Shown: positions 1 to 32,747 of the stretch, piece after piece | How the letters are laid out: every line of letters starts with the position of its first letter | Position numbering within the stretch: position 1 is the stretch's first letter | Assembly: GCA_964474475.1 (NCBI GenBank) | Contig: CAYYTD010000002.1 | Location: 1 to 32,747 of the forward strand | Origin: an uncultured Oscillospiraceae bacterium | Lineage (GTDB): Bacteria; Bacillota; Clostridia; Christensenellales; CAG-314 | Length of the DNA: 32,747 bases | Direction: 5' to 3' | Program-made: the position numbers and the translations under genes | Notes under the pieces: generated by a model | Told to the model about the DNA's origin: nothing | The model's database searches: none | The model's input: only the letters and a program-made list of their open reading frames with translations

Positions 1-246
1 GCCAATTATTGCAAAAAGAGCTACCTAAAATACGACGAGCATCACGTGGAAGGCTACGTACATTTAAGCAAGAAGAAATATACACGCATAGACGAAGAAC
101 TAAAAAACGTAACCATAAGCAACGGAAAACGCAAAAGCATAATAATTGAAAACGAAGAAGGTACGTTTTTAATTATCTATGTGGTCAATGCAAAAGAACA
201 AGTGACAAGAATGAACGATTACAAAGAAAATTATTCCAAATCGTGA
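1..246 (+). CDS. C-terminal fragment of a hypothetical protein (ORF open to the window edge)
   Basis: Frame +1 is open from nt 1 to TGA at 244-246; the track lists only the Met-initiated part 46..246. Low GC, rich in Lys/Glu/Asn. A terminator follows. No motif recognised. Confidence 0.4.
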   Translation, partial: ANYCKKSYLKYDEHHVEGYVHLSKKKYTRIDEELKNVTISNGKRKSIIIENEEGTFLIIYVVNAKEQVTRMNDYKENYSKS

Positions 247-337
247 AAACATATCAAAAGTAATTGCTCGGCGAATTACACAACTTACGCAAAAAACAGA
301 AAACAAACAAAAATGTTTTTAATAAAATAGTTGAAAC

Positions 338-365
338 CGCTCACCGTTTCGGTGGGCGTTTTTTT
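338..365 (+). terminator. Rho-independent terminator
   Basis: CGCTCACC (338-345) pairs with GGTGGGCG (351-358) as an 8-bp stem with one G-U. The loop is 5 nt and a T7 run follows at 359-365. Confidence 0.75.
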
Positions 366-385
366 ACTTTGCGATAGTGGAGTAA

Positions 386-409
386 TTTCAATTTGCGGTT
401 GCGAGGAAA
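386..409 (+). repeat. 24-bp conserved intergenic box, copy 1 (TTTCAATTTGCGGTTGCGAGGAAA)
   Basis: 22/24 identical to 2914-2937. Both copies lie between near-identical terminators and a consensus promoter. Confidence 0.6.
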
Positions 410-522
410 CATTGCTGTAAATTTTCCGCTGTCCGTTTTACTCCGCAATCTTGTGCCCCTGCCAGGCACTGTGCCACTTTGGTACAAATAGTAAAAATTT
501 GCCAAAAATATTTTTCATACTA

Positions 523-552
523 TTGACAAAAAGGCAGGGGGGGGGGTATAAT
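523..552 (+). promoter_or_regulatory. Sigma-A-type promoter of the pilin gene: TTGACA, 18-nt spacer, TATAAT, with a G10 tract in the spacer
   Basis: TTGACA at 523-528 and TATAAT at 547-552. The spacer is AAAAGGCAGGGGGGGGGG, with the G run at 537-546. An A/T-rich UP-like stretch lies at 490-520. Confidence 0.7.
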
Positions 553-861
553 CTTGAGCGAGAGGAAGTAATTTCTTCGTCGCAGTAGGTTAAGTGAATG
601 GAGCACTCCGTTCCACTCACCACACTGGCGGAAAACACCTCCCTGCGATTGACTGTCAAGCGCAACGCCACCTTTGTGCAACGGTTGCTTTACTTTCACG
701 GTTCAATTTGTCCCTCTTCCAACCGACTTTGTCGGAGACAATGCGAATGGTGCACAGGCAAGGCAACAATTGAGCAAAAATAGCCGTTGCAATTGAAAGC
801 ACATGTAACCCAACCGTCAGGAAAGGACCATTCTCAAATAAATACAAGGAGAATTAGTAAC

Positions 862-2610
862 ATGAACAACAGCAAAAAACGCGGCTTTACTATCGTAGAG
901 TTAGTAATAGTTATTGCCGTTATTGCAATTCTTGCAGGCGTGCTTATTCCCACCTTTTCAAGTGTTGTAAACAAGGCAAATCAAGCTAACGATACCGTTC
1001 TCATCAAGTCGCTCAATACCTCGCTCAAGTCTGCCGAGGCTCTCAACGGCAAAGCGCCCACCATGCACGACGCCTTGCAAATCGTCAAGGAAGACGGCTA
1101 CGACGTAAGTAAAATCAAGTCCACTGCCAGCGGCAGCCAAATTATGTGGGATAGCGCCAACAACTGCTTCGTGTACGTAAAAGAGGGTGTAATCAACTAC
1201 ATTCCCGATTCCAAAACGGTTACTGCACAAAACTACCAATTGTGGACTATTGTAGAATCTGGCGACCTCAGCACCGAATACAGCAACTACCTTGCAGATG
1301 GTTTTACGGCTACCGGCACTCTTGCAATTACCACCGGCTTGGACGTTGGCAATGTTGAAGGCATTACCGCAATAGAGTACGTGCGCACAAGCGGTTCTGC
1401 TCAAGAAGTAATCATTCGCACCAACTCATCTGCAACGACACTCACCATCAACGCAGCAACGGACACCGTTCATCACTACGGCGCAATTGCCAGCGTAAAC
1501 GTAATTGCCTGCGCACCGAGTTCCTACCACGAAAACGGTCAAGTTAAAGGCAATATTGTAGTGGAACAAGGCAGAGTAGAAGTTGCCGCAAACGCAACAG
1601 TAAGCGGCGCAGTTTTGGTAACCGGCAATAGCGTTAAAGTAGACGTAAAGAACGACACGACCAAAGTTAACGTTAAGTCTAGCGTTACTCTACCCGAAGG
1701 CTCTGTTTCCGGCGTTGAACCTATTAATGCTACTATCGTAACCGACGAAGCTACGTTGAAAGCAGCAGTTGCCTCCGGCGGCACGATTTATCTTGGTGAA
1801 GATATTGTTTACACGAATACGCTTGTCGCTGAAGGTGTTGATATCACATTGAATTTGAATGGTCATAATATTACTTCAACTAAATCGAATGTGGCATTTT
1901 TATCAATTAAAGGTCAGAATACAATGACCAATGTTGTCTTGGAAGGCAACGGAAGTGTTACTGGTTCCGCACAACAAGGTTTGTTGAAAATAAAAAACAC
2001 TAAGTCTCGCTTAACAATTAATGGCGGAGTGTATGAAAACACTTGGACTTCCAACGGTGGCGGATATGTCTTGCATCAAGGATACGAAAAAAACAAGACT
2101 GGCGGAAATGTTATTATCAATAACTGTGAAATGAAATCATATGATGCGACACTGTATTTGGGAAGAAAAGGTACACTTGAAGTAAATGGTGGTAAGTTTG
2201 AGGCGAAAAATAATTTCGTGATTGGTACTTTAGGGGATGCAAACTATGGATCAAACAAAATTATCATAAACGGCGGCACTTTCAATGGAAATATTGAGTC
2301 CACAGGATATATCGCTTGCGGCATCTACATTGCAAATAATGACACGCTTACAGTTAATGGTGGTACGTTCAATATTACCGATGGTGTAGGCATTCTTGTT
2401 CGTGCTGGAAGCGCAACAATCGGTAAGGGCGTTGTAGTTAATCTACTGAATTCCGGCAAGGGTATTACTGAAGGAATGATTGGTGACGTAAAAACCAAAA
2501 TAAGCCCTACGGCGGTTATCGTTGTAGATGCACTGGAAGATGCAACCCCCACCATCACCAACAACTCTGTATATGGCGTTTATGACTCTGATGGCAACGA
2601 AATTAAATAG
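862..2610 (+). CDS. Large modular type IV pilin (582 aa): prepilin class III signal plus a beta-rich stalk plus a beta-helix-like C-terminal module
   Basis: AAGGAG RBS at 846-851 and ATG at 862. The N-terminus MNNSKKRG|FTIVELVIVIAVIAILAGVLIP has the canonical G/F cleavage site, Glu5 and a hydrophobic helix. The C-terminal half carries four [IV]NGGx[FY] repeats (INGGVYEN, VNGGKFEA, INGGTFNG, VNGGTFNI), typical of right-handed parallel beta-helix coils. The track ORF start at 787 lacks an RBS. Confidence 0.85.
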   Translation: MNNSKKRGFTIVELVIVIAVIAILAGVLIPTFSSVVNKANQANDTVLIKSLNTSLKSAEALNGKAPTMHDALQIVKEDGYDVSKIKSTASGSQIMWDSANNCFVYVKEGVINYIPDSKTVTAQNYQLWTIVESGDLSTEYSNYLADGFTATGTLAITTGLDVGNVEGITAIEYVRTSGSAQEVIIRTNSSATTLTINAATDTVHHYGAIASVNVIACAPSSYHENGQVKGNIVVEQGRVEVAANATVSGAVLVTGNSVKVDVKNDTTKVNVKSSVTLPEGSVSGVEPINATIVTDEATLKAAVASGGTIYLGEDIVYTNTLVAEGVDITLNLNGHNITSTKSNVAFLSIKGQNTMTNVVLEGNGSVTGSAQQGLLKIKNTKSRLTINGGVYENTWTSNGGGYVLHQGYEKNKTGGNVIINNCEMKSYDATLYLGRKGTLEVNGGKFEAKNNFVIGTLGDANYGSNKIIINGGTFNGNIESTGYIACGIYIANNDTLTVNGGTFNITDGVGILVRAGSATIGKGVVVNLLNSGKGITEGMIGDVKTKISPTAVIVVDALEDATPTITNNSVYGVYDSDGNEIK

Positions 2611-2735
2611 CAAGATTTAATTTGCAATTTTTTTGTGCAAATAGTCGTAACGCAACGAATTCGTTCAATGGCGAATGGTTTCAATTTGACGGACTATTGC
2701 AAGTTGGCAAAGTTAATTCTCAATAATGGTCACGT

Positions 2736-2764
2736 CCGCTCGCCATTTCGGTGGGCGGATTTTT
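2736..2764 (+). terminator. Rho-independent terminator (near-duplicate of 338-365)
   Basis: CCGCTCGCC (2736-2744) pairs with GGTGGGCGG (2750-2758) as a 9-bp stem with two G-U pairs. ATTTTT follows. Confidence 0.65.
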
Positions 2765-2913
2765 CTACTCTTTTCAAATTAGCCTTATTACGTTTCACCT
2801 TGTCGTTTTTTTGTTTTAATGGTGTTGGCGTTTTCGTGTTTTTTGTTTCTATGTTGAACGGCGGGGTGCTGATTTGTTGGGTGCTTGTGCAAGGTGGGAG
2901 GAACGTCAGCAAA

Positions 2914-2937
2914 TTTCAATTTGCGGTTGTAAGGAAA
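2914..2937 (+). repeat. 24-bp conserved intergenic box, copy 2 (TTTCAATTTGCGGTTGTAAGGAAA)
   Basis: 22/24 identical to 386-409. TTGCGGT (2921-2927) can also pair with ACCGCAA (2942-2948). Confidence 0.6.
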
Positions 2938-2997
2938 TTTTACCGCAACGGTGGCGCTGTAAAATACAAATATGGTCAAATTGTATCAATTTGGCTG

Positions 2998-3026
2998 TTG
3001 ACAGAAACTATGCCGTGTGTTAAAAT
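2998..3026 (+). promoter_or_regulatory. Sigma-A-type promoter for the lipoprotein gene
   Basis: TTGACA at 2998-3003, 17-nt spacer, extended -10 TGtTAAAAT at 3018-3026. Confidence 0.6.
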
Positions 3027-3083
3027 GCATTCACAGTGATAAACGCGGCACACGCCGCCAATATTATAAGGGAGGATATCACA

Positions 3084-3527
3084 ATGAAAAAGACAGTAAG
3101 AATTTTTGCTCTTGTTGCGGCGTTGACTTTGTGCCTCGTTGCGCTTACCGCTTGTTCGGACAAGTACGGTGCACTTAAGAGCGCATTTGAAAAAGAAGGT
3201 TTCAAAGAAAACCAAGTTGTAGAAGGCGTTGCTGAACAAATTAAGCAAGACCTTGAAAAACAAGAACTTGAAGTTAACATTCACGTTCTCACCAAGGGCG
3301 TTGGCGCTGTTGCAATTATTGAGTTTACTGCAACCGAAGAATTGGCACAAGCCATCAAGGACAGCAACACTTTGCAAGGCTTTATTAAAGACGTGCAAGA
3401 AAGCGAAGATGCAAACGAATTTTACAACAAGCTTGTAGAAGCAGGCTATGCAAAAGGCAACTGCTTGTGCATTCCCCTCACCGTTAAGGCATCCACAATG
3501 ACGGAAATCGTAAAATCCGTAAAGTAA
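3084..3527 (+). CDS. Small lipoprotein of unknown function (147 aa)
   Basis: GGAGG RBS at 3071-3075 and ATG at 3084. Signal peptide MKKTVRIFALVAALTLCLVALTAC with lipobox LTAC. It has its own promoter and terminator. Confidence 0.8.
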   Translation: MKKTVRIFALVAALTLCLVALTACSDKYGALKSAFEKEGFKENQVVEGVAEQIKQDLEKQELEVNIHVLTKGVGAVAIIEFTATEELAQAIKDSNTLQGFIKDVQESEDANEFYNKLVEAGYAKGNCLCIPLTVKASTMTEIVKSVK

Positions 3528-3539
3528 TTAACCACAACA

Positions 3540-3575
3540 AAGAACCGCAAGGAAACGCCCTTGCGGTTCTTTTTG
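3540..3575 (+). terminator. Rho-independent terminator
   Basis: GAACCGCAAGG (3542-3552) pairs with CCTTGCGGTTC (3559-3569) as a perfect 11-bp stem. A T5 run follows. Confidence 0.85.
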
Positions 3576-3609
3576 CTATTTGCAATAGTGCAATTTGTCA
3601 CCACGCTTC

Positions 3610-3656
3610 GCCAACAAATTGCATTAAGCTTTGCCAACAAATTTTGCCAACAAATT
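3610..3656 (+). repeat. Three direct copies of GCCAACAAATT
   Basis: Copies at 3610-3620, 3633-3643 and 3646-3656. The first and third extend to GCCAACAAATTGCATT. The third overlaps the -35 element. Confidence 0.8.
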
Positions 3657-3683
3657 GCATTTTGTATTTGTATATGGTATAAT
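3655..3683 (+). promoter_or_regulatory. Promoter of the minor-pilin/assembly operon
   Basis: TTGCAT at 3655-3660, 17-nt spacer, extended -10 TGgTATAAT at 3675-3683. Confidence 0.55.
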
Positions 3684-3807
3684 TAACTATTATATGTGTG
3701 TACGTGTACCCTTTTGGCGCATTTTGCTGCCAAAAGCAAACGGTTGGCTTTGCCATTTCCCTTTTGAAGACAAAAGCCTACGCACAAATTTGCAAGGAGG
3801 AAAGGCT

Positions 3808-4335
3808 GTGCGAAAGAAACGTAGCGGAGTGACGCTGTTGGAAATTACCATAGTTATGGCGGTTACTGCAATAGTGGTTACCGGCGTGGTGTCCTTGTGC
3901 GTTTCGGTGCAGGGCGTTGCCGCACGAACCAACGAAGTTACCGATGCCATTGCATCTCTTACCGACGTGCGCGACATGGCAACTAAGTGGATTGCCCACT
4001 TTGACGGTTTGCCGGGTGCAACAGTTACTGCCCTTGCAGATAGTGCCGAAAGCGGCGAACCATCGGAGGAAAGCAACAAAACGATACTTCGTGCCACGGT
4101 GGAAGGGAACAATTACGACTTCTACTTGGACAAATCTGCAAAAAAATTTGTTGCCCAGTACGAAGGCAAAACGCTTTACGCCAATGCCAACACAGTCATC
4201 TTTTTGGGCTTCGACTGCCGCACGAGCGACAACTTGATTGTGTGCAGCGTAACTTACACCCTTACCAAAAGCAATGGCAAGCTTAGCGTAGAAGAAACGA
4301 GCTTTGTAATTGCCGCAAGAGGAGGCACACAATGA
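3808..4335 (+). CDS. Type IV minor pilin / pseudopilin (175 aa)
   Basis: GTG start at 3808, preceded by AAGGAGG at 3794-3800. N-terminus VRKKRSG|VTLLEITIVMAVTAIVV has the prepilin cleavage motif with Glu5. The upstream part of track ORF 3631.. has no RBS. Confidence 0.8.
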   Translation: MRKKRSGVTLLEITIVMAVTAIVVTGVVSLCVSVQGVAARTNEVTDAIASLTDVRDMATKWIAHFDGLPGATVTALADSAESGEPSEESNKTILRATVEGNNYDFYLDKSAKKFVAQYEGKTLYANANTVIFLGFDCRTSDNLIVCSVTYTLTKSNGKLSVEETSFVIAARGGTQ

Positions 4336-4715
4336 AAAGGCGCGGTGTAACTCTTGTTGAAACGGTAATAGCGATGTTTTTGATAACGGTGCTTACGGCA
4401 GGCGCCTTTACGCTGTGTTCTACTGCGGTGGTGCGTGTAGACCGTGTTGAAAAGCAATTTAGGGCACAATCGGCATGCAAGGACGTGATTGAATGCTACA
4501 AGGTGACGGAAAGCGTTTCGACAGAACTTGAAAACAAATTGAAGATAGTTAACTCCAACGCAAAATTGGCGGAAAGCGGCTACGTACTGACCTACGCCGA
4601 CTTTAACGTGGTGGCATCGTTAAGCGAAGACAAACACACTCTGACGGTGGTTGCCACCGATTTTAGCGGTGACGAGCTGTGCAAAACTTCCTATTTTAAG
4701 GGAGGTGCGGCATGA
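4332..4715 (+). CDS. Type IV minor pilin / pseudopilin (127 aa)
   Basis: N-terminus MKRRG|VTLVETVIAMFLITVL. ATGA start/stop overlap with the upstream gene. Confidence 0.8.
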   Translation: MKRRGVTLVETVIAMFLITVLTAGAFTLCSTAVVRVDRVEKQFRAQSACKDVIECYKVTESVSTELENKLKIVNSNAKLAESGYVLTYADFNVVASLSEDKHTLTVVATDFSGDELCKTSYFKGGAA

Positions 4716-5218
4716 CGAAACTACGCGGCAAGCGCGGAATGGCAATGATGATGGTCATCGTTGCAATGGTAATTCTCAGCTCATTTGGCGTGCTTATTAC
4801 CACTTGCGCAGTCAAAATGCATTCGGACGTTGCGCGGTACGTAAAAAACACCGAAAATTGCGACGCCATGGGCGAATACTTTTTGAGCAAGGCAAATAGT
4901 CTTACAGATTTTTCCAACGAAACGAGCGTGGTTGCCAATTTGAAATCGGCATTTTCAAGCAATGCGGCCGATAACCCCTTTGCGGAATACGGCGTTAACC
5001 CCGCAGCGAATGCCGAGGGGGAATTTCCTGTAAAACGGGCGCAGATAAGTGCAAAATGCGATGGTGGCTCAACCGCAGTTATGTTAAACGTCTATGCGGC
5101 GGATTCGGTAAAACTTCAGGTTGTGGCACGCAAAAGCGGCACGGAAAAATTTACAATTTTAGTTTGGAGTTACGACGAGGTCGTAACGGATATTGAAACC
5201 GTCACGTTGCCGAGTTGA
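4712..5218 (+). CDS. Pilin-like protein lacking Glu5 (PilX/GspK/ComGG-like, 168 aa)
   Basis: N-terminus MTKLRGKRG|MAMMMVIVAMVILSSFGVL. ATGA overlap with the upstream gene. Confidence 0.65.
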   Translation: MTKLRGKRGMAMMMVIVAMVILSSFGVLITTCAVKMHSDVARYVKNTENCDAMGEYFLSKANSLTDFSNETSVVANLKSAFSSNAADNPFAEYGVNPAANAEGEFPVKRAQISAKCDGGSTAVMLNVYAADSVKLQVVARKSGTEKFTILVWSYDEVVTDIETVTLPS

Positions 5219-5240
5219 CGGACGGTTTGGAGGAAAAAGG

Positions 5241-6482
5241 ATGGCATTAGTACCCGAAAAAAGAAATACGGTGATAGGCATCGATGCGCAAAGTTCGTCC
5301 ATAGTGTTTTTTACCATGACGGGGGATAACCGCATTACTGCGCAATTGAAAAAAGTTCCGTTTAAGGGCACCTTGTACGATGAAAGCTTTTACGACACTT
5401 TGGCTACGGAAATTGCCGAGTATCTAAAGCAAAACCCCGTGCGCCAGCCCACGTCTTTTGCTGTGGTGGTTACGGATAACGCCGTAATTACGGACACCTT
5501 TGCCGTGCCGTCGATAGGCAGGAAGGGCATGGAACAGGCGTTTAAGATGGCTGTGGAAAACATGTACGTAAACGCATCCGACTTGGAAATTAACAAGGTT
5601 TTGGCATATTCCAACCGTCAAAGCGCAACCTATTCCGTAACGATGATGCAAAAAAACGTAATTGCGGGCATCACGCGTGCTTTTAACGCAAACAAAATAT
5701 CCCCGCAGTTTATTACTTTTCCGTACAACGGACAAGCCAACGCGGTTACCAAGTTGCGCCCCAAGTTCAAGAGGTCCTCTTACCTGTTTGCCGACGTCAA
5801 GGAGGGCTACACGCGCCTTTGCTTCATCGTAAAGGGACGTGCCGTTGGCGGAACTGTGTTGCCCTTTGGCTACGAAATACTAAGCAACAAACGCGTTGTT
5901 GCCGAAGACATGCTTTTCGACCATTCTTTGGGAGAGATTACCGTTCTTAATGCCCATGAAAAGGCAAAGGACAAGGCAATGACCGTCTTCCACGAAGACG
6001 CCCAAGGCGATGAGGACGAATTGCAAACGGCCGAGACGGAACAGGAAGAAAACGTATTTGCCGACTTTGAAGATGAAGAGGGTGTGCAGCAAGAGGGCGC
6101 CAACACGGTGCTGTTGCAACAGCAGGCAGGCAAGGCGTATCGCAAAACCGCCCGTAAGCTTCCCAAATTTATGATTAAACCTACGCCGACGGACGAGCAG
6201 GGCTTCACCTACGAAAATTTTTGCATCATTGCCAAGTGGATTTTGCTGTATTTGCGTGGCAACGAAAGCATCACTTCCCAAGGCGAGCCGGAGTTCGTGT
6301 TGGTAAACGTTCCTCACAGGTTTGAATATTTGTTTGAAATGATCAATCGTCACAAGGAAGAAAACGGAATTGAATTCGTTTCTTTCGATCCGGCAATAGA
6401 AGACAGCGCCGACGTAACCTCTAACCTTGAGTTTTTTGGCGGTTTCTATAGCAAAAAGGTCAACCCGACCAACTTATTTTAG
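5241..6482 (+). CDS. pilM: PilM-like actin-fold pilus assembly protein with an acidic insertion (413 aa)
   Basis: GGAGG RBS at 5229-5233 and ATG at 5241. VIGIDAQSSSIV resembles the PilM phosphate-1 motif, and ADVKEGYTRLCFIVKGRAVGG resembles the second nucleotide-binding motif. It sits where PilM is expected in the operon. An acidic stretch lies at ~5991-6100. Confidence 0.6.
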   Translation: MALVPEKRNTVIGIDAQSSSIVFFTMTGDNRITAQLKKVPFKGTLYDESFYDTLATEIAEYLKQNPVRQPTSFAVVVTDNAVITDTFAVPSIGRKGMEQAFKMAVENMYVNASDLEINKVLAYSNRQSATYSVTMMQKNVIAGITRAFNANKISPQFITFPYNGQANAVTKLRPKFKRSSYLFADVKEGYTRLCFIVKGRAVGGTVLPFGYEILSNKRVVAEDMLFDHSLGEITVLNAHEKAKDKAMTVFHEDAQGDEDELQTAETEQEENVFADFEDEEGVQQEGANTVLLQQQAGKAYRKTARKLPKFMIKPTPTDEQGFTYENFCIIAKWILLYLRGNESITSQGEPEFVLVNVPHRFEYLFEMINRHKEENGIEFVSFDPAIEDSADVTSNLEFFGGFYSKKVNPTNLF

Positions 6483-6484
6483 TT

Positions 6485-7276
6485 ATGTTTGAAGTAATTG
6501 TAACTTACGTAATGTGCGGCTTGTTGGGCTTGTGCGTGGGTAGCTTTCTCAACGTGGTTATTTACCGAGTTCCCAACGGAATGAGCTTGGCAAAGCCCTC
6601 CTCTCACTGCCCCAACTGCGGATACGTACTCAAATGGTACGACAATATTCCCGTGTTGTCTTACCTTATTCTTGGTGGCAAATGCCGTGGATGCAAACAG
6701 CACATATCCTTTAGGTACACTTTGGTAGAGCTGCTCAACACTGCGTTGTGGCTGTTGTGCGCGTGGCAATTCGGCTCAAATATTTTCTACTTGATAGTCG
6801 CTTGCCTGTTTTGCTCGGTGCTAATTTGCGTGACCTTTATCGACATCGAACATCAGTACATTTACGACGTGTTTCAGTGGATTTTGCTTGCGCTGGCAGT
6901 GTGCGCCCTGTTTGCCGATTGGAACGGCATTGTGTGGTGGCACAGGTTGATAGGCGGAGGAGTCGGTTTTGCCTTTTTCTTCATCTTTTACGGTGTTGCG
7001 TACTTAATTTACAAGCAAGAGGCAATGGGCTTTGGCGATGTGTTGCTTGCCGGGGTTTGCGGCTTGTTTTTGGGCTGGAAGAACTTCATCGTTTCGGTGA
7101 TAGTGGCAAGCTTGGTAGGCAGCGTAACTTTGCTTGTGTTGAGAGCAAAGCGTAAAGACGACAAAAAAACGGAGTATCCCTTTGCTCCCTTTATTGCTTT
7201 GGGGGCGGCAGTCGCTTTGTTTTTTGGTGATTATATAGTCAGTGCATATACTTCTTTAATCGGCTTGGGCGCGTAA
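6485..7276 (+). CDS. pilD: Prepilin peptidase (A24 family)
   Basis: GSFLNVVIYRVP, CPNCG...CRGC, WYDNIPVLSYL and GFGDV aspartyl-protease motifs. Multiple TM segments. Confidence 0.95.
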   Translation: MFEVIVTYVMCGLLGLCVGSFLNVVIYRVPNGMSLAKPSSHCPNCGYVLKWYDNIPVLSYLILGGKCRGCKQHISFRYTLVELLNTALWLLCAWQFGSNIFYLIVACLFCSVLICVTFIDIEHQYIYDVFQWILLALAVCALFADWNGIVWWHRLIGGGVGFAFFFIFYGVAYLIYKQEAMGFGDVLLAGVCGLFLGWKNFIVSVIVASLVGSVTLLVLRAKRKDDKKTEYPFAPFIALGAAVALFFGDYIVSAYTSLIGLGA

Positions 7277-7319
7277 TTTTGCTTGAGCAAACTATTTAAT
7301 TTTAGCAGAGGATGTTATT

Positions 7320-8561
7320 ATGCCAAAGTACAAATATACGGCGGTAAACGTCAAAAAAGAAAAGTTTACAGGCACTTTCATTGCCGAGAACGAACAAGAT
7401 TTGTCCGAACAGCTTGCCAAGCAAAGTCTGTACTTGGTTTCTTGTTCCATCTATTCCGACAAAACGCCCTCTTCGTTTTGGACGCTTGGTTCGGGAAAGG
7501 TGTCTTACGAAGAACTTGCGGCTTTTTGCCGCCAGTTTGCAACCATGCTTAACGCAGGCATAACCATAATAGACAGCTTGGAAAGCCTAATTCAGCAACC
7601 CTTTTCTTCCTTTTTCAAGAAGATAATGGAGCGCGTGTACGAAGACGTCCGTTCGGGCAAGATGCTTGCCGAGGCGGTAGATACGCACAAAAAGGTGTTC
7701 CCCAATTTCTTCCGCAGCATGCTGTACATAGGCGAAGAAAGCGGCAAGTTGGAACAGGTGCTTTTGTCGCTGGCGGATTATTACGAGCGCGATTGCAAGC
7801 TGAAAAAGCAAGTAAAGTCGGCAATGGCGTATCCCATCATGTTGGGCGTTTTGCTCATAGGCATCATTGCCTTAATGATGTTGTTCGTGGTGCCCACATT
7901 CCGCAGCGCCATGGGCAAGATGGATGTTGAGGTTACCGGTTTGACTGCCGTAGTGTACGACATGAGTGACTTTTTCCTTTCCGAATGGCGCACCATCGTG
8001 CTGGTGCTTTTCGTCGTCGTTGGCGGATTGTTGCTTTTTGGCTTGACCAAGAAAGGAAAGTACTTTTACTCTATGCTAAAGGTAAAATTGCCTCTCATCG
8101 GTCCCGTAACTACGGATATGATAACGGCTCGGTTTGCACGCGGATTTGCCTTGTTAATTTCCAGCGGTATGGATGCCGTTGAGGCGTTGAAGGTAATCAA
8201 CGTAGTGTTGGACAATCCCTATATTGAAAAGAAGTTTGCCAATGCGGTTGATTGCGTTTGTCAGGGTATGAGCCTTACCGAGGCGTTCAAGCAACAAAAA
8301 ATGTTTCCCGATATGCTTATCCAAATGATAAGCGTCGGCGAAAAAACCGCCGGCTTGGAACAGGTTTTGAATAGGTCCTTCAACTACTTTGACGACAAAG
8401 CCGAGCGCGCGCTAACTAGTGTTGCGGCAAAAATCCAACCCATCATGATTATCATCATGGGCGTGGTTGTAGGTGCCATGTTCTTGGCAGTATACTCTCC
8501 CATGTTGGACATAATGAACAACATCGGCAACGTTGGCAGTTACGATGTGCCAAACGTGTAG
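7320..8561 (+). CDS. pilC: Type IV pilus platform protein (GspF/PilC family)
   Basis: GAGGA RBS. The T2SS-F repeat signature (ELAAFCRQFATMLNAGITIIDSLESL) is duplicated later as FARGFALLISSGMDAVEAL. Three TM segments. Confidence 0.92.
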   Translation: MPKYKYTAVNVKKEKFTGTFIAENEQDLSEQLAKQSLYLVSCSIYSDKTPSSFWTLGSGKVSYEELAAFCRQFATMLNAGITIIDSLESLIQQPFSSFFKKIMERVYEDVRSGKMLAEAVDTHKKVFPNFFRSMLYIGEESGKLEQVLLSLADYYERDCKLKKQVKSAMAYPIMLGVLLIGIIALMMLFVVPTFRSAMGKMDVEVTGLTAVVYDMSDFFLSEWRTIVLVLFVVVGGLLLFGLTKKGKYFYSMLKVKLPLIGPVTTDMITARFARGFALLISSGMDAVEALKVINVVLDNPYIEKKFANAVDCVCQGMSLTEAFKQQKMFPDMLIQMISVGEKTAGLEQVLNRSFNYFDDKAERALTSVAAKIQPIMIIIMGVVVGAMFLAVYSPMLDIMNNIGNVGSYDVPNV

Positions 8562-8631
8562 TATTGCAGTACAACAAGCAGTTTTTTAACAAACAAAGTT
8601 CTTTGCACGTAGCAAAAGGAATACATTCCAT

Positions 8632-10323
8632 ATGAATTTGAATTACGAATTATTGTTGTTTTTCGTTTATAGAAAAATAATTAAACGTAAAGACGTAGAG
8701 CCTATTATGGCGGCATGCAAAAAGCTTCAATTACCCGTTGAAACTTACCTGATTGCCAAAGAGTATTGTACCGAAGTTACCGCGCTCGAGGCAATGGCGG
8801 ATTTCTACTGCATGCCCTGTTGCGAATTGGACATGCTCGACATCGACGAGGATTTGTTTGCGCAGTTCGGCTACGATTTCATGAAAAAGCACAAGGTCAT
8901 TCCCGTTTGTCGCAACAAGAAGGGAGTGTTGTTGCTTGCCGTGGCACGTCCGCTCGATTGCAACGCCGTGTCGGCAATCAATTCCCGCTTTACTTGCCCG
9001 TTGGATTTCGTCCTTGTGCCGGCAGTTCAAATAGACAGGCACATCGACTCCATCGTTGCGGTAATTTCCACCTCAACCGCTCTTGACGACCTCAATGCTG
9101 AAAAGGACAAGGAACTGGCAAAGGCAAACAACGCTGGCGACTTTAACGGCGTTGGCAAGGAAGACGACGTAATTAACACTTCCGCAGTGCGCTTGGTCGA
9201 TTCTATCATTCGTGAGGCAATTCCCTACCGCGCAAGCGACATTCACATTGAGCCCTTCGAAAAGGTAGTTAAAGTGCGTTACCGCATCGACGGCGATTTG
9301 CAACCGCGTGCGGAGTTCCCCATCGAAAGTTACGCTGCAATTTGCGCGCGTATTAAAATAATTTCCGGCATCAACATTGCTGAACGCCGCGTTCCGCAAG
9401 ACGGCCGTATCAACATGATCATCGGCGACAAGGAATACGACTTCCGCGTGTCGTCGTTGCCCACCGTTTACGGCGAAAAGTTCGTTATTCGTATTTTGGA
9501 CAAAACTTCCTTCAACTTTACTCGTGCCGACCTTGGCTTTACCGACAGGGAAAACGCCATTGTCGATAAGATTTTGGAGCGTCCTCACGGCATAGTGCTG
9601 CTTACCGGCCCCACCGGTTGCGGAAAGAGCACTACGTTGTACTCCTTCTTGAAGGAAATCAACAAGCCCAACGTAAATATAGTTACGGTTGAAGATCCCG
9701 TGGAATACACCCTGTTTGGAGTAAACCAAACTCAGGTTAACACCAAGGCAAATATGACCTTTGCTTCCGCCCTTCGCTCCATTTTGCGTCAAGACCCTGA
9801 TATTATCATGATAGGCGAAATTCGTGACGAAGAAACGGCGCAAATAGCCATTAGAGCGGCAATTACCGGGCACTTGGTATTTTCTACGTTGCACACCAAC
9901 GACGCTCCCGGCGCAATAGTGCGTTTGGAAGACATGGGCGTAGAAGATTACCTCGTATCCGATGCGTTGGTTGGCGTTATTGCCCAACGTTTGGTCAAGC
10001 GTTTGTGCCCTGCATGCAAAAAGAAGGGCAAAACCACCGCCAAGGAAATGGAATTGCTCGGCATAAAAGAGCCTGTGACGATTTATCGTCCGCAAGGCTG
10101 TCAGTTCTGCAACGAAACGGGCTACAAAGGCCGTATTGCCGTTCACGAAATAATGCATCTCAACGACGAGATGAGACAAGTAATATCCAAAGAAAAGACT
10201 ATTGAAGGATTGAGAAACATCGCTTTACAAAACGGCATGCACACCCTGTGGGATTCCTGCAAGGAGTACGTGTTGGCAGGGGTAACCAGCCTGCAAGAAT
10301 TGGTCTCCCTTTCCGTCGAGTAA
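8632..10323 (+). CDS. pilB: Type IV pilus assembly ATPase (GspE/PilB family)
   Basis: Walker A GPTGCGKST, Asp/His boxes, and tetracysteine CPACKK...CQFCNETGYKGR. N-terminal T2SSE_N-like region. The start could instead be Met26 (8707). Confidence 0.93.
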   Translation: MNLNYELLLFFVYRKIIKRKDVEPIMAACKKLQLPVETYLIAKEYCTEVTALEAMADFYCMPCCELDMLDIDEDLFAQFGYDFMKKHKVIPVCRNKKGVLLLAVARPLDCNAVSAINSRFTCPLDFVLVPAVQIDRHIDSIVAVISTSTALDDLNAEKDKELAKANNAGDFNGVGKEDDVINTSAVRLVDSIIREAIPYRASDIHIEPFEKVVKVRYRIDGDLQPRAEFPIESYAAICARIKIISGINIAERRVPQDGRINMIIGDKEYDFRVSSLPTVYGEKFVIRILDKTSFNFTRADLGFTDRENAIVDKILERPHGIVLLTGPTGCGKSTTLYSFLKEINKPNVNIVTVEDPVEYTLFGVNQTQVNTKANMTFASALRSILRQDPDIIMIGEIRDEETAQIAIRAAITGHLVFSTLHTNDAPGAIVRLEDMGVEDYLVSDALVGVIAQRLVKRLCPACKKKGKTTAKEMELLGIKEPVTIYRPQGCQFCNETGYKGRIAVHEIMHLNDEMRQVISKEKTIEGLRNIALQNGMHTLWDSCKEYVLAGVTSLQELVSLSVE

Positions 10324-10397
10324 CGGAAAAATTTTGGCGGCATTTGCCGCAACCCCCTTTTGGTTGTTAGTTTTCAAGCGAGTACGGAGAAAAATCA

Positions 10398-13148
10398 ATG
10401 GCGTATCAACATTTTTATTCAAGAGTGCCTTCCAAAGTAAGCATGTTCAACAAAGCCGACGGGTTTGATACCTTTGCTTCGTCGTCAATTTTTTCGCGCA
10501 GTTACGTCGACGACGAGCTTGTCCCCGTGCTTAACTATGCCCCCGGCAAGTACGAGGCGTCTTACATTCGCACGGGCAGTTTGCCTCCCGTTTACTGGCG
10601 TTACGTGGGCAGTCAAAGGCAGGTTGTCGTTAGTTGTGTCAGCTTTATGCCTCGTGATTACACCGGTGAGCGTAGCAGCTGGCTAATTCACACCCTCGTG
10701 CCCAACGACGACGAACGCGCCTCAATCAGCCGCGCAACGGACAGGCAAATTATCAATCCCGAATGTTTTACTACGGACATTTCCGGCTTCAAAATCACTT
10801 ACGCCAACGCGTCCCCGATAAAGGATTACCCCGAATTGGCTTATTCGCCTTTGCGCGTTACGGACGTAGAGCAGTTAACTACTCAGTATTCCTCCTCGCA
10901 ATTAAAAAAGTTAATTTACGCTTTGCTTGCCGTTGCTTGTGGCAAGTGCAAGGCGGTTTACATAGGCGCCGGCAAAGATATGCAAACCATTTCGCAAGAG
11001 GCGCTTGCGTTGATGAACAGGCTTTTGCAGGTATTTCCGCACAACGTGCGGGACAGAATACCCTTCATCACTTACACGACGGAGTACAACAAGCTAAATA
11101 CTTTTGCCGTCAAGTTTTTGCCTTCCGATTGCATGACCATGCCGCCAAGCAAAGGCATTCGTTTCGATTTGCCGTCGAAGGAATCGGACGGCATCAAAGA
11201 GGCGGATTTTGCCTCTGCGCAAATGCTTGTAGAGTTCTTTTACAGTTTGCTTGCGGACAAGCCTTTGCGCCTGCGTTTCGTCAAGTACGCTTTGAGAGCG
11301 GCCGAAACGGACAAAACGCTGCAGGAACCCAACTTTAAAAATCTCAACGCCATCGTTACACTTTTCAAGCAGGTATCCAAGGCGTATACCGAAAAGCAAG
11401 TTTTGCCCGACGATGCACGCGTGTTGGAAATGTTTTCCATTTACGAAAAGTATCGCAACATACTTTCGCCAAAGGAAAGATGCACCGTGTACGGAAGTTT
11501 GGAAAGGTACATTAGGTTGCACCAAGCCATTCCGTCGGCAGTCTTCACCAAGGTGAGCAAGCTGTACCCCAAGGAAACGCCTCACGTCAAGTCGTGTGTT
11601 ATGCGCATAATGCTAGAGATGATTCACACAGACATAATGCGCGACAAGCTTTTTGCATTCATCAAGAACAATTTCGATGCCGAAAACGCCCGCGGCAAAT
11701 CCATTATTTGTCGCCACCTCATTAGGGTTTATTACGGCGGATTTTTGCAACATCAAATTCTTTCTTTGCTGGATGGCTGCTTTGCCGAACAGTCGGAGGG
11801 AACGCAGGATTTCGTTTTGGAAAAACTGTTGTTGTCCATTCGCACGCAGGACGTTCGTTTACAGCTATTTGAATTTTTTGAAAATCAATACGGTGTATTT
11901 ACCGAAGAACAAAAGAAAACACTGTACAAAACGTTGCTGTCGTCGTTAGACGAAGCGGACGAATTGAGCGTTGCCGTGGTGCAATTTGTCGACAAGCACG
12001 TTGGCAAAGAGCCCAAGGAAGTATCGCAGTTGGTCGCCGACCAAATAGTGAGTATTTTGGATGCCGAGTGCCGCCGCGAAAACGAATTGATCAAAGTGCT
12101 GTCGGCAAGCAATGGTTTTTGTCTAAACGCCGTCTTGCCTTCTGTCCTTTCGTGGACTTCTCGCAAGGTTTTTGCCAAGTACGTCGACATAGTGTCTTCC
12201 GCCAACGTTGCAAAGGCAACGGAAATGCTGTGCAACTGTTTCGTTGCTGTGCCTTCTCCGTCGGCAGAGGCAGTTAGTGGTTTGAACAGGGCGGTTGATG
12301 CTCTTGCTGGCAAGCAACCTACAGTGGACTTTTTCCGCCTTGCCGATGCCTACTCCAAGGTGAAAAGGTTTGTTTCGGCAAAATCTAACAGCGTGTGGAA
12401 CAAGCTTGCCGATAGGCTTGCCACCGACGTGTTGCAAGTTGCGCTTTGCTCTCGCGTGCTGGATTGTTTTTGCATCAAACCGCAAGTTGGTTACGTAGAA
12501 AAAGCCAGCAAATTTATTGCCGCTAACGAATTTTTACAAAGTGAACCTCTTTCGCAAGCCGTTTGCGCGGCCAAATGTGTTTTGGACGGCGAATTGCCCT
12601 CCGCCAACATGAAAGGTCTGTGCAAGTTGCTCGGCTACAAGCGTGAGCGCGAAAGCTTCGTGCAGTGTCTCGAAGAGATTCTTGCCGATAGCAAAAACAA
12701 AATTTCGGCAGATAAGGACGTGGAGTATCTCGTTGACGTTTGTGCGCTGGTTTCTTTGCTTGGCAAGGGAAGTTTCAACTGGGAGGACGTTTATCGCCTT
12801 TGCTTTGCCGGAACGCAACGCAAATACGAAATTGCCTTCAAAGAGGATGCCAAAAAGCTTGCAAATGCGGCAAAGTATGCTTCGGTAGATGCGCTTGTTC
12901 AAGTGCTTCGCTGCTGTGCGCGTATGCGTGCATCCGATGCTCCGCAGCAGGTTCGCAACGTGGTTATCGGCAACGACAATAATTCGCTGTCCACGCTCGT
13001 CGCAAAATACACTTCTTCCTACGGCAAAGGCATTCTCAAAGAGGTTGCCGATATTTGCGTGGACGTTGCCGACGACGAAGTTATGGCAATCGTCAAGCCT
13101 GCCAAAACGGGAATTTCGGCCTTCTTTGAAAAGCTGTTTAAAAAGTAA
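10398..13148 (+). CDS. Large cytoplasmic protein of unknown function (916 aa): ~250-aa alpha/beta N-domain plus ~650-aa helical region
   Basis: GGAGA RBS at 10386-10390 and ATG at 10398, 75 nt after pilB on the same strand. No TM segment, no P-loop, and no family motif I can name. Confidence 0.75.
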   Translation: MAYQHFYSRVPSKVSMFNKADGFDTFASSSIFSRSYVDDELVPVLNYAPGKYEASYIRTGSLPPVYWRYVGSQRQVVVSCVSFMPRDYTGERSSWLIHTLVPNDDERASISRATDRQIINPECFTTDISGFKITYANASPIKDYPELAYSPLRVTDVEQLTTQYSSSQLKKLIYALLAVACGKCKAVYIGAGKDMQTISQEALALMNRLLQVFPHNVRDRIPFITYTTEYNKLNTFAVKFLPSDCMTMPPSKGIRFDLPSKESDGIKEADFASAQMLVEFFYSLLADKPLRLRFVKYALRAAETDKTLQEPNFKNLNAIVTLFKQVSKAYTEKQVLPDDARVLEMFSIYEKYRNILSPKERCTVYGSLERYIRLHQAIPSAVFTKVSKLYPKETPHVKSCVMRIMLEMIHTDIMRDKLFAFIKNNFDAENARGKSIICRHLIRVYYGGFLQHQILSLLDGCFAEQSEGTQDFVLEKLLLSIRTQDVRLQLFEFFENQYGVFTEEQKKTLYKTLLSSLDEADELSVAVVQFVDKHVGKEPKEVSQLVADQIVSILDAECRRENELIKVLSASNGFCLNAVLPSVLSWTSRKVFAKYVDIVSSANVAKATEMLCNCFVAVPSPSAEAVSGLNRAVDALAGKQPTVDFFRLADAYSKVKRFVSAKSNSVWNKLADRLATDVLQVALCSRVLDCFCIKPQVGYVEKASKFIAANEFLQSEPLSQAVCAAKCVLDGELPSANMKGLCKLLGYKRERESFVQCLEEILADSKNKISADKDVEYLVDVCALVSLLGKGSFNWEDVYRLCFAGTQRKYEIAFKEDAKKLANAAKYASVDALVQVLRCCARMRASDAPQQVRNVVIGNDNNSLSTLVAKYTSSYGKGILKEVADICVDVADDEVMAIVKPAKTGISAFFEKLFKK

Positions 13149-13324
13149 TAAATAACGAGCGCACAATACGCAAAACAAAGCAATGGTTGCAAGCGGCTCA
13201 AAGCATTGCCCGTTTGTTTAATGTTTAGGGACGTGTGCTTCTGCGCTTGTAAACTCAATGTGCGTATTAAAAAGTGTTGTGAATAGTTAACAATTTGCCG
13301 TAGAGTCATTACGGTAGAGTACAG

Positions 13325-13361
13325 AAAATCCCCTCGGAAAGAGTTTTTCCGAGGGGATTTT
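13325..13361. terminator. Bidirectional intrinsic terminator between convergent genes
   Basis: AAAATCCCCTCGGAAA (13325-13340) pairs with TTTCCGAGGGGATTTT (13346-13361) as a perfect 16-bp stem flanked by A/T runs. Confidence 0.85.
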
Positions 13362-13429
13362 GGTTGTACAAAATCTCGTTTGAACTTTGTCGTATTTAAT
13401 TTTGACGGGTGTTAATCGACAACATCGTT

Positions 13430-14338
13430 TTAGGCCTTGTCAAAGCGCTTGTCCTTGCCGTTAAGCTTGGCAACGAAGGTTTGCTTTTGGTCAATCAGCC
13501 TCGAGAATACTCGTTCGTCGTATTTTTCTCGTAATTGCGCAAGGCTCAGGTTGGTAGAAATAAACGTTTGCTTGCCTGCCGTCATACGCTCGTTGAGCAA
13601 AATAAAGGTGTATTCGGCAGTTACGTTTTTGTAGGTTTTTTCGGTGCCGAGGTCGTCTATTACAAGCACATCAACGTCCGTCAGGTTGTCTAACACGAGT
13701 TTTTTAGTTTGCAAATCGCCAAGATAGCATTCCAAAAACAAGTTGTTAAGTTTGTAAGCGGTAACGAACAATACGCTTTGGTTTTGCTTTGCGCATCTGT
13801 TTGCGCAGGAACACAGCAAGTAGGTTTTGCCCGTGCCGGTGGGGCCAAGCAACAAAAAGTTTTTCAAATGCTTTTCGTCGCACAGGCGCTTTGCCATTTT
13901 GTAAATTTTCACGTTTTCCGGTTGGTTTTCCGTCGATGCTTCAAAGGAACAGTTTTCAAGCGGAATGTTGCTTTGCGACAGAATTATGCTCCGCATTTCT
14001 TCAAGCAAACAGCTGCACGCCTTGCCGTCAACGTAGCCCGTGTCGTTGCATTTTGCGCAGGAATAGTGCGGCTCAAGGTCGCCTGCCGAAACGTGGTACT
14101 TTGCAAGTAACTCGTTGTATTTTGTCGTGGCTTGTTCAAGCTCGGCTTTAGCTTGTTGCATTTGTTCGTCTGTGCCAAGGGCAAGTTTCACCATGGCTTG
14201 TCGCCTAACCTTTTCGCATTCGGCAAAGTCGGCGTGGGAACGTAACGCTTCAAGCGTTTTTTCGCACTTTTCTTCGGCAAGATAGCGGCGACAGTCAATT
14301 TCTCTTTTAGATAGCTCTATCAGTTGAGATTTGTTCAT
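13430..14338 (-). CDS. dnaI: DnaI/DnaC-type helicase loader ATPase
   Basis: Walker A GPTGTGKT, Walker B VLVIDDLG, N-terminal Zn motif CAKCNDTGY...CSC. TAATG overlap with the upstream gene. Confidence 0.85.
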   Translation of the reverse strand: MNKSQLIELSKREIDCRRYLAEEKCEKTLEALRSHADFAECEKVRRQAMVKLALGTDEQMQQAKAELEQATTKYNELLAKYHVSAGDLEPHYSCAKCNDTGYVDGKACSCLLEEMRSIILSQSNIPLENCSFEASTENQPENVKIYKMAKRLCDEKHLKNFLLLGPTGTGKTYLLCSCANRCAKQNQSVLFVTAYKLNNLFLECYLGDLQTKKLVLDNLTDVDVLVIDDLGTEKTYKNVTAEYTFILLNERMTAGKQTFISTNLSLAQLREKYDERVFSRLIDQKQTFVAKLNGKDKRFDKA

Positions 14339-15792
14339 TATTCCTCCGCATCGTCTAACGACGTAAACAGCGCATTAAGCTGATCTTCGGTGTATTCTCT
14401 TCGTTCAATGTCCATTCCGCCAACGTATGCGGTTGTTGCCGCTGCCTGCTTGGCTGCACTTTCGTGCGGGGTGTTCTTGGCTTGTTCTACGGAGCAAATT
14501 CCCTTTTGCTTGTAGTCGGACAAAACCCTGTTCACGTACGCCATGGGCGATGTGGTTCCCGATGCTTTTTGAGATGCAAAATATATCAGTTCTTCGGGCA
14601 TTTGCCAATTTTGAGTCCAGGTTTTGTACAGGTTTCTGTCCGAAGGCGTAACCTTTCTTTCCAAACCGCAACAGTTAAGCACTTTCAGTATTTTTTCGTC
14701 CGTTCGCGTAACGGTTTGCAAGTATTCGTCCAAGGCGGCAAGCGTGGTTACGCCGTTTTTGTATAGTTTACTTATCACCGACGACATGCCTGCAAGCGTG
14801 CGAATGCCGCTGCGGAAGCAATATTTGGCTATGGCAAGGATGGTTTCGTCATCAAATCCCTTGCGAAGCCAATCGGTAAGATATTCGTCCACTACGGCGT
14901 CAAGGCTTTGGTAGTACACGCCGATGGCTTTGTTTACGCTGCGTGCCAATTCGTACAAACGGTTTTTTTCGTTTTCGTAAAAGTCAATTTCTTTTACGGA
15001 CAACGCACCCTTTTTGTAGTATTCGCACAGGCGCGAATCCAGCTTGTTCATTCCGCCCGACTTGGTCTTTTTGGCTACGGCGGTTATTACGTCTTGGGTA
15101 AAGCCAAAGTCTTTGGTCCATTTTTCGTAACGTTCGCGGTCTTCGTATTCAAATTTTCTGTTTAACGCCAGCGCCTTGAAGAGAATTTTAAGGTCGTCGT
15201 CGTATTTTTGTTGGCTGTTCAGGTTGTCTTGAACGGTTGCCAGAGTGGTGGCGCCTTTCGTTAGTTGATTTCTTGCAACGGTTAGTATGTACCTGTAGTT
15301 AATGGACGTCCCTTTCAGTTCGGCACAGTACTTTGCCACGGCAACTAACGCATCCGGTTCAAATGTGGTATTTTCCAAAAAGGTGTAATACTCGTTGTAT
15401 TCGTTGGGGGTAATCATTCTTCCCTCCAACACCTGTTGAATGTCTTTGCTGAATTTTGCGTACTTGGAGGGTTTGATTTTTTTTAATGCCGATGCGGAGT
15501 TTCTCATGGCAAGGTACACCACACAAGGGGGATTGTCCCCGGTGAGATGCACGAGGCCAAGTTCTTCCCAATATAAAAAGGCGTCCAGCACGTCTTGTTC
15601 GCTTATGCCCAACTTGTTTGCGATGGTGGCGCAGCCGTTGTCGGCACCGTTGCTGTCGCAAAGTACAAGCCCAAGCAAATAAACCGCACTGCGCACGTCG
15701 GGCGCATCGGGCAGATAGTTGATTATAAATTTGTTTTCAACGCTTGTAACGCCGTTTTCAACAAGTTGTTTTTCTTTGTCGCAAAATTTCAT
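14338..15792 (-). CDS. DnaD-domain replication initiation/helicase-loading protein (Bacillus DnaB-like, not the helicase)
   Basis: 484 aa with repeated DnaB_2/DnaD-like segments (LGISEQDVLDAFLYWEELGLVHL; later helix-rich repeats). GAGGG RBS. Coupled to dnaI. Confidence 0.75.
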   Translation of the reverse strand: MKFCDKEKQLVENGVTSVENKFIINYLPDAPDVRSAVYLLGLVLCDSNGADNGCATIANKLGISEQDVLDAFLYWEELGLVHLTGDNPPCVVYLAMRNSASALKKIKPSKYAKFSKDIQQVLEGRMITPNEYNEYYTFLENTTFEPDALVAVAKYCAELKGTSINYRYILTVARNQLTKGATTLATVQDNLNSQQKYDDDLKILFKALALNRKFEYEDRERYEKWTKDFGFTQDVITAVAKKTKSGGMNKLDSRLCEYYKKGALSVKEIDFYENEKNRLYELARSVNKAIGVYYQSLDAVVDEYLTDWLRKGFDDETILAIAKYCFRSGIRTLAGMSSVISKLYKNGVTTLAALDEYLQTVTRTDEKILKVLNCCGLERKVTPSDRNLYKTWTQNWQMPEELIYFASQKASGTTSPMAYVNRVLSDYKQKGICSVEQAKNTPHESAAKQAAATTAYVGGMDIERREYTEDQLNALFTSLDDAEE

Positions 15793-15819
15793 TATTTCCC
15801 TCGTTTTTTGCGGAAAGTC

Positions 15820-15848
15820 TTGCTAATTTTGAACCCATAGTTTATAAT
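15820..15848 (+). promoter_or_regulatory. Candidate promoter for the coiled-coil gene
   Basis: TTGCTA at 15820-15825, 17-nt spacer, TATAAT at 15843-15848. This implies a ~170-nt leader. Confidence 0.35.
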
Positions 15849-16025
15849 ATAAGTTAATATAAGCGGTTGCTTTGCCGTCGTGTTAAACGATATTCGTTGC
15901 GGTTGTCAACCTTCGTAGGCGCAAGTCGATTTTTCGTTAATATCGTCTGCGATAAATTTTAACACAAAAACACGACCTTTTCAACAGATTTATTAGAACT
16001 TGGTAAAATATTCAATGAGGAAACT

Positions 16026-19000
16026 ATGCGTATTGTCAAATTAGTTGCGGTAGACGCGCAAACGGACGAAAAACAAACCTTCACTTTCGGCACGTCGAGT
16101 AGCGGGAAACCGTTGGTTGCCGCCAAGGGCGGAAGGCTCAATTCCTATTTGGAGTTTTGCTTTACCGACGAGGCGGAAAGCGTAAAAGACGTTGAAGTGG
16201 AGTTTTCCGTAGAGGGGCAACTTTACAGTTTGTCTAAAACTCATACGCAAGAGGGCGTCAAAACTTTGCTCAAAGCCTTGCAGGATGGCAAGTGGAACGT
16301 GGTTGCGCGCGCCAACGCCACCGAATACGTCGAACGGCTCATTGGCGAAAGCGTTGGCGACATGCTCAAACAAGACTTTGTCAACAACGCCGCAGTGGAA
16401 GGTTTTGACGGCAATTTGCTTGCTTTTGAAAAGATAAGGTTGCTTGCCGAAGTGGAACAAACCATTTCGCAATCTTCGCAAGAAGCTCAACGCATGTGGG
16501 ACAGTGCACGCAGCAAGGTTAAGCAGTACGCATCGTCGCAAAACGACGAACCCGTCGTCACGCCGGAGCAAATAGAAGAAATAGAGGTGGAGTTGGAAGA
16601 AATTTCTTCCAAACTTGCAAACGCCACTGCGGAGCTGGCGGACTTAAAGGAACAGTACGCCGCAAGCAGTTTCGTCCAAGACGTTCAGCGTGAGCTTCAA
16701 TCGGCGCAGGAAAAGTATAATTTGCTTATAGGCAAGCAAAACGAAATAGACAAGTTGCGTTCCGCCTTGCGCTTGCGTGAGGATGTCGACGCTTTACTTC
16801 CCAAGGTAAATACTCTCAAAGAGATAATCCGCCAAAAGGACGAATACGAAAAGAAACGTTACGCAGTCACGTCGGAAATAGAGTGGCAGCAAAACGAGTT
16901 GGACGGCATAGAAAAATCGCTTGAAGAAAAGAACAAGCTGTTCGTTGCCACGCAAGACAAGCGCTCGCGCATCGAGGGCATCAACGCCGAACTGACGACC
17001 ATTGCCTCGCTGTACGAAAAGAATCGCAACCTCAACCAACGGTTGACCGACCTGACGGAAAAGGAACAACGTCTTGCGGCGGAAAAGGTAATGTACGCCA
17101 ATAAGCTGGATGCAATCGAAAAATCCCTTGCCGAACTGAATCAAAGCCTTTCGGAATTCAGCATTCCGTCAAAATCGGTGGGAGAGCTGCTCGAGGCGGT
17201 TAGGGTTGACGTAAAAATTGACGAGGTTACGTCGCAGATAGACAAGCTGAACGGCGAAATAGCGGTAAAGGAAAGTCGCATTGCCGAAAAGGAAAGCAAC
17301 CTCGTCGTTCAAGTAAAAAGATTCCGCTCCGTTGCGGAGTTGGACGTGGCAGTAACGCCCATCAAGGCAAAGGATACCATTTTGCAAGTGCTTGACTCCA
17401 AGTACGCCAAGTTGGAAACGGTCAACGCATCGTTGGAAGAAAAACTCATCAACCTTAGGCGCGCGGCGGAAGAGTACAAGTACAAAATTTTGCAAGTAGA
17501 GCAATCGCGTGCGGTTCTGGAGGGGCGCCGCGACAAAGCGCTTTTGGTCAAGCAAGAGGAATTCAAGCGTGAAGTGTTCTTGAATAGCCAAAAGACCTAT
17601 TCCGACGATGCTTCGGGGGTTTTTGCCGTAACGGTAAACTTTAACGATAGCGAAATAGATTCGTTGAATCGTCAAATTGCCGATCGTGTTGCCAAAAAGG
17701 AAGATTATTTGCGCCGTGCAAGCGCGTTAGAAGGTTCCATAAAGGAAATTGCCCGCCACATAGACGTCAACTCTGCCGACATGGCAACGTTGAACAAAGA
17801 AAAGGCCAATATTGTCAACAGGTACAACGAGATTATTTCTCAAAATACCGGTGAAGCGGCGTTTAACTACGTAAAGGCGTTGAGCAGCAACAACGGCACG
17901 CAATACCTGTTGGACGTGCAACAAGAGGCGGTTCGTTCCGAGGCGGAATTGACGGAGGAAAAACGCACTCTCGAAACGCTCAAGAACAAACTATCCTCTC
18001 TCAAATCGCGGTTGAAGTACCTCACCGATACGCAAATGCAATTAGATTCGCCCCAGGCATCCATCGATGCACTCGTTTCTTCAAACGACAAACTGCGCGA
18101 CGAACTTGCAAGCGTGGGCGAAGGGCTTGCATCCGGCTACGAACAGTACAAAGCGGTAGCACGCCAAATGGAAGGCGTCGACTCCAAGTTGGAAGACGTT
18201 CGTAGTGCAATTATTGAAATAACCAAAACGGTAGGCGTAAACGAAGACCTTGTTGAACAGTGCAACAAGCGCGCAAGAGAGCTCGCCGGTTGTGACGACG
18301 TCGAGCAAGCCGTAGCTAACTTCAAGTACGAACTGGGCGACGTAGAAAGCGAACGGCAAATGCTTGTCGAATCCAAACAAAACGTCGAAAAGGAACTGTT
18401 CAAGAAGCGTCTTGAACTGGAAAAAACGCAGTGGCTGTACGACTCGAAGTGTAACGAGTATTCCGACGTTTACGGCGAATTGAAAATGGAATTCGGCTTG
18501 CGCGGACTTGACGTGGAACAAGCCACGGCAATGAACTTTGACGAATCGGTAGACGAAGGCAAAAAAGTCGTTGCCGATTACGACGCAGCCAAAAAGAGTT
18601 TGGCGGAAAAAATCGACAACCTGTATTCCGTCATCAAGAACAAGTCCGTTTCGCCCATCGCATCGGAGCAGCTTTCTGCCAAACAACGAGAAGTCGATTT
18701 TCTTGTAGAAAGGCAAAAGAGGCTGGAAGAGCAACGGCGCAACTATATGCAAAACTACGTCGTTGCAAGTGCTGCCCGCATGAAGGTTACCGTTGCGGCG
18801 GCAGAGGCAAAAACGTTGGAAAGCCTGCGCACAACCATTGGGCACAACCAAGTAATGGGCTTGCTCATTCGCGACAAAGTTAATTCCGTCGTCACTCTTG
18901 CTTCACAGTACTTCAAGACGTTTGCAGGCAAAAACGCAAGTTTCGTGCTGGATGGTTACACCGTTGCGGTAGAGGCGGATGGCGTTAAAACTGCCTACGT

Positions 19001-19187
19001 TGATTTGCCTTTCGACGTCAAAACCGCCGCATACGTCAGCTTGCTGTTGGCTTGCCCGTCTACGGATACCACCGATGGCAGATGGCTCGTTTTCGAAGAA
19101 CGCATCGCAATGGACACTCAAGCATTGGCACAAATGTTGCTTAACATCAGCGATGTTAGCTACGTGGTGGATTACAGCCGCGAATAG
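16026..19187 (+). CDS. Rad50/SbcC/SMC-like long coiled-coil protein with degenerate ATPase motifs (1053 aa)
   Basis: The N-terminus MRIVKL...FGTSSSGKPLV has the SbcC-like head layout, but Walker A ends GKP. About 850 aa of heptad-rich Glu/Lys/Leu/Gln sequence follows. In the C-terminal head, LPFDV replaces LSGGE and LVFEE replaces hhhhDE. Confidence 0.7.
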   Translation: MRIVKLVAVDAQTDEKQTFTFGTSSSGKPLVAAKGGRLNSYLEFCFTDEAESVKDVEVEFSVEGQLYSLSKTHTQEGVKTLLKALQDGKWNVVARANATEYVERLIGESVGDMLKQDFVNNAAVEGFDGNLLAFEKIRLLAEVEQTISQSSQEAQRMWDSARSKVKQYASSQNDEPVVTPEQIEEIEVELEEISSKLANATAELADLKEQYAASSFVQDVQRELQSAQEKYNLLIGKQNEIDKLRSALRLREDVDALLPKVNTLKEIIRQKDEYEKKRYAVTSEIEWQQNELDGIEKSLEEKNKLFVATQDKRSRIEGINAELTTIASLYEKNRNLNQRLTDLTEKEQRLAAEKVMYANKLDAIEKSLAELNQSLSEFSIPSKSVGELLEAVRVDVKIDEVTSQIDKLNGEIAVKESRIAEKESNLVVQVKRFRSVAELDVAVTPIKAKDTILQVLDSKYAKLETVNASLEEKLINLRRAAEEYKYKILQVEQSRAVLEGRRDKALLVKQEEFKREVFLNSQKTYSDDASGVFAVTVNFNDSEIDSLNRQIADRVAKKEDYLRRASALEGSIKEIARHIDVNSADMATLNKEKANIVNRYNEIISQNTGEAAFNYVKALSSNNGTQYLLDVQQEAVRSEAELTEEKRTLETLKNKLSSLKSRLKYLTDTQMQLDSPQASIDALVSSNDKLRDELASVGEGLASGYEQYKAVARQMEGVDSKLEDVRSAIIEITKTVGVNEDLVEQCNKRARELAGCDDVEQAVANFKYELGDVESERQMLVESKQNVEKELFKKRLELEKTQWLYDSKCNEYSDVYGELKMEFGLRGLDVEQATAMNFDESVDEGKKVVADYDAAKKSLAEKIDNLYSVIKNKSVSPIASEQLSAKQREVDFLVERQKRLEEQRRNYMQNYVVASAARMKVTVAAAEAKTLESLRTTIGHNQVMGLLIRDKVNSVVTLASQYFKTFAGKNASFVLDGYTVAVEADGVKTAYVDLPFDVKTAAYVSLLLACPSTDTTDGRWLVFEERIAMDTQALAQMLLNISDVSYVVDYSRE

Positions 19188-19345
19188 TCTTGCCCGTTGC
19201 AAATTTTTGCTCAAAGGCAAATGCGGCAGGGCGGTTCGCTTTGGCACGGAAGTATTTTAAGTACTCACATCAACGCATGCTTTACCGATGGCATATTTAA
19301 CGGAAAAGTTTCGCATTATTTGTTTATAATAGGAGGATTTTACGT

Positions 19346-19768
19346 ATGTTGTATCAACAGCTCAAAGACGCCAACGTACAGGCGCTTAAAAATCACGATA
19401 TTGTCAAGAGGTCGGTTTTGTCGGTACTTCTCAACAAAATTAAGCTTGTCGAAATAGACAAGCGCACGCAAAACGCCGAGTTGACGGATGCCGACGTGGT
19501 TGCAGTTTTGCAAAAAACCGTCAAAGAGCTTGCCGAAGAAAAGGAAGCGTTTCACAAGGCAGGCAGGGAAGAAAACGTGCAAACGCTTGCCGCTCAAATG
19601 GAGTTTTTGTCCTCTTTCTTGCCCAAAATGATGTCGGCAGAAGAAATCAAGCAGGTAATTTTGTCGTTGGAAGACAAATCCATCTCCAACGTAATGAAGC
19701 ATTTCAAGGCAAACTATGCCGGCAAGTGCGACATGAGAGAAGTGCAAGCAGTGCTTAAAACCTTGTAA
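19346..19768 (+). CDS. yqeY: GatB/YqeY-domain protein
   Basis: AGGAGG RBS. The ~140-aa length and the N-terminus MLYQQLKDANVQALKNHD..RSVLSVLL..IK are typical of the YqeY family. Confidence 0.75.
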   Translation: MLYQQLKDANVQALKNHDIVKRSVLSVLLNKIKLVEIDKRTQNAELTDADVVAVLQKTVKELAEEKEAFHKAGREENVQTLAAQMEFLSSFLPKMMSAEEIKQVILSLEDKSISNVMKHFKANYAGKCDMREVQAVLKTL

Positions 19769-19770
19769 TT

Positions 19771-20280
19771 ATGATTAAATTCGTCACCGCTTTCAACAGC
19801 GAAAAAGCAAAACTCATCAACAAGCGCACCTTTGCAAAATCTTTGTGGGCGTTCATCGTTTTGTCCCTTGTCATGGTTTTGTACGGGGTAGTGATGCTTT
19901 CCGACGACGTACTGATAGGCGTTACGCTTATCGTCGTGGGCGTATTGTTTTATCCTTTGGTTAGGTTAATAACCTTCTTTTTGCAACGCAAGCAAAACCA
20001 ATCCATGTCCATCATGAGCGAGCAAACGGAAGAAACCTACCAATTTGACGATGAATACATCGTCATCACTCAACATCAAGGAAGAGATTTTCAGGCAGTC
20101 ACGCGCGCCACTTACAATTACCTGTATTCGGCAGAAGAAACGGCAGATTGTTACTACTTGTACATTTCTAAAATGCAATGCCACGTTCTTCCCAAAAGAG
20201 ATTTGGTCGAAGGTAGTTTGCAGGAAATGAACGATTTGCTCGCGCGCAAATTAGGCGACAAATTTAAGTGTAAAAAGTAA
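19771..20280 (+). CDS. YcxB-like membrane protein
   Basis: Two N-terminal TM helices, then a C-terminal domain with the pattern YYLYISKMQCHVLPKRDL...L. Confidence 0.55.
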   Translation: MIKFVTAFNSEKAKLINKRTFAKSLWAFIVLSLVMVLYGVVMLSDDVLIGVTLIVVGVLFYPLVRLITFFLQRKQNQSMSIMSEQTEETYQFDDEYIVITQHQGRDFQAVTRATYNYLYSAEETADCYYLYISKMQCHVLPKRDLVEGSLQEMNDLLARKLGDKFKCKK

Positions 20281-20331
20281 ACTTGCGCTTGTTTGTGGCA
20301 AAAAAGCCGATGTGCTCGGCAAAGAGGTATT

Positions 20332-20874
20332 ATGAGAATATTTATCGCGTTGGAACTTCCTTCCAAGGCAAAAGATTATCTTGATCGTTCGTCGTCGCAG
20401 TTTGCCTATTTTTCGGAGGGTGGCAATTACGTGCCGCGGCAAAATTACCACGTTACGTTGCACTTTCTCGGAGAGGTTGCCGATAGCGACGTAATTTTTG
20501 TGCAAAGCGCCATGGATAGGGTTGCACATCTGCCGCAGTTCGAACTTGCAATAACCCAATTTGCCATGATGAAAACGGGCGACTTGGTTTACGCCAAAAT
20601 TAAAAAGTCCCCTTCCCTTTTGGCTTTGCACGAAGAGCTTGGCAAATGCCTTGAAGAAAACCGCTTCGACGTGGAACACAGGGCGTACCGTCCGCACATC
20701 ACGCTTATTCGCAAGGCGGCGTTCAACCTGCCCTTTTCGGAAGTCACCAAGAGTGTTAGCGTGTACAACATGCCCTTCACCTGTTCGGACGTGGTTTTGT
20801 ACCAAAGTCAACTCACCCCCAAGGGCGCAGTGTATAGCGAATTGTACCGCGTGTCGCTTTCTTCGCAGCAATAA
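20332..20874 (+). CDS. thpR: RNA 2',3'-cyclic phosphodiesterase (2H family, ThpR/LigT)
   Basis: Two HxTx motifs (HVTLHFLG and HITLIR). The MRIFIALELP start at 20332 is preceded by AAGAGG. Confidence 0.85.
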   Translation: MRIFIALELPSKAKDYLDRSSSQFAYFSEGGNYVPRQNYHVTLHFLGEVADSDVIFVQSAMDRVAHLPQFELAITQFAMMKTGDLVYAKIKKSPSLLALHEELGKCLEENRFDVEHRAYRPHITLIRKAAFNLPFSEVTKSVSVYNMPFTCSDVVLYQSQLTPKGAVYSELYRVSLSSQQ

Positions 20875-21014
20875 AGCTACGGCGCAAAGGAGTGTTTTGC
20901 ACCGTAAAACGTGTCTTGCCCGCCCTAAAAGCATTTTTTTGCGTAGTGAGGACATCTTGTGTGTGCCGCAAAGGTGTACGCGATAGCCATCAGTAATAGC
21001 CAAAAATAATAATC

Positions 21015-21049
21015 AAAGCGGAGTTCGGTTTTTGCCGAGCTCCGCTTTT
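21015..21049. terminator. Bidirectional intrinsic terminator
   Basis: AAAGCGGAGTTCGG (21015-21028) pairs with CCGAGCTCCGCTTT as a 14-bp stem (one G-U) with loop TTTTTG. A/T runs flank it on both sides. Confidence 0.75.
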
Positions 21050-21320
21050 GCGTGCATTTGCAGGTTAATATCGTTTTTTCGTTCTTCGTGCAAATGCGGC
21101 TCACTGCCATTTTGCACGCAGGATACTTGTAAATAAATAATTATTATATCAATAATATATCCTAATAAATAGGCGCATTGGCTTCGCCGCTTAACAAAAG
21201 TGTTGGCTGCACGTCGCATTCGTGTGGTAGGCTGGCGGCAACGCTTGTGTGGTGCGAGGGGCACAACAATTTGCCCGTTACCGTGTGGTATTGTGCCGTC
21301 GTGGCAAAGGACAAGGCGCG

Positions 21321-22799
21321 TCAATCGGTAATTTCGCCAATTATTTCTTTGCCGTCGGCAAATGCGGCAAATACGTTTTGCAATCCTTTGCCGCCCACCT
21401 GTTCAAAGTGCAGCGCCATCGTTTGCGGAGATGCAATGGTGTAGCAGGCGGCGGCGTAGTAATTTTTCAACGCGCGGAAAAACTTTTCCTTGCCCATCGT
21501 TTCGTAAAGGGTATTAAACATCAAGCTGCCCTTCACGTAGGTCAAAATCACGTATTCGCTGTCGTTTTTGTAATCGGCAAGGCACTTGTAGGAGGTGTCG
21601 GCACGATCGTAGTAGCGGTTTAGTACGTCAACGTAGGTGGTGTAAGTTTTGGTTTTGGCACGGATGCCGTCGGCAAGGGGTTTTTCGCCCCGTTCGTCCA
21701 AGTATTGCATGGTCAAAAATTCCGCCAAACCTTCGTCCATCCAGGCATCGTTAAATTGGTCGTTGCCAACAATTCCGTAAAACCACTGGTGCGCTGTTTC
21801 GTGAATTACTGCCTCCCTGTACGAAGAGCTGCCGCTCGTCACCATCGATAGGCACGGGTATTCCATTCCGCCGTAACAGAATTCCGTTTCGCACACGGAG
21901 TACTGGGCGTAAGGGTATTCGCTTATCTTGGACGAAAAGTACTTCAAGGTGTCGCAGGCAAGTTTCAAAGTGTTTTCCGCATCCTTGTCGGCGTAGTAAT
22001 AGTAGTTAACTTGCACTCCGTCGGCATCGGTGGTCAGTTTCTTAAAGTTTTTCGATGCCACCAGCGCAAAATCTCTCACGGCACTTGCCGAAAACTTTAG
22101 CGTGTCGACAGTGTTGTCCGACGTAGCCTCCACCAAAACGCCGCTCGATGCCGCCACGTAGCCCTTTGGCACAATCATGGTAACGTCGTAGTTGGCAACT
22201 TCGCTCACAAAGGGATCTCCCACGTTGCAGTAGGGCGTGCACACGTAGTTGCCGCCGTCCACGTCGCACAAAACGGGGTAAAAGTTGCCCAGGTTAATGG
22301 TTGCATCGGTGTAGCCAAGTCGGTGCTTTACGTTGGCAATAACAATTTCGCAGTCCATTTGCACCGTTACGCTTTCTCCGCCAAACAATTCTTTGCCCAG
22401 CGGCACGGAAAGTATGTCGTTGTCGGTGCCTTCAATTACAAAGGCAACGGGGGTTCCGTCCACCTTTACTTGGTCAAAGGTTATCTTGCCAAAGCTGTCG
22501 CCGTTGGGGTAAGCGGCGCTTTTGTACACGTTGGGTACAACGCTCGTTTGTGCATCCTCTCGGTATTGATTTGCGTATATGTGAAATTTCACTTCCGTCA
22601 CGGCGTTTTGCGCGCGGTTGGTTAGGCGGACCGTTTCGGCAAGGCTCAGCGTGTGGCTTGACTCGTCCCAGCTTGCCACAAGGTTGTAGTCGTCGGCGTT
22701 TGCGGCGGCGGCACGTTGCGGGTCGGTTGCACAGCCGAGCAAGGTCGATGCGCACAGGGCAAGTAGGGCAATTAGCAAAAGGGCAGTTAATCTTTTCAT
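21321..22799 (-). CDS. M1-family zinc metallopeptidase, lipoprotein (492 aa)
   Basis: HETAH-X18-E gluzincin motif and a GGMEYP variant of GAMEN. Signal MKRLTALLLIALLALCASTLLGC (lipobox LLGC) starts at 22799 with a GGAG RBS. Confidence 0.88.
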   Translation of the reverse strand: MKRLTALLLIALLALCASTLLGCATDPQRAAAANADDYNLVASWDESSHTLSLAETVRLTNRAQNAVTEVKFHIYANQYREDAQTSVVPNVYKSAAYPNGDSFGKITFDQVKVDGTPVAFVIEGTDNDILSVPLGKELFGGESVTVQMDCEIVIANVKHRLGYTDATINLGNFYPVLCDVDGGNYVCTPYCNVGDPFVSEVANYDVTMIVPKGYVAASSGVLVEATSDNTVDTLKFSASAVRDFALVASKNFKKLTTDADGVQVNYYYYADKDAENTLKLACDTLKYFSSKISEYPYAQYSVCETEFCYGGMEYPCLSMVTSGSSSYREAVIHETAHQWFYGIVGNDQFNDAWMDEGLAEFLTMQYLDERGEKPLADGIRAKTKTYTTYVDVLNRYYDRADTSYKCLADYKNDSEYVILTYVKGSLMFNTLYETMGKEKFFRALKNYYAAACYTIASPQTMALHFEQVGGKGLQNVFAAFADGKEIIGEITD

Positions 22800-22884
22800 T
22801 GCAATCTCCAATGGCGATGTATTCTGTGCCATTGTATGATTTGCACCTTGCATTTATTCGTGTCCACGGCAAAAATGGGGCAGT

Positions 22885-22913
22885 AAGATACAGCAACCAA
22901 TGGTATTTGTCAA
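22885..22913 (-). promoter_or_regulatory. Candidate promoter of the peptidase gene
   Basis: Minus-strand TTGACA at 22913-22908, 17-nt spacer, TATCTT at 22890-22885. A T-rich UP-like tract lies upstream. Confidence 0.5.
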
Positions 22914-22984
22914 TAGCAAAATGCAAAAAAAAATAAAAAATCCCCTCGTTCGCGTAAAAAACTTGAATTATGCTGAAAAAATAG

Positions 22985-23013
22985 TTGACGATTCGCCCGC
23001 GGTTTGCTAAAAT
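22985..23013 (+). promoter_or_regulatory. Promoter of the ABC importer operon
   Basis: TTGACG at 22985-22990, 17-nt spacer, extended -10 TGcTAAAAT at 23005-23013. A ~300-nt leader follows. Confidence 0.65.
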
Positions 23014-23310
23014 GACACCATTAACAACAGAGAATAGTTATCTCGCCAAGCAATTGGCTCCGAAGGTTCTCGTGGGTTGTATCGATTAGCTAGTAACTTA
23101 ATAGGTTAGTTTTTTGGTAAGCTCGGAATGGCTAAAGGCGAGAGGTATACTATTTTTCGGTTGAATAGTATATGTTCGTTGTGCGGTTTCGGGTTTTTTG
23201 TTGTTCAAATCACAAAACTAACTATACAAAATGATTGACGTTGTGCGGTTTGCAAGGCAGGCTGTGCAATTCAATATAAATTTGACGATTCTATTTATGG
23301 AGGAAAAACA

Positions 23311-26300
23311 ATGAAAAAGACAAAATTGATGCTTGTCATTATTTTGGCTTTGATAATGGTTGCTTCGCTCACGCTCGTGGCATGCGATCCGTCAACGGAT
23401 CCTTGTCAAGACGGCAAGCACGTAGATATCAACGGAGACGGAATCTGCGATATCTGTCAAGCCAAAGTAGAAGCTAAATGCACTCACGCCGACGCAAACC
23501 ATGACGGCGTTTGCGACAAGTGCAGCGAACCCGGTCTCACCGTTGAACACACTTGGGCAAACGGCGTATGCTTCGGCTGCGGCAAAACCTGCGTTCACGA
23601 ATGGGAAAGCGGCGTTTGCAAAGTTTGCGCTCTTGTTTGTGCACACACCTTTGGCGCTACTGACGGCGTTTGCACGATTTGCGGCACGAAGGACCCCAAC
23701 TACGATCCCGAATGTTATCCTCACGTCATCGTAAACGGCGTTTGCACCAACTGCGGTAAAGGTTGCAACCACGTGTGGGTTAACGGAGTTTGCTCCGTGT
23801 GCAGCTTCCAATGCGATCACGAATGGGCAAACGGTGTTTGCACCACTTGTAGCGCAGCTTGTGCTCACGACTGGACGGACAGACAGGGCGAATGCAGCAT
23901 CTGCCACAGCACCTGCACGGCTCACCAATTCAAGTTTGGCCTTTGCCTTACTTGCGGTGTAAAGGATGCCAACCCGTCCGAAACGTGGACCTACAACCAG
24001 GCAACCTCTCAATTGCCCACCGGTTGGAACGAACTCAACTACCAAGCTAATACTGCAACGTTGGTACTCGACTACACAACGGGCGGATTCTTCACCTTCG
24101 ACTACAACGCAACCAAAGACGGTTACGTAATGGTTCCCGCCATGGCTAAAGACTTCCCCACCAACGTTACTGCGGAATACGCAAGCAAGTGGGGCATCAA
24201 ACCCGAAGACGACGGCTCCTACTCTCCTTACATTTGGAAGCTCGAACTCCGTCACGACCTTCGTTTCGACAACGGCGACCGCATCACCACGGCAGACTTT
24301 ATCGAAACTGCAAAGCGTTTGCTCGCTCCCGAAGCTGCCAACTACCGTGCTAACAGCTTGTACAGCGGTTCTATGGTTATCGTAGGTGCCGAAAACTACG
24401 CAAAGCAAGGCTCCGTTGGTTACGAGCCCATCGAATGGGATGACGACGGAAAATACAACGGCAAATTGTGGGCAGAACTCTCCGAAGAAGAACAAAAGAA
24501 CATATTCTTCTCTCTCGAAGGTTCCACTGTTGCTCAATGGGCTAAAAAGAATTATTCTTCGTACGCAGTATCTTACGTTTTGTACGCACTGTTTGGGGCG
24601 GAAAGTGAAGCTGCAGTCAAGGCTCTTGATGAAAAATCCGCTTACGAAATTTTGAACGACCCCGCCATGAAAGCAACTTACGAAACGTTGCTTGGCGCAT
24701 GGCAAACCGATCCGGGCGAAGAATTCGACTTCTTCTCTGAAAAGATCACCTGGTCCGAATTCTCTTGGGAAAACGTAGGTTTGGTTGCTTTGGATGAATA
24801 TAACTTGTTGTTCGTTCTCAAAAAGCCCCTTGAAGGTTTCTACCTTCACTATGCAATGGGTCTTCCCCTCGTTCACGTAGAAACTTACGACGCTTGCGCC
24901 AAGATCGAAGGTGGCGTGTACACCAACACTTACGGCACCAGCGTAGATACCTTCGTAGGTTACGGTCCTTACCGTCTTACCTACTTCGTTGCCGACAACT
25001 CCATTCAATTCACCAAGAATGAATTCTGGTACGGCTACAACGACGAAGTAAACAAGTCTTTGTATCAAACTACCGGCGTTTCCATCAAGAAGATTACCGG
25101 CGACACTCGTTTGCAAGCCTTCTTGAAGGGTGAAACAGACAGCTACGGTCTTGAAGCAAAGGATATGGAAGATTACCAACAAAGTAAGTATAACTACTTT
25201 ACCGAAGGTGACTCCACTTGGTTCGTTGCTCTCAACCCCAGCACTGACGGCCTCAGGTCGGCAGAAGAACTTGCCAATGCAAACAAACCGGAAAAAACCG
25301 TCGTCAAGCGCATCCTTGCCATTAAGGAATTCCGTCAAGCATTGTCCTTTGCAATTGACCGTGCAAACTACGCTTTGACGCTCGACCCGATGAGCAGCAC
25401 TGCTTTGGCACTTTACGGCAACATGATCATTGCCGACCCCGAACTCGGTACCGCTTACCGCACTACGGAACAAGCCAAGGACACCATCCTTAACTTCTGG
25501 GGATTGTCCAACTGGGATACTCTCGTTGACGAAGACGGCGAACGTCTGTACGCCACCAAGGAAGAAGCTATTGCATCCATCAAGGGTTACGACCCCGCCG
25601 GTGCAAAAACCTTGTTCGACAAAGCTTACGACGAAGCAGTAAAACGCGAATTCATCACCGCAGAAATGATCGCATCCGGCAAATGGGTTGTTCAAATTAT
25701 TATCGGCAAACCTGCTGAACACGATTACTACAACAACGGTTACAACTACCTCAACCAAGTTTGGGCCGAAGCAATCAAGGGCACCAAGTTGGAAGGCCAC
25801 GTAGAGTTCAAGCAGTCTCAAGTTCTTGGCGACAGCTTTGCGGAATTCTTGCAAAGAAACGAAGTTGACGTGTTGTTCGGCGTTGGTTGGACGGGATCGA
25901 CTCTTGACCCGTACGGCCTCATCGAAGCTTACGTAAGCCCCAACTACCAATACGACCCCGCTTGGGATACCACCGGCACCACTGCCGACATCACCCACGA
26001 AGGCAAGGTTCTCCGTGCATCGGTATATGATTGGTACTTGGCTCTTGCAGGCGAAAAGATTACTACGGTTGTAGTAGGCGCCGACGGCAAGGAAACGGAA
26101 GAAACGGTGGAAATTACTGCAGGTCCCTCTGCAGAAATGGAACTCCGCGTCAGCATCCTTGCAACCATCGAAAACGCAGTTCTTCAACAGTACGACATGA
26201 TTCCCGTTGGTAACGAAGCATCGGCATCCTTGAAGGGTATGAGAATCAAGTTCTACACCGAAGAATACGTGTTCGGCGTTGGTCGTGGCGGCATCAAGTA

Positions 26301-26394
26301 CATGACTTACGACGAAACAATCGGTAGCGACCAAGCTTGGGCTGAATACGTAAAAGCTCAAGGCGGCACGCTTAATTACAAGGTAAGTAACTAA
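23311..26394 (+). CDS. Family-5 (Opp/Dpp/Nik-type) ABC substrate-binding lipoprotein, 1027 aa, with an N-terminal Cys/His-rich repeat region
   Basis: GGAGG RBS. Signal MKKTKLMLVIILALIMVASLTLVAC (lipobox). SBP_bac_5-like core (WKLELRHDLRFDNGDRITTADFIETAKRLL). Residues 25-220 hold ~30 Cys in ten repeats. Confidence 0.88.
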   Translation: MKKTKLMLVIILALIMVASLTLVACDPSTDPCQDGKHVDINGDGICDICQAKVEAKCTHADANHDGVCDKCSEPGLTVEHTWANGVCFGCGKTCVHEWESGVCKVCALVCAHTFGATDGVCTICGTKDPNYDPECYPHVIVNGVCTNCGKGCNHVWVNGVCSVCSFQCDHEWANGVCTTCSAACAHDWTDRQGECSICHSTCTAHQFKFGLCLTCGVKDANPSETWTYNQATSQLPTGWNELNYQANTATLVLDYTTGGFFTFDYNATKDGYVMVPAMAKDFPTNVTAEYASKWGIKPEDDGSYSPYIWKLELRHDLRFDNGDRITTADFIETAKRLLAPEAANYRANSLYSGSMVIVGAENYAKQGSVGYEPIEWDDDGKYNGKLWAELSEEEQKNIFFSLEGSTVAQWAKKNYSSYAVSYVLYALFGAESEAAVKALDEKSAYEILNDPAMKATYETLLGAWQTDPGEEFDFFSEKITWSEFSWENVGLVALDEYNLLFVLKKPLEGFYLHYAMGLPLVHVETYDACAKIEGGVYTNTYGTSVDTFVGYGPYRLTYFVADNSIQFTKNEFWYGYNDEVNKSLYQTTGVSIKKITGDTRLQAFLKGETDSYGLEAKDMEDYQQSKYNYFTEGDSTWFVALNPSTDGLRSAEELANANKPEKTVVKRILAIKEFRQALSFAIDRANYALTLDPMSSTALALYGNMIIADPELGTAYRTTEQAKDTILNFWGLSNWDTLVDEDGERLYATKEEAIASIKGYDPAGAKTLFDKAYDEAVKREFITAEMIASGKWVVQIIIGKPAEHDYYNNGYNYLNQVWAEAIKGTKLEGHVEFKQSQVLGDSFAEFLQRNEVDVLFGVGWTGSTLDPYGLIEAYVSPNYQYDPAWDTTGTTADITHEGKVLRASVYDWYLALAGEKITTVVVGADGKETEETVEITAGPSAEMELRVSILATIENAVLQQYDMIPVGNEASASLKGMRIKFYTEEYVFGVGRGGIKYMTYDETIGSDQAWAEYVKAQGGTLNYKVSN

Positions 26395-26407
26395 TTTGCA
26401 TTCACTT

Positions 26408-26434
26408 TGTGCGGCAGGTTGTGTGCCTGCCGTG
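26408..26434 (+). other. Intercistronic stem-loop 1
   Basis: GTGCGGCAGG pairs with CCTGCCGTGC (10 bp including two G-U), 7-nt loop, no T run. Confidence 0.5.
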
Positions 26435-26477
26435 CAAGTAGCAAAGTAAACTTGCCAACAACTTAACAGTTAATGCT

Positions 26478-26518
26478 AATGTGAGCATAGGGACGAATTT
26501 TGTCCCTATGCCTACATT
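26478..26518 (+). other. Intercistronic stem-loop 2
   Basis: Perfect 10-bp core GCATAGGGAC/GTCCCTATGC (26485-26511), extendable to ~17 bp. No T run. Confidence 0.6.
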
Positions 26519-26611
26519 ACGCTTAACGACTTTTCAATTTTTAATAGTATTTTGTCAAGTTCGGACGCGTTTCCGAATTTGGCTAAGTACTACAACAAGG
26601 AGAATACAGCC

Positions 26612-27901
26612 ATGTATTTACTAAAATACATTCTAAAGCGCGTTTTGCTGATGCTGTTCGTGTTCATCGTTATTTCAACGATGTGCTTCGTGCTGATCAA
26701 AATGCTGCCCAACAGGCCCGCCAAGGAATTTGGCGCAGACCAAGCAATTATTGAGGCAAAGCGCGAAATGATGGGTTACGACCGAACCTACATGGAACAA
26801 TACTTCTTTTACATTTTCGGTAGAGTCGGTTACACCTACGATGTGCTGGACGAGCACGGCAACAAAATTCAAGAGACGGATACTTCCGGCAATTTGAAGT
26901 GGTTGCAACAAGACAAGCTGGACGAAAACGGCGACGTGATGTATTGGCAAAATGAAAAGGGCGAATACCTTGATGCCAGCGGAAACGTGACCACTCGCCC
27001 CGGACACTACGTTGCTCTTCAAGAAGACGTGTTGGACGAAAACGGCAACAAAATACCCGTTTACAAGCAAAAAACCGTCTACAACAAAGCCGACCTGCCC
27101 GAAAGCATTGCTGCTAACAGCAAGCTTTACACTCGCAAAAGCTACGGCGGCATCATTCGCGGCAGCTTTGGTCCCAGCGAAAAGTTCCAAGTAGGCGTTG
27201 ACGTAGGTAAAATATTTGCCGACCGTCTTCCTTACACGATGGCAGTAAACCTGTACTCCATTTTGTTGTCCATTCCTTTGGGTTTGGGACTTGGCATTAT
27301 TGCCGCTCTCAAAAAGAACAAATGGCAGGACCACGTAATTAGCATTGGCGTAATGATTTTCGTTTCCGTGCCCAGCTTTATTTACGGATTCATCGTTAAG
27401 TACCTGTTCTACTACAAACTTGGTTGGACGACCTCCATTATGGACACTACTCAAGGCCCGTGGAGCTGGACGGCACTCAAAACCATGTACGCGGCAGTGC
27501 TGTGCTTGTCCTTTGGTAGTATTGCAGGCTTTGCCCGTTACACTCGTGCGGAGCTGACGGAAGTGCTTACAAGCGAATTTATGTTGCTTGCACGTACCAA
27601 GGGCTTAACCCGTGGACAAGCTACCTTGCGACACGCCTTGCGTAATGCAATGGTGCCCATCTTCCCCATGATTTTGGGCGAGTTCGTCAGCATTTTGAGC
27701 GGCTCACTTATCATTGAGGACATGTACTCCATTCCGGGTGTTGGAGCGCTGTACGTTACGGCAGTTCAATCCAACCCGCCGGATACGAACTTATTTATGC
27801 TCATCGGCATGTTCTACACGCTTATCGGCCTTGCCGCTAACATCGTGGTAGACATCAGCTACGGTATCATCGACCCGCGTATCAGAATGGGGGCAAGATA
27901 A
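26612..27901 (+). CDS. ABC importer permease (OppB/DppB-type) with an enlarged extracytoplasmic loop
   Basis: AAGGAG RBS at 26597-26602. N-terminus MYLLKYILKRVLLMLFVFIV is typical of OppB. The C-terminal BPD_transp_1 region ends IDPRIR. About 150 extra aa lie between TM1 and TM2. Confidence 0.88.
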   Translation: MYLLKYILKRVLLMLFVFIVISTMCFVLIKMLPNRPAKEFGADQAIIEAKREMMGYDRTYMEQYFFYIFGRVGYTYDVLDEHGNKIQETDTSGNLKWLQQDKLDENGDVMYWQNEKGEYLDASGNVTTRPGHYVALQEDVLDENGNKIPVYKQKTVYNKADLPESIAANSKLYTRKSYGGIIRGSFGPSEKFQVGVDVGKIFADRLPYTMAVNLYSILLSIPLGLGLGIIAALKKNKWQDHVISIGVMIFVSVPSFIYGFIVKYLFYYKLGWTTSIMDTTQGPWSWTALKTMYAAVLCLSFGSIAGFARYTRAELTEVLTSEFMLLARTKGLTRGQATLRHALRNAMVPIFPMILGEFVSILSGSLIIEDMYSIPGVGALYVTAVQSNPPDTNLFMLIGMFYTLIGLAANIVVDISYGIIDPRIRMGAR

Positions 27902-27903
27902 TT

Positions 27904-29544
27904 ATGAATAACAATCAATTTGAATTATACAACGATATACCGCAAGATAAATTTGCCTTTGCCAAGTCGGCAGGTGACAGGCACGATCAAAAGCTTGACA
28001 CCAAGCCGGTAGGTTACTTCCGTGATGCGTTTTCGCGCTTTGCCAAGAACAAGGCGTCCGTAGTTGCGGCAATAGTAATTTTGATTTTGATACTGTACGC
28101 CATCGTTGGTCCTTTCTTTATCGAGGACAGCTACGTAGACGCTTACGCAACGGACAAATACATTGCAATGTACCAAAACTTGCTTCCTCGCTTGAACATT
28201 TTTGAGGGTACAGGCTTTTGGGATGGTTCGGAAGTGAAAGAAGTATCCTCCGCAACTTACTGGAAGTACAAAGGAATAGCGCAAGAAACGGGGCTAAACC
28301 CCATCCAAAAGGTTATTTCTATGGAAGTGGTCGGCGACGAAATAGTCGGACAGTCCATCATGTACAAGCTGCGTGTGGATACCTACTACACCCTTAAAAC
28401 GTTCGAAGTTACATTTGCCAGCCTTGAGGAATTTCGCGAATTGCAACGTTGGCAGGACGAAAACGGCATTCAAGTAATTTTGCCCACCGTTGACCGCACC
28501 AAGAGCAAAATCACATCCGACATGAGCGTTTGGTACGAGTGCGACAGGCAAGGTGTGCCCGCGTTTGACGAAAACGGAGAGCTTATCCCTGCGTACGTTC
28601 AAACGGGAACGGACAAGTACGACAGCACCATGCGTATTGCCGGTGACCCCGGTATTAAAGCGTTGGAGCGTGTTGCAGGCATCACCGACGAAGAAGAACG
28701 CCAAGCAGCGTTAAATGCCGACGAAGACTGGCTCCATCGTTACCGTTACGCCTACCGTGGCTCGTCCGGTGCAGGCGACGGCGCACTCAACTATGTAGTT
28801 CGTGTAAACGCTTACAATTATTTTAGGTATCAATACGGCTTTAAACCCGGCTTTGCATTTGGAACCAACAGCAAGGGCTACGACATCTTTACCCGTCTTG
28901 CAAGCGGTGCGCGTTTCAGCTTTATTTTGGCTATTTGCGTATCCGTCATCAACCTTACCATTGGCGCAATTTACGGTGCAATCGAGGGTTACTACGGCGG
29001 CGCTGCGGATATGATTATGGAACGTGTTTCGGACATTTTGAGCGGCGTTCCGAGTACGGTAGTGACCATATTATTCCAGCTACACCTAGCGGACAAGGTA
29101 GGTGTGGTGGGGGCACTGGTGTACTCCTTTGTGCTAACCGGCTGGATAGGCATGGCATCTAGCGTGCGTATGCAGTTCTACCGATACAAAAATCAGGAAT
29201 ACGTTTTGGCGGCGCGCACTTTGGGCGCAAACGACTGGCGTATCATTTGGAAACACATCTTCCCCAACTCGTTGGGCACGCTAATTACCGGCAGTGTGTT
29301 CGTCATTCCGGGCGTAATGCTCAGCGAAACGTCACTGTCCTACTTGGGCATTCTCAATTTGGACAGCCCCACGCGCGCATCCATCGGTGCAATGCTTTCG
29401 GCAGGCAAGGACAACATGTCTACCTATCCTCACGTTGTGTTCTTCCCCGCACTGTTCATTGGCTTGTTGATGATTTGCTTCAACCTGTTCGGCAACGGAC
29501 TTCGCGATGCCTTTAACCCCGCTTTGCGCGGCACGGAGGAGTGA
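27904..29544 (+). CDS. ABC importer permease (OppC/DppC-type) with a ~230-aa extracytoplasmic insertion
   Basis: OppC_N-like FSRFAKNKASVVAAIVILILILYAIVGPFF. The C-terminal permease core ends GNGLRDAFNP. 546 aa versus a usual ~300. Confidence 0.88.
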   Translation: MNNNQFELYNDIPQDKFAFAKSAGDRHDQKLDTKPVGYFRDAFSRFAKNKASVVAAIVILILILYAIVGPFFIEDSYVDAYATDKYIAMYQNLLPRLNIFEGTGFWDGSEVKEVSSATYWKYKGIAQETGLNPIQKVISMEVVGDEIVGQSIMYKLRVDTYYTLKTFEVTFASLEEFRELQRWQDENGIQVILPTVDRTKSKITSDMSVWYECDRQGVPAFDENGELIPAYVQTGTDKYDSTMRIAGDPGIKALERVAGITDEEERQAALNADEDWLHRYRYAYRGSSGAGDGALNYVVRVNAYNYFRYQYGFKPGFAFGTNSKGYDIFTRLASGARFSFILAICVSVINLTIGAIYGAIEGYYGGAADMIMERVSDILSGVPSTVVTILFQLHLADKVGVVGALVYSFVLTGWIGMASSVRMQFYRYKNQEYVLAARTLGANDWRIIWKHIFPNSLGTLITGSVFVIPGVMLSETSLSYLGILNLDSPTRASIGAMLSAGKDNMSTYPHVVFFPALFIGLLMICFNLFGNGLRDAFNPALRGTEE

Positions 29545-29545
29545 T

Positions 29546-31702
29546 ATGGAAAAGAAACTTGAAGTAAAAAACTTAATCATTTCCTTCCGCACACAGGGCG
29601 GCAAGGTGCAGGCTGTTCGCAACATCAATTTTGACCTGTACAAGGGCGAAACCTTGGCAATAGTGGGCGAATCGGGTAGCGGCAAATCCGTTACCAACCG
29701 TGCCGTTATCGGCATTTTGGCAGGCAACGCCATCGTAGAAGGTGGCGAAATCATCTACGACGGACAAGATTTGCTCAAAATTTCCGAAGACGAATTTCAC
29801 AAAATTCGCGGCGACAAAATCGCCATGATCTTCCAAGACCCTATGTCCAGCCTCAACCCCATCATGAAGGTGGGCAAGCAGCTTACCGAAGCAATGCTTT
29901 TGAAGAGCAGCTCGGGCAGAAAAAACGCTCGCCGCAACTTTAACGGCAAGCTCAAGTTGCTCAACGCCACCATGAACGAAGTGGCAGGCGGCAACGAAGA
30001 ACAAATTCAGTACAACGTGGAAAGCTGCAAAACTTTTGATAGTTTTTGCATTAACAGCACCAAGTTGGAGAGCGCCTACAACGAAATTCGCCGTAGAACG
30101 GTAGAATTGGAGTTGGACGTTCAAGACGTACTGTTTTTGATTTCCAAAAATCAAAAAATCGAAGTTGGCAAAACGCTCAAACACGTTCTTGCCGCGCTGC
30201 CCACAACCCTTCACCCCGACATCGTGGTTATGGACGAACGCTTGACGGCGGACATGGCAGTCCTCAAGGAAGAACTTGCCGTCAAGGAAGCCGAAACGCT
30301 GTCCGAAAAGGCTCAAAAAGCGCTTGAAGACATCGACGAAATTCTCAACGCCGCAATCAGCCGTCCAGGCCCCAACTACTTCACATTGGGATACTACATG
30401 ATGAAGAATCCCGAGGCGCAGTTGGACGACATGCCCCTTGACGAGTTGACTACCATGACGCGTGAATTCCTCGATGAAGACTTCATGCTCAAGTTTATTG
30501 AGGAAGGCGCCAAGGCAATGGCACTTTCTCACGAAAAGAGTATCGCAGCCAAAGTTGCGTTGTTGCCCGAACTTGACAAGCTGGAAGAATTGTTCTCCGC
30601 CGAAGAGCTGAACAAAAAACAATGCCTTGCGGCAATCAAAGCCGTTTCGGCCAAAGTGAAGGGAGCAATCAACAATTTGCTCGTCCACAAAAACAGTACG
30701 GAATTCGTGTTTGAATCCAGCTTGACGGACGCAGTGGATAAGTACTTCTTCGGCATTGTAAATAACCCCAAAGAGATTGCTCGTTTCGAAAAACAAAGCG
30801 AAAAGTACCAAAAGGCGCTGGATAAGGGCAAAACCCCCGATTACAAAATTATTCCTGCCGCTTTGGTCGACTTGGAACTTGCCAAGGAAAATATTCGCAA
30901 GGTAATTCGCGGCTTGGCAGATAACTATGCTAACCAAATTGCCAACGCCGATCAATTCGATGCAAAGGCGCAAATGGTGGATCTCATCGACTATCTCAAG
31001 GAACAAGCTTCCGCCGTGGTGCAAAAGATCACGCCCAAAATGGCCAAAGCCAAGGCGCTCAACTTGCTCAAAGAGGTTGGTATTCCCGAGCCTGCAATTC
31101 GTTACAATCAATATCCCTTTGAGTTTTCCGGCGGTATGCGCCAACGTATAGTTATTGCAATTGCGCTTGCTGCCAACCCGGATATCCTCATTTGCGACGA
31201 ACCGACGACTGCGTTGGACGTTACCATTCAATCTCAAATTCTTGAATTGATCAACCGCATCAAGGCGGAACGTAACTTGTCCGTAATATTCATCACGCAC
31301 GACTTGGGTGTCGTTGCAAACATGGCGGACAGAATTGCCGTTATGTACGCAGGTAAAATTGTCGAGTACGGCACGGCGGACGATGTATTCTACGATCCTC
31401 GCCATCCTTACACTTGGGCTTTGCTCAGTTCCATGCCCGACCTTGACACCAAGGAAAAGCTGGAAGCAATTCCCGGAACTCCGCCCAACATGATTTATCC
31501 GCCGCAAGGCGACGCATTTGCCGCTCGTAACAAGTACGCGCTGGAAATCGACTTTGAACAGCAACCGCCAATGTTCCAGGTGTCCGATACTCACTACGCT
31601 GCAACTTGGTTGTTGCACCCCAACGCTCCTCACGTAGACCCGCCGCGTATCGTAACGGATCGCATCGAGCGTATGTCCAAAAAGGAACAGGAGGTAAAGT
31701 AA
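29546..31702 (+). CDS. ABC importer ATPase (OppD-type) with a ~375-aa insertion inside the NBD
   Basis: GGAGGA RBS. Walker [10 protein letters not shown]-loop [11 protein letters not shown], then ~375 helical residues before signature FSGGMRQR. Walker [10 protein letters not shown]-loop ITHD, and a C-terminal oligo_HPY-like tail. Confidence 0.9.
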
Positions 31703-31703
31703 A

Positions 31704-32747
31704 ATGGCAGATAACAAACAAGTTTTGCTGTCGGTGCAGCACCTCGAACAGTTTTTCAAAATGGGCAGGCAACAGCTCAAAGCCGTCAACGACGTAAGCT
31801 TTGACATTTACAAGGGCGAAGTTTTTGGTTTGGTTGGCGAATCGGGCTGCGGCAAAACGACCACCGGACGTTCTATTATTCGTTTATACGACATAACGGG
31901 CGGCTCGGTGTACTTTGACGGACAGCGTATTTGCGCGGGCATCCGCACCTACAAACAAGCCGTTGCCGATGCGAAAGCAAAGGCACAGGCGCAATTGGAG
32001 GTGCTGAACGCGCAACCGCAGTCGGCCGAACGTGACGCCGAGATGGCTGCCATTCGCGCGGAGTTGGAAGCGGAAATCAAAAAGCAAACGGAAGAAATCC
32101 GCAAGGCGAAGGACGATCACAAGAATTGCAACAAAAAGTACGCCAGGGCGCAAATGCAAGCCGTCAAGGACGAGTATTTGCCTCGGTTGGATGCAATGCC
32201 TGAAAGCGAAGAAAAGGAAAAGCTCCAGGCGGAATACAAGTCGGCGTTGAAACTTGCGTCGAAAGATAGGATCATGAACAAAATCCAAATGATTTTCCAG
32301 GATCCCATTGCATCGCTCAATCCCCGTATGACCGTTCGTGAAATTATTGCCGAAGGTCTTATCGTTAGAGGAATCAAAGACAAGCAGTACATTGACGAGC
32401 AAGTATTTAAGGTTTTGGATTTGGTCGGTTTGGTTCCGGAACACGCAAACCGTTATCCGCACGAGTTTTCGGGCGGTCAGCGTCAGCGTATCGGCATTGC
32501 ACGCGCAATCGTGCTCAACCCAGAGTTGATCATTGCCGACGAGCCCATTTCGGCATTGGACGTTTCCATTCAAGCGCAAGTAATTAACCTGCTCAACGAT
32601 TTGCGTCACGACTTGGGACTCACCATCATGTTCATCGCGCACGACTTGTCCGTCGTCAAGTACTTCTCGGACAGAATTGCCGTAATGTACTTTGGTAAGA
32701 TAGTGGAGTTGACCACCAGTGACGAACTGTTCAGTCATCCGTTGCAT
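31704..32747 (+). CDS. ABC importer ATPase (OppF-type), 3'-truncated by the window, with a ~100-aa coiled-coil insertion
   Basis: Not in the supplied track because there is no stop in the window. AGGAGG RBS at 31689-31694 and ATG at 31704; the frame is open for 348 codons. Walker [45 protein letters not shown]. Confidence 0.9.

Follow-up and report, generated by a model that had tools for sequence, protein, structure and literature searches.

Repeat-mediated phase variation is textbook knowledge for mucosal pathogens such as Neisseria, Haemophilus, Campylobacter, Helicobacter and Mycoplasma, and surface adhesins form the usual cargo class of such contingency loci. In Neisseria meningitidis, opc and fetA possess poly-C tracts in the same type of promoter as porA, and in Mycoplasma hyorhinis poly-A promoter tracts switch the lipoproteins of the vlp family. 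Tracts of the Bordetella fim or nadA type are differently placed, as they separate an activator site from a core promoter that lacks a good -35 hexamer. To our knowledge, repeat-mediated phase variation is barely documented in the dominant anaerobic Firmicutes of the gut, where switching is known to rely on invertible promoters, methylation and riboswitches.

The poly-G promoter tract of porA shows a 2-fold drop from 11G to 10G and a 13-fold drop at 9G (PMC3639595). TA repeats in the -35/-10 spacer of hifA/hifB switch the fimbriae of Haemophilus influenzae, and the sortase pili of Bifidobacterium breve and B. longum possess G tracts of 10-12 nt at the first gene of the cluster, heterogeneous in length and shifting in vivo; the B. 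breve study also mentions promoter-spacer G tracts elsewhere in that genome (PMC9187656). For Clostridioides difficile, c-di-GMP riboswitches are reported to control pilA1 (PMC6200980), and invertible promoters are described for cwpV, flagella, cmrRST and pdcB (PMC11868660). Our literature search turned up no description of a type IV pilin under SSR control in Clostridia.

The window analysed here, a stretch of 32,747 nucleotides that comprises a whole contig of an uncultured Oscillospiraceae bacterium, contains a type IV pilus locus with prepilin peptidase, platform protein and assembly ATPase: PilD (Peptidase_A24, 6485-7276), PilC (T2SSF, 7320-8561) and PilB (T2SSE, 8632-10323), besides minor pilins. 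Its sole major-pilin-like gene lies 5' of these genes, with the following features.

338..365, + strand: intrinsic terminator of the upstream 138-aa gene (9-bp stem with 7 G-C pairs, T7 tail), which opens the promoter-bearing intergenic region.
384..522, + strand: upstream promoter region with blocks repeated 5' of promoter P2 (2912-3003), from sequence comparison.
523..528, + strand: -35 hexamer TTGACA, aligning with the -35 of the paralogous promoter P2.
529..546, + strand: promoter spacer, 18 nt in the window allele, consisting of AAAAGGCA and G10 (sequence reading).
537..546, + strand: G10 homopolymer, the last 10 nt of the spacer and its hypervariable element according to length comparison between contigs.
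547..552, + strand: -10 hexamer TATAAT (sequence reading), whose first T adjoins the G run and forms a GnT motif.
553..861, + strand: leader of about 309 nt with a putative start near 559 and the RBS AAGGAG at 846-851 (sequence reading).
862..2610, + strand: long type IV pilin of 582 aa, ATG at 862 (Pfam N_methyl, E=4e-7).
2734..2766, + strand: intrinsic terminator closing the pilin unit (stem of 11 bp, 7 of them G-C; T-rich tail), with 86% identity to its counterpart at 337-365.
2998..3026, + strand: promoter P2, TTGACA-17-TGtTAAAAT, for the downstream lipoprotein-like gene, devoid of a G tract; paralogous to the pilin promoter as far as the -35.
About 3654-3682: third promoter, TTGCAT-17-TGgTATAAT, 5' of the genes for minor pilin, PilD, PilC and PilB.

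The G tract is located between the -35 and the -10 hexamers of the promoter that, as judged from its position, would control the pilin gene. The window has one perfect TTGACA-N16-18-TATAAT arrangement, not one of 100 shuffles that preserve dinucleotides contains it, and the pilin promoter is the sole 12/12 site within the first 20 kb. Likewise, no G or C run other than G10 exceeds 5 in 32.7 kb (next longest: 5), with runs of at least 8 expected 0.29 times. The initial annotation had placed hexamers, 18-nt spacer and G run (537-546) exactly at these positions, had calculated correctly that one G fewer results in a 17-nt spacer, and had regarded chance as less likely. It had also described the promoter as upstream of the pilin; the pilin does lie downstream, but is not adjoining, as 310 nt connect the promoter to the ATG. 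With at least 10 G's the run exceeds the length at which G/C tracts are prone to slippage (about 8 or more), and it is uninterrupted, 10-15 G's long, in all related contigs.

GnT is a documented hotspot of T-to-G substitution (PMC12344412). At positions 546-547 such a substitution in G10T would extend the G run and harm the -10 hexamer at once; it occurs in none of the observed alleles. A TACTAT motif at 518-523 was considered as a promoter transcribing the G run (reiterative transcription) and was rejected by inspection, as it has no usable -35. Elsewhere in the window, an A9 run (22925-22933) is located just 5' of the -35 of an M1-peptidase promoter on the - strand, outside any promoter spacer. 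The divergent SBP/oligopeptide ABC operon near this run (22985-23310) possesses a TTGACG-17-TGcTAAAAT promoter and a leader of about 300 nt, which has no Rfam match.

The long pilin consists of a class III signal peptide, an α1 helix, a small head and a large C-terminal β-solenoid domain. Its N-terminus reads MNNSKKRG|FTIVELV and carries the G/FTxxE N-methylation motif, and the hydrophobic helix matches solved type IV pilins (PDB). An AlphaFold model built with 25 homologues (pLDDT 88.7, pTM 0.79) places a helix at residues 11-62, followed by a small head and an extended β-rich domain. In the PDB, the folds that match this domain best are right-handed β-solenoids, including SRRP-BR of L. reuteri, pneumococcal PfbA, phage tailspikes and pectate lyases, all with weak E-values, so the β-solenoid assignment holds at the level of fold class only. 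Residues 1-232 are 99% identical to the closest homologue (P0002), the remainder about 45%. At the DNA level, comparison with the corresponding contig of a sister strain (L001) yields 98.5% identity at 712-1557, no similarity at 1557-2204 and 92.6% identity at 2204-5609; the dissimilar cassette of about 650 nt covers pilin residues ~233-448. This mosaicism suggests cassette replacement or diversifying selection on the putative β-solenoid domain. From its sequence and model the pilin is a predicted surface-exposed, strain-variable, adhesin-like subunit, and hence of the surface and host-interaction type of cargo. Exact-protein look-ups of the window pilin and of one minor pilin returned no match, the pilin being found on no other contig, and a look-up of the lipoprotein-like gene returned only contigs that begin inside the pilin gene. 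Directly 3' of pilB, at 10398-13148, the window encodes a 916-aa protein with GAP1-N2 and GAP1-M domains (GTPase-associated protein 1), which have been described in conflict or defence-type systems.

The pilin gene appears to be a monocistronic unit of leader, 582-aa pilin and terminator. Since the downstream genes have promoters of their own and a terminator follows the pilin, the G-tract promoter is predicted to control the long pilin alone and not the assembly machinery. The region 337-528 is paralogous to 2736-3003, and the two copies part directly after the -35. As the paralogy ends at this hexamer and P2 has an ordinary 17-nt spacer, P2 provides a built-in control and speaks for TTGACA being a genuine -35. 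Both regions share the blocks AATTTCAATTTGCGGTTG..AGGAAA (384-407 and 2912-2935), the palindrome-like CAAAT.GTA..AATTTG (484-501 and 2968-2989) and CT.TTGACA.AAA, and the segment 384..522 may represent a shared operator or UP region. CAAATTG/CAATTTG repeats are also present 5' of the third promoter (3586-3682), and the blocks in front of all three promoters may form the operator of a common regulator. The + strand of the leader (553..861) contains no other promoter-like or terminator-like site. Its only ORF, of 61 aa (598-783), has a weak RBS and is unrelated to the small ORF found in the leaders of relatives (see below). A riboswitch or leader RNA of the c-di-GMP-II type was considered and rejected: the leader has no Rfam match at the gathering threshold or up to E=10, a folding z-score of -2.1 with only modest predicted structure, and no consensus structure with the leaders of relatives. 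Weak Rfam matches near the promoter fall only on the terminator hairpin at 338..365. Additional levels of regulation are suggested by the 309-nt leader together with the motifs common to the upstream regions.

Other copies of the promoter were reached via the upstream gene fragment (window 1-243), leading through the proteins P0121, P0122 and P0123 to the contigs L010-L018. These belong to two lineages 3-4% diverged from each other, A being 99.6% and B 96-97% identical to the window. Tract lengths are as follows.

Window, lineage A: G10 then TATAAT, reads through.
L010 (SRR22923250), lineage A: G10 then TA, contig end.
L018 (SRR14160746), lineage A: G10 then TA, contig end.
L016 (SRR14160769), lineage A: G11 then T, contig end.
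L012 (SRR6824177), lineage B: G12 then TATAAT, reads through.
L014 (SRR6824189), lineage B: at least G12, contig end inside the tract.
L013 (ERZ27271042, MEGAHIT), lineage B: G15 then TATAAG, reads through to the pilin.

Besides the window, six contigs, all of other samples, thus possess G10, G10, G11, G12, at least G12 and G15 between identical flanks, at least seven alleles with the window included. Three of the alleles stem from contigs that break off 0-2 nt behind the tract. Within a lineage, identity amounts to 99.9-100% over 1-2.5 kb and the tract is essentially the sole difference. L016 and L018 have 0 differences in 1015 nt, yet carry G11 and G10; a single mismatch separates L010 from L016 in 2550 nt; between L012 and L013 the only differences in 1384 nt are three G's and one adjacent base. 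Wherever a contig continues, the base after the tract is T (then A), so the length differences are G indels and not T-to-G substitutions. L012 has the -10 hexamer intact, and L010, L016 and L018 keep as much of its start as they show (T or TA). The tract is uninterrupted, with at least 10 G's, in both lineages, and its length is polymorphic between near-identical strains with constant flanks, a pattern to which Illumina G-tract artefacts may contribute. The observed spacers measure 18-23 nt, and no allele with G9, the predicted optimum, is among the contigs.

The initial annotation had proposed phase variation or a rheostat and a comparison of tract length between related genomes as a check. 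The lengths do differ (10, 11, 12 and 15 with identical flanks), and this polymorphism among near-identical strains lends comparative support to its reading. Of the outcomes it had named as counter-evidence, an absence of the tract in close relatives is contradicted by all six contigs that reach the site, and a one-off assembly artefact by three contigs (10, 12 and 15 G's) that read into unique sequence on both sides. In L013, at 1194-1199 (window-equivalent 547-552), the -10 hexamer reads TATAAG instead of TATAAT, 6 nt after G15, the sole substitution outside the tract relative to L012. Either the change is genuine and inactivates the -10 of a strain that has long been OFF, or sequencing right behind the tract erred towards G.

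Assembled lengths at such a tract are to be read with care. The four Logan contigs L010, L014, L016 and L018, from four samples, end exactly 12 nt after GGCA, with G10TA, G11T or G12, and this fixed offset may stem from branching of the graph, from k-mer abundance or from the 'G's end' effect of Illumina sequencing. Contig ends at the tract may reflect sequencing failure, true heterogeneity or both, and these four fit either equally. According to the B. breve study, Illumina reads can become G's past a G tract and deposited tract lengths can misstate the true distribution (PMC9187656); G15 of L013, with its adjacent T-to-G, may be partly artefactual or inflated. Three further contigs stop 18-59 nt short of the tract, and the contig breaks at window 712-738 (L001 and L012) fall on an A/G SNP that distinguishes strains present together. 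A pattern scan for the promoter with a variable gap in JGI metagenomes and GTDB representatives had 0 matches, as had a scan with the left flank only; the species is absent from those sets or broken at the site.

The PilB query retrieved 42 loci from species-representative genomes, all of them uncultured gut Clostridia (Christensenellaceae, Oscillospiraceae, Acutalibacteraceae and similar labels). The closest, from a Hadza sample, has 91% PilB identity, and its contig stops short of the pilin. A strong promoter is identifiable in seven loci, 320-520 nt 5' of a homologous long pilin, consisting of TTGACA or TTGAAA, 16 or 17 nt, and TATAAT, TAAAAT or TACAAT; the -35 of the window resembles these, and a G run is present in 0 of the 7. 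The promoter and long-leader architecture is therefore conserved with a normal spacer of 16-17 nt, and the G tract was added in the present species. Because family-level relatives do not possess it, the tract is young and species-specific. G and C runs of 6-7 occur 5' of relatives' pilins, none of them in a recognisable promoter spacer. The leaders of most such relatives contain, between promoter and long pilin, a small membrane-protein ORF (44-63 aa, ...PVI.WSV.GGV..V.ALALIFWL, good RBS; L024, L026, L034, L042, L043, L045 and L047), without a homologue in the window.

In 659 kb of PilB-related loci, only one other G/C run of at least 8 is present. It is a G11 at L048:3959-3969 (MAG of an uncultured Oscillospiraceae, CAZSIF010000012.1), at the 3' end of the coding sequence of a short major pilin. 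There G9, G11 and G12 yield products of 117-119 aa, and G10 and G13 yield 189-190 aa with a tail rich in Thr, Gly, Ser, Asp and Asn. A search of the protein collection for the extended in-frame pilin found only the 119-aa form. Conceivable, though less likely than not, is a repeated and independent origin of poly-G contingency switches on the type IV pilin genes of uncultured gut Clostridia, in a promoter spacer here and at a coding 3' end in L048. If so, gut Firmicutes would generally use SSR phase variation of their pili to colonise the host, a strategy missed so far because short-read assemblies break or mis-call at such tracts.

The length of the spacer between consensus hexamers is a main determinant of the strength of sigma-70-type promoters, 17 nt being optimal and 16-18 nt functional. 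We consider it likely, with a probability of roughly two in three, that the G run is a hypermutable SSR in the spacer of a sigma-A promoter and that it acts by slippage as a switch or dimmer of the monocistronic long-pilin gene. Slipped-strand mispairing during replication would add or remove G's, and each step would shift the -35 by 1 bp, about 34 degrees of twist, relative to the -10. Only G8-G10 set TTGACA 16-18 nt from TATAAT; from G11 onwards the best alternative hexamer matches at most 2/6. G9 would provide the optimal 17-nt spacer and maximal expression, an expectation that gains weight because the long-pilin promoters of relatives have 16-17-nt spacers. G8 and G10, with 16 and 18 nt, would be reduced but functional, and G11 or longer (19 nt or more, no substitute -35) would be low or OFF. 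The G10 allele of the window is accordingly placed by this scheme at the upper edge of the ON range, sub-optimal, one insertion from OFF and one deletion from maximal, and G12 and G15 of lineage B are predicted to be OFF. As the observed spacers are 18-23 nt, most strains are predicted to be low or OFF. A population would hold heritable, reversible variants that make much, little or no fibre or adhesin subunit, the assembly genes keeping their own promoters, and the variants would be sorted by host immunity, phage or niche.

Four other explanations compete with such a slippage switch. The tract may be real and mutable and yet have no functional effect, a neutral hotspot in a promoter whose expression is set by an activator or by leader control. 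Every observed allele lies above the optimum, at 18-23 nt, as unconstrained drift would look; the relatives manage without a tract; and a long leader and shared upstream motifs are at hand. Length changes of 1-5 bp, however, should not be neutral for this promoter, because spacer length is a primary determinant of promoter strength, and the tract has stayed unbroken in two lineages 3-4% diverged and is the window's sole such run inside its sole perfect promoter, so that we regard neutrality as unlikely. Improbable, too, is a tract of fixed length whose contig differences and breaks are Illumina or assembly artefacts (phasing, 'G's end', k-mer graph tips): read-through contigs with 10, 12 and 15 G's come from different samples and two assemblers, G10 is repeated in three independent lineage-A samples, and lengths group by lineage (10-11 in A, 12-15 in B), as random error would not. 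This explanation draws on the T-to-G change of L013 6 nt after G15, on the four Logan contigs ending 12 nt after GGCA whatever their content, and on the precedent of reads turning to G's past a G tract and of database lengths disagreeing with the true distribution (PMC9187656).

The remaining two would give the promoter a different kind of switch. If the tract set the spacing between an activator site and the -10, as in the Bordetella fim poly-C or nadA type, and so phased a regulator at the shared upstream motifs with RNA polymerase, longer alleles could be ON, which would suit the spread of allele lengths and the absence of the predicted optimum; the upstream blocks common to the pilin promoter and P2, and the CAAATTG/CAATTTG repeats also found 5' of the third promoter, offer candidate sites. 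A perfect TTGACA at 18 nt, and TTGACA or TTGAAA at 16-17 nt in relatives and in P2, point instead to direct use of the -35; we regard this explanation as very unlikely. DNA inversion or recombination of the fimS or cwpV type, with an incidental G tract, is the least probable of all, barely to be credited: all nine contigs with the P0002 pilin variant do break in the leader, which two orientations would produce, but the breaks at 712-738 are explained by the A/G SNP just mentioned, the promoter is not flanked by inverted repeats, neither the window nor the upstream contigs contain a recombinase, and both L013 and the window cross the site unbroken and in one orientation.

If the slippage switch is confirmed, an uncultured commensal bet-hedges the display of a strain-variable pilus adhesin, and homopolymer-aware analysis of metagenomic reads could report its ON/OFF state in vivo. 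As a practical warning, promoters with such tracts escape MAG annotation, because assemblies tend to be interrupted there.

Among described systems, porA of N. meningitidis is the closest studied one: the promoter of this major surface protein gene likewise has about 9-11 G's separating its -35 from its -10, and their number varies with the strain; graded expression in single-G steps is a feature of porA and a prediction here. The present locus differs in its host, Gram-positive-type gut Clostridia and not a proteobacterial pathogen, in its cargo, an adhesin-like type IV pilin and not a porin, and in its perfect hexamers, its 309-nt leader and its alleles longer than the optimum. With hif and vlp it shares the principle that repeat number in the -35/-10 spacer switches a surface fibre or lipoprotein. 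Those systems, however, use dinucleotide or poly-A repeats, divergent and overlapping promoters in the case of hif, chaperone-usher fimbriae or lipoproteins as cargo, and other organisms. Bifidobacterium, the nearest case among gut commensals and likewise with a G tract linked to a pilus, is an actinobacterium whose tracts are intragenic (translational frameshift) and belong to sortase pili, whereas the tract described here lies in the promoter spacer of a type IV pilin. C. difficile belongs to the class Clostridia as well and has heterogeneous or regulated pili and surface proteins, but the present leader matches no Rfam riboswitch, no inverted repeats flank the promoter, and no recombinase is encoded in the window or the upstream contigs. 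The locus provides a clean natural example, with a perfect promoter, one tract, a putatively monocistronic adhesin-like pilin and alleles from G10 to G15. The class of mechanism is well known, and it is the host that is unusual, a Gram-positive gut commensal with a type IV pilus.

Follow-up and report, generated by a model that had tools for sequence, protein, structure and literature searches.

A probable distinct and conserved type IV pilus machine of uncultured Clostridia, with a GAP1-family protein as its proposed cytoplasmic partner

Genes and predicted transcription units of the locus

The window, that is, the entire 32.7-kb stretch of DNA analyzed, carries at positions 862-13148 nine ORFs, all on the plus strand, and both the gene inventory and the co-orientation given in the initial annotation were recovered with matching coordinates. 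The inventory comprises a 582-aa modular pilin, a lipoprotein, three small pilins, a PilM-like protein, PilD, PilC, PilB and a 916-aa cytoplasmic protein. The features are listed below; promoters and terminators represent consensus matches only, and slashes in prepilin signals mark the processing site.

523..552, plus strand: predicted sigma-70 promoter of the modular pilin gene, TTGACA-18-TATAAT (12/12 consensus match)
862..2610, plus strand: 582-aa modular prepilin, signal KRG/FTIVE (N_methyl, 29.7 bits)
2734..2760, plus strand: terminator-like hairpin 3' of the modular pilin gene (11-bp stem with 7 GC pairs, then a T-run)
2998..3026, plus strand: predicted promoter of the lipoprotein gene (11/12 match, TG extension)
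3084..3527, plus strand: 147-aa lipoprotein (LTAC lipobox)
3539-3572: strong predicted terminator after the lipoprotein gene (consensus scan)
3655..3683, plus strand: putative extended -10 promoter of the machinery operon, minor pilins to 916-aa gene (read directly from the sequence)
3808..4335, plus strand: 175-aa minor pilin, GTG start, SG/VTLLE, with E5 (N_methyl, 26.2 bits)
4332..4715, plus strand: 127-aa minor pilin, RG/VTLVE, with E5, ATGA-coupled to the upstream gene (N_methyl, 26.3 bits)
4712..5218, plus strand: 168-aa pilin-like protein, degenerate class III signal KRG/MAMMM, ATGA-coupled (sequence, overlap)
5241..6482, plus strand: divergent PilM, 413 aa (fold match only)
6485..7276, plus strand: prepilin peptidase/N-methyltransferase PilD (A24_N_bact, 125.8 bits; Peptidase_A24, 63.9 bits)
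7320..8561, plus strand: platform protein PilC (T2SSF, 200.7 bits)
8632..10323, plus strand: extension ATPase PilB (T2SSE, 456.5 bits; MshEN)
10398..13148, plus strand: 916-aa cytoplasmic GAP1-family protein (Pfam PF20013, PF20014)
13325..13361, no strand assigned: bidirectional terminator-like hairpin closing the operon (AAAATCCCCTCGGAAA...TTTCCGAGGGGATTTT)

The nine genes had initially been regarded as one operon. However, separate promoters and terminators are predicted around the modular pilin and lipoprotein genes, giving three predicted transcription units, namely, the modular pilin, the lipoprotein, and the genes from the minor pilins to the 916-aa protein. The putative promoter of the last unit combines TTGCAT (3655-3660) with TGg-TATAAT (3675-3683), with 14 nt from TTGCAT to TGg and 17 nt between the hexamers; it was missed by the consensus scan because its -35 hexamer matches at only 3/6 positions. 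The ATGA overlaps coupling the minor pilin genes could both be read in the sequence (4332 and 4712), and the strong promoter ascribed to the modular pilin gene corresponds to the predicted 12/12 match. The 309-nt leader between that promoter and the gene (553-861) has no Rfam match. A hairpin at 338-358 resembles the terminator hairpin at 2734..2760. The hairpin at 13325..13361 is common to the operon end and a convergent DnaI-like gene.

All four universal core functions of a type IV filament are present: prepilins, PilD, PilC and a PilB/GspE-type ATPase. PilB has an N-terminal MshEN-type domain, an ATPase core and a CPAC...CQFC tetracysteine motif; it scores almost equally with the NCBIfam models for PilB (568.6 bits) and GspE (567.3 bits), and 380-390 bits against PDB entries of PilB, PilF and GspE. 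NCBIfam scores of PilC are 302 bits for GspF, 255 for PilC and 150 for ComGB, each under its equivalog cut-off. The 413-aa PilM has no sequence match in Pfam, NCBIfam or PDB. Nevertheless, the initial assignment is right by fold, because the AlphaFold model (pLDDT 78) best matches PilM structures in Foldseek (5eq6, 2ych and 3jc8; E = 2e-14 to 4e-12). The protein has an actin-like fold with a disordered acidic insert at residues 225-311. Neither PilM nor the 916-aa protein has a TM segment, the latter in agreement with its initial description as cytoplasmic. The 168-aa pilin-like protein lacks E5, in the style of GspK/ComGG.

Among the ORFs of 120 aa or longer in the window, none encodes PilN, PilO, a second T2SSE ATPase or a secretin domain, and PilN, PilO, PilT and secretin were not found in the locus or its flanks (32.7 kb here, ±10 kb in relatives); the lack of pilN, pilO and pilT reported initially thus extends over the flanking contig within the window. 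Genes for PilN, PilO, PilT and for a short major pilin may exist elsewhere in the genome, our view spanning 32.7 kb here and ±10 kb in the relatives.

Conservation and variation among related loci

We compared the window with 10 related metagenomic loci (L001, L002, L004-L011), each taken with ±10 kb, 11 loci in all. In all 10 relatives pilins, PilM-like protein, (PilD), PilC and PilB follow the same order amid unrelated flanks, and the conserved core consists of three minor pilins, PilM, (PilD), PilC, PilB and a gene of ~910 aa. The initial view of a distinct type IV filament layout is supported; it is not that of Com, Tad, T2SS or canonical clostridial type IVa pili. Identity to the window proteins is 70-92% for PilB, 52-86% for PilC, 47-76% for PilD, 33-60% for PilM (present in 10/10 relatives), 32-63% for the GAP1-like protein and 21-48% for the minor pilins. 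Among the PilB homologs listed, all belong to this family and are at least 69% identical. The few named records carrying the locus are labeled Oscillospiraceae, Clostridiales or Clostridia. This version of the type IV pilus is widely conserved in uncultured gut Clostridia and previously undescribed. In the outgroup Acetoanaerobium noterae (L012) the order is pilB-pilT-pilC-pilin...pilM, Pfam recognizes its PilM (PilM_2), and its PilB, the closest annotated clostridial sequence compared, is 47% identical to that of the window.

The pilins vary much more. Homologs of the 175-aa minor pilin occupy the equivalent position in L006, L002 and L001, the 127-aa minor pilin also has homologs in relatives, and positional equivalents of the 168-aa protein (L002, L004, L005, L006) carry signals of the type KG/AA.. 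or KG/LGIE. The modular pilin consists of a ~105-aa pilin module, with an N-terminus similar to PilA/GspG, and a variable β-rich C-terminal domain; only the first ~105-110 residues are conserved across relatives. Five [LIV]x[LIV]N[GN][GC] repeats start at residues 387-499 and, together with one weak Pfam match in a relative, suggest that the C-terminal domain is β-helix-like. Apart from that match, the C-terminal domains grafted onto these pilins (300-1450 aa) are without Pfam matches. In eight loci (L001, L002, L004, L007-L011) modular and short pilins occur together and share the same GFTIVELVIVIAVI N-terminus. In L005 a short pilin adjoins the locus and a 1572-aa modular pilin lies downstream of the GAP1-like gene, while the closest relative, L006, lacks both. 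No conventional short pilin is linked to the locus in the window. The modular pilin is not the defining subunit of the system; it is a variable, swappable cassette with its own predicted promoter and terminator and with flanking repeats, absent in L006 and paired with a normal short pilin in most loci. Nor does the lipoprotein hold its initial place in the filament locus: it is kept only in L006 among the related loci (68% identity), forms its own predicted transcription unit, is lineage-specific and probably lies outside the pilus machine.

The GAP1-family protein and alternative readings of the locus

The 916-aa protein, initially described as an orphan, has matches to Pfam GAP1-N2 and GAP1-M and hundreds of homologs, nearly all with precomputed Pfam GAP1 matches. 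GAP1-N2 spans residues 1-~110, GAP1-M ~165-265 and an α-solenoid 270-900 (AlphaFold pLDDT 90). A profile of the pilus-linked family retrieves canonical GAP1 proteins over positions 1-330 (E = 1e-25 to 1e-33), the retrieved GAP1-N2/M proteins scoring 150 and 100 bits to Pfam, and both groups have in common the invariant residues Q4, R9, D24, D87, T89, R92, H98, P214, R218 and F294. GAP1, "GTPase-associated protein 1", has been described only in predicted conflict systems, where it is typically encoded downstream of, and co-evolves with, its NTPase partner (Kaur et al. 2020; PMC7159879).

That context suggests an alternative in which the 916-aa gene would serve conflict or defense on its own and be a chance neighbor of the pilus operon without a pilus role. 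Consistent with this, the interval between PilB and the gene contains a small hairpin together with a promoter-like site of weak match. In L009, moreover, the same machine has no GAP1-like gene within 10 kb; either the machine can do without the protein or its gene may lie at another place. We nevertheless regard a chance association as quite unlikely. The gene directly follows PilB in 10 of the 11 loci (window included; gap 10-115 nt) despite changing flanks and divergence down to 32% identity, which also rules out that its position is not syntenic. None of the neighborhoods examined contains a DO-GTPase, FNIII, tubulin, HSP70 or kinase partner, and PADLOC gave no match. Moreover, the pilus-linked proteins form a tight subfamily of their own, of ~65 clusters at the 50% identity level, whose solenoid is distinct and has no TM segment. 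Gene order, on which the link is based, suggests that the protein may be a cofactor of the PilB motor.

The machine itself might be the Com pilus equivalent of this clostridial group, a DNA-uptake filament for natural transformation, since it is likewise minimal, without PilN, PilO or PilT at the locus, has a small minor pilin set with one member lacking E5 (ComGG-like), and gives weak ComGE and ComGC NCBIfam matches. Yet ComGA, ComGB and ComGC scores are all under the equivalog cut-offs, the ATPase has the long PilB/GspE N-terminus missing from ComGA, the gene order is reversed relative to comGA-GG, PilM is present, and none of the 11 neighborhoods contains comEA, comEC, comF or dprA. Moreover, large variable domains grafted onto pilins point to adhesion (PMC8179133), so that this equivalence appears unlikely. 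Very unlikely, in our judgment, is a T2SS-like endopilus pushing the β-helix protein or neighboring surface proteins through the Gram-positive wall. PilC does score best as GspF, PilB scores equally for GspE and PilB, and several loci have large surface proteins (Big_2, LRR, Flg_new) on their flanks. However, GspL, GspM, GspC and GspD are absent, every Gsp score is below its cut-off, and the flanking proteins are not conserved from locus to locus. In addition, the class III signal peptides of the large proteins encoded in the locus are genuine, which makes these proteins filament subunits rather than substrates. The initial annotation had left the choice between an adhesive or display fiber and a secretion pseudopilus unmade; the variable domains grafted onto pilins favor adhesion, and the filament is probably adhesive. 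On balance, we consider it moderately probable that the genes specify a separate, conserved form of the monoderm type IV pilus machine in uncultured Clostridia, with a GAP1-family protein as its proposed cytoplasmic partner.

Proposed mechanism and relation to known systems

In such a machine, PilD would process the pilins by cleavage and methylation. The three small pilins, of which two are coupled in translation, would form a priming or tip complex, and a PilB hexamer on PilC would polymerize a short major pilin; the gene for this pilin adjoins the locus in most relatives and presumably lies apart from it in this genome. The separately transcribed 582-aa modular pilin could be an exchangeable subunit, of low abundance or at the tip, displaying a β-helix-like adhesin. 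PilM, for which no PilN anchor was found at the locus, and the GAP1-family protein might constitute a cytoplasmic sub-complex. The GAP1-N2/M module, normally paired with a double-GTPase encoded just upstream, would dock on the PilB NTPase and/or PilM and act as a switch or scaffold gating or localizing assembly, while the variable half of the solenoid may receive inputs that differ between lineages. If the filament retracts at all, it would do so independently of a motor, like Com pili.

As to the proposed mode of action, and in that respect only, the GAP1-like protein may be likened to SgmX/MglA of Myxococcus and FimX/PilZ of Pseudomonas and Xanthomonas, large soluble proteins built of repeats, or switch modules, by which PilB is stimulated or localized (reviewed in PMC11656802); no sequence relationship to them was found, and a Pfam search detected no TPR, PilZ, GGDEF or EAL domain. 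With the GAP1-N2 GTPase-centric conflict systems (Kaur, Burroughs, Iyer, Aravind 2020, eLife; PMC7159879) it shares the GAP1-N2/GAP1-M invariant residues and a gene position directly downstream of a P-loop NTPase gene. Here, however, that NTPase is the PilB secretion ATPase and does not belong to the TRAFAC double-GTPases; FNIII, tubulin, HSP70 and kinase modules are absent, as are effector domains, and the C-terminal TM segment of canonical GAP1 is replaced by a ~640-aa α-solenoid.

The Com pilus (ComGA-GG plus ComC) is likewise a minimal monoderm machine: PilN, PilO, PilP and PilT are lacking, and a single major pilin is accompanied by several minor ones. By contrast, it lacks PilM and a GAP1-like protein, ComGA is without the N-terminal domain that PilB has here, the NCBIfam ComGA/ComGB/ComGC cut-offs are not reached by the present proteins, and the gene order is opposite. 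Monoderm type IVa pili (of the Clostridium perfringens, C. difficile and Streptococcus sanguinis type, represented by L012) resemble the present machine in several parts (PMC10191384): the ATPase is of the PilB/GspE type and has both an N-terminal domain and a tetracysteine motif, PilC is the platform, PilD is bifunctional, PilM has the actin fold, the E5 pilins have short leaders, and there are modular pilins onto which domains are grafted. They differ in that here PilN, PilO and PilT are missing in or near the locus, PilM is unrecognizable by sequence and has the disordered acidic insert, the order is pilins, pilM, pilD, pilC, pilB instead of pilB-pilT-pilC-pilin...pilMNO, and a GAP1-family gene is appended; PilB is at least 70% identical within the present family, but only 47% identical across to Acetoanaerobium. 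The modular pilins PilB/PilC of S. sanguinis (Raynaud et al. 2021, PMC8179133; Shahin et al. 2023, PMC9934059) similarly join a pilin module to an unrelated, lineage-exchanged C-terminal domain. Unlike in S. sanguinis, the modular pilin here belongs to a separate predicted transcription unit with no short major pilin linked in the window, the grafted domains reach 300-1450 aa and may be β-helix-like, and the ~105-aa pilin module is a conserved family of its own.

Gene content and synteny of the filament locus

ORF listing and translation confirmed the nine co-oriented genes that the initial annotation had placed between 862 and 13148, and both of the ATGA overlaps it had claimed are present in the sequence. 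The features are:

862-2610, +, 582-aa modular prepilin, KRG|FTIVELVIVIAVIAILAGVLIPTF, with PilA/GspG resemblance at residues 3-106
3084-3527, +, lipoprotein with LTAC lipobox
3808-4335, +, 175-aa prepilin with E5
4332-4715, +, 127-aa prepilin with E5
4712-5218, +, 168-aa pilin-like protein without E5
5241-6482, +, PilM-like protein, 413 aa, assigned by fold
6485-7276, +, PilD (A24_N_bact and Peptidase_A24)
7320-8561, +, PilC (T2SSF, 200 bits, Pfam)
8632-10323, +, PilB (T2SSE, 456 bits, Pfam; MshEN)
10398-13148, +, 916-aa protein related to GAP1 (GTPase-associated protein 1)

Like canonical T4aP loci, this one encodes a prepilin peptidase, class III signal-peptide pilins with E5, an extension ATPase of the PilB/GspE class and a PilC platform. 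Pfam detects N_methyl in three of the window pilins, and the tetracysteine motif CPAC...CQFC is visible in the PilB translation. The reported absence of PilN, PilO, PilT and secretin holds for the Pfam domains of all ORFs of at least 120 aa in the 32.7-kb window. PilN/PilO domains were also found in none of ten related metagenomic loci, and neither the window nor the +/-10 kb around the related loci contains a second T2SSE gene (a PilT candidate). The pilT gene is often unlinked. The 168-aa protein was considered as a PilN and rejected: it has a degenerate prepilin signal (KRG|MAM) and no cytoplasmic PilN motif, and the same is true of its equivalents at this position in other loci (KG|AAIE, KG|LGIE). 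In L010, one of the relatives, a 221-aa Flg_new-domain protein (6045-6710) stands in the place of this third pilin-like protein without E5; therefore, accessory domains are grafted onto minor subunits too. Outside the locus, the window encodes housekeeping functions (DnaI-like, DnaB-like, YqeY, M1 peptidase, Opp-type ABC transporter). Here a coiled-coil-rich 1053-aa protein without a Pfam family (16026-19187, +) adjoins divergent DnaB_2-domain and DnaI-like genes, an arrangement repeated, with a 1049-aa protein, in the closest relative, L006.

Seven of the ten related loci were found via the 916-aa protein (L001, L002, L004-L008; 32-63% identity) and three (L009-L011) independently, via PilB. 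All ten have the same order, namely, pilins, PilM-like, (PilD), PilC, PilB, with PilD missing from the locus in L004. Their flanks are unrelated; the downstream flank of L006 matches that of the window. The synteny check that had been proposed for the 916-aa gene came out in its favour: a GAP1-like gene lies 10-115 nt after PilB in nine of the ten related loci, and PilB is the gene upstream of it in all 10 GAP1-bearing loci. In L009, no GAP1-like sequence occurs within 10 kb; this locus (10001-12600) keeps the pilus machine, with PilB 70% identical to that of the window and followed by a 265-aa DUF2927 gene.

Table. Identity of proteins in related loci to the window protein
PilB: 70-92%
PilC: 52-86%
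PilD: 47-76%
PilM: 33-60%
GAP1-like: 32-63%
Minor pilins: 21-48%

In sequence, the PilB clade is tight and populous, because each of the best 120 homologues among 5.8 billion proteins is 559-565 aa long and at least 69% identical, all of them being in-family matches. Among uncultured Clostridia of gut and rumen the system is widespread, with hundreds of clusters at 90% identity. Genomes or MAGs with the locus include GCA_054284685.1, GCA_017502265.1, GCA_054265135.1 and GCA_902496185.1; the few named records carry the labels of Oscillospiraceae, Clostridiales or Clostridia bacterium MAGs, and a scan of genome contigs returned a single locus.

Pilins and predicted transcription units

The modular pilin is a fusion of a class III signal-peptide pilin module (residues 1 to ~105, N_methyl, PilA/GspG-like) with 477 aa unrelated between loci. 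Conservation among loci is limited to the first ~105 residues (36-51% identity), and the C-terminal 300-1450 residues of the large pilins are unrelated, with the exception of one weak match to the L007 pilin. The C-terminal domain of the window pilin contains five [LIV]x[LIV]N[GN][GC] repeats, 22-33 residues apart, and the large-pilin homologue of L007 has a weak, sub-threshold Beta_helix match in Pfam; these two features would be compatible with a beta-helix adhesin or with a domain resembling an enzyme. The grafted domain is a candidate for mediating adhesion. A short pilin (GFTIVELVIVIAVI-type, 119-251 aa) is additionally present in nine loci (L001, L002, L004, L005, L007-L011); where compared, it is 65-78% identical to the window modular pilin over the first ~40-55 residues. 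In L005, a 1572-aa large pilin with the same ~105-aa N-terminal module (12838-17556) is located downstream of the GAP1-like gene and not upstream of the minor pilins. L010 has two large pilins. L006 lacks both pilin types, large and short; its minor pilins are preceded only by a homologue of the lipoprotein (68% identical).

For the modular pilin gene, a perfect consensus sigma-70 promoter, a 309-nt leader (553-861) and a dedicated terminator are predicted. The lipoprotein gene likewise has a predicted promoter of its own and a strong predicted terminator, and a putative TGn-extended -10 element lies upstream of the minor-pilin operon. A riboswitch in the leader was rejected: Rfam gave no match at gathering or E <= 1 thresholds, the z-score against shuffles is mild (-2.0) and the leader is unconserved in related loci. 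The modular pilin gene is flanked by a terminator-like hairpin (337-365, 2736-2764) and a 49-nt element (384-432, 2912-2960; 76% identical). Their occurrence on either side suggests that the gene may have been inserted or exchanged as a cassette.

In our reading, the conserved machine is the eight-gene unit at 3808-13148, to which the modular pilin adds an accessory subunit that can be exchanged; the lipoprotein would be a passenger specific to the lineage. Judging from L006, in which the machinery is intact without a linked major-type pilin, the major pilin of the window organism is probably encoded elsewhere.

GAP1-family and PilM-like proteins

The initial annotation had regarded the 916-aa protein as an orphan. 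This proved wrong, since the protein has many homologues and matches GAP1-N2 (PF20013, 29.4 bits) and GAP1-M (PF20014, 24.8 bits) just above the Pfam cut-off of 24 for both. Among 120 listed homologues, precomputed PF20013 is present in nearly all and PF20014 in many. A 66-member family profile searched against 1.84 billion representatives matched about 65 clusters over the full length, followed by a tier of 600-1100-aa proteins aligned at positions 1-330 only (E = 1e-25 to 1e-33); eight of eight of these partial matches scanned with Pfam are canonical GAP1 proteins (GAP1-N2 120-154 bits, GAP1-M 60-104 bits). In a joint alignment, Q4, R9, D24, D87, T89, R92, H98, P214, R218 and F294 are invariant across pilus-linked and canonical GAP1. 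Based on the Pfam hits of homologues, the profile matches to canonical GAP1 and these common residues, we consider the assignment to the GAP1 family firm.

The AlphaFold model of the 916-aa protein (pLDDT 90) begins with two alpha/beta domains (residues 1-112 and about 160-265); from 270 to ~900 the chain forms an alpha-solenoid, in which a patch at 370-520 is conserved. With the whole model as a query, Foldseek retrieved only generic HEAT/ARM solenoids (TM-scores <0.25), and a profile built on residues 1-335 had no match among PDB sequences. In the model, the beta-beta-alpha-beta-beta-beta-alpha order of residues 1-112 recalls longin/roadblock domains. Canonical GAP1 proteins in the joint alignment have a C-terminal TM helix, whereas no TM segment was found in the 916-aa protein.

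Kaur et al. 2020 (PMC7159879) introduced GAP1 as a protein that partners double-GTPases, and described its pair with the TRAFAC double-GTPase (DO-GTPase) as having 'no close relatives elsewhere'. Pili are not mentioned by Kaur et al. (PMC7159879), and no mention of a GAP1-type component was found in the type IV filament literature searched. The locus shares with the conflict systems a protein containing both GAP1-N2 and GAP1-M. An adjacent DO-GTPase is absent, Pfam finding no GTPase domain in any neighbourhood of the window or related loci; the neighbourhood Pfam lists contain no FNIII-repeat component and no effector, tubulin, HSP70 or kinase modules, and PADLOC gave no match. Since the search of these neighbourhoods for GTPase, FNIII and effector hallmarks came back empty, the locus is not a GAP1-N2 conflict system.

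The identification of 5241-6482 as PilM turned out to be right, at the level of fold. The 413-aa protein had no match in Pfam (including PilM_2) or NCBIfam, a five-sequence profile had none among PDB sequences, and the Pfam PilM domain is present in 0 of 36 database homologues. Its AlphaFold model, built from a 34-sequence alignment (pLDDT 78), consists of two well-folded halves separated by a disordered acidic insert (residues 225-311). The PilM call rests on Foldseek: its top matches are the PilM proteins of P. aeruginosa, T. thermophilus and M. xanthus (E = 2e-14 to 4e-12), with FtsA and the GspL cytoplasmic domain ranking below. The PilM-like protein has no TM segment. R305-x-LPKFM-x4-P316, where the disordered insert ends, and the C-terminal tail NLE..G..N..N.F (residues 395-413) are invariant across PilM-like proteins; either may represent a docking peptide replacing the absent PilN N-terminus.

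Proposed mechanism and comparison with known filament systems

In the mechanism we propose, pilins would be processed by PilD, the coupled minor pilins would serve as assembly primers, a short major pilin would be polymerised by PilB on PilC, and the modular pilin would contribute a surface domain. On the motor, PilM would join the GAP1-family protein in a soluble sub-complex in the cytoplasm. We infer this last step because the order of NTPase followed by GAP1 is conserved as in canonical systems and because GAP1-N2/M residues are invariant in both pilus and conflict contexts; the proposed function rests on synteny, and the GAP1-like gene can be missing from the locus, as in L009. That gene might be just a hitch-hiker beside the pilus operon, which we consider very unlikely given how regularly it follows PilB. 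There is also a broader possibility, which we hold to be rather unlikely: GAP1-N2/M would be a general NTPase-coupled regulator rather than a GTPase-specific conflict part, recruited here to PilB and replacing, together with a PilN-independent PilM, the PilN/PilO sub-complex. If true, this would add to the bacterial type IV filament machines one more class, whose accessory complex lies wholly in the cytoplasm, and would open a first way into the function of the GAP1 family. The locus itself sets a GAP1-family protein next to a non-GTPase motor, a context in which piliation would be a tractable read-out for a family without experimental data. The exchangeable adhesin-pilins would be candidates for host or substrate attachment. 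The proposed function, drawn from synteny in observed carriers that are all uncultured, may concern both pilus specialists and researchers of the GAP1 family.

None of the NCBIfam equivalog cut-offs tabulated below is reached. In PDB comparisons, window PilB is equally near M. xanthus PilB, Thermus PilF and Vibrio GspE (380-390 bits) and far from BfpD and PilT (about 120 bits).

Table. NCBIfam scores of window proteins, in bits (cut-off in brackets)
PilB, PilB model: 568.6 (675.65)
PilB, GspE model: 567.3 (630.25)
PilB, ComGA model: 273.5 (300)
PilB, TadA family model: 45.2 (373.15)
PilC, GspF model: 301.9 (424)
PilC, PilC model: 255.4 (700)
PilC, ComGB model: 149.9 (240)
Window, ComGC: 24.2 (75)
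Window, GspG: 36 (89)

A tblastn search of a plasmid collection yielded one useful clostridial locus, that of Acetoanaerobium noterae, the sole annotated clostridial outgroup reached, whose PilB is 47% identical to window PilB. Its layout is pilB-pilT-pilC-pilin...vWA-pilin...pilM, with PilM recognised by Pfam. The replicon (NZ_CP154629.1), nearly unannotated in PLSDB, is filed as a 2.6-Mb 'plasmid' and is chromosome-sized; at 14234-15748 its canonical T4aP locus encodes a 504-aa vWA-domain modular pilin resembling S. sanguinis PilB.

The observations of the initial annotation stood, and its interpretation is supported in part. We file the locus as a new variant on the T4aP/T2SS-related branch, distinct from Com, T2SS, Tad and canonical T4aP. 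Bacterial type IV filaments comprise six classes, of which T4aP needs PilM, PilN and PilO and Com is the sole machine of core components alone (PMC10191384); monoderm T4aP clades are polyphyletic, and many 'generic' systems are unassigned (Denise et al., PMC6668835). A competence pilus, which would share the lack of PilN and PilO, seems quite unlikely: Com has the comGA-GG order and no PilM, whereas in the window the order is reversed, PilM is present and the ComGA, ComGB and ComGC cut-offs are missed. A secretion endopilus, for which the closeness of PilB to GspE could speak, is the least probable of these readings; GspL/M/C and a secretin are expected in T2SS, whereas the window contains no GspL, GspM, GspC or GspD domains and the GspE/F/G cut-offs are missed. 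Tad/type IVc systems have a TadA-type ATPase, split TadB/TadC and Flp pilin, whereas the window platform is one two-domain T2SSF protein. In design, this family is intermediate between T4aP and Com, having the core plus PilM, no PilN/PilO in the window or related loci and a new conserved cytoplasmic component, and it therefore bears on the role of non-core membrane-complex proteins, a question posed in PMC10191384.

Follow-up and report, generated by a model that had tools for sequence, protein, structure and literature searches.

What is the large gene that directly follows the pilus assembly ATPase gene in this uncultured Oscillospiraceae bacterium, and does its product belong to the pilus machinery? 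The original prediction described an orphan protein that might serve as a partner or regulator of the pilus motor. The window, i. e. the whole analyzed stretch of 32,747 nucleotides, contains a type IV pilus operon with the following features, in which the gene in question is referred to as GAP1L:

787..5218, + strand: pilin genes (N_methyl matches, NCBIfam pilin models)
3631-4335, 4332-4715 and 4712-5218, + strand: minor pilins
5193..6482, + strand: PilM-like protein, named by its position and an IGIDxxSS actin-fold-like motif
6485..7276, + strand: PilD prepilin peptidase (A24_N_bact, Peptidase_A24)
7320..8561, + strand: PilC/GspF platform protein (T2SSF, E 8e-60)
8632..10323, + strand: PilB/GspE-type assembly ATPase, 563 aa (T2SSE, MshEN, NCBIfam PilB/GspE, synteny)
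10337..10350, + strand: weak 5-bp GC hairpin GCGGC-AUUU-GCCGC in the spacer between pilB and GAP1L
10387..10390, + strand: ribosome-binding site GGAG, read from the sequence
10398..13148, + strand: GAP1L gene, last of the pilus operon, 916 aa plus stop (open reading frame list, translation, homologues)
13325..13361, both strands: strong bidirectional intrinsic terminator, on which GAP1L and a dnaI-like gene converge

The gene order is pilin–PilM-like–PilD–PilC–PilB, followed by GAP1L, and the pilin gene set includes a 607-aa pilin with a prepilin N-methylation motif. The gene directly 5' of GAP1L does encode a PilB/GspE-type ATPase, as had been claimed (T2SSE, E 6.7e-137), with NCBIfam PilB/GspE matches that stay below the equivalog cut-offs. 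PilC is conserved across loci, as is the position of the PilM-like protein, for which no match was obtained in Pfam, NCBIfam or PDB. No recognizable PilN, PilO or PilT is encoded in the operon; the pilus cluster of R. flavefaciens has a different organization and includes PilT. A literature search on large genes downstream of pilB in Ruminococcus returned nothing relevant.

The predicted 916-aa reading frame is real, starts with ATG and is preceded, at a distance of 7 nt, by the good ribosome-binding site that had been noted. It lies on the same strand as pilB, but the gap between the pilB stop (10323) and the ATG (10398) amounts to 74 nt instead of 75 nt. This spacer indeed holds only a weak hairpin, which was rejected as a terminator, since it comprises 5 bp and is devoid of an adequate U-tract on the + strand, and since shuffled sequences fold as well as the spacer does (z = +0.47). 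Neither a terminator nor a notable promoter was thus found between pilB and GAP1L in the sequence and in the comparison of folds with shuffles. Downstream of GAP1L, the structure at 13325..13361 folds with -31.4 kcal/mol (z = -8.4, with 0 of 200 shuffles as good), is flanked by an A-run and a U-run, and marks the end of the operon. With a GC content of 0.486 and a GC3 of 0.576, GAP1L resembles its neighboring genes and is native in composition.

The protein itself can be divided into the following parts:

10398..10721, + strand: GAP1-N2 domain, aa 1-108, with the highest conservation within GAP1L (PF20013, alignments, hhalign)
10890..11129, + strand: GAP1-M domain, aa 165-244 (PF20014), forming the aa 1-265 alpha/beta module together with GAP1-N2
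11193..13097, + strand: HEAT/ARM-like alpha-solenoid, aa 266-900, ~640 aa (AlphaFold2, Foldseek, conservation)
11478..11987, + strand: conserved solenoid core, aa 361-530 (invariant columns, mean conservation 0.64, hhalign gap)
13107..13145, + strand: C-terminal tail TGISAFFEKLFKK, predicted amphipathic helix

A loose likeness to GAP1-type N-domains, noted in the original prediction, is borne out by profile searches. Residues 1-108 match Pfam GAP1-N2 (PF20013; E 9.5e-7, 29.4 bits, gathering score 24) and residues 165-244 match, marginally, GAP1-M (PF20014; E 2.7e-5, 24.8 bits, gathering score 24). The GAP1-M region falls inside an hhalign match between GAP1L and classic GAP1-N2 proteins (probability 99.9%, E 1.3e-33, 488 aligned columns) that covers aa 1-577 and hence runs on through the helical region, broken by a family-specific insertion. 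Both groups share invariant motifs in the alignment. Within GAP1L, D24, T25, D87, T89, E91 and R92 are invariant among 119 homologues, and the N-terminal motif that had been quoted coincides with the conserved core of the N-domain, Q..Y[ST] ... GFDT.A.S ... DYTGERS...H.LV. Pfam GAP1-C, which stands for a third globular domain of GAP1 proteins, was matched neither by GAP1L nor by the ten more distant relatives scanned, among them eight classic GAP1-N2 proteins. The latter could be reached only via an exhaustive search of representatives (1.84 billion proteins), which returned only 298 representatives. Here, the GAP1L family forms a separate block at >=224 bits, followed by the next relatives at <=127 bits and classic GAP1-N2 proteins at ~112 bits and below. 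A word-indexed search with the N-module profile yielded fragments of the own family only, and full-length GAP1L gave nothing usable against NCBIfam and PDB sequences, with no known Pil/Gsp/Com component among Pfam, NCBIfam or PDB; PADLOC produced only a noise-level Cas8a match (E 0.012). No DO-GTPase domain (PF19975/PF19993) was detected within the 32.7-kb window, and FNIII, tubulin, vWA, HSP70/GrpE as well as kinase/PP2C domains are absent from all of its open reading frames. Judging from these sequence comparisons, GAP1L belongs to the GAP1 (N2-type) family as a divergent member that has no GTPase partner in the window.

The AlphaFold2 model of GAP1L (pLDDT 92.1) consists of an alpha/beta module (aa 1-265) and an all-helical solenoid that extends to the C-terminal end (aa 268-916), in line with the predicted alpha/beta part of ~250 aa and helical remainder. 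The module was also modeled as a separate domain (pLDDT 89, pTM 0.89), using an alignment built from protein-search matches. Foldseek, which had been proposed as a check, ranked TagF first for aa 1-265 (9t0n, E 1.4e-4, probability 0.99, 258 aligned columns), albeit with a weak TM-score of 0.37/0.32, and the longin-DENN modules of folliculin and FNIP2 second (E 3e-4 to 3e-3, with 6nzd_H at 3e-4; TM 0.2-0.27). The N-module profile gave no match to PDB sequences, including those of TagF and DENN proteins. With the full-length model, only generic HEAT/ARM solenoids were retrieved at TM <= 0.25, such as AP-2/AP-3 beta, HEAT subunits of condensin and karyopherins, and these matches were discarded as uninformative about function. 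The assertion that GAP1L possesses neither a transmembrane segment nor a P-loop also stands: the highest Kyte-Doolittle 19-mer (1.57) corresponds to a buried helix, and the sole Walker-A-like string, AENARGKS (aa 428), was rejected, as it is not conserved across the family.

While its proximal part is common to GAP1L and classic GAP1, the distal third of the solenoid is fast-evolving, with a conservation of ~0.3 vs 0.67 for N2. The core at aa 361-530, which harbors the motifs RY..H.AIP, IHTDIMRDKLF.FIKNNY and RVFYGGFLQ.QIL, is family-specific, overlaps for the most part with the segment that is inserted when compared with classic GAP1, and shows strong conservation within the pil-linked clade; it represents a candidate partner-binding surface. 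A further peculiarity is the tail at the extreme C-terminus with the family consensus G[SG]FF[AS]KLFGKK. In the model, it forms a helix (aa 906-914) preceded by a low-confidence linker; its hydrophobic moment ranks at the 93rd percentile within GAP1L, and 115 of 119 homologues share a basic tail centered on LF. One homologue ends in GGFLKRLFKK, which can be compared with the membrane-targeting sequence KGFLKRLFGG of E. coli MinD (PMC5471200). Like the MinD sequence, the GAP1L tail is conserved and basic and is predicted to form an amphipathic helix at the very end of the protein, and it may therefore mediate membrane binding.

The designation as an orphan could not be upheld: 279 homologues were found at E <= 1e-3, more than 120 of them at E < 1e-126 and with a length of ~900 aa, and both Pfam domains score above their gathering thresholds. 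The hosts are Oscillospirales gut bacteria, among them abundant gut Clostridia (Faecousia, Acutalibacteraceae, Ruminococcus-like MAGs). In total, 77 species loci were found. Inspection of the gene neighborhood, another check suggested at the outset, revealed PilB directly upstream and on the same strand in 67 of the 69 species loci whose upstream sequence spans 2 kb or more, plus three shorter loci, at a median gap of 32 nt. Order and strand of the PilM-like, PilD, PilC, PilB and GAP1L genes are kept in the same proportion of these informative loci, and the core clade hence does have a preferred neighborhood. The adjacency to pilB, the strand and the short spacing have been retained while GAP1L diverged to ~30% identity; the downstream flank is not conserved and has been wholly turned over. 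As all 77 loci stem from a single bacterial order, the synteny is partly attributable to shared descent. Four divergent relatives (L003, L065, L078 and L096) are solo genes apart from pilB that adjoin glgCD, ribosomal-protein or NUDIX genes, so that a partner encoded elsewhere is conceivable.

GAP1L is missing from five of the nine sister operons sampled via PilB, and also from L080, which is set apart from its close relative L030 by a clean 2.8-kb indel confined to GAP1L. In the PilB tree, operons with and without GAP1L are interspersed, PilB proteins of 95% identity occur in both types, and no PilB residues were found that track the presence of GAP1L. A metagenome scan with PilB yielded 6 loci only. 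Because of these absences, including the clean 2.8-kb difference, GAP1L is an accessory and not a core gene of the pilus operon that is dispensable in some close relatives. A correlation (r = 0.81, Mantel p = 0.001) links the pairwise identities of PilB to those of the GAP1L N-module. A horizontally mobile cassette was rejected on account of the native composition and this co-inheritance, and neither an integrase nor any other mobile-element gene was detected within several kb of GAP1L in the window.

Taken together, the lack of the usual GTPase partner in the window and the place as an optional last gene of a pilus operon make an accessory regulator or adaptor the most likely role. The preferred reading, to which a probability of about 0.55 can be assigned, is that Oscillospirales have co-opted the gene of a GTPase-less GAP1 protein of the N2 type as an optional final member of the pilus operon, and that the protein works as an accessory adaptor or regulator. 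GAP1L would be a cytoplasmic protein, anchored to the inner side of the membrane via its MinD-like amphipathic helix, and would serve the pilus assembly machine at this site. The most likely contact would be the PilB hexamer or the cytoplasmic platform of PilM and PilC, reached via the invariant N-module and/or the conserved solenoid insert, while the fast-evolving distal solenoid may bind a variable input or cargo. In classic systems, the N-module is assumed to sense the state of an NTPase; this analogy is weak, since PilB is a secretion-type hexameric ATPase, whereas the canonical GAP1 partner is a TRAFAC GTPase. GAP1L could thereby modulate when or where pili extend rather than pilus building as such. 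Of the proposed partner or regulator of the pilus motor, the link to the motor is supported by the gene neighborhood, whereas an obligatory partnership is at odds with the sister operons that do without GAP1L.

The type IV pilus is a common phage receptor. It could accordingly be argued, though this appears rather unlikely, that GAP1L is an anti-phage or anti-invader conflict module at the pilus motor that senses infection via type IV pili or phage inhibitors of PilB and shuts down or guards the machine, with the variable distal solenoid as sensor. GAP1 systems were delineated as conflict systems whose switch-coupling domains are conserved and whose sensor parts vary (PMC7159879), and the contrast in conservation between the N2 domain and the distal solenoid, the patchy distribution over very close relatives, clean indel included, and the location at the 3' edge of the operon would all suit such a function. 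It is difficult to reconcile, however, with the absence of any effector domain and of DO-GTPase, FNIII, tubulin, vWA or HSP70 partners from the window, with a PADLOC result not above noise, and with vertical co-inheritance with the operon, which is unlike a mobile island, as are the native composition and the surroundings in the window, where no integrase or mobile-element gene was detected. A related, quite speculative proposal for which the odds are low holds that the GAP1 module swapped its DO-GTPase for PilB and became a strain-variable, membrane-tethered "pilus guard" or switch, in which the N-module would read or gate the nucleotide state of PilB and the distal solenoid would detect some variable signal, perhaps pilus-dependent phages or phage inhibitors of PilB.

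That GAP1L has nothing to do with the pilus, and that its adjacency to pilB is a frozen accident within Oscillospirales with partners elsewhere, e. g. an unlinked GTPase, is unlikely. The restriction of all loci to one order, the occurrence of the pilus operon without GAP1L and the solo relatives beside other genes would agree with an accident; yet adjacency, strand and short spacing have outlasted both the divergence of the protein and the complete turnover downstream, nothing notable by way of a terminator or promoter separates the two genes, and the family-specific insert is strongly conserved in the pil-linked clade. A core structural part of the pilus, for instance a replacement of the missing alignment proteins PilN and PilO, would fit the lack of recognizable PilN, PilO and PilT in the operon and a large scaffold-like solenoid with a predicted membrane-targeting tail. 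Such a role is highly improbable for a protein without a transmembrane segment that is absent from otherwise identical operons with 95% identical PilB, and a core assembly component was rejected because of these natural deletions.

If the accessory role is true, pilus biology in monoderm gut anaerobes would gain, with GAP1L, a new accessory factor for the extension motor. The GAP1L clade brings the GAP1 module to the type IV pilus, which is a well-understood machine, and differs from the described systems in the lack of a DO-GTPase or effector, in its occurrence in abundant gut Clostridia and in the natural presence or absence between near-identical operons; together, these four differences make GAP1 function testable by simple comparisons of strains with and without the gene. 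The TagF- and longin-DENN-like fold of N2 and M and the MinD-like tail do not feature in the GAP1 source paper and, if confirmed, offer concrete hypotheses on partner binding and localization. The "pilus guard" proposal, if true, would provide the first tractable handle on the function of any GAP1 protein, as well as a structural link between GAP1 conflict systems, TagF-type repressors of nanomachines and eukaryotic DENN-type regulators of NTPases.

The closest known relatives are the GAP1 (GTPase-associated protein 1) proteins of the N2 type from DO-GTPase-centric conflict systems (Kaur, Burroughs, Iyer & Aravind, eLife 2020; PMC7159879). GAP1 proteins have been described solely in this comparative-genomics study, which does not mention pili, and a full-text literature search found no experimental follow-up. 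They are homologous to GAP1L in the GAP1-N2 and GAP1-M domains and in the proximal helical region, and share with it a gene right after that of an NTPase, a Firmicute host and a predicted action near the membrane. The upstream NTPase, however, is a DO-GTPase in these systems, to which GAP1 can also be fused, as in the order seen for the classic member L095 (Tubulin_2, unknown, VWA, unknown, DO-GTPase2, GAP1), and the PilB secretion ATPase in the case of GAP1L. In addition, GAP1L is not accompanied by FNIII, tubulin, vWA, HSP70 or kinase partners in the window, lacks transmembrane or extracellular C-terminal domains, has its own conserved insert and MinD-like tail, and scores 25-29 bits with the Pfam GAP1 models compared to 135-154 bits for classic members.

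TagF (PDB 9t0n, 6iz8, 2qnu), the best structural match of aa 1-265, is a cytoplasmic protein that represses the type VI system post-translationally by binding to Fha (PMC5995506). Like GAP1L, it is a non-enzymatic accessory protein whose gene lies within the cluster for a membrane nanomachine, and GAP1L is probably cytoplasmic as well. With ~220-320 aa and without a solenoid, TagF belongs to a different machine and phylum, and the modest TM-score is paired with an absence of sequence-level similarity. A search for literature describing TagF as a DENN protein gave nothing relevant. The longin-DENN modules of folliculin and FNIP (PDB 6nzd, 6ulg, 8dhb) resemble the GAP1L N-module in their two-lobed alpha/beta architecture; at such low TM-scores, with a eukaryotic origin and a small GTPase as partner, the likeness is one of fold class only. 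These modules regulate an NTPase, acting as a GAP for Rag GTPases. For the tail, amphipathic helices of the MinD/FtsA type offer a parallel in their extreme C-terminal position, which GAP1L adopts after a flexible linker in the model, while the remainder of these proteins is unrelated. Known regulators of PilB comprise FimX/PilZ, c-di-GMP binding of the MshE type, and the MglA/MglB/SofG polarity modules of Myxococcus. No homology of GAP1L to any of these was detected in Pfam, NCBIfam or PDB, and none of them is known to have a GAP1 module or a long solenoid. What they would have in common with GAP1L, in the role proposed here, is that of cytoplasmic accessory factors controlling the activity or placement of the extension ATPase.

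The + strand of the window carries genes for a 607-aa pilin, minor pilins, a PilM-like protein, PilD, PilC and PilB, followed by a GAP1-like gene whose coordinates, strand, start codon and length agree with the original prediction:

10398-13148, + strand: GAP1-like gene, ATG start, 916 codons, stop codon at 13146-13148
10337-10350: 5-bp GC hairpin in the spacer after pilB, without a U-tract on the + strand
13325-13361: perfect hairpin of 16 bp or more with A-run and U-run flanks, between the GAP1-like gene and the convergent dnaI-like gene

The spacer, which starts after the end of pilB at 10323, comprises 74 nt with a GGAG 7 nt 5' of the ATG, and its fold is no more stable than that of shuffled controls (z = +0.47), in keeping with the predicted good ribosome-binding site and merely weak hairpin. 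The hairpin at 13325-13361 is very stable (-31.4 kcal/mol, z = -8.4) and likely acts as a bidirectional terminator; the GAP1-like gene is therefore the last of the pilus operon. This hairpin is absent from the list of a simple terminator scan. Further downstream, the - strand encodes a DnaC/DnaI-like ATPase and a DnaB_2 replication protein. GC and GC3 of the GAP1-like gene are those of the adjoining genes. As anticipated, the protein lacks transmembrane segments, and its sole Walker-A-like string is not conserved in the family.

The protein had been regarded as an orphan, a view that does not survive the retrieval of 279 homologues in a protein search and of two Pfam domains above the gathering score of 24, i.e. 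GAP1-N2 (PF20013, aa 1-108, 29.4 bits) and GAP1-M (PF20014, aa 165-244, 24.8 bits). More than 120 of these homologues have E < 1e-126 and a nearly constant length of 880-950 aa, and almost all of them bear the same Pfam marks. An exhaustive profile search among 1.84 billion proteins with the N-module (aa 1-265) as query gave only 298 representatives, in which the GAP1-like family forms a distinct block at 224 bits or above and the next relatives follow from ~127 bits downward. Ten relatives were scanned at 99-112 bits, and eight of these proved to be classic GAP1-N2/GAP1-M proteins with Pfam model scores of 135-154 bits. When 119 members of the family were compared, profile against profile, with 30 classic GAP1-N2 proteins, the match had 99.9% probability (E 1.3e-33, 488 columns) and spanned aa 1-577, and homology to GAP1 therefore reaches past both domains into the proximal helical region. 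Common to both groups are the motifs Q..Y[ST]R, G[FY]DT.A.S, D[FY]TG.R[SN] and H..V as well as invariant D24, D87, G90 and P214, which substantiates the GAP1-type N-domain originally suspected from the same motifs.

AlphaFold2, supplied with 119 homologues, gave a confident model (pLDDT 92.1, pTM 0.72), which comprises a two-lobed alpha/beta N-module (pLDDT 89, pTM 0.89 when modelled alone) and a HEAT/ARM-like solenoid (aa 268-900), whose structural matches are generic (AP-2/AP-3 beta, condensin HEAT subunits, karyopherins). The predicted N-module finds no match among PDB chains at the sequence level. In structure it comes closest to TagF (9t0n, E 1.4e-4, probability 0.99, TM 0.37; also 6iz8 and 2qnu), an accessory protein of the cytoplasm that represses type VI secretion; FLCN and FNIP2, both of longin-DENN type, rank second (E 3e-4 to 3e-3), ahead of PAS/LOV domains, which match the first lobe alone. 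This modelled likeness to TagF and longin-DENN proteins provides a lead on fold class rather than membership. Conservation is uneven along the chain.

Mean conservation by region of the GAP1-like protein
GAP1-N2: 0.67
aa 361-530: 0.64
aa 621-900: about 0.3

The block at aa 361-530, in which the motifs IHTDIMRDKLF and RVFYGGFLQ are invariant, corresponds for the most part to an insertion with respect to classic GAP1 and is hence the foremost candidate for a partner surface specific to this clade. The extreme C-terminus, G-[SG]-F-F-[AS]-K-L-F-G-K-K, is conserved in 115 of 119 homologues and predicted to be helical after a low-confidence linker. One homologue ends in GGFLKRLFKK, much like the membrane-targeting sequence KGFLKRLFGG of E. 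coli MinD (PMC5471200). Judged by its sequence, this tail may thus attach the protein peripherally to the membrane.

With each species represented by one genome, 77 loci were obtained, all from Oscillospirales-type Clostridia (Faecousia, Acutalibacteraceae, Ruminococcus-like, CAG:448). Where 2 kb or more of upstream sequence is available (69 loci), PilB is encoded directly upstream on the same strand in 67 (median gap from stop to start 32 nt), with PilC, PilD and the PilM-like gene ahead of it; three loci with shorter upstream sequence agree. On the downstream side there is no conservation, and only the closest relatives share the DnaI/DnaB_2 pair. The identity of PilB between pairs of loci is correlated with that of the N-module (r = 0.81, Mantel p = 0.001), and both genes have therefore been inherited jointly and not reshuffled. 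In one of the two exceptions, L003, the gene follows glgC/glgD and obg. A convergent DUF2804 gene comes after it both here (L003:10001-13962) and in L093 (6815-10689), where PilB is upstream, which suggests that the lineage of L003 underwent a rearrangement by which the gene and the pilus operon were parted. The other, L065, has a 1121-aa GAP1-N2 paralogue as last gene of a same-strand run (4216-13309) with three large proteins (581, 866 and 409 aa) without Pfam hit, an HTH_3 regulator being next; this run may represent a different, undescribed GAP1-linked system. Two divergent relatives (P0195, P0184) are solo genes in housekeeping contexts.

Viewed from PilB, nine clusters 70-81% identical to that of the window, chosen only for long contigs, all displayed the PilM-like-(PilD)-PilC-PilB layout. 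The GAP1-like gene comes next in four (L088, L089, L093, L094) and is missing in five (L085/L086, L087, L090, L091, L092), which are scattered among carriers in a PilB neighbour-joining tree without bootstrap; in two of them, PilB is 95% identical to that of a carrier. A clean polymorphism of this gene alone distinguishes L080 from L030: between flanks of 87-91% nucleotide identity, 25 nt (L080:2276-2300) replace a ~2.84-kb segment (L030:9950-12787) that holds nothing else, and an M20-type peptidase gene directly follows PilB in L080. No PilB residue diagnostic of the presence of the GAP1-like gene was found. Thus, this gene is an ancestral accessory of the operon that was repeatedly lost (or relocated), rather than a core assembly component.

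Taken together, the GAP1-like gene is operon-linked to pilB and co-inherited with it, while being dispensable in some lineages. We favor, with a probability of about 0.55, a role as accessory adaptor or regulator of the machine that assembles the pilus, for what would be a cytoplasmic protein tethered to the membrane. Contact with PilB or the PilM/PilC platform would be made by the N-module, the conserved insert or both, and the variable distal solenoid would bind an input. A conflict-type guard of the pilus would account for the patchy presence and the fast-evolving distal region, but appears rather unlikely given vertical inheritance and the lack of an effector of any kind. It is also unlikely that the function is unrelated to the pilus and adjacency to pilB simply inherited. 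A core structural part is hardly tenable, as it is contradicted by the natural deletions. The pilus operon belongs to abundant gut anaerobes, and this link to a well-understood machine, along with natural presence/absence variants, makes the function of the GAP1 family testable.

Several other genes of the window deserve mention. The first pilin (787-2610, +; 607 aa), which carries a prepilin N-methylation motif at aa 29-53, resembles a 'modular' pilin of unusual size: its C-terminal domain of ~550 aa is repetitive, Gly/Asn/Thr/Val-rich and without family hit, and its N-terminus recurs in many related loci, while the remainder varies (32-81% identity in the best segment). The conserved gene at the PilM position (5193-6482, +) has an actin-fold-like IGIDxxSS motif and a strongly acidic insert (~aa 255-300) and matches nothing in Pfam, NCBIfam or PDB sequences; PilN, PilO and PilT were not recognized in this operon. 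Divergent from the DnaB_2/DnaI pair, a 1053-aa protein (16026-19187, +) without Pfam hit is weakly similar in NCBIfam to SMC, Rad50 and SbcC coiled coils and has conserved counterparts in the closest relatives (L001, L079). An oligopeptide-type ABC transporter (23311-31702, +) stands out by the unusual length of its parts: the SBP_bac_5 protein has 1027 aa, the permeases have 449 and 546 aa, and a protein combining two ABC ATPase domains with oligo_HPY has 731 aa. Three very long antisense ORFs, the two longest of which gave no family hits, are probably non-coding shadow ORFs arising from codon bias:

23392-26361, - strand: 989 aa, entirely inside the SBP_bac_5 gene
29573-31807, - strand: 744 aa, entirely inside the ABC-ATPase gene
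9073-10179, - strand: 368 aa, entirely inside pilB

The definition of GAP1 is a computational one (Kaur et al., eLife 2020, PMC7159879): GAP1 is the conserved partner of a DO-GTPase, and its gene typically lies just downstream of the GTPase gene. In systems of the N2 type, FNIII-repeat proteins and tubulin/vWA, HSP70/GrpE or kinase themes are added, often with transmembrane or extracellular extensions; these were interpreted as conflict systems, and pili are not mentioned in the paper. No later work on either GAP1 or DO-GTPases came up in a full-text literature search, and GAP1 is a predicted kind that has never been studied experimentally. The canonical layout is seen in one classic relative, L095 (Tubulin_2, unknown, VWA, unknown, DO-GTPase2, GAP1). 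In contrast, the canonical partners are missing from the present locus, with no DO-GTPase, FNIII, tubulin, vWA or HSP70 domain in the window ORFs scanned, and PilB takes the place before the GAP1 homologue that DO-GTPase2 holds in L095. What is new here is a GTPase-less GAP1 clade that has an insert and a putative membrane-targeting tail of its own and is found inside a type IV pilus operon.

What the first reader, a model, noticed from the sequence alone, without database searches (positions are those of the whole stretch)
16026..19187. Rad50/SbcC/SMC-like coiled-coil protein with every ATPase motif degenerate and no partner nuclease or kleisin
The head layout is preserved: MRIVKL..., a beta-strand pair VEVEFSVEGQLYSLSK, and a C-terminal lobe. 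The catalytic motifs are not.
- Walker A reads G-TSSS-GKP (16089-16112), with Pro replacing the Mg-binding Ser/Thr.
- The signature LSGGE is replaced by LPFDV (~19004-19018).
- Walker B hhhhDE is replaced by LVFEE (~19086-19100).
- No zinc hook CxxC sits in the ~850-aa coiled coil.
- No sbcD/mre11, scpA/B, or Lamassu- or Wadjet-type partner genes flank it.
It is transcribed divergently from dnaB/dnaI. A catalytically dead SMC-like protein would be a structural or scaffolding derivative, possibly chromosome- or division-associated.
Basis: partly seen in the sequence, partly recalled or inferred. Interest (0 to 1): 0.65.

Follow-up and report, generated by a model that had tools for sequence, protein, structure and literature searches.

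The report
ATPase-dead Rad50/SbcC relative beside dnaB-dnaI
An uncultured gut Clostridia lineage keeps, under strong selection and always next to its replication helicase-loader genes, a 1053-residue relative of the DNA-repair protein Rad50/SbcC that has lost its ATP-burning motifs, so it probably acts as a passive long tether rather than a motor.

Summary
ORF 16026-19187 encodes a 1053-aa protein with a two-lobed head and about 830 residues of helix.

- **Homology:** A profile search of PDB sequences hits only Rad50 heads (E 2e-9). Profile-profile alignment to SbcC gives 94-96% probability. Foldseek returns SMC, MukB and Rad50.
- **Dead motifs:** The alignments place GTSSSGKP on Walker A, N121 on the Q-loop Gln, LPFDV on LSGGE, LVFEE on Walker B and Y1046 on the H-loop His. 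None of 29 full-length family representatives has GxxxxGK[ST].
- **Not decay:** pN/pS is 0.05 between strains. The gene is intact in 23 of 24 congeneric genomes.
- **New here, hook:** Two distant members carry a SbcC-type CPIC zinc hook at the apex. In this clade a near-invariant 33-residue apex replaces it.
- **New here, conservation:** It peaks in the distal coiled coil, not the heads.
- **New here, linkage:** Every member examined (48 close loci, six distant lineages at 16-25% identity) lies divergent from dnaB(DnaB_2)-dnaI, while the other flanks vary.
- **Genome context:** A normal SMC, RecN and a short SbcD-like gene lie elsewhere.

Best reading: an ATP-independent SbcC/Rad50-derived tether or scaffold, possibly working with the helicase loader. 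That role is inferred, not shown.

The parts
16026..19187 (+). Whole gene: 1053-aa ATPase-dead Rad50/SbcC-like coiled-coil protein (P0001)
   Evidence: ORF and translation. About 177 full-length homologues. pN/pS 0.05.
16026..16427 (+). Head N-lobe, residues 1-134 (beta-beta, P-loop remnant, helix, four strands, Q-loop region)
   Evidence: AF2 secondary structure at pLDDT about 80-89. hhalign to the SbcC N-lobe, probability 94%. Rad50 N-lobe match in PDB. Foldseek 1us8_A TMt 0.69.
16089..16112 (+). Walker A remnant G22-TSSS-G27-K28-P29
   Evidence: Aligned to SbcC GPTGSGKS. In 120 homologues position 29 is Ser 6 times and Thr never; K28 is kept in 103 of 120.
16386..16388 (+). N121, at the position of the Q-loop glutamine
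   Evidence: hhalign column. Asn in 119 of 120 homologues.
16428..17597 (+). Ascending coiled-coil arm, residues 135-524, with breaks near 236 and 377-387 and a kink at invariant P445
   Evidence: AF2 helices 135-174, 180-235, 238-376 and 388-524. P445 is invariant across the wide family.
17550..17660 (+). Apex, residues 509-545: KQEEFKREVFLNSQK.YSDDASGVFAVT.NF.D, near-invariant; takes the place of the zinc hook
   Evidence: AF2 loop 525-541. Near-invariant in 120 homologues. Distant members P0144 and P0145 have GDxCPIC inserted here.
17649..18926 (+). Descending coiled-coil arm, residues 542-967, with breaks at 607-623, 673-680 and 826-842 that mirror those of the ascending arm
   Evidence: AF2 helices. 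Break positions are symmetric about residue ~532 (my arithmetic). Y615 and A618 are conserved family-wide.
18927..19184 (+). Head C-lobe, residues 968-1053
   Evidence: AF2 strands and helices. hhalign to the SbcC C-lobe, probability 95.8%. Rad50 C-lobe match, overall E 2.4e-9.
19005..19019 (+). Signature-motif remnant L994-P-F-D-V (canonical LSGGE)
   Evidence: hhalign column. No SGG in any of 120 homologues.
19083..19103 (+). Walker-B-like strand W1020-L-V-F-E1024-E1025-R1026
   Evidence: Aligned to SbcC FFFLDEG. E1024 is E 105 / D 15 and E1025 is kept in 118 of 120 in the clade. Not conserved in the wider family.
19158..19163 (+). S1045-Y1046 at the position I assign to the H-loop Ser-His
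   Evidence: Tyr in 115 of 120. My own placement by topology: it is the last strand of the AF2 model, matched by eye to SbcC ISHV. The hhalign alignment stops short of it.
15793..16025 (.). 233-bp divergent intergenic region shared with dnaB; promoter-like sites on both strands
   Evidence: Length is 116-268 bp in relatives. No DnaA box.
14338..15792 (-). dnaB-type gene (484 aa, 3-4 DnaB_2 repeats), invariant divergent neighbour
   Evidence: Pfam DnaB_2, 6.9e-35. Neighbour in all 48 close loci and in six distant lineages.
13430..14338 (-). dnaI (helicase loader, IstB/DnaA-type AAA+), downstream of dnaB
   Evidence: Pfam IstB_IS21 and Bac_DnaA. Conserved with dnaB.
19346..19768 (+). yqeY, frequent but not invariant downstream neighbour
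   Evidence: Pfam YqeY. Present downstream in about a third of close loci and in several distant ones.

Best explanation
The gene encodes a derivative of the SbcC/Rad50 branch of SMC-like ABC ATPases that no longer works as an ATPase.

Shown here:
- Its N- and C-terminal lobes are homologous to the two halves of a Rad50/SbcC head.
- They are predicted to be joined by a ~390-residue-per-arm folded-back coiled coil with paired discontinuities.
- Walker A Ser/Thr, Q-loop Gln, the signature motif and H-loop His are replaced family-wide.
- The gene is under strong purifying selection.
- Constraint is greatest in the distal coiled coil and apex, not in the heads.
- Two distant members keep a SbcC-type CPxC hook exactly at the apex.
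- The gene is always divergently paired with dnaB(DnaB_2)-dnaI.

Inferred:
- The protein is an ATP-independent, roughly 55-nm rod.
- It dimerises through its invariant apex. This is the protein-protein successor of the zinc hook.
- It works as a passive tether or scaffold whose heads are adaptor domains rather than engines.
- Its cellular job is tied to the DnaB-DnaI helicase-loading machinery, for example holding or organising origins, or bridging broken or stalled forks for restart.
For: - Homology: an hmmsearch of the family profile against PDB sequences gives only Rad50 heads as significant hits. The best is 3qf7_A at 2.4e-9, with N- and C-lobe both matched in order.
- hhalign to SbcC lobes gives probability 94% and 95.8%. 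Cross controls are below 1%. SMC and RecN are not detected.
- AF2 has mean pLDDT 76.7 with ABC-head topology and long helices.
- Foldseek's top hits are Smc2/4, MukB, JetC, Smc5/6 and Rad50, and nearly all the head-sized hits are Rad50.
- Motif loss: column counts in 120 homologues. None of 29 full-length representatives has GxxxxGK[ST].
- Function retained: pN/pS is 0.05, from 61 synonymous and 10 non-synonymous differences. The ORF is intact in 23 of 24 congeneric genomes.
- Constraint is in the middle of the protein. P445, R577 and Y615 are invariant across 16-25%-identity relatives.
- Hook: CPIC sits in the apex loop of P0144 and P0145.
- Linkage: divergent dnaB-dnaI in 48 of 48 close loci and in all six distant lineages examined, while the other flanks differ.
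- The protein is an addition, not a replacement: SMC, RecN and an SbcD-like gene lie elsewhere in the genome, and congeners pair that SbcD-like gene with a short AAA_23 partner.
Against: - No direct evidence of dimerisation, of any binding partner or of localisation.
- Structures are monomer predictions, and I could not inspect the coordinates.
- The heads are acidic (net -6 and -7; whole protein -36), which argues against Rad50-like DNA binding by the heads.
- In this clade G22, G27, K28 (86%), E1024 and E1025 are still conserved, so some nucleotide or ligand binding cannot be excluded.
- Conserved divergent pairing may reflect only a shared control region.
- DnaB_2 proteins of lineages without this gene have the same N-terminal motif, so there is no co-evolution signal.
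- No DnaA boxes lie in the intergenic region.
Confidence: 0.5

Rival explanations
1. It is a non-hydrolysing nucleotide-binding switch. As in the degenerate sites of some ABC proteins, the head of the Fimimonas-clade protein still binds ATP or another ligand without turnover, and this controls head association or partner binding.
For: Within 120 close homologues G22 (117), G27 (116), K28 (103), E1024 (E/D in all 120), E1025 (118), W1020 (119), R1026 (115), N121 (119) and Y1046 (115) are conserved. The pocket is therefore under selection in this clade.
Against: - The Mg-coordinating Ser/Thr is absent (Ser 6 of 120, Thr 0).
- The signature motif needed for ATP-sandwiched head dimerisation is gone.
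- In the wider family none of these positions is conserved, although the proteins keep their length, coil and gene context.
- Heads are the least conserved part.
Confidence: 0.2
2. It is a generic cytoskeletal or division-associated coiled-coil protein that merely descends from SbcC. The pairing with dnaB-dnaI is historical or regulatory and has nothing to do with replication.
For: The protein is acidic with no obvious DNA-binding surface. There is no co-evolution signal in DnaB_2. Long coiled-coil proteins often act as cytoskeletal scaffolds (general knowledge).
Against: The dnaB-dnaI pairing survives divergence down to 16-25% identity and complete turnover of all other neighbours. Such persistence is unusual for unrelated genes.
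Confidence: 0.2
3. It still works with a nuclease in trans. It would be an inactive subunit or regulator that pairs with the SbcD-like phosphoesterase (own genome C84) and its short AAA_23 partner, forming a heteromeric SbcCD-like complex.
For: The genus encodes an SbcD-like gene plus a 620-640-aa AAA_23 gene elsewhere. In one distant lineage (L103) such a pair lies just beyond dnaI. In genome G031 a true sbcDC pair is divergent from the DnaB_2 gene.
Against: No nuclease gene is adjacent in any of 48 close loci. The proximity occurs in 1 of 6 distant lineages and 1 of 14 other families. The SbcD-like gene already has its own ATPase partner.
Confidence: 0.07
4. It is a decaying relic, an assembly artefact or a mobile defence gene (Lamassu LmuB or Wadjet JetC type).
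For: ATPase motifs are degenerate. There are weak PADLOC hits to LmuB and JetC.
Against: - pN/pS is 0.05.
- The ORF is full-length in about 177 homologues.
- It has a fixed core-genome position.
- PADLOC and NCBIfam hits lie only in the coiled coil and far below cut-offs.
- No LmuA or JetABD-type partners are present.
Confidence: 0.02

Closest known systems
SbcC / Rad50 (ABC-type SMC-like ATPase of the SbcCD / Mre11-Rad50 nuclease)
   Same: - Bipartite head homologous in both lobes.
- Long folded-back coiled coil of similar length.
- A SbcC-type G-x-x-CPxC hook at the apex in two distant family members.
- N-terminal MKI.K..., Y.L.R strand pair and F..F after the Q-loop.
   Different: - No Walker A Ser/Thr, Q-loop Gln, signature motif or H-loop His.
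- No hook cysteines in this clade.
- No adjacent SbcD/Mre11 gene.
- Highest conservation is in the distal coil instead of the heads.
- Invariant pairing with dnaB-dnaI.
SMC (condensin-type) with ScpA/ScpB
   Same: Overall head, coiled coil and apex architecture. The best global Foldseek hits are Smc2/4, MukB and Smc5/6.
   Different: - No hinge domain and no kleisin neighbours.
- No detectable profile similarity to SMC heads.
- The genome has its own intact SMC (828 bits to TIGR02168; GPNGCGKS, LSGGE and VLDE present).
YhaN/SbcE-type short SbcC-like ATPase paired with a YhaO/SbcD-like phosphoesterase (Firmicutes)
   Same: Weak C-lobe profile similarity (probability 86%). Present in the same genus.
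   Different: - That protein keeps Walker A (NVNGFGKTT) and Walker B (IIDDAF).
- It is about 620 aa long.
- It sits next to its nuclease.
Degenerate (non-catalytic) nucleotide-binding sites of ABC proteins
   Same: ABC fold retained while catalytic residues are substituted; this is a comparison by analogy (my own knowledge).
   Different: Those sites usually keep Walker A Ser/Thr and bind ATP tightly next to a second, active site. Here the only site is degenerate and the signature motif is absent.

Membership tests
Rad50/SbcC family | Bipartite ABC-type head (N-lobe plus C-lobe) homologous to Rad50/SbcC | tested here: met
   PDB profile search hits Rad50 heads at 2.4e-9. hhalign gives 94% and 95.8%. 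AF2 and Foldseek agree.
Rad50/SbcC family | Long intramolecular antiparallel coiled coil between the lobes | tested here: met
   AF2 helices 135-967 with a loop at 525-541 and symmetric breaks. Full-length Foldseek alignments to SMC, MukB and Rad50 chains. This is a prediction only.
Rad50/SbcC family | Walker A GxxGxGK[ST] | tested here: not met
   The sequence is GTSSSGKP. Position 29 is Ser in 6 of 120 and Thr in none. None of 29 family representatives has the motif.
Rad50/SbcC family | Q-loop glutamine | tested here: not met
   Asn121 in 119 of 120.
Rad50/SbcC family | Signature motif LSGG(E/Q) | tested here: not met
   LPFDV aligns to LSGGE. No SGG in any homologue.
Rad50/SbcC family | Walker B hhhhDE | tested here: inconclusive
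   LVFEE. An acidic pair (E/D-E) is kept in the close clade but lost in the wider family.
Rad50/SbcC family | H-loop histidine | tested here: not met
   Tyr1046 in 115 of 120. The correspondence to the H-loop is my own placement by topology; the alignment stops short of it.
Rad50/SbcC family | Zinc hook CxxC at the coiled-coil apex | tested here: not met
   No CxxC in P0001. It is present (CPIC) at the apex of distant members P0144 and P0145.
Rad50/SbcC family | Adjacent SbcD/Mre11 nuclease gene | tested here: not met
   Flanks are DnaB_2, DnaI, YqeY, YcxB and LigT. No SbcD next to it in 48 loci. An SbcD-like gene lies on another contig.
SMC (condensin-type) | Hinge domain, kleisin/KITE partners, intact ATPase | tested here: not met
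   No Pfam hinge or SMC_N hit. TIGR02168 scores 34 bits against a cut-off of 567, in the coil only. The real SMC is on contig C29.
Lamassu LmuB / Wadjet JetC defence ATPases | Model match over the heads plus LmuA or JetABD partner genes | tested here: not met
   PADLOC hits of 28 bits or less, all inside the coiled coil. No partner genes. Fixed core-genome position.

The most novel reading that the evidence does not exclude
This is a Rad50/SbcC-derived pseudo-ATPase that has become a dedicated, ATP-independent architectural partner of the Firmicute DnaB(DnaD-like)-DnaI helicase-loading system. It would tether origins, sister replisomes or broken forks through an apex-mediated dimer. I know of no other SMC-like protein, active or dead, assigned to replication initiation or restart, and the paper searches here found none.
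Probability: 0.3. Interest if true: 0.8.

Novelty: new variant of a known kind. Interest (0 to 1): 0.6.

Why it matters
SMC-like proteins are generally understood as ATP-driven machines. This family has discarded the engine but kept the head fold and the rod, is strongly conserved, and has replaced the zinc hook with a new invariant apex. That gives a natural experiment on what the Rad50 architecture can do without ATP.

Its strict pairing with dnaB-dnaI offers a testable lead to an unknown accessory factor of helicase loading or origin organisation in Firmicutes.

The family has no Pfam or NCBIfam model. Three full-text searches of the paper library found no description of it.

Tried and rejected
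- Pfam gave no domain. NCBIfam and PADLOC gave only sub-threshold coiled-coil matches. Single-sequence phmmer against PDB gave nothing; only the family profile worked.
- Replacement of SMC or SbcC: rejected. The genome has SMC, RecN, RecF and an SbcD-like gene.
- Positional descent from an sbcDC operon divergent from dnaB: seen only in G031, and not in 13 other families of the order whose dnaB-upstream regions I read.
- Co-evolution with DnaB_2: the N-terminal M.FC...T.V.N.F motif is order-wide, so there is no signal.
- DnaA boxes in the shared intergenic region: none. A conserved TTGATTATTTT lies about 26 nt upstream of dnaB in 40 of 53 loci but is absent from this window.
- A class-wide genome sample (399 genomes) found no further members.
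- Three literature searches found no description of such a family.
Full report
**The gene and its surroundings.** ORF 16026-19187 (+) encodes 1053 residues. It starts at an ATG seven bases after GAGGA. Upstream and divergent lie a 484-aa DnaB_2 protein (the Bacillus-type dnaB, not the replicative helicase) and dnaI. Downstream lie yqeY, a YcxB-like gene and a LigT-like phosphoesterase. No nuclease, kleisin or defence partner is adjacent. The five cysteines form no CxxC.

**Homology to Rad50/SbcC.** Simple searches fail:
- Pfam finds nothing.
- NCBIfam gives only 17-38-bit matches inside the coiled coil, against cut-offs of 300-1000.
- phmmer against PDB finds nothing.

Family-level evidence is clear:
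- A profile of 16 diverse members searched against all PDB sequences gives three matches below E 1e-6, and all three are Rad50 head constructs; every other match has E 5e-4 or worse. These are 3qf7_A at 2.4e-9, 3tho_A at 2.9e-9 and 3aux_A at 1.8e-7. Both the N-lobe (59-170) and the C-lobe (924-1046) match, in the right order.
- I built profiles of the family's N- and C-lobes and compared them with seven SbcC proteins taken from related genomes. They give 94.0% (P 1.4e-7) and 95.8% (P 6.8e-9). N-versus-C cross controls give under 1%.
- The same query profiles do not detect SMC or RecN lobes. They detect a short YhaN-like ATPase only weakly.
- AlphaFold2 with an 18-sequence alignment gives mean pLDDT 76.7. 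The model has an ABC-head beta/alpha topology at both termini and helices from 135 to 967.
- Foldseek against PDB ranks Smc2/4, MukB, JetC, Smc5/6 and Rad50 first (E 1e-18 to 1e-11). Every head-sized hit is Rad50, for example 1us8_A with TMt 0.69 and rmsd 3.7.

**State of the ATPase motifs.** The alignments place the remnants as follows:

| Residues here | Canonical SbcC motif |
|---|---|
| G22-TSSS-G27-K28-P29 | GPTGSGKS (Walker A) |
| N121 | Q-loop Gln |
| L994-PFDV | LSGGE (signature) |
| W1020-LVFEE-R | FFFLDEG (Walker B) |
| S1045-Y1046 | Ser-His of the H-loop (my own placement by topology; the alignment stops before this strand) |

In 120 homologues of 43-100% identity, position 29 is Ser six times and Thr never. 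N121 is present in 119, Y1046 in 115, and no sequence has SGG. The acidic pair is kept (E1024 is E 105 / D 15; E1025 is kept in 118), as are G22, G27 and mostly K28 (103).

In the wider family (16-35% identity) none of these head positions is conserved. None of 29 full-length cluster representatives has GxxxxGK[ST]. The loss is therefore ancient and universal, not a strain defect.

**The gene is functional.**
- Against two conspecific strains there are 61 synonymous and 10-11 non-synonymous differences, giving pN/pS of 0.05.
- The gene is intact in 23 of 24 genomes of the genus.
- It evolves about as fast as the adjacent dnaB and dnaI.

**Where the constraint lies.** Conservation is the reverse of that expected in a canonical SMC or Rad50. 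It is lowest in the heads and head-proximal coil (0.50-0.76) and highest at residues 276-800 (0.75-0.90). Across the whole family the invariant residues are P445, R577, I596, Y615, L666 and L701.

AF2 breaks the helices at 377-387, 525-541, 607-623, 673-680 and 826-842. These positions are symmetric about residue ~532, as expected for a folded-back arm with paired joints (the symmetry is my arithmetic).

The apex segment 509-541 (KQEEFKREVFLNSQKVYSDDASGVFAVTANFHD) is almost invariant in 120 sequences.

**A vestigial zinc hook.** Two distant members (P0144 and P0145, 23-25% identity) carry VGD(T/Y)CPIC at exactly this point. This closely resembles a true SbcC hook (GEPCPVCGS in P0184). An AF2 model of P0144 puts CPIC (524-527) in the loop 517-542 between helices 442-516 and 543-611. 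Together with the head homology, this points to SbcC/Rad50 ancestry. It also suggests that the invariant apex of the present clade took over the hook's role, presumably dimerisation.

**Distribution.** An exhaustive HMM search of 1.84 billion representative proteins finds only 64 matches, about 30 of them full-length clusters.
- Among species genomes, members occur in one GTDB family of the order (six genera). These are Candidatus Fimimonas-like gut Clostridia from human, mouse, rabbit, chicken and ruminant samples.
- No member appears in a 399-genome sample of the class, apart from the window's own genome.

**Gene context.**
- In all 48 close loci the gene is divergent from dnaB-dnaI, while the downstream side is reshuffled.
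- The same divergent pairing holds for all six distant lineages I could look up (P0144, P0145, P0146, P0148, P0176 and P0179, at 16-25% identity). Their other neighbours are unrelated: NPCBM, rubredoxin/flavodoxin, Coat_F, LplA, M50 peptidase.
- A very divergent orthologue in genome G312 also has a DnaD/DnaB-like ORF on its divergent side, judged by eye only; no domain search was run on it.
- This is the only conserved block, which makes a functional or regulatory tie to the helicase loader likely but not proven.
- The DnaB_2 gene is the only one in the genome and carries 3-4 DnaB_2 repeats.
- Relatives that lack the coiled-coil gene have the same kind of DnaB_2 protein with the same N-terminal motif.

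**Not a replacement for another SMC-like protein.** The genome has a normal SMC with intact motifs, plus RecN, RecF and an SbcD-like gene. In congeners the SbcD-like gene is followed by a 620-640-aa AAA_23 ATPase.

**Mechanism.** The following are shown: an SbcC/Rad50-type head fold without catalytic residues; predicted long helices with paired breaks; an apex under extreme constraint that replaces a hook; purifying selection; and invariant dnaB-dnaI linkage.

The following are inferred:
- An ATP-independent rod of roughly 55 nm (390 residues per arm at about 0.15 nm per residue).
- Dimerisation through the apex.
- Use of the heads as adaptor modules.
- A tether or scaffold role connected with DnaB-DnaI, meaning origin organisation or attachment, or bridging for restart.

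Some observations cut against a Rad50-like mode of DNA binding. The heads are acidic (net -6 and -7) and the whole protein has a net charge of -36, with no membrane segment. A residual ligand-binding role for the pocket in this clade cannot be excluded.

**Novelty.** No Pfam or NCBIfam model covers the family. Sources call its members hypothetical proteins. Three full-text searches found no description of an ATPase-dead bacterial Rad50/SbcC family or of such a gene next to dnaB-dnaI. First-stage readers of this scan flagged four orthologues in other genomes with the same reading. Those are unchecked notes, not independent evidence.

I class this as a new variant of a known kind.

**Limits.**
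- Structures are monomer predictions whose coordinates I could not inspect.
- No multimer prediction was available.

Noticed in passing
window 14338-15792 (-): The dnaB-type gene carries 3-4 tandem DnaB_2 repeats and is the only DnaB_2-containing gene found in the genome. No separate DnaD was detected. The same ~480-520-aa multi-repeat form occurs throughout the order.
   Followed up: partly
L105 (G031:C1:186500-192600) and L090: In one genome of another family of the same order, a true sbcD-sbcC operon with intact motifs lies divergent, 75 bp away, from the only DnaB_2 gene. This was not seen in 13 other families.
   Followed up: yes
L103 1-2910 and L104: In the lineage of the most distant family member (P0179), a Metallophos gene plus a 683-aa AAA_23 gene lie immediately beyond dnaI. 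The dead and a live SbcC-like protein therefore flank the helicase-loader genes.
   Followed up: no
own genome C84:4764-5042; L091, L092: The genus has a short SbcD-like phosphoesterase (~345 aa). In congeners it is followed by a 620-640-aa ATPase with an intact Walker A (NGFGKTT) and IIDDAF, but an atypical signature region (FSRGVRE). This is a YhaO/YhaN-like pair.
   Followed up: partly
L015-L062, about 26 nt upstream of the dnaB start codon: The 11-mer TTGATTATTTT (AAAATAATCAA on the dnaB strand) is present in 40 of 53 intergenic regions at a fixed distance from the dnaB ATG. It is probably the dnaB -10 or leader. It is absent from this window.
   Followed up: partly
record titles of L015, L022, L048; NCBI taxid 2840648: NCBI taxonomy files Candidatus Fimimonas under Myxococcaceae. 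This would explain why several of these Clostridia MAGs are labelled 'Corallococcus sp.'.
   Followed up: no
window 8632-13148 (+): A PilB-type ATPase is followed by a 916-aa GAP1-N2/GAP1-M protein just beyond dnaI. Earlier reports of this scan already treat it.
   Followed up: no

Follow-up and report, generated by a model that had tools for sequence, protein, structure and literature searches.

We analyzed a stretch of DNA of 32,747 nucleotides (hereafter, the window), in which an open reading frame at 23311–26394 on the + strand encodes a lipoprotein of 1027 amino acids. In this nutrient-binding lipoprotein, which comes from an uncultured gut Clostridia bacterium, ten His-Cys3 units are arrayed after the lipid anchor, Cys25, and before the solute-binding domain; the repeat represents a largely uncatalogued family widespread on exported proteins. 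Cys-rich, probably zinc-stapled mini-domains are textbook intracellular modules, and in Firmicutes, proteins that are exported usually contain little cysteine. Our preferred reading, to which we assign a probability of about 0.55, is that the array consists of metal-stabilized β-hairpin mini-domains forming a protease-resistant stalk.

The amino acid sequence, read directly, begins with an N-terminal signal and a lipobox L-V-A-C (signal peptide and lipobox MKKTKLMLVIILALIMVASLTLVA-C25, 23311–23385, +; Cys25 codon TGC, 23383–23385). Inspected for a basic n-region, a hydrophobic h-region, and a lipobox [LVI][ASTVI][GAS]C within approximately 35 residues, it reads MKKTK-LMLVIILALIMVASLT-LVA-C25, and Cys25 is predicted to be lipid-modified and to serve as the membrane anchor. 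The array region (residues 26–225) contained 29 cysteines, 12 histidines, and ten CxxC motifs (at residues 46, 68, 87, 103, 121, 145, 161, 177, 195, and 212), each with a histidine 3–9 residues upstream. All 29 cysteines fall within residues 26–220, together with ten units of the form H-x(5-9)-C-x-x-C; the remaining 803 residues of the lipoprotein contained one cysteine only, C529. Shuffles of the same 200 residues (n = 20,000) gave 1.4 His-CxxC units on average and 7 at most, compared with 10 observed. The earlier note had described about 30 cysteines arranged in repeats after Cys25; this was confirmed, and the five example strings that it quoted were all found in the lipoprotein. The recurrence it claimed at the DNA level held in part: the 12-mer AACGGCGTTTGC, encoding N-G-V-C, occurred in exact form once in the window, but when up to one mismatch is allowed, the array has seven copies, whereas 0.74 would be expected across the entire window. 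No tandem repeat was detected at the DNA level by Tandem Repeats Finder, which argues that the units of the array are old and diverged. In comparison with a 97% identical relative, substitutions amounted to 5.6% in the array and 2.5% in the remainder, with none of the array substitutions affecting Cys or His.

The units, all on the + strand, form two sub-arrays. The first comprises unit 1 (23404–23457, residues 32–49, CQDGKHVDINGDGICDIC), unit 2 (23479–23523, residues 57–71, CTHADANHDGVCDKC), unit 3 (23548–23580, residues 80–90, HTWANGVCFGC), the canonical unit 4 (23590–23628, residues 94–106, CVHEWESGVCKVC), and unit 5 (23638–23682, residues 110–124, CAHTFGATDGVCTIC), which ends it with C-x-x-C-G-x-x-D-P. 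A break of ten residues, GTKDPNYDPE (23683–23712, +), follows and is also present in the aligned relatives P0012 and P0003. The second sub-array consists of unit 6 (23713–23754, residues 135–148, CYPHVIVNGVCTNC), the canonical units 7 (23764–23802, residues 152–164, CNHVWVNGVCSVC) and 8 (23812–23850, residues 168–180, CDHEWANGVCTTC), unit 9 (23860–23904, residues 184–198, CAHDWTDRQGECSIC), and unit 10 (23914–23955, residues 202–215, CTAHQFKFGLCLTC); GVKDANPS then marks the array end. A set of three cysteines and one histidine, as proposed for each unit, was present generally but not in unit 3, which is without the leading cysteine. The proposed C-x(1-2)-H spacing takes the form C-x-x-H in units 6 and 10, but unit 1 has C-x4-H, and units 1 and 2 constitute a separate subtype, H-x-D-x-N-x-D-G-x-C-D-x-C.

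The loops of units 1 and 2 (D39-I-N-G-D-G-I-C-D47 and D61-A-N-H-D-G-V-C-D69), of the form D-x-N-x-D-G-x-C-D, have the spacing of an EF-hand/dockerin Ca-loop (D-x-[DN]-x-D-G-x-x-D); assignment to this class also takes a profile match, and Pfam gives none. In alignment A5, the D, N, D, G, and D of this Ca-type loop were invariant, and unit 2 was the best conserved across the array-bearing homologues, with invariant H, D, N, H, D, G, C, D, and C. Single units of this subtype make up most of the linker in orthologues L029, L033, and L040, one unit is part of the linker in L043, and several are present in L032.

The repeat has a period of 16 amino acids with the consensus C-x-H-x-[WFY]-x-[ND]-G-[VI]-C-x-x-C-G-x-x. 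An exhaustive search with the repeat profile, as proposed earlier, recovered 902 protein clusters among 1.84 billion proteins (E = 5e-26 for the 97% identical relative P0003). Word-indexed homology searches retrieved only two proteins with the array alone as the query and none with a 48-amino acid tri-unit profile. The largest arrays in the family reach approximately 79 units. An N-terminal hydrophobic segment was found in 126 of 141 representatives, and in 71 of the 141 the array begins at most 90 residues from it. The hosts, among those that could be named, were gut or rumen Clostridia MAGs. Partner domains on array proteins included VanY, GH25 with SH3_3, LRR_5 (BspA-LRR), Esterase, CBM26/48, CotH, Big_2, and Flg_new. 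In a Pfam domain scan of 44 family members, the SBP domain was found in none, and the repeat resided mostly on non-transport proteins.

According to the earlier note, a match to an already described domain family with known function would speak against a new module; the repeat of the window scored below every curated cut-off of Pfam and NCBIfam. Sequence and profile searches of the PDB with the repeat gave no significant match (E > 0.2), and a literature search found no description of this His-Cys3 repeat or of DUF5650 (PF18888, ‘Repeat of unknown function’). The latter family, which has no described function, was matched by one of the 44 member proteins; the array of relative P0054 exceeds the gathering score of 25 bits with 32.2, spread over six stretches. 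The array of the window and 14 other arrays tested gave no match to DUF5650 even at E ≤ 10, and membership of the window's array (cut-off, 25 bits) was rejected.

The conservation of the putative ligands was particularly analyzed. In canonical context, the histidine was retained in 613 of 617 cases, the first cysteine in 582 of 585, and the CxxC cysteines in 577 of 577 each (all at least 99%); within arrays, the histidine was present in 98% of non-first units. Because the histidine is as invariant as the cysteines, a metal site fits better than a disulfide knot, and the odd number of cysteines, three with one histidine per unit, does not fit intra-unit disulfides. The bound metal would most probably be Zn(II), with one histidine and three cysteines of each unit as its ligands. 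Attachment of c-type haem was rejected, since C-x-x-C-H occurs in one of the ten CxxC motifs only (CSICH, residues 195–199); in the consensus, CxxC is followed by Gly. A metallothionein-like cluster was rejected as well in view of the conserved aromatic residue, Gly, and hairpin.

A spacer devoid of metal, stiffened by Cys pairing within and between units, seems unlikely to us. The very high cysteine density (29 in 200 residues) would suit it, yet this number is odd, as is that of each unit, and such a spacer would not explain the invariance of the histidine, which makes the “disulfide-knotted” linker of the earlier note the less likely chemistry. Histidine can also replace a missing cysteine: it is found two residues before CxxC in 9.2% of units without Cys at +4 and in 0.7% of the others (p = 1e-15), a statistic drawn from 46 units, of which one protein contributes 22. 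DsbA or VKOR homologues are encoded by some clostridia (PMC12453122), and a weak Foldseek match to the disulfide-rich EGF array of Delta-like 1 (E = 3.8) points the same way; against this, the hosts that could be named live as anaerobes in the gut, and the exported proteins of anaerobic Gram-positives have no even-Cys (disulfide) bias (PMC2823432).

Each putative metal site could be completed by the cysteine two residues before the histidine, as the earlier note assumed, or by the cysteine four residues after CxxC. Approximately 59% of array starts were without a complete upstream C-x-H pair, and approximately 66% of array ends were without Cys at +4. Terminal units thus often have no fourth ligand, which speaks against the metal-stapled reading; some sites would then have three ligands or be completed by Asp, Glu, or water. 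Array ends, spacing entropy, compensating histidines, and the AF2 bridge pattern gave conflicting indications of the ligand register.

AF2 predicted the same hairpin in every unit, [WFY]-x / [VI]-C around an N-G turn (W98-E99 / V102-C103 in unit 4), and a bridge closing the CxxC loop in each. The pLDDT values were 79.8 for the di-unit (units 7–8) and 72.3 for the array, with lower confidence at unit 1 (approximately 57–66); at a pTM of 0.36, the model gives nothing firm on rigidity. Foldseek found no significant match with either of the two models. The sub-threshold structural and profile matches were, all but one, zinc modules: NZF, L37e, TFIIH, PHD/RING, DZR, and Zn_Ribbon. The best Foldseek match was an NZF finger (E = 2.6, non-significant), the repeat profile matched L37e in the PDB (E = 0.35, non-significant), and the Pfam families DZR and Zn_Ribbon gave 8–18 bits, under their cut-offs.

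Like zinc knuckles and ribbons (retroviral CCHC, L37e, RanBP2/NZF), the predicted units combine a short β-hairpin with a subsequent C-x-x-C knuckle and have four Cys/His ligands within approximately 13–17 residues. However, no family of this kind scores significantly against the array. The retroviral CCHC knuckle, C-x2-C-x4-H-x4-C, differs from the array pattern, C-x-H-x6-8-C-x2-C-x3-C, and no Pfam match to it was found. A zinc ribbon has a β-hairpin between two C-x-x-C (or C/H) knuckles and would be recognized by structural similarity to solved ribbons, matches to which stayed sub-threshold here; the array units have one CxxC each and differ in ligand order and spacing. Furthermore, the arrays are extracytoplasmic, and up to dozens of units are joined head to tail by a junction that is always three residues long.

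The enlarged family-5 solute-binding domain (23983–26394, +; residues ~225–1027 and the stop codon) matched SBP_bac_5 (PF00496), the match covering the C-terminal domain only, with 98.2 bits against a gathering cut-off of 32.4 (E = 6.9e-28). Downstream, on the same strand, an OppB-like permease (26552–27901; BPD_transp_1, BPD_transp_1_N), an OppC-like permease (27904–29544; OppC_N, BPD_transp_1), an OppD-like ATPase with a large insertion (29507–31702; ABC_tran in two stretches, oligo_HPY), and an OppF-like ATPase (31701–32747; ABC_tran), which runs past the window end, were encoded. A genome scan with the single binding protein as the query found nothing; an alignment-based scan found 80 orthologous loci with the binding protein in all of them, and the four genes were syntenic in 78, 74, 71, and 72 of the 80, respectively. 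An M1 peptidase, considered as a hint of a peptide substrate, lay beside the SBP in three of the 80 loci only.

In the 80 orthologues, the solute-binding domain was conserved from its T-Y-N / P-T-x-W-N start. An array comparable to that of the window was present in one of the 61 orthologues with a readable N-terminus (L001); the others had linkers of 10–100 residues, which were short, S/T/E/P-rich, or made of a single Asp/Cys/His mini-unit or a few of them. Among the homologues that the protein search yielded, P0021 had a coiled coil, P0023 a PT-type linker, and P0028 a Big_2 (Ig-like) domain. The number of units in orthologues ranged from 2 to approximately 13, whole units being gained and lost, and the OppBCDF operon was conserved with or without the array. 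Orthologues that retain the operon can thus have another linker in place of the array.

These data also bear on the metal-capturing antenna and the link to nickel and metallophore receptors suggested earlier. Identity with NikA (TIGR02294; 18 bits against a cut-off of 393, E = 8.5e-4) and with CntA (NF047575; 25.7 bits against 800) was rejected; equivalence to OppA (NF011684) was not found either (16.9 bits against 947), while OppC_N, oligo_HPY, and BPD_transp_1 were recognized in the operon partners. An antenna that captures or stores metal, feeding the transporter or buffering surface metal, is therefore improbable in our estimation: up to ten potential sites are available, NikA and CntA are family-5 SBPs, and CntA was the best, though weak, NCBIfam match of the lipoprotein (E = 4e-6), but all three scores lie far under the cut-offs, and the presence of the array is not coupled to that of the transporter, with operon genes in 71–78 of the 80 loci and a comparable array in one of the 61 readable orthologues only. 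That the repeat resides mostly on non-transport proteins, none of the 44 scanned members having an SBP domain, also argues against such an antenna. Cys3His sites are typically tight and structural rather than exchange sites. We consider it just as doubtful that the arrays more generally serve gut anaerobes as exchangeable, high-capacity metal depots or relays at the cell surface, buffering Zn, Fe, or Ni there or handing metal (or electrons) on along the chain to wall enzymes and transporters; with 10 to approximately 80 Cys3His sites per protein, this would amount to a kind of surface metal handling that has not been described for Gram-positive bacteria.

Among the three functions that the earlier note had considered, a spacer projecting the binding domain fits best, because orthologues have other linkers and the repeat occurs on unrelated surface proteins. 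In the metal-stapled stalk that we favor, ten very small β-hairpin mini-domains would follow each other in a chain, each stapled by a metal, probably Zn. Outside the membrane, this chain would be a stiff, protease-resistant connection between the Cys25 anchor and the solute-binding domain and would hold the binding domain of the Opp-type importer off the membrane, into or through the cell wall. We infer a rigid structure of approximately 1–2 nm per unit, or 10–20 nm for the array. In other proteins, the same module may space or connect unrelated extracellular domains.

Alternatively, the aromatic face of the hairpin might bind peptidoglycan or another wall polymer and so hold the protein in the wall. 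The tandem arrangement, the aromatic residue two positions after the histidine in 91 of 93 canonical units, and co-occurrence with the wall-active or wall-binding VanY, GH25, and SH3_3 are consistent with such binding; we regard it as rather unlikely, however, because orthologous SBPs are without the array or have unstructured linkers at the same position, giant array proteins place units between many different domains, and Pfam reveals no similarity to known wall-binding repeats.

As a stalk, the array resembles Gram-positive stalk repeats (fibrillar adhesin stalk domains, PT/ST linkers; PMC9210967) in being tandem, variable in copy number, and situated between anchor and functional domain, as well as interchangeable with low-complexity linkers in orthologues; known stalk domains, however, have Ig-like or similar folds of 70–100 residues without metal or Cys, whereas the array units have 16 residues and are Cys/His-based. 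Giardia VSPs and Entamoeba Igl are likewise extracellular, packed with CXXC, and found in an anaerobic, protease-rich gut habitat, and VSPs are reported to bind Zn/Fe and resist proteolysis (bioRxiv 10.1101/2022.03.07.483299; PMC6341118). Homology is not expected; these proteins are eukaryotic, without the 16-residue period, the invariant His, or the aromatic residue, and form a coat, not linkers. Pht histidine-triad proteins and the His-rich loops of AdcA/ZnuA are also exported or lipid-anchored, with repeated metal-ligand motifs beside ABC importers (PMC3842936); they differ in having His-rich exchangeable sites and being linked to zinc importers, whereas the array has Cys3His sites, accompanies an Opp-like importer, and is dispensable in orthologues.

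For this gene, the array thus gives no ground for assigning a metal substrate to the transporter. A 16-residue His-Cys3 unit, present in 2 to approximately 80 head-to-tail copies in approximately 900 clusters of exported proteins, would be a new extracellular building block: a compact, presumably protease-resistant rod of tunable length, suited to the anoxic gut. It could provide a minimal, length-programmable linker for protein engineering, and it would account for the long Cys-rich regions without annotation that many giant hypothetical proteins from gut and rumen metagenomes contain.

The solute-binding lipoprotein was encoded by an ORF at 23311–26394 (+) and consisted of 1027 aa, with a signal peptide plus L-V-A-C lipobox at its N-terminus (Cys25 codon at 23383–23385). 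Residues 26–225 contained 29 Cys and 12 His, and all ten CxxC motifs in this stretch had a His ahead of them; a single Cys was found in the remaining 803 residues. This array is real and non-random: 20,000 shuffles of its 200 residues gave a mean of 1.4 and a maximum of 7 His...CxxC units versus the 10 present. The earlier note's description of Cys/His mini-repeats following the lipidated Cys was correct and needed only minor corrections. The common unit held in its general form, except that unit 3 lacked the leading Cys; the repeats were not uniform, units 1–2 forming a separate Asp-rich subtype; and the C-x(1-2)-H spacing took the form C-x-x-H in units 6 and 10. We found no DNA-level tandem repeat in the array. 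The DNA word noted as recurrent comprised the codons for N-G-V-C and did recur as near-copies (seven with at most one mismatch, 0.74 expected over the whole window), only one copy being exact.

Units 1–2 (23404–23523) had the motif D-x-N-x-D-G-x-C-D, spaced as in EF-hand/dockerin calcium loops, and this subtype is possibly a combined Ca and Zn mini-domain. One unit of the form H-V-D-x-D-G-D-x-x-C-D-x3-C accounted for most of the sequence linking anchor and domain in three orthologous loci (L029, L033, and L040) and for a part of that linker in L043; several were present in L032.

Homologues yielded 93 canonical units; their consensus is C-[STE]-H-x-[WFY]-x-[ND]-G-[VI]-C-[TS]-[VI]-C-G-x-x, repeating every 16 residues. 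The profile search proposed earlier, performed with a 32-column two-unit profile against 1.84 billion representative proteins, revealed a sizeable family: 902 clusters at E ≤ 1e-3, 371 at E ≤ 1e-10, and 78 at E ≤ 1e-30. Arrays comprised 3 to 43 strictly spaced units, and the largest unit count was ~79 in one 3200-aa protein. Almost all of the proteins look exported: an N-terminal hydrophobic segment was present in 126 of 141 representatives, and in 71 of these the array started no more than 90 residues from that segment. The repeat is partnered by extracellular domains of many kinds, including VanY, GH25 with SH3_3, BspA-type LRR, Flg_new, Glug, CotH, fn3, CBM26, CBM48, DUF4465 with Big_2, and Esterase (9 of 44 proteins). 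Source labels, where given, were "hypothetical protein" and Clostridia or Ruminococcus MAGs. In giant relatives (P0026, P0044, P0046, P0047, and P0049), the 16-aa units alternated with a recurrent segment beginning YYLFGYING and a longer Cys module, C-T-x-x-G-x5-C-x2-C-G-x(8-12)-P-A-x-G-H, neither having a Pfam match.

The family is essentially uncatalogued. The window array gave nothing over any curated cut-off of Pfam-A or NCBIfam, and no Cys/His repeat family was found by Pfam in 44 + 7 member proteins, apart from one weak match to DUF5650 ("repeat of unknown function"). It was the array of one relative, P0054, that passed the DUF5650 cut-off (32 bits vs 25), while 15 other arrays, including that of the window, were unmatched by DUF5650 even at E ≤ 10. 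A literature search for the repeat or DUF5650 yielded no description of the repeat and no paper mentioning the family. Sequence and profile searches of the PDB returned only E ≥ 0.2, the best recurrent non-significant match being the zinc ribbon of ribosomal protein L37e. The repeat is a variation on two known themes: zinc-knuckle mini-domains and the stalk repeats of surface proteins.

The proposed Cys3-His ligand set was borne out, the four candidate ligands being essentially invariant in canonical context: first Cys in 582/585, His in 613/617, and each CxxC Cys in 577/577. Spacing statistics identified C-x2-C-x3-C-x-H as the rigid block (x3 in 97% of pairs, x1 in 91%), and the His-to-CxxC loop varied (6, 7, and 8 residues in 55%, 26%, and 10%). 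The upstream C-x-H pair was incomplete at ~59% of array starts, and the Cys at +4 was absent from ~66% of array ends; a frequent ending, C-x-x-C-G-x-x-[DE]-P, followed window units 5 and 10. On the window protein, the earlier note's register C-x-H...C-x-x-C left one unit short of a ligand and the shifted register left three orphan Cys; in either, an internal unit has one His and three Cys. Since the His is as invariant as the Cys and each unit has three Cys, a Cys3His metal site is favoured over a disulfide knot, and a linker held by disulfides only is less likely. A His two residues ahead of CxxC was found in 9.2% of units without the +4 Cys versus 0.7% otherwise (13x, p = 1e-15; 46 units in all, 22 from one protein). 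In the AlphaFold2 models, every unit adopted one and the same small hairpin, turning at N-G; its loop is predicted to be closed by a bridge joining the residue that precedes the first Cys of CxxC to the one three positions past the second Cys (pLDDT 79.8 for the di-unit, modelled from a 33-sequence alignment, and 72.3 for the whole array). Foldseek gave no significant match with either model; its weak matches were zinc modules (18/18 for the di-unit, most for the array), and sub-threshold Pfam matches of arrays were zinc-ribbon families. We infer metal binding, most probably of zinc. Named hosts were gut and rumen anaerobes; exported proteins of anaerobic Gram-positives have no even-Cys bias (PMC2823432).

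The C-terminal 800 residues were an enlarged family-5 solute-binding domain (PF00496, 98 bits; cut-off 32). The suggested link to NikA failed: NCBIfam scores were far below threshold for CntA (25.7/800), NikA (18/393), and OppA (16.9/947). OppB-, OppC-, OppD-, and OppF-like genes followed on the same strand (26552–32747, +), all four oversized with unusual insertions: long extracytoplasmic inserts in OppB (449 aa) and OppC (546 aa), a ~350-aa insertion dividing ABC_tran (38–163 ... 524–603) in the OppD-like ATPase (731 aa), and a charged, coiled-coil-like one in the OppF-like ATPase. These sizes recurred in ~70 orthologous loci among the best 80 of 182 relatives. A divergent upstream gene (21321–22853, −) encoded an M1-family peptidase lipoprotein with its own lipobox; it hints only weakly at a peptide substrate, since it adjoined the solute-binding gene in only 3 of these 80 loci.

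Elsewhere in the window, a type IV pilus/competence-like cluster (787–10323, +) was predicted from reading translations alone, with pilin-like proteins bearing prepilin leaders, a prepilin peptidase, and PilC-like and PilB-like ATPase genes. A GAP1-N2 + GAP1-M protein (GTPase-associated protein 1, 916 aa; 10398–13148, +) and a divergent DnaB_2 (DnaD-like) and IstB/DnaC-like pair (13430–15792, −) were also encoded; the latter adjoined the gene of a 1053-aa protein (16026–19187, +), coiled-coil-rich in appearance, with zero Pfam matches. Antisense ORFs opposite Pfam-supported plus-strand genes (9073–10179, 368 aa; 23392–26361, 989 aa; 29573–31807, 744 aa; 31884–32747, 287 aa; all −) are most likely codon-usage artefacts.

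Orthologues provided the strongest evidence on array function. Most of the best 80 of 182 relatives from the genome-collection scan carried Clostridia labels (Christensenellales, Lachnospiraceae, Oscillospiraceae); labels of Erysipelotrichaceae, Spirochaetes, or Bacteroidales also occurred. OppBCDF genes lay 3' of the solute-binding gene in 71–78 of these 80 loci, and a comparable array was found in only one (L001) of the 61 with a readable N-terminus. In the other readable loci, ~10 to ~100 residues separated the lipobox Cys from the conserved Y-T-Y-N start; these segments were short, S/T/E/P-rich, or carried one or a few H-x-D-x-D-G-D-x-x-C-D-x(2-4)-C mini-units. Other homologues differed again, with a coiled coil in P0021, a PT-type linker in P0023, and a Big_2 domain in P0028. 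Array-bearing orthologues differed by whole units (2 to ~13), and the window protein differed from its 97%-identical relative by substitutions at 5.6% in the array and 2.5% elsewhere, none at Cys or His. The metal-capturing antenna proposed earlier was not supported, because the array did not track the transporter, the binding domain was unlike NikA/CntA at curated thresholds, and the repeat was located mostly on non-transport proteins.

Any linker being tolerated, copy number being variable, and many unrelated surface proteins carrying the repeat, the array appears spacer- or stalk-like and not substrate-related. Of the earlier ideas, that of a spacer projecting the binding domain fits best in its role, the disulfide-knotted chemistry being less likely. 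Binding of the array to the cell wall would fit the conserved aromatic of the unit and its occurrence together with VanY, GH25, and SH3_3, but we consider it improbable. A metal-stabilised stalk is the best mechanism, to which we assign a probability of roughly 0.55. At an estimated 1–2 nm per unit, ten units would span 10–20 nm, on the scale of a Gram-positive wall. A metal-stapled β structure may also resist gut proteases, by analogy with the Giardia VSP coat, which is reported to be CXXC-rich, metal-binding, and protease-resistant (bioRxiv 10.1101/2022.03.07.483299; PMC6341118).

Follow-up and report, generated by a model that had tools for sequence, protein, structure and literature searches.

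The window analyzed here is the whole of contig C2 (32,747 nt) from an uncultured Oscillospiraceae bacterium, with five opp genes at its 3′ end. These genes, all on the + strand, encode a binding protein (SBP; 23311-26394, 1027 aa), the permeases OppB (26612-27901, 429 aa) and OppC (27904-29544, 546 aa), and the ATPases OppD (29546-31702, 718 aa) and OppF (31704-32747, 348 aa), the last open at the contig end. Transcribed divergently from them, on the – strand, is a gene (21321..22853) for an M1-family aminopeptidase lipoprotein (Pfam Peptidase_M1), in which motif inspection identified an HETAH...E zinc site, a GGMEY motif and an LLGC lipobox. The aminopeptidase is a conserved neighbour in close relatives only, being present at the same place in loci L084 and L085 (54-56% identity) and not found at the 17 more distant long-Opp loci.

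A preliminary description, made from the sequence alone, had drawn attention to the size of all five subunits, and the lengths given above were confirmed, with OppF cut short. Ordinary Opp loci from the same search mostly encode OppB of 304-360, OppC of 297-450, OppD of 331-382 and OppF of 292-390 aa. All transport motifs are intact across the five subunits (lipobox, EAA-type coupling helices, ATPase motifs), the same operon occurs in relatives, and the gene models show no sign of an assembly artefact. Two genes have possible upstream starts. OppB could begin at a TTG at 26552, giving 449 aa, but its homologues align from the ATG; the OppD frame extends to an ATG at 29507, but all homologues begin at one 10-residue sequence. 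As had been supposed, the host is a walled Firmicute, with two penicillin-binding-protein transpeptidase genes in its genome; it belongs to a small-genome, uncultured lineage of gut Clostridia. It has a second, ordinary Opp-like system, with enlarged extracellular parts and ATPases that lack inserts.

Insert boundaries were set from Pfam cores, alignment to solved Opp/Dpp structures and motif positions. Alignment to the Pfam cores delimited inserts in all five subunits, all on the + strand, and none of them had a match in Pfam, NCBIfam or the PDB. The SBP begins with a signal peptide and LVAC lipobox (residues 1-25, by motif inspection), followed by a Cys-rich segment (23383..23955, residues 25-215, by composition) and an oversized SBP_bac_5 core (residues ~216-1027). 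The Pfam match to PF00496 (98.2 bits, cut-off 32.4) covers residues 474-879, with a second SBP_bac_5 stretch at ~308-358. At ~800 aa, the core is ~200 aa above the usual size. The nearest solved relatives are pneumococcal AmiA and AliC, and the match is weak (E = 9e-9 to AmiA). Identity is 25-28% even between close relatives, and relatives align to the window SBP only from about residue 210 onward. The protein is very divergent, so that peptides are only a putative substrate.

The Cys-rich segment consists of about ten mini-repeats, roughly C-x-H-x(3-8)-G-V-C-x-x-C (16% Cys), with no family match in Pfam or NCBIfam. The module is found in 29 of 82 family genomes, within many different large proteins, and only one of the 82 (G011) has it in an orthologous SBP. 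In L085 the SBP N-terminus holds a single Cys unit, and in L084 a Big_2 domain. This distribution points to a recent, promiscuous shuffled module. The repeats probably form a rigid stalk linking the lipid anchor to the SBP core.

Both permeases are enlarged between TM1 and TM2. OppB, whose best NCBIfam match is Opp3B, has BPD_transp_1_N (PF19300) at residues 3-70, BPD_transp_1 (PF00528) at 224-425 and the coupling motif ARTKGL at residue 330. Its extracellular insert of ~110 aa (26819..27151, about residues 70-180, from the Pfam gap and composition) lies directly after the scoop-motif segment and carries VLDE[HN]GNKI-type repeats. Among the 82 family genomes this insert occurs only in G011, G020 and G027, each time beside a long OppD, and OppB of relatives measures 317-393 aa. 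The loop is a recent gain limited to three sister genomes. In OppC, Pfam places OppC_N (PF12911) at residues 38-79 and BPD_transp_1 (PF00528) at 357-542, and the EAA-type coupling motif is ARTLGA. E. coli OppC aligns to residues 27-79 and 314-540, with ~12 residues in place of residues 80-313. These residues (28141..28842, ~234 aa) make up a mixed alpha/beta ectodomain whose full length is conserved across 17 loci, with WQxETGIQVIYP, ANxWY and RVxYYNYYxY as its motifs. The AF2 model of OppC is of moderate confidence (whole-protein mean pLDDT 69.9, mostly 78-89 over residues 91-230), and the ectodomain gave no PDB fold match and no profile match.

In OppD the five catalytic motifs (Walker A, Q-loop, signature, Walker B, H-loop) are intact, and the C-terminal domain is of the oligo_HPY type. 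From the Q-loop (residue 96) to the signature motif (528) there are 432 residues, where 60 is normal. The difference is due to a module of ~363 aa (29936..31024, residues 131-493), delimited as an alignment gap against solved structures. In the AF2 model (mean pLDDT 88.6) the core superposes on E. coli OppD (TM 0.89), and the module is predicted to be all-helical, at pLDDT mostly 80-97, with long helices at 109-147, 151-200, 298-349 and 389-426. It is acidic (net charge about -16), and its first ~150 residues are coiled-coil-like. We found no Pfam or NCBIfam family, no solved relative in the PDB and no enzymatic motifs for the module. Among 1.84 billion representative proteins it has just 135 matches, and all full-length ones are OppD. 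Across genera the insert is ~30% identical. Its conserved positions are mostly hydrophobic, and mean top-residue frequency is 0.49, versus 0.82-0.88 in the cores. Full-length OppD clusters at 69-75% identity number more than 120. Bacilli OppD shares 58-67% identity with the core. The C-terminal domain has no Fe-S cysteines, and indeed no Cys in its tail. The core is nearest to the Cys-less Bacilli Opp/Ami type.

The 348 residues of OppF in the window retain all five ATPase motifs (Walker A, Q-loop, signature, Walker B, H-loop) and are 78-79% identical to OppF of L084 and L085. Residues 45 (Walker A) and 198 (Q-loop) are ~153 apart instead of the usual 55, owing to an Ala/Lys/Glu-rich, coiled-coil-like insert of ~110 aa (31932..32261, about residues 77-186). 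In other long-Opp loci the corresponding segment ranges from ~55 to 187 aa, and across loci the insert adds from ~45 to >170 aa to the canonical spacer. It was found in 44 of the 82 family genomes and shares its contigs there with the OppD insert, a pattern that marks the helical OppF hairpin as a family-level addition. The C-terminus of the window OppF is cut by an assembly gap. Its last 34 residues, followed by a DUF3899 gene, open the reverse complement of contig C66. As C66 holds the OppF end, full-length OppF is ~420 aa, like that of the close relatives (419 and 452 aa), which carries oligo_HPY and, in its C-terminal tail, one Cys. A DUF3899 membrane protein follows OppF at 11/19 long-Opp loci versus 0/64 ordinary loci.

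The expansions are conserved and located on both faces of the membrane, as had been proposed: extracellular for OppB, OppC and the SBP, and cytoplasmic for OppD and OppF. The same operon is present in 17 species-level MAG loci (SBP 795-901, OppC 507-577, OppD 707-756 aa), whose OppD and OppC align end to end with the window proteins. Phylogenetic profiling detected the OppD insert in 46/82 family, 36/301 order and 4/399 class genomes. The OppC ectodomain, found in 27/301 order genomes, was always beside the OppD insert: all bearers fall inside the OppD-insert set, and in 26/26 other order genomes with the ectodomain, a single contig carries both. The OppD module's cut segment keeps to 354-389 aa across order-level divergence, with a shorter form of ~220 aa in P0165.

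A coordinated expansion of all five subunits, as the preliminary description had it, is not what these data show. Co-inheritance is limited to the OppC ectodomain, the OppD module and the large SBP core; OppF length is variable, the OppB insert is confined to three genomes and the SBP N-terminus is swapped. The second Opp-like system weakens the claim further, having gained on its extracellular side alone. Rather, the comparisons indicate three layers: an old core made of the OppC ectodomain (~234 aa), the OppD module (~363 aa) and the SBP core (~800 aa); the family-level OppF hairpin; and the recent OppB loop and SBP stalk. Between close relatives the cytoplasmic subunits are 72-79% identical, whereas the extracellular parts are fast-evolving or swapped. 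The long-form operon is missing from ~40% of good-quality family genomes and is therefore not essential.

With an SBP, two permeases, two ATPases and all motifs present, the system is a type I importer of the PepT/Opp-Dpp group. Its five-component layout is that of B. subtilis OppABCDF, S. pneumoniae AmiACDEF and L. lactis Opp (TC 3.A.1.5 PepT). Like these Gram-positive systems, it has a lipoprotein SBP_bac_5, EAA-type OppB/OppC and two ATPases with an oligo_HPY domain; OppD of the Bacilli Opp/Ami systems likewise lacks Fe-S cysteines in its C-terminal domain. To this plan the window adds the OppD module, the OppC ectodomain, the ~800-aa SBP core, a variable stalk, the OppF hairpin, the OppB loop (in this species) and, often, a trailing DUF3899 gene. 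The cores also match those of the solved systems, E. coli DppBCDF/OppBCDF and M. tuberculosis OppABCD/DppABCD (PDB 8z1v-8z21, 8j5q-t, 8wd9): superposition on E. coli OppD gives TM 0.89, and TM helices 2-6 of OppC align. In solved Dpp/Opp, TM1-TM2 periplasmic regions dock the SBP, DppB pairs with DppD and DppC with DppF, and each ATPase binds a [4Fe-4S] cluster on four C-terminal cysteines (PMC12136057). The OppB and OppC additions fall in just these docking regions. Although the solved systems have the [4Fe-4S] ligands and the window OppD does not, the ligands are not universal, so membership stands. The solved systems lack both an OppC ectodomain and inserts at the two NBD sites.

We put the probability at roughly 70% that the operon encodes a long-form Opp/Ami-type importer with a taller outer docking platform and structural or regulatory ATPase arms. 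It would derive from the oligopeptide ABC importer of the Gram-positive Opp/Ami type and be built of the lipoprotein SBP, OppB, OppC, OppD, OppF and the small DUF3899 membrane protein encoded on the adjoining contig. Family membership and the neighbouring M1 aminopeptidase point to transport of oligopeptides by the long form. Import very probably follows the usual cycle of SBP docking, ATP-driven NBD closure and release into the OppB/OppC cavity; in close relatives it probably works with the neighbouring surface aminopeptidase. How the additions act is less certain, though the ecto-domain platform and cytoplasmic regulatory modules suggested in the preliminary description are plausible. There is about an even chance that the OppC ectodomain, here with the OppB loop, serves as a taller docking or caging platform for the oversized SBP, whose N-terminal module would act as a stalk. 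More tentatively, the OppD module and OppF hairpin may be structural or regulatory NBD arms that tune NBD closure or ATPase gating, or tether a cytoplasmic partner. Given the conserved hydrophobic core residues of the OppD insert, a purely structural elaboration fits equally well.

Alternatively, the inserts could be functionally neutral, reflecting tolerated loop growth by drift or constructive neutral evolution. The wide variation in length and presence of the OppB, OppF and SBP N-terminal additions suits this reading, as do the divergence of insert sequence, much faster than that of the cores, and the mainly hydrophobic nature of the conserved residues. The inflated extracellular loops of the second Opp-like system also suggest a lineage-wide tendency. 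Yet the OppD module keeps its length and confident predicted fold across the order and is always co-inherited with the OppC ectodomain. No degraded or truncated module was seen save contig-end fragments, the ~220-aa form aside, and genomes of 1.0-2.4 Mb, the range for bearers of the long-form Opp, should have shed >2 kb of coding sequence had it served no purpose. We therefore consider neutrality unlikely, although it retains some weight.

There is a small chance that the system constitutes a distinct class. Here the OppD module and OppF hairpin would assemble under the NBD dimer as a gate or adaptor in the cytoplasm, serving trans-inhibition or passing peptides on to a partner after import, the OppC ectodomain would be a dedicated receptor for an extra SBP lobe, and DUF3899 would be a sixth subunit. 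If true, such a class would couple events on both membrane faces, unlike any solved importer. Improbable in our view is outright repurposing for a role other than nutritional uptake, whether reception or import of peptides from signalling or the cell wall, or sensing, with the cytoplasmic arms relaying substrate occupancy to a partner. In its favor, the SBP is highly divergent and swapped between close relatives while the ATPases are not, the large folded cytoplasmic module without enzymatic motifs resembles an adaptor, DUF3899 is restricted to long-Opp loci in our comparison, and a second Opp-like system is present in the genome. But both ATPase sites are catalytically intact, close relatives keep the adjacent surface aminopeptidase, and the loci inspected show no linked regulator, kinase or further signalling gene.

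Descent of the long ATPases from Mollicutes OppD/OppF, by shared ancestry or horizontal transfer, is very improbable and, for the OppD insert, ruled out by insert site. The preliminary description had named very long Opp ATPases as a Mollicutes feature, and this holds in that OppD there is 560-630 aa and both groups have Firmicute-type Opp ATPases lengthened by Lys/Glu-rich helical sequence; the inserts, however, show no detectable homology. Mollicutes models are indeed the top NCBIfam matches for both ATPases, but at scores far under cut-off (NF043079 MMSYN1_0167 OppD, 470.7 bits versus 740; NF043078 MMSYN1_0168 OppF, on the partial protein, 326.1 versus 800), and the isolated inserts had no match to these models at E <= 1. 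In Mollicutes OppD, Walker A lies at ~42 and the Q-loop at 315-380, with the normal 60 residues from there to the signature, so the insert precedes the Q-loop, whereas the clostridial insert follows it. The window OppF shares the Mollicutes OppD site, between Walker A and Q-loop, but not its sequence: hhalign gave probabilities of 0.2-1.2% for every insert pair (Mollicutes test pairs, 0.2-0.3%). At 307 positions, the Mollicutes model for OppC has a normal length. Long Opp ATPases thus arose independently in Mollicutes and Clostridia, at different sites.

The position of the OppD module does recall SMC/Rad50 proteins, where a long helical insertion exits the ABC head after the Q-loop and re-enters before the signature. 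Pfam SMC_N aligns across the split OppD head (residues 36-601), at 21.5 bits versus a cut-off of 40. Membership was rejected, OppD being an oligo_HPY transporter subunit. SMC/Rad50 proteins have a single long antiparallel coiled coil with a hinge or zinc hook, whereas the AF2 model of OppD predicts a multi-helix module; the likeness is a topological analogy only.

In Firmicutes, Opp-type importers play a central part in nitrogen nutrition and peptide signalling, and their mechanism has been solved only recently, for compact proteobacterial and mycobacterial systems. The oversized variant described here is conserved in small-genome gut Clostridia and apparently undescribed. It represents a widespread gut-clostridial subtype with a confidently folded module of 360 residues set into the helical subdomain of one ATPase, the element that contacts the permease coupling helix, and a 230-residue ectodomain on the opposite permease. 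The Opp scaffold thus accommodates, and may even exploit, large additions at positions that elsewhere are familiar from SMC/Rad50-type proteins. Practical payoff hinges on the role of the inserts. Because the lineage is uncultured and its genomes are small, its peptide-uptake machinery probably matters for gut ecology.

Five consecutive genes on the forward strand encode an Opp-type importer: the substrate-binding protein SBP (23311-26394, 1027 aa), OppB (26612-27901, 429 aa), OppC (27904-29544, 546 aa), OppD (29546-31702, 718 aa) and OppF (31704-32747, 348 aa and open at the window end). These sizes bear out the preliminary description, which had called all five subunits oversized. Each contains its Pfam core (SBP_bac_5; BPD_transp_1_N and BPD_transp_1; OppC_N and BPD_transp_1; ABC_tran and oligo_HPY; ABC_tran, respectively), interrupted or preceded by unassigned sequence. 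NCBIfam recognized Opp3B/Opp3C-like permeases and OppD/OppF-like ATPases, every score falling below the equivalog cut-off. All ATPase motifs are intact, as are the coupling motifs of both permeases. By its sequence, the importer belongs to the PepT family and is complete, with intact motifs and a lipid-anchored binding protein, and we put the probability that it imports oligopeptides by the standard cycle at roughly 80%. The assembly (1.35 Mb, 84% complete) contains the window as an entire contig. Another of its contigs, C66, starts in reverse complement with the last 34 residues of OppF, followed within the first ~600 bases by a gene for a small DUF3899 membrane protein. Full-length OppF thus has ~420 residues, with just ~40 of them in the ~120-nt gap between the contigs, and the operon a sixth gene. 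The genome also encodes penicillin-binding proteins, which confirms that the organism is walled, as had been supposed. A 457-nt intergenic stretch (22854-23310) separates the SBP gene from a divergent M1 peptidase gene. Rfam and tRNA scans of the window found nothing, with no known riboswitch or leader at the Rfam gathering threshold in this stretch or elsewhere in the window.

Alignment of the subunits to the Pfam cores, as suggested beforehand, together with alignments to solved structures and the positions of motifs, delimited inserts in OppB, OppC, OppD, OppF and SBP. In OppD, residues 3-130 and 494-686 align with M. tuberculosis OppD, and the Q-loop (96) and signature (528) are 432 residues apart, versus the normal 60. 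In OppC, residues 27-79 and 314-540 align with E. coli OppC; residues 80-313 stand in place of ~12 residues between TM1 and TM2 of that protein. The OppB insert (~70-180) directly follows the BPD_transp_1_N segment that holds the scoop-motif region, and that of OppF (~77-186) separates Walker A (45) from the Q-loop (198). The SBP has a lipobox (LVAC), then 190 residues with 16% Cys in ~10 mini-repeats, then a core of ~810 residues; the best relative of known structure, pneumococcal AmiA, is ~200 residues smaller than this core. The cytoplasmic N-terminus of OppC (residues 1-38; 27904-28020) carries a clade-conserved motif, IPxEKFxF...HDKKLETKP, with F17, F19 and D28 invariant. The first part of this motif has no counterpart in E. 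coli OppC, and one of the ATPase inserts might dock on the motif.

In metagenomes, OppD has >120 full-length relatives of 715-740 aa with 69-75% identity. The same operon was found at 17 loci in a species-representative genome collection, in MAGs named Faecousia, Oscillospiraceae, Ca. Enterenecus, Clostridia or Eubacteriales and one labelled Bacilli. Its products there measure 795-901 (SBP), 317-393 (OppB), 507-577 (OppC), 707-756 (OppD) and 358-496 aa (OppF); the proteins of ordinary Opp loci, among them those of Bacilli and Actinobacteria, are of normal length. Compared with the relatives at the 17 loci, OppD and OppC are alignable over their whole length, inserts included; the SBP is alignable only from ~residue 210 on, and these relatives lack the OppB insert.

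Phylogenetic profiling, likewise suggested beforehand, was run for the OppD, OppC, OppF, OppB and SBP inserts, and their distributions differ. The OppD module is present in 46/82 genomes of the family (10/18 genera), 36/301 of the order (24/150 genera, ~13 families) and 4/399 of the class. It always lies in a frame of 695-797 aa, save for genes cut at a contig end and one frame of 1120 aa in a family member (insert match at G060:C62:2637-3734), which may be a fusion of OppD and OppF. Among the representative proteins, P0177 joins an SBP_bac_5 fragment to the C-terminal half of a long OppD and is probably chimeric or misassembled. The OppC ectodomain occurs in 27 of the 301 order genomes, in every one with the OppD module on the same contig. 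The OppF insert (44/82 family genomes) matches the distribution of the OppD module; at other long-form loci the segment between Walker A and Q-loop ranges from ~55 to 187 residues. The OppB insert is confined to three sister genomes (G011, G020 and G027). The Cys-rich repeats of the SBP occur in 29/82 family genomes, dispersed among many different large proteins, and in the orthologous SBP only in G011. The mini-repeat itself (C-x-H...G-V-C-x-x-C; window 23383-23955) is a promiscuous module, found in frames of 700-2200 aa with up to 11 matches per genome and at many loci in four family genomes (G011, G069, G071 and G078).

Two relatives are closer, with OppD identities of 72-74%; the SBP of one (863 aa) has just one Cys unit and that of the other (1024 aa) a Big_2 domain. 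The three SBP genes compared (window 23311-26394; relatives L084:3824-6898 and L085:4699-7290) are orthologously placed. The window SBP is 25-28% identical to those of the relatives, versus 78-79% for OppF and 72-79% for OppD and OppF taken together. The extracellular receptor is being replaced, or is diversifying much faster than the motor. Together, the differing insert distributions and the swapped SBP N-termini indicate that stepwise accretion led to the 'expansion of every component' as its end state. The coordinated expansion first proposed holds for the OppC ectodomain, the OppD module and the large SBP core, which form a co-inherited old core. It does not extend to OppF, OppB or the SBP N-terminus: the OppF hairpin is a family-level feature, and what was added on the extracellular side came late and can be swapped.

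An AlphaFold2 model of OppD, built from a 40-sequence alignment, is confident (mean pLDDT 88.6, pTM 0.73), and its core superimposes on E. coli OppD with a TM score of 0.89. The insert is predicted to be all-helical, and the longest of its helices (109-147, 151-200, 298-349 and 389-426) has 52 residues. Confidence is lower for the OppC model (mean pLDDT 69.9), in which residues 91-230 are predicted as mixed alpha/beta, with pLDDT mostly 78-89. Foldseek searches of the PDB with the whole OppD and OppC models matched the canonical cores only (for OppC, the membrane core), and neither insert. With insert-only profiles against PDB sequences, the first ~150 residues of the OppD insert matched a designed coiled coil (E = 0.002) and nothing else, and the OppC ectodomain had no match. 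Pfam and NCBIfam gave no credible domain for the isolated inserts at E <= 1, and full-text literature searches turned up no account of Opp systems with inserts of this kind. Exhaustive phmmer against 1.84 billion representative proteins gave 135 matches to the OppD insert. Those of full length are OppD proteins (~700-760 aa) in which the module spans ~128-500; one OppD of 571 aa (P0165) carries a reduced form of ~220 aa at this site, the others are gene fragments, and no stand-alone or other-context relative was found. Conserved positions in the module are mainly Phe, Leu, Met, Tyr and Val, its net charge is about -16, and it has no nucleotide-binding or catalytic motif. Nor does the SBP contain a Walker A, sought as part of an M. 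hominis-style ecto-ATPase motif.

The main rival to a functional role is that the inserts are purely neutral elaboration. We consider this unlikely, given their strict length conservation, confident fold and co-inheritance, and the small size of the genomes (1.0-2.4 Mb for all family members). An intein or mobile insertion in OppD is ruled out, as the insert is all-helical, always in frame and without independent homologues. Frameshifted or misassembled gene models, a concern raised at the outset, are excluded by full-length frames in >120 protein clusters and dozens of genomes.

Mollicutes, cited earlier as a parallel, also have long OppD proteins (561-630 aa in reference genes, with TGA read as Trp and scores above the NCBIfam model cut-off). 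In these, Walker A is at ~42, the Q-loop at 315-380 and the signature 60 residues after it, so the Lys/Glu/Asn-rich insert precedes the Q-loop. Its site is that of the clostridial OppF insert, not of the clostridial OppD insert; NCBIfam model coordinates had suggested the latter, which motif positions in the real genes rule out. No homology of the clostridial inserts to the Mollicutes inserts or to each other was found, hhalign probabilities being 0.2-1.2%. The parallel is an analogy only, and the differing sites and absence of matches indicate that long Opp ATPases arose independently in Mollicutes and Clostridia. OppD frames of 583-625 aa also occur in four Bacilli-class genomes, for which the lack of in-frame TGA makes use of the standard code likely (G1001:C9:10123-11838, G1025:C18:3288-5000, G912:C42:8422-10167 and G895:C25:8187-9908). 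These frames match the entire Mollicutes model just below its cut-off, so the Mollicutes-type insert extends beyond code-4 organisms. In SMC/Rad50, the coiled coil occupies the same topological position as the clostridial OppD insert, after the Q-loop and before the signature, which explains a sub-threshold Pfam SMC_N match across the split OppD head.

Among OppD proteins, those of Bacilli most resemble the OppD core here, with 58-67% identity where the cores align. In E. coli DppD and DppF, four C-terminal cysteines bind a [4Fe-4S] cluster (PMC12136057). OppD here lacks them, as do the Opp/Ami-type OppD proteins of Lysinibacillus, Streptococcus and Enterococcus, so ligand loss is not a special feature of the long form. 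The Bacilli-like core and shared Cys-less tail indicate that the long form derives from a Gram-positive Opp/Ami permease and that the missing Fe-S ligands are inherited, not new. A second Opp-like operon of the same genome, on contig C49 (L086:664-8529), encodes proteins of 904 (SBP), 471 (OppB) and 390 aa (OppC); in this OppB, the TM1-TM2 loop takes up ~200 aa. The ATPases of the operon are free of inserts and still have the Cys-rich [4Fe-4S] motif. Extracellular inflation thus appears to be a general habit of this organism, and the ATPase inserts specific to the long form.

The DUF3899 gene (~129 aa) lies directly 3' of OppF at 11/19 long-form loci, including those of the closer relatives (L084:13536-13925 and L085:13465-13854). 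In tblastn searches it was near 0/64 ordinary Opp loci. Its product may be a sixth component. In the closer relatives a gene for an M1-family aminopeptidase lipoprotein, its zinc site intact, adjoins the operon, which lies immediately upstream of the S10 ribosomal-protein operon; these neighbors fit a housekeeping peptide-foraging role.

How might the additions serve peptide import? In a Dpp complex of known structure, the binding protein docks on the periplasmic TM1-TM2 regions, which also close off the cavity (PMC12136057). By analogy, and since the OppC ectodomain is always found with an 800-aa SBP core, this ectodomain (here together with the OppB loop) would have an even chance of being a taller platform that docks and cages the oversized SBP. 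The interchangeable SBP N-terminal module (Cys-repeats, Big_2 or almost nothing) would then be a stalk. On the cytoplasmic side, the OppD module would spring from the helical subdomain, the part that holds the coupling helix of OppB and turns when ATP binds, and the OppF hairpin from the beta-subdomain of the partner ATPase domain. More tentatively, both could be structural or regulatory arms that tune closure of the ATPase domains or tether a partner. These roles are proposals; the long form itself is real, conserved and unannotated, and the cytoplasmic site of its OppD insert is unusual for an importer.
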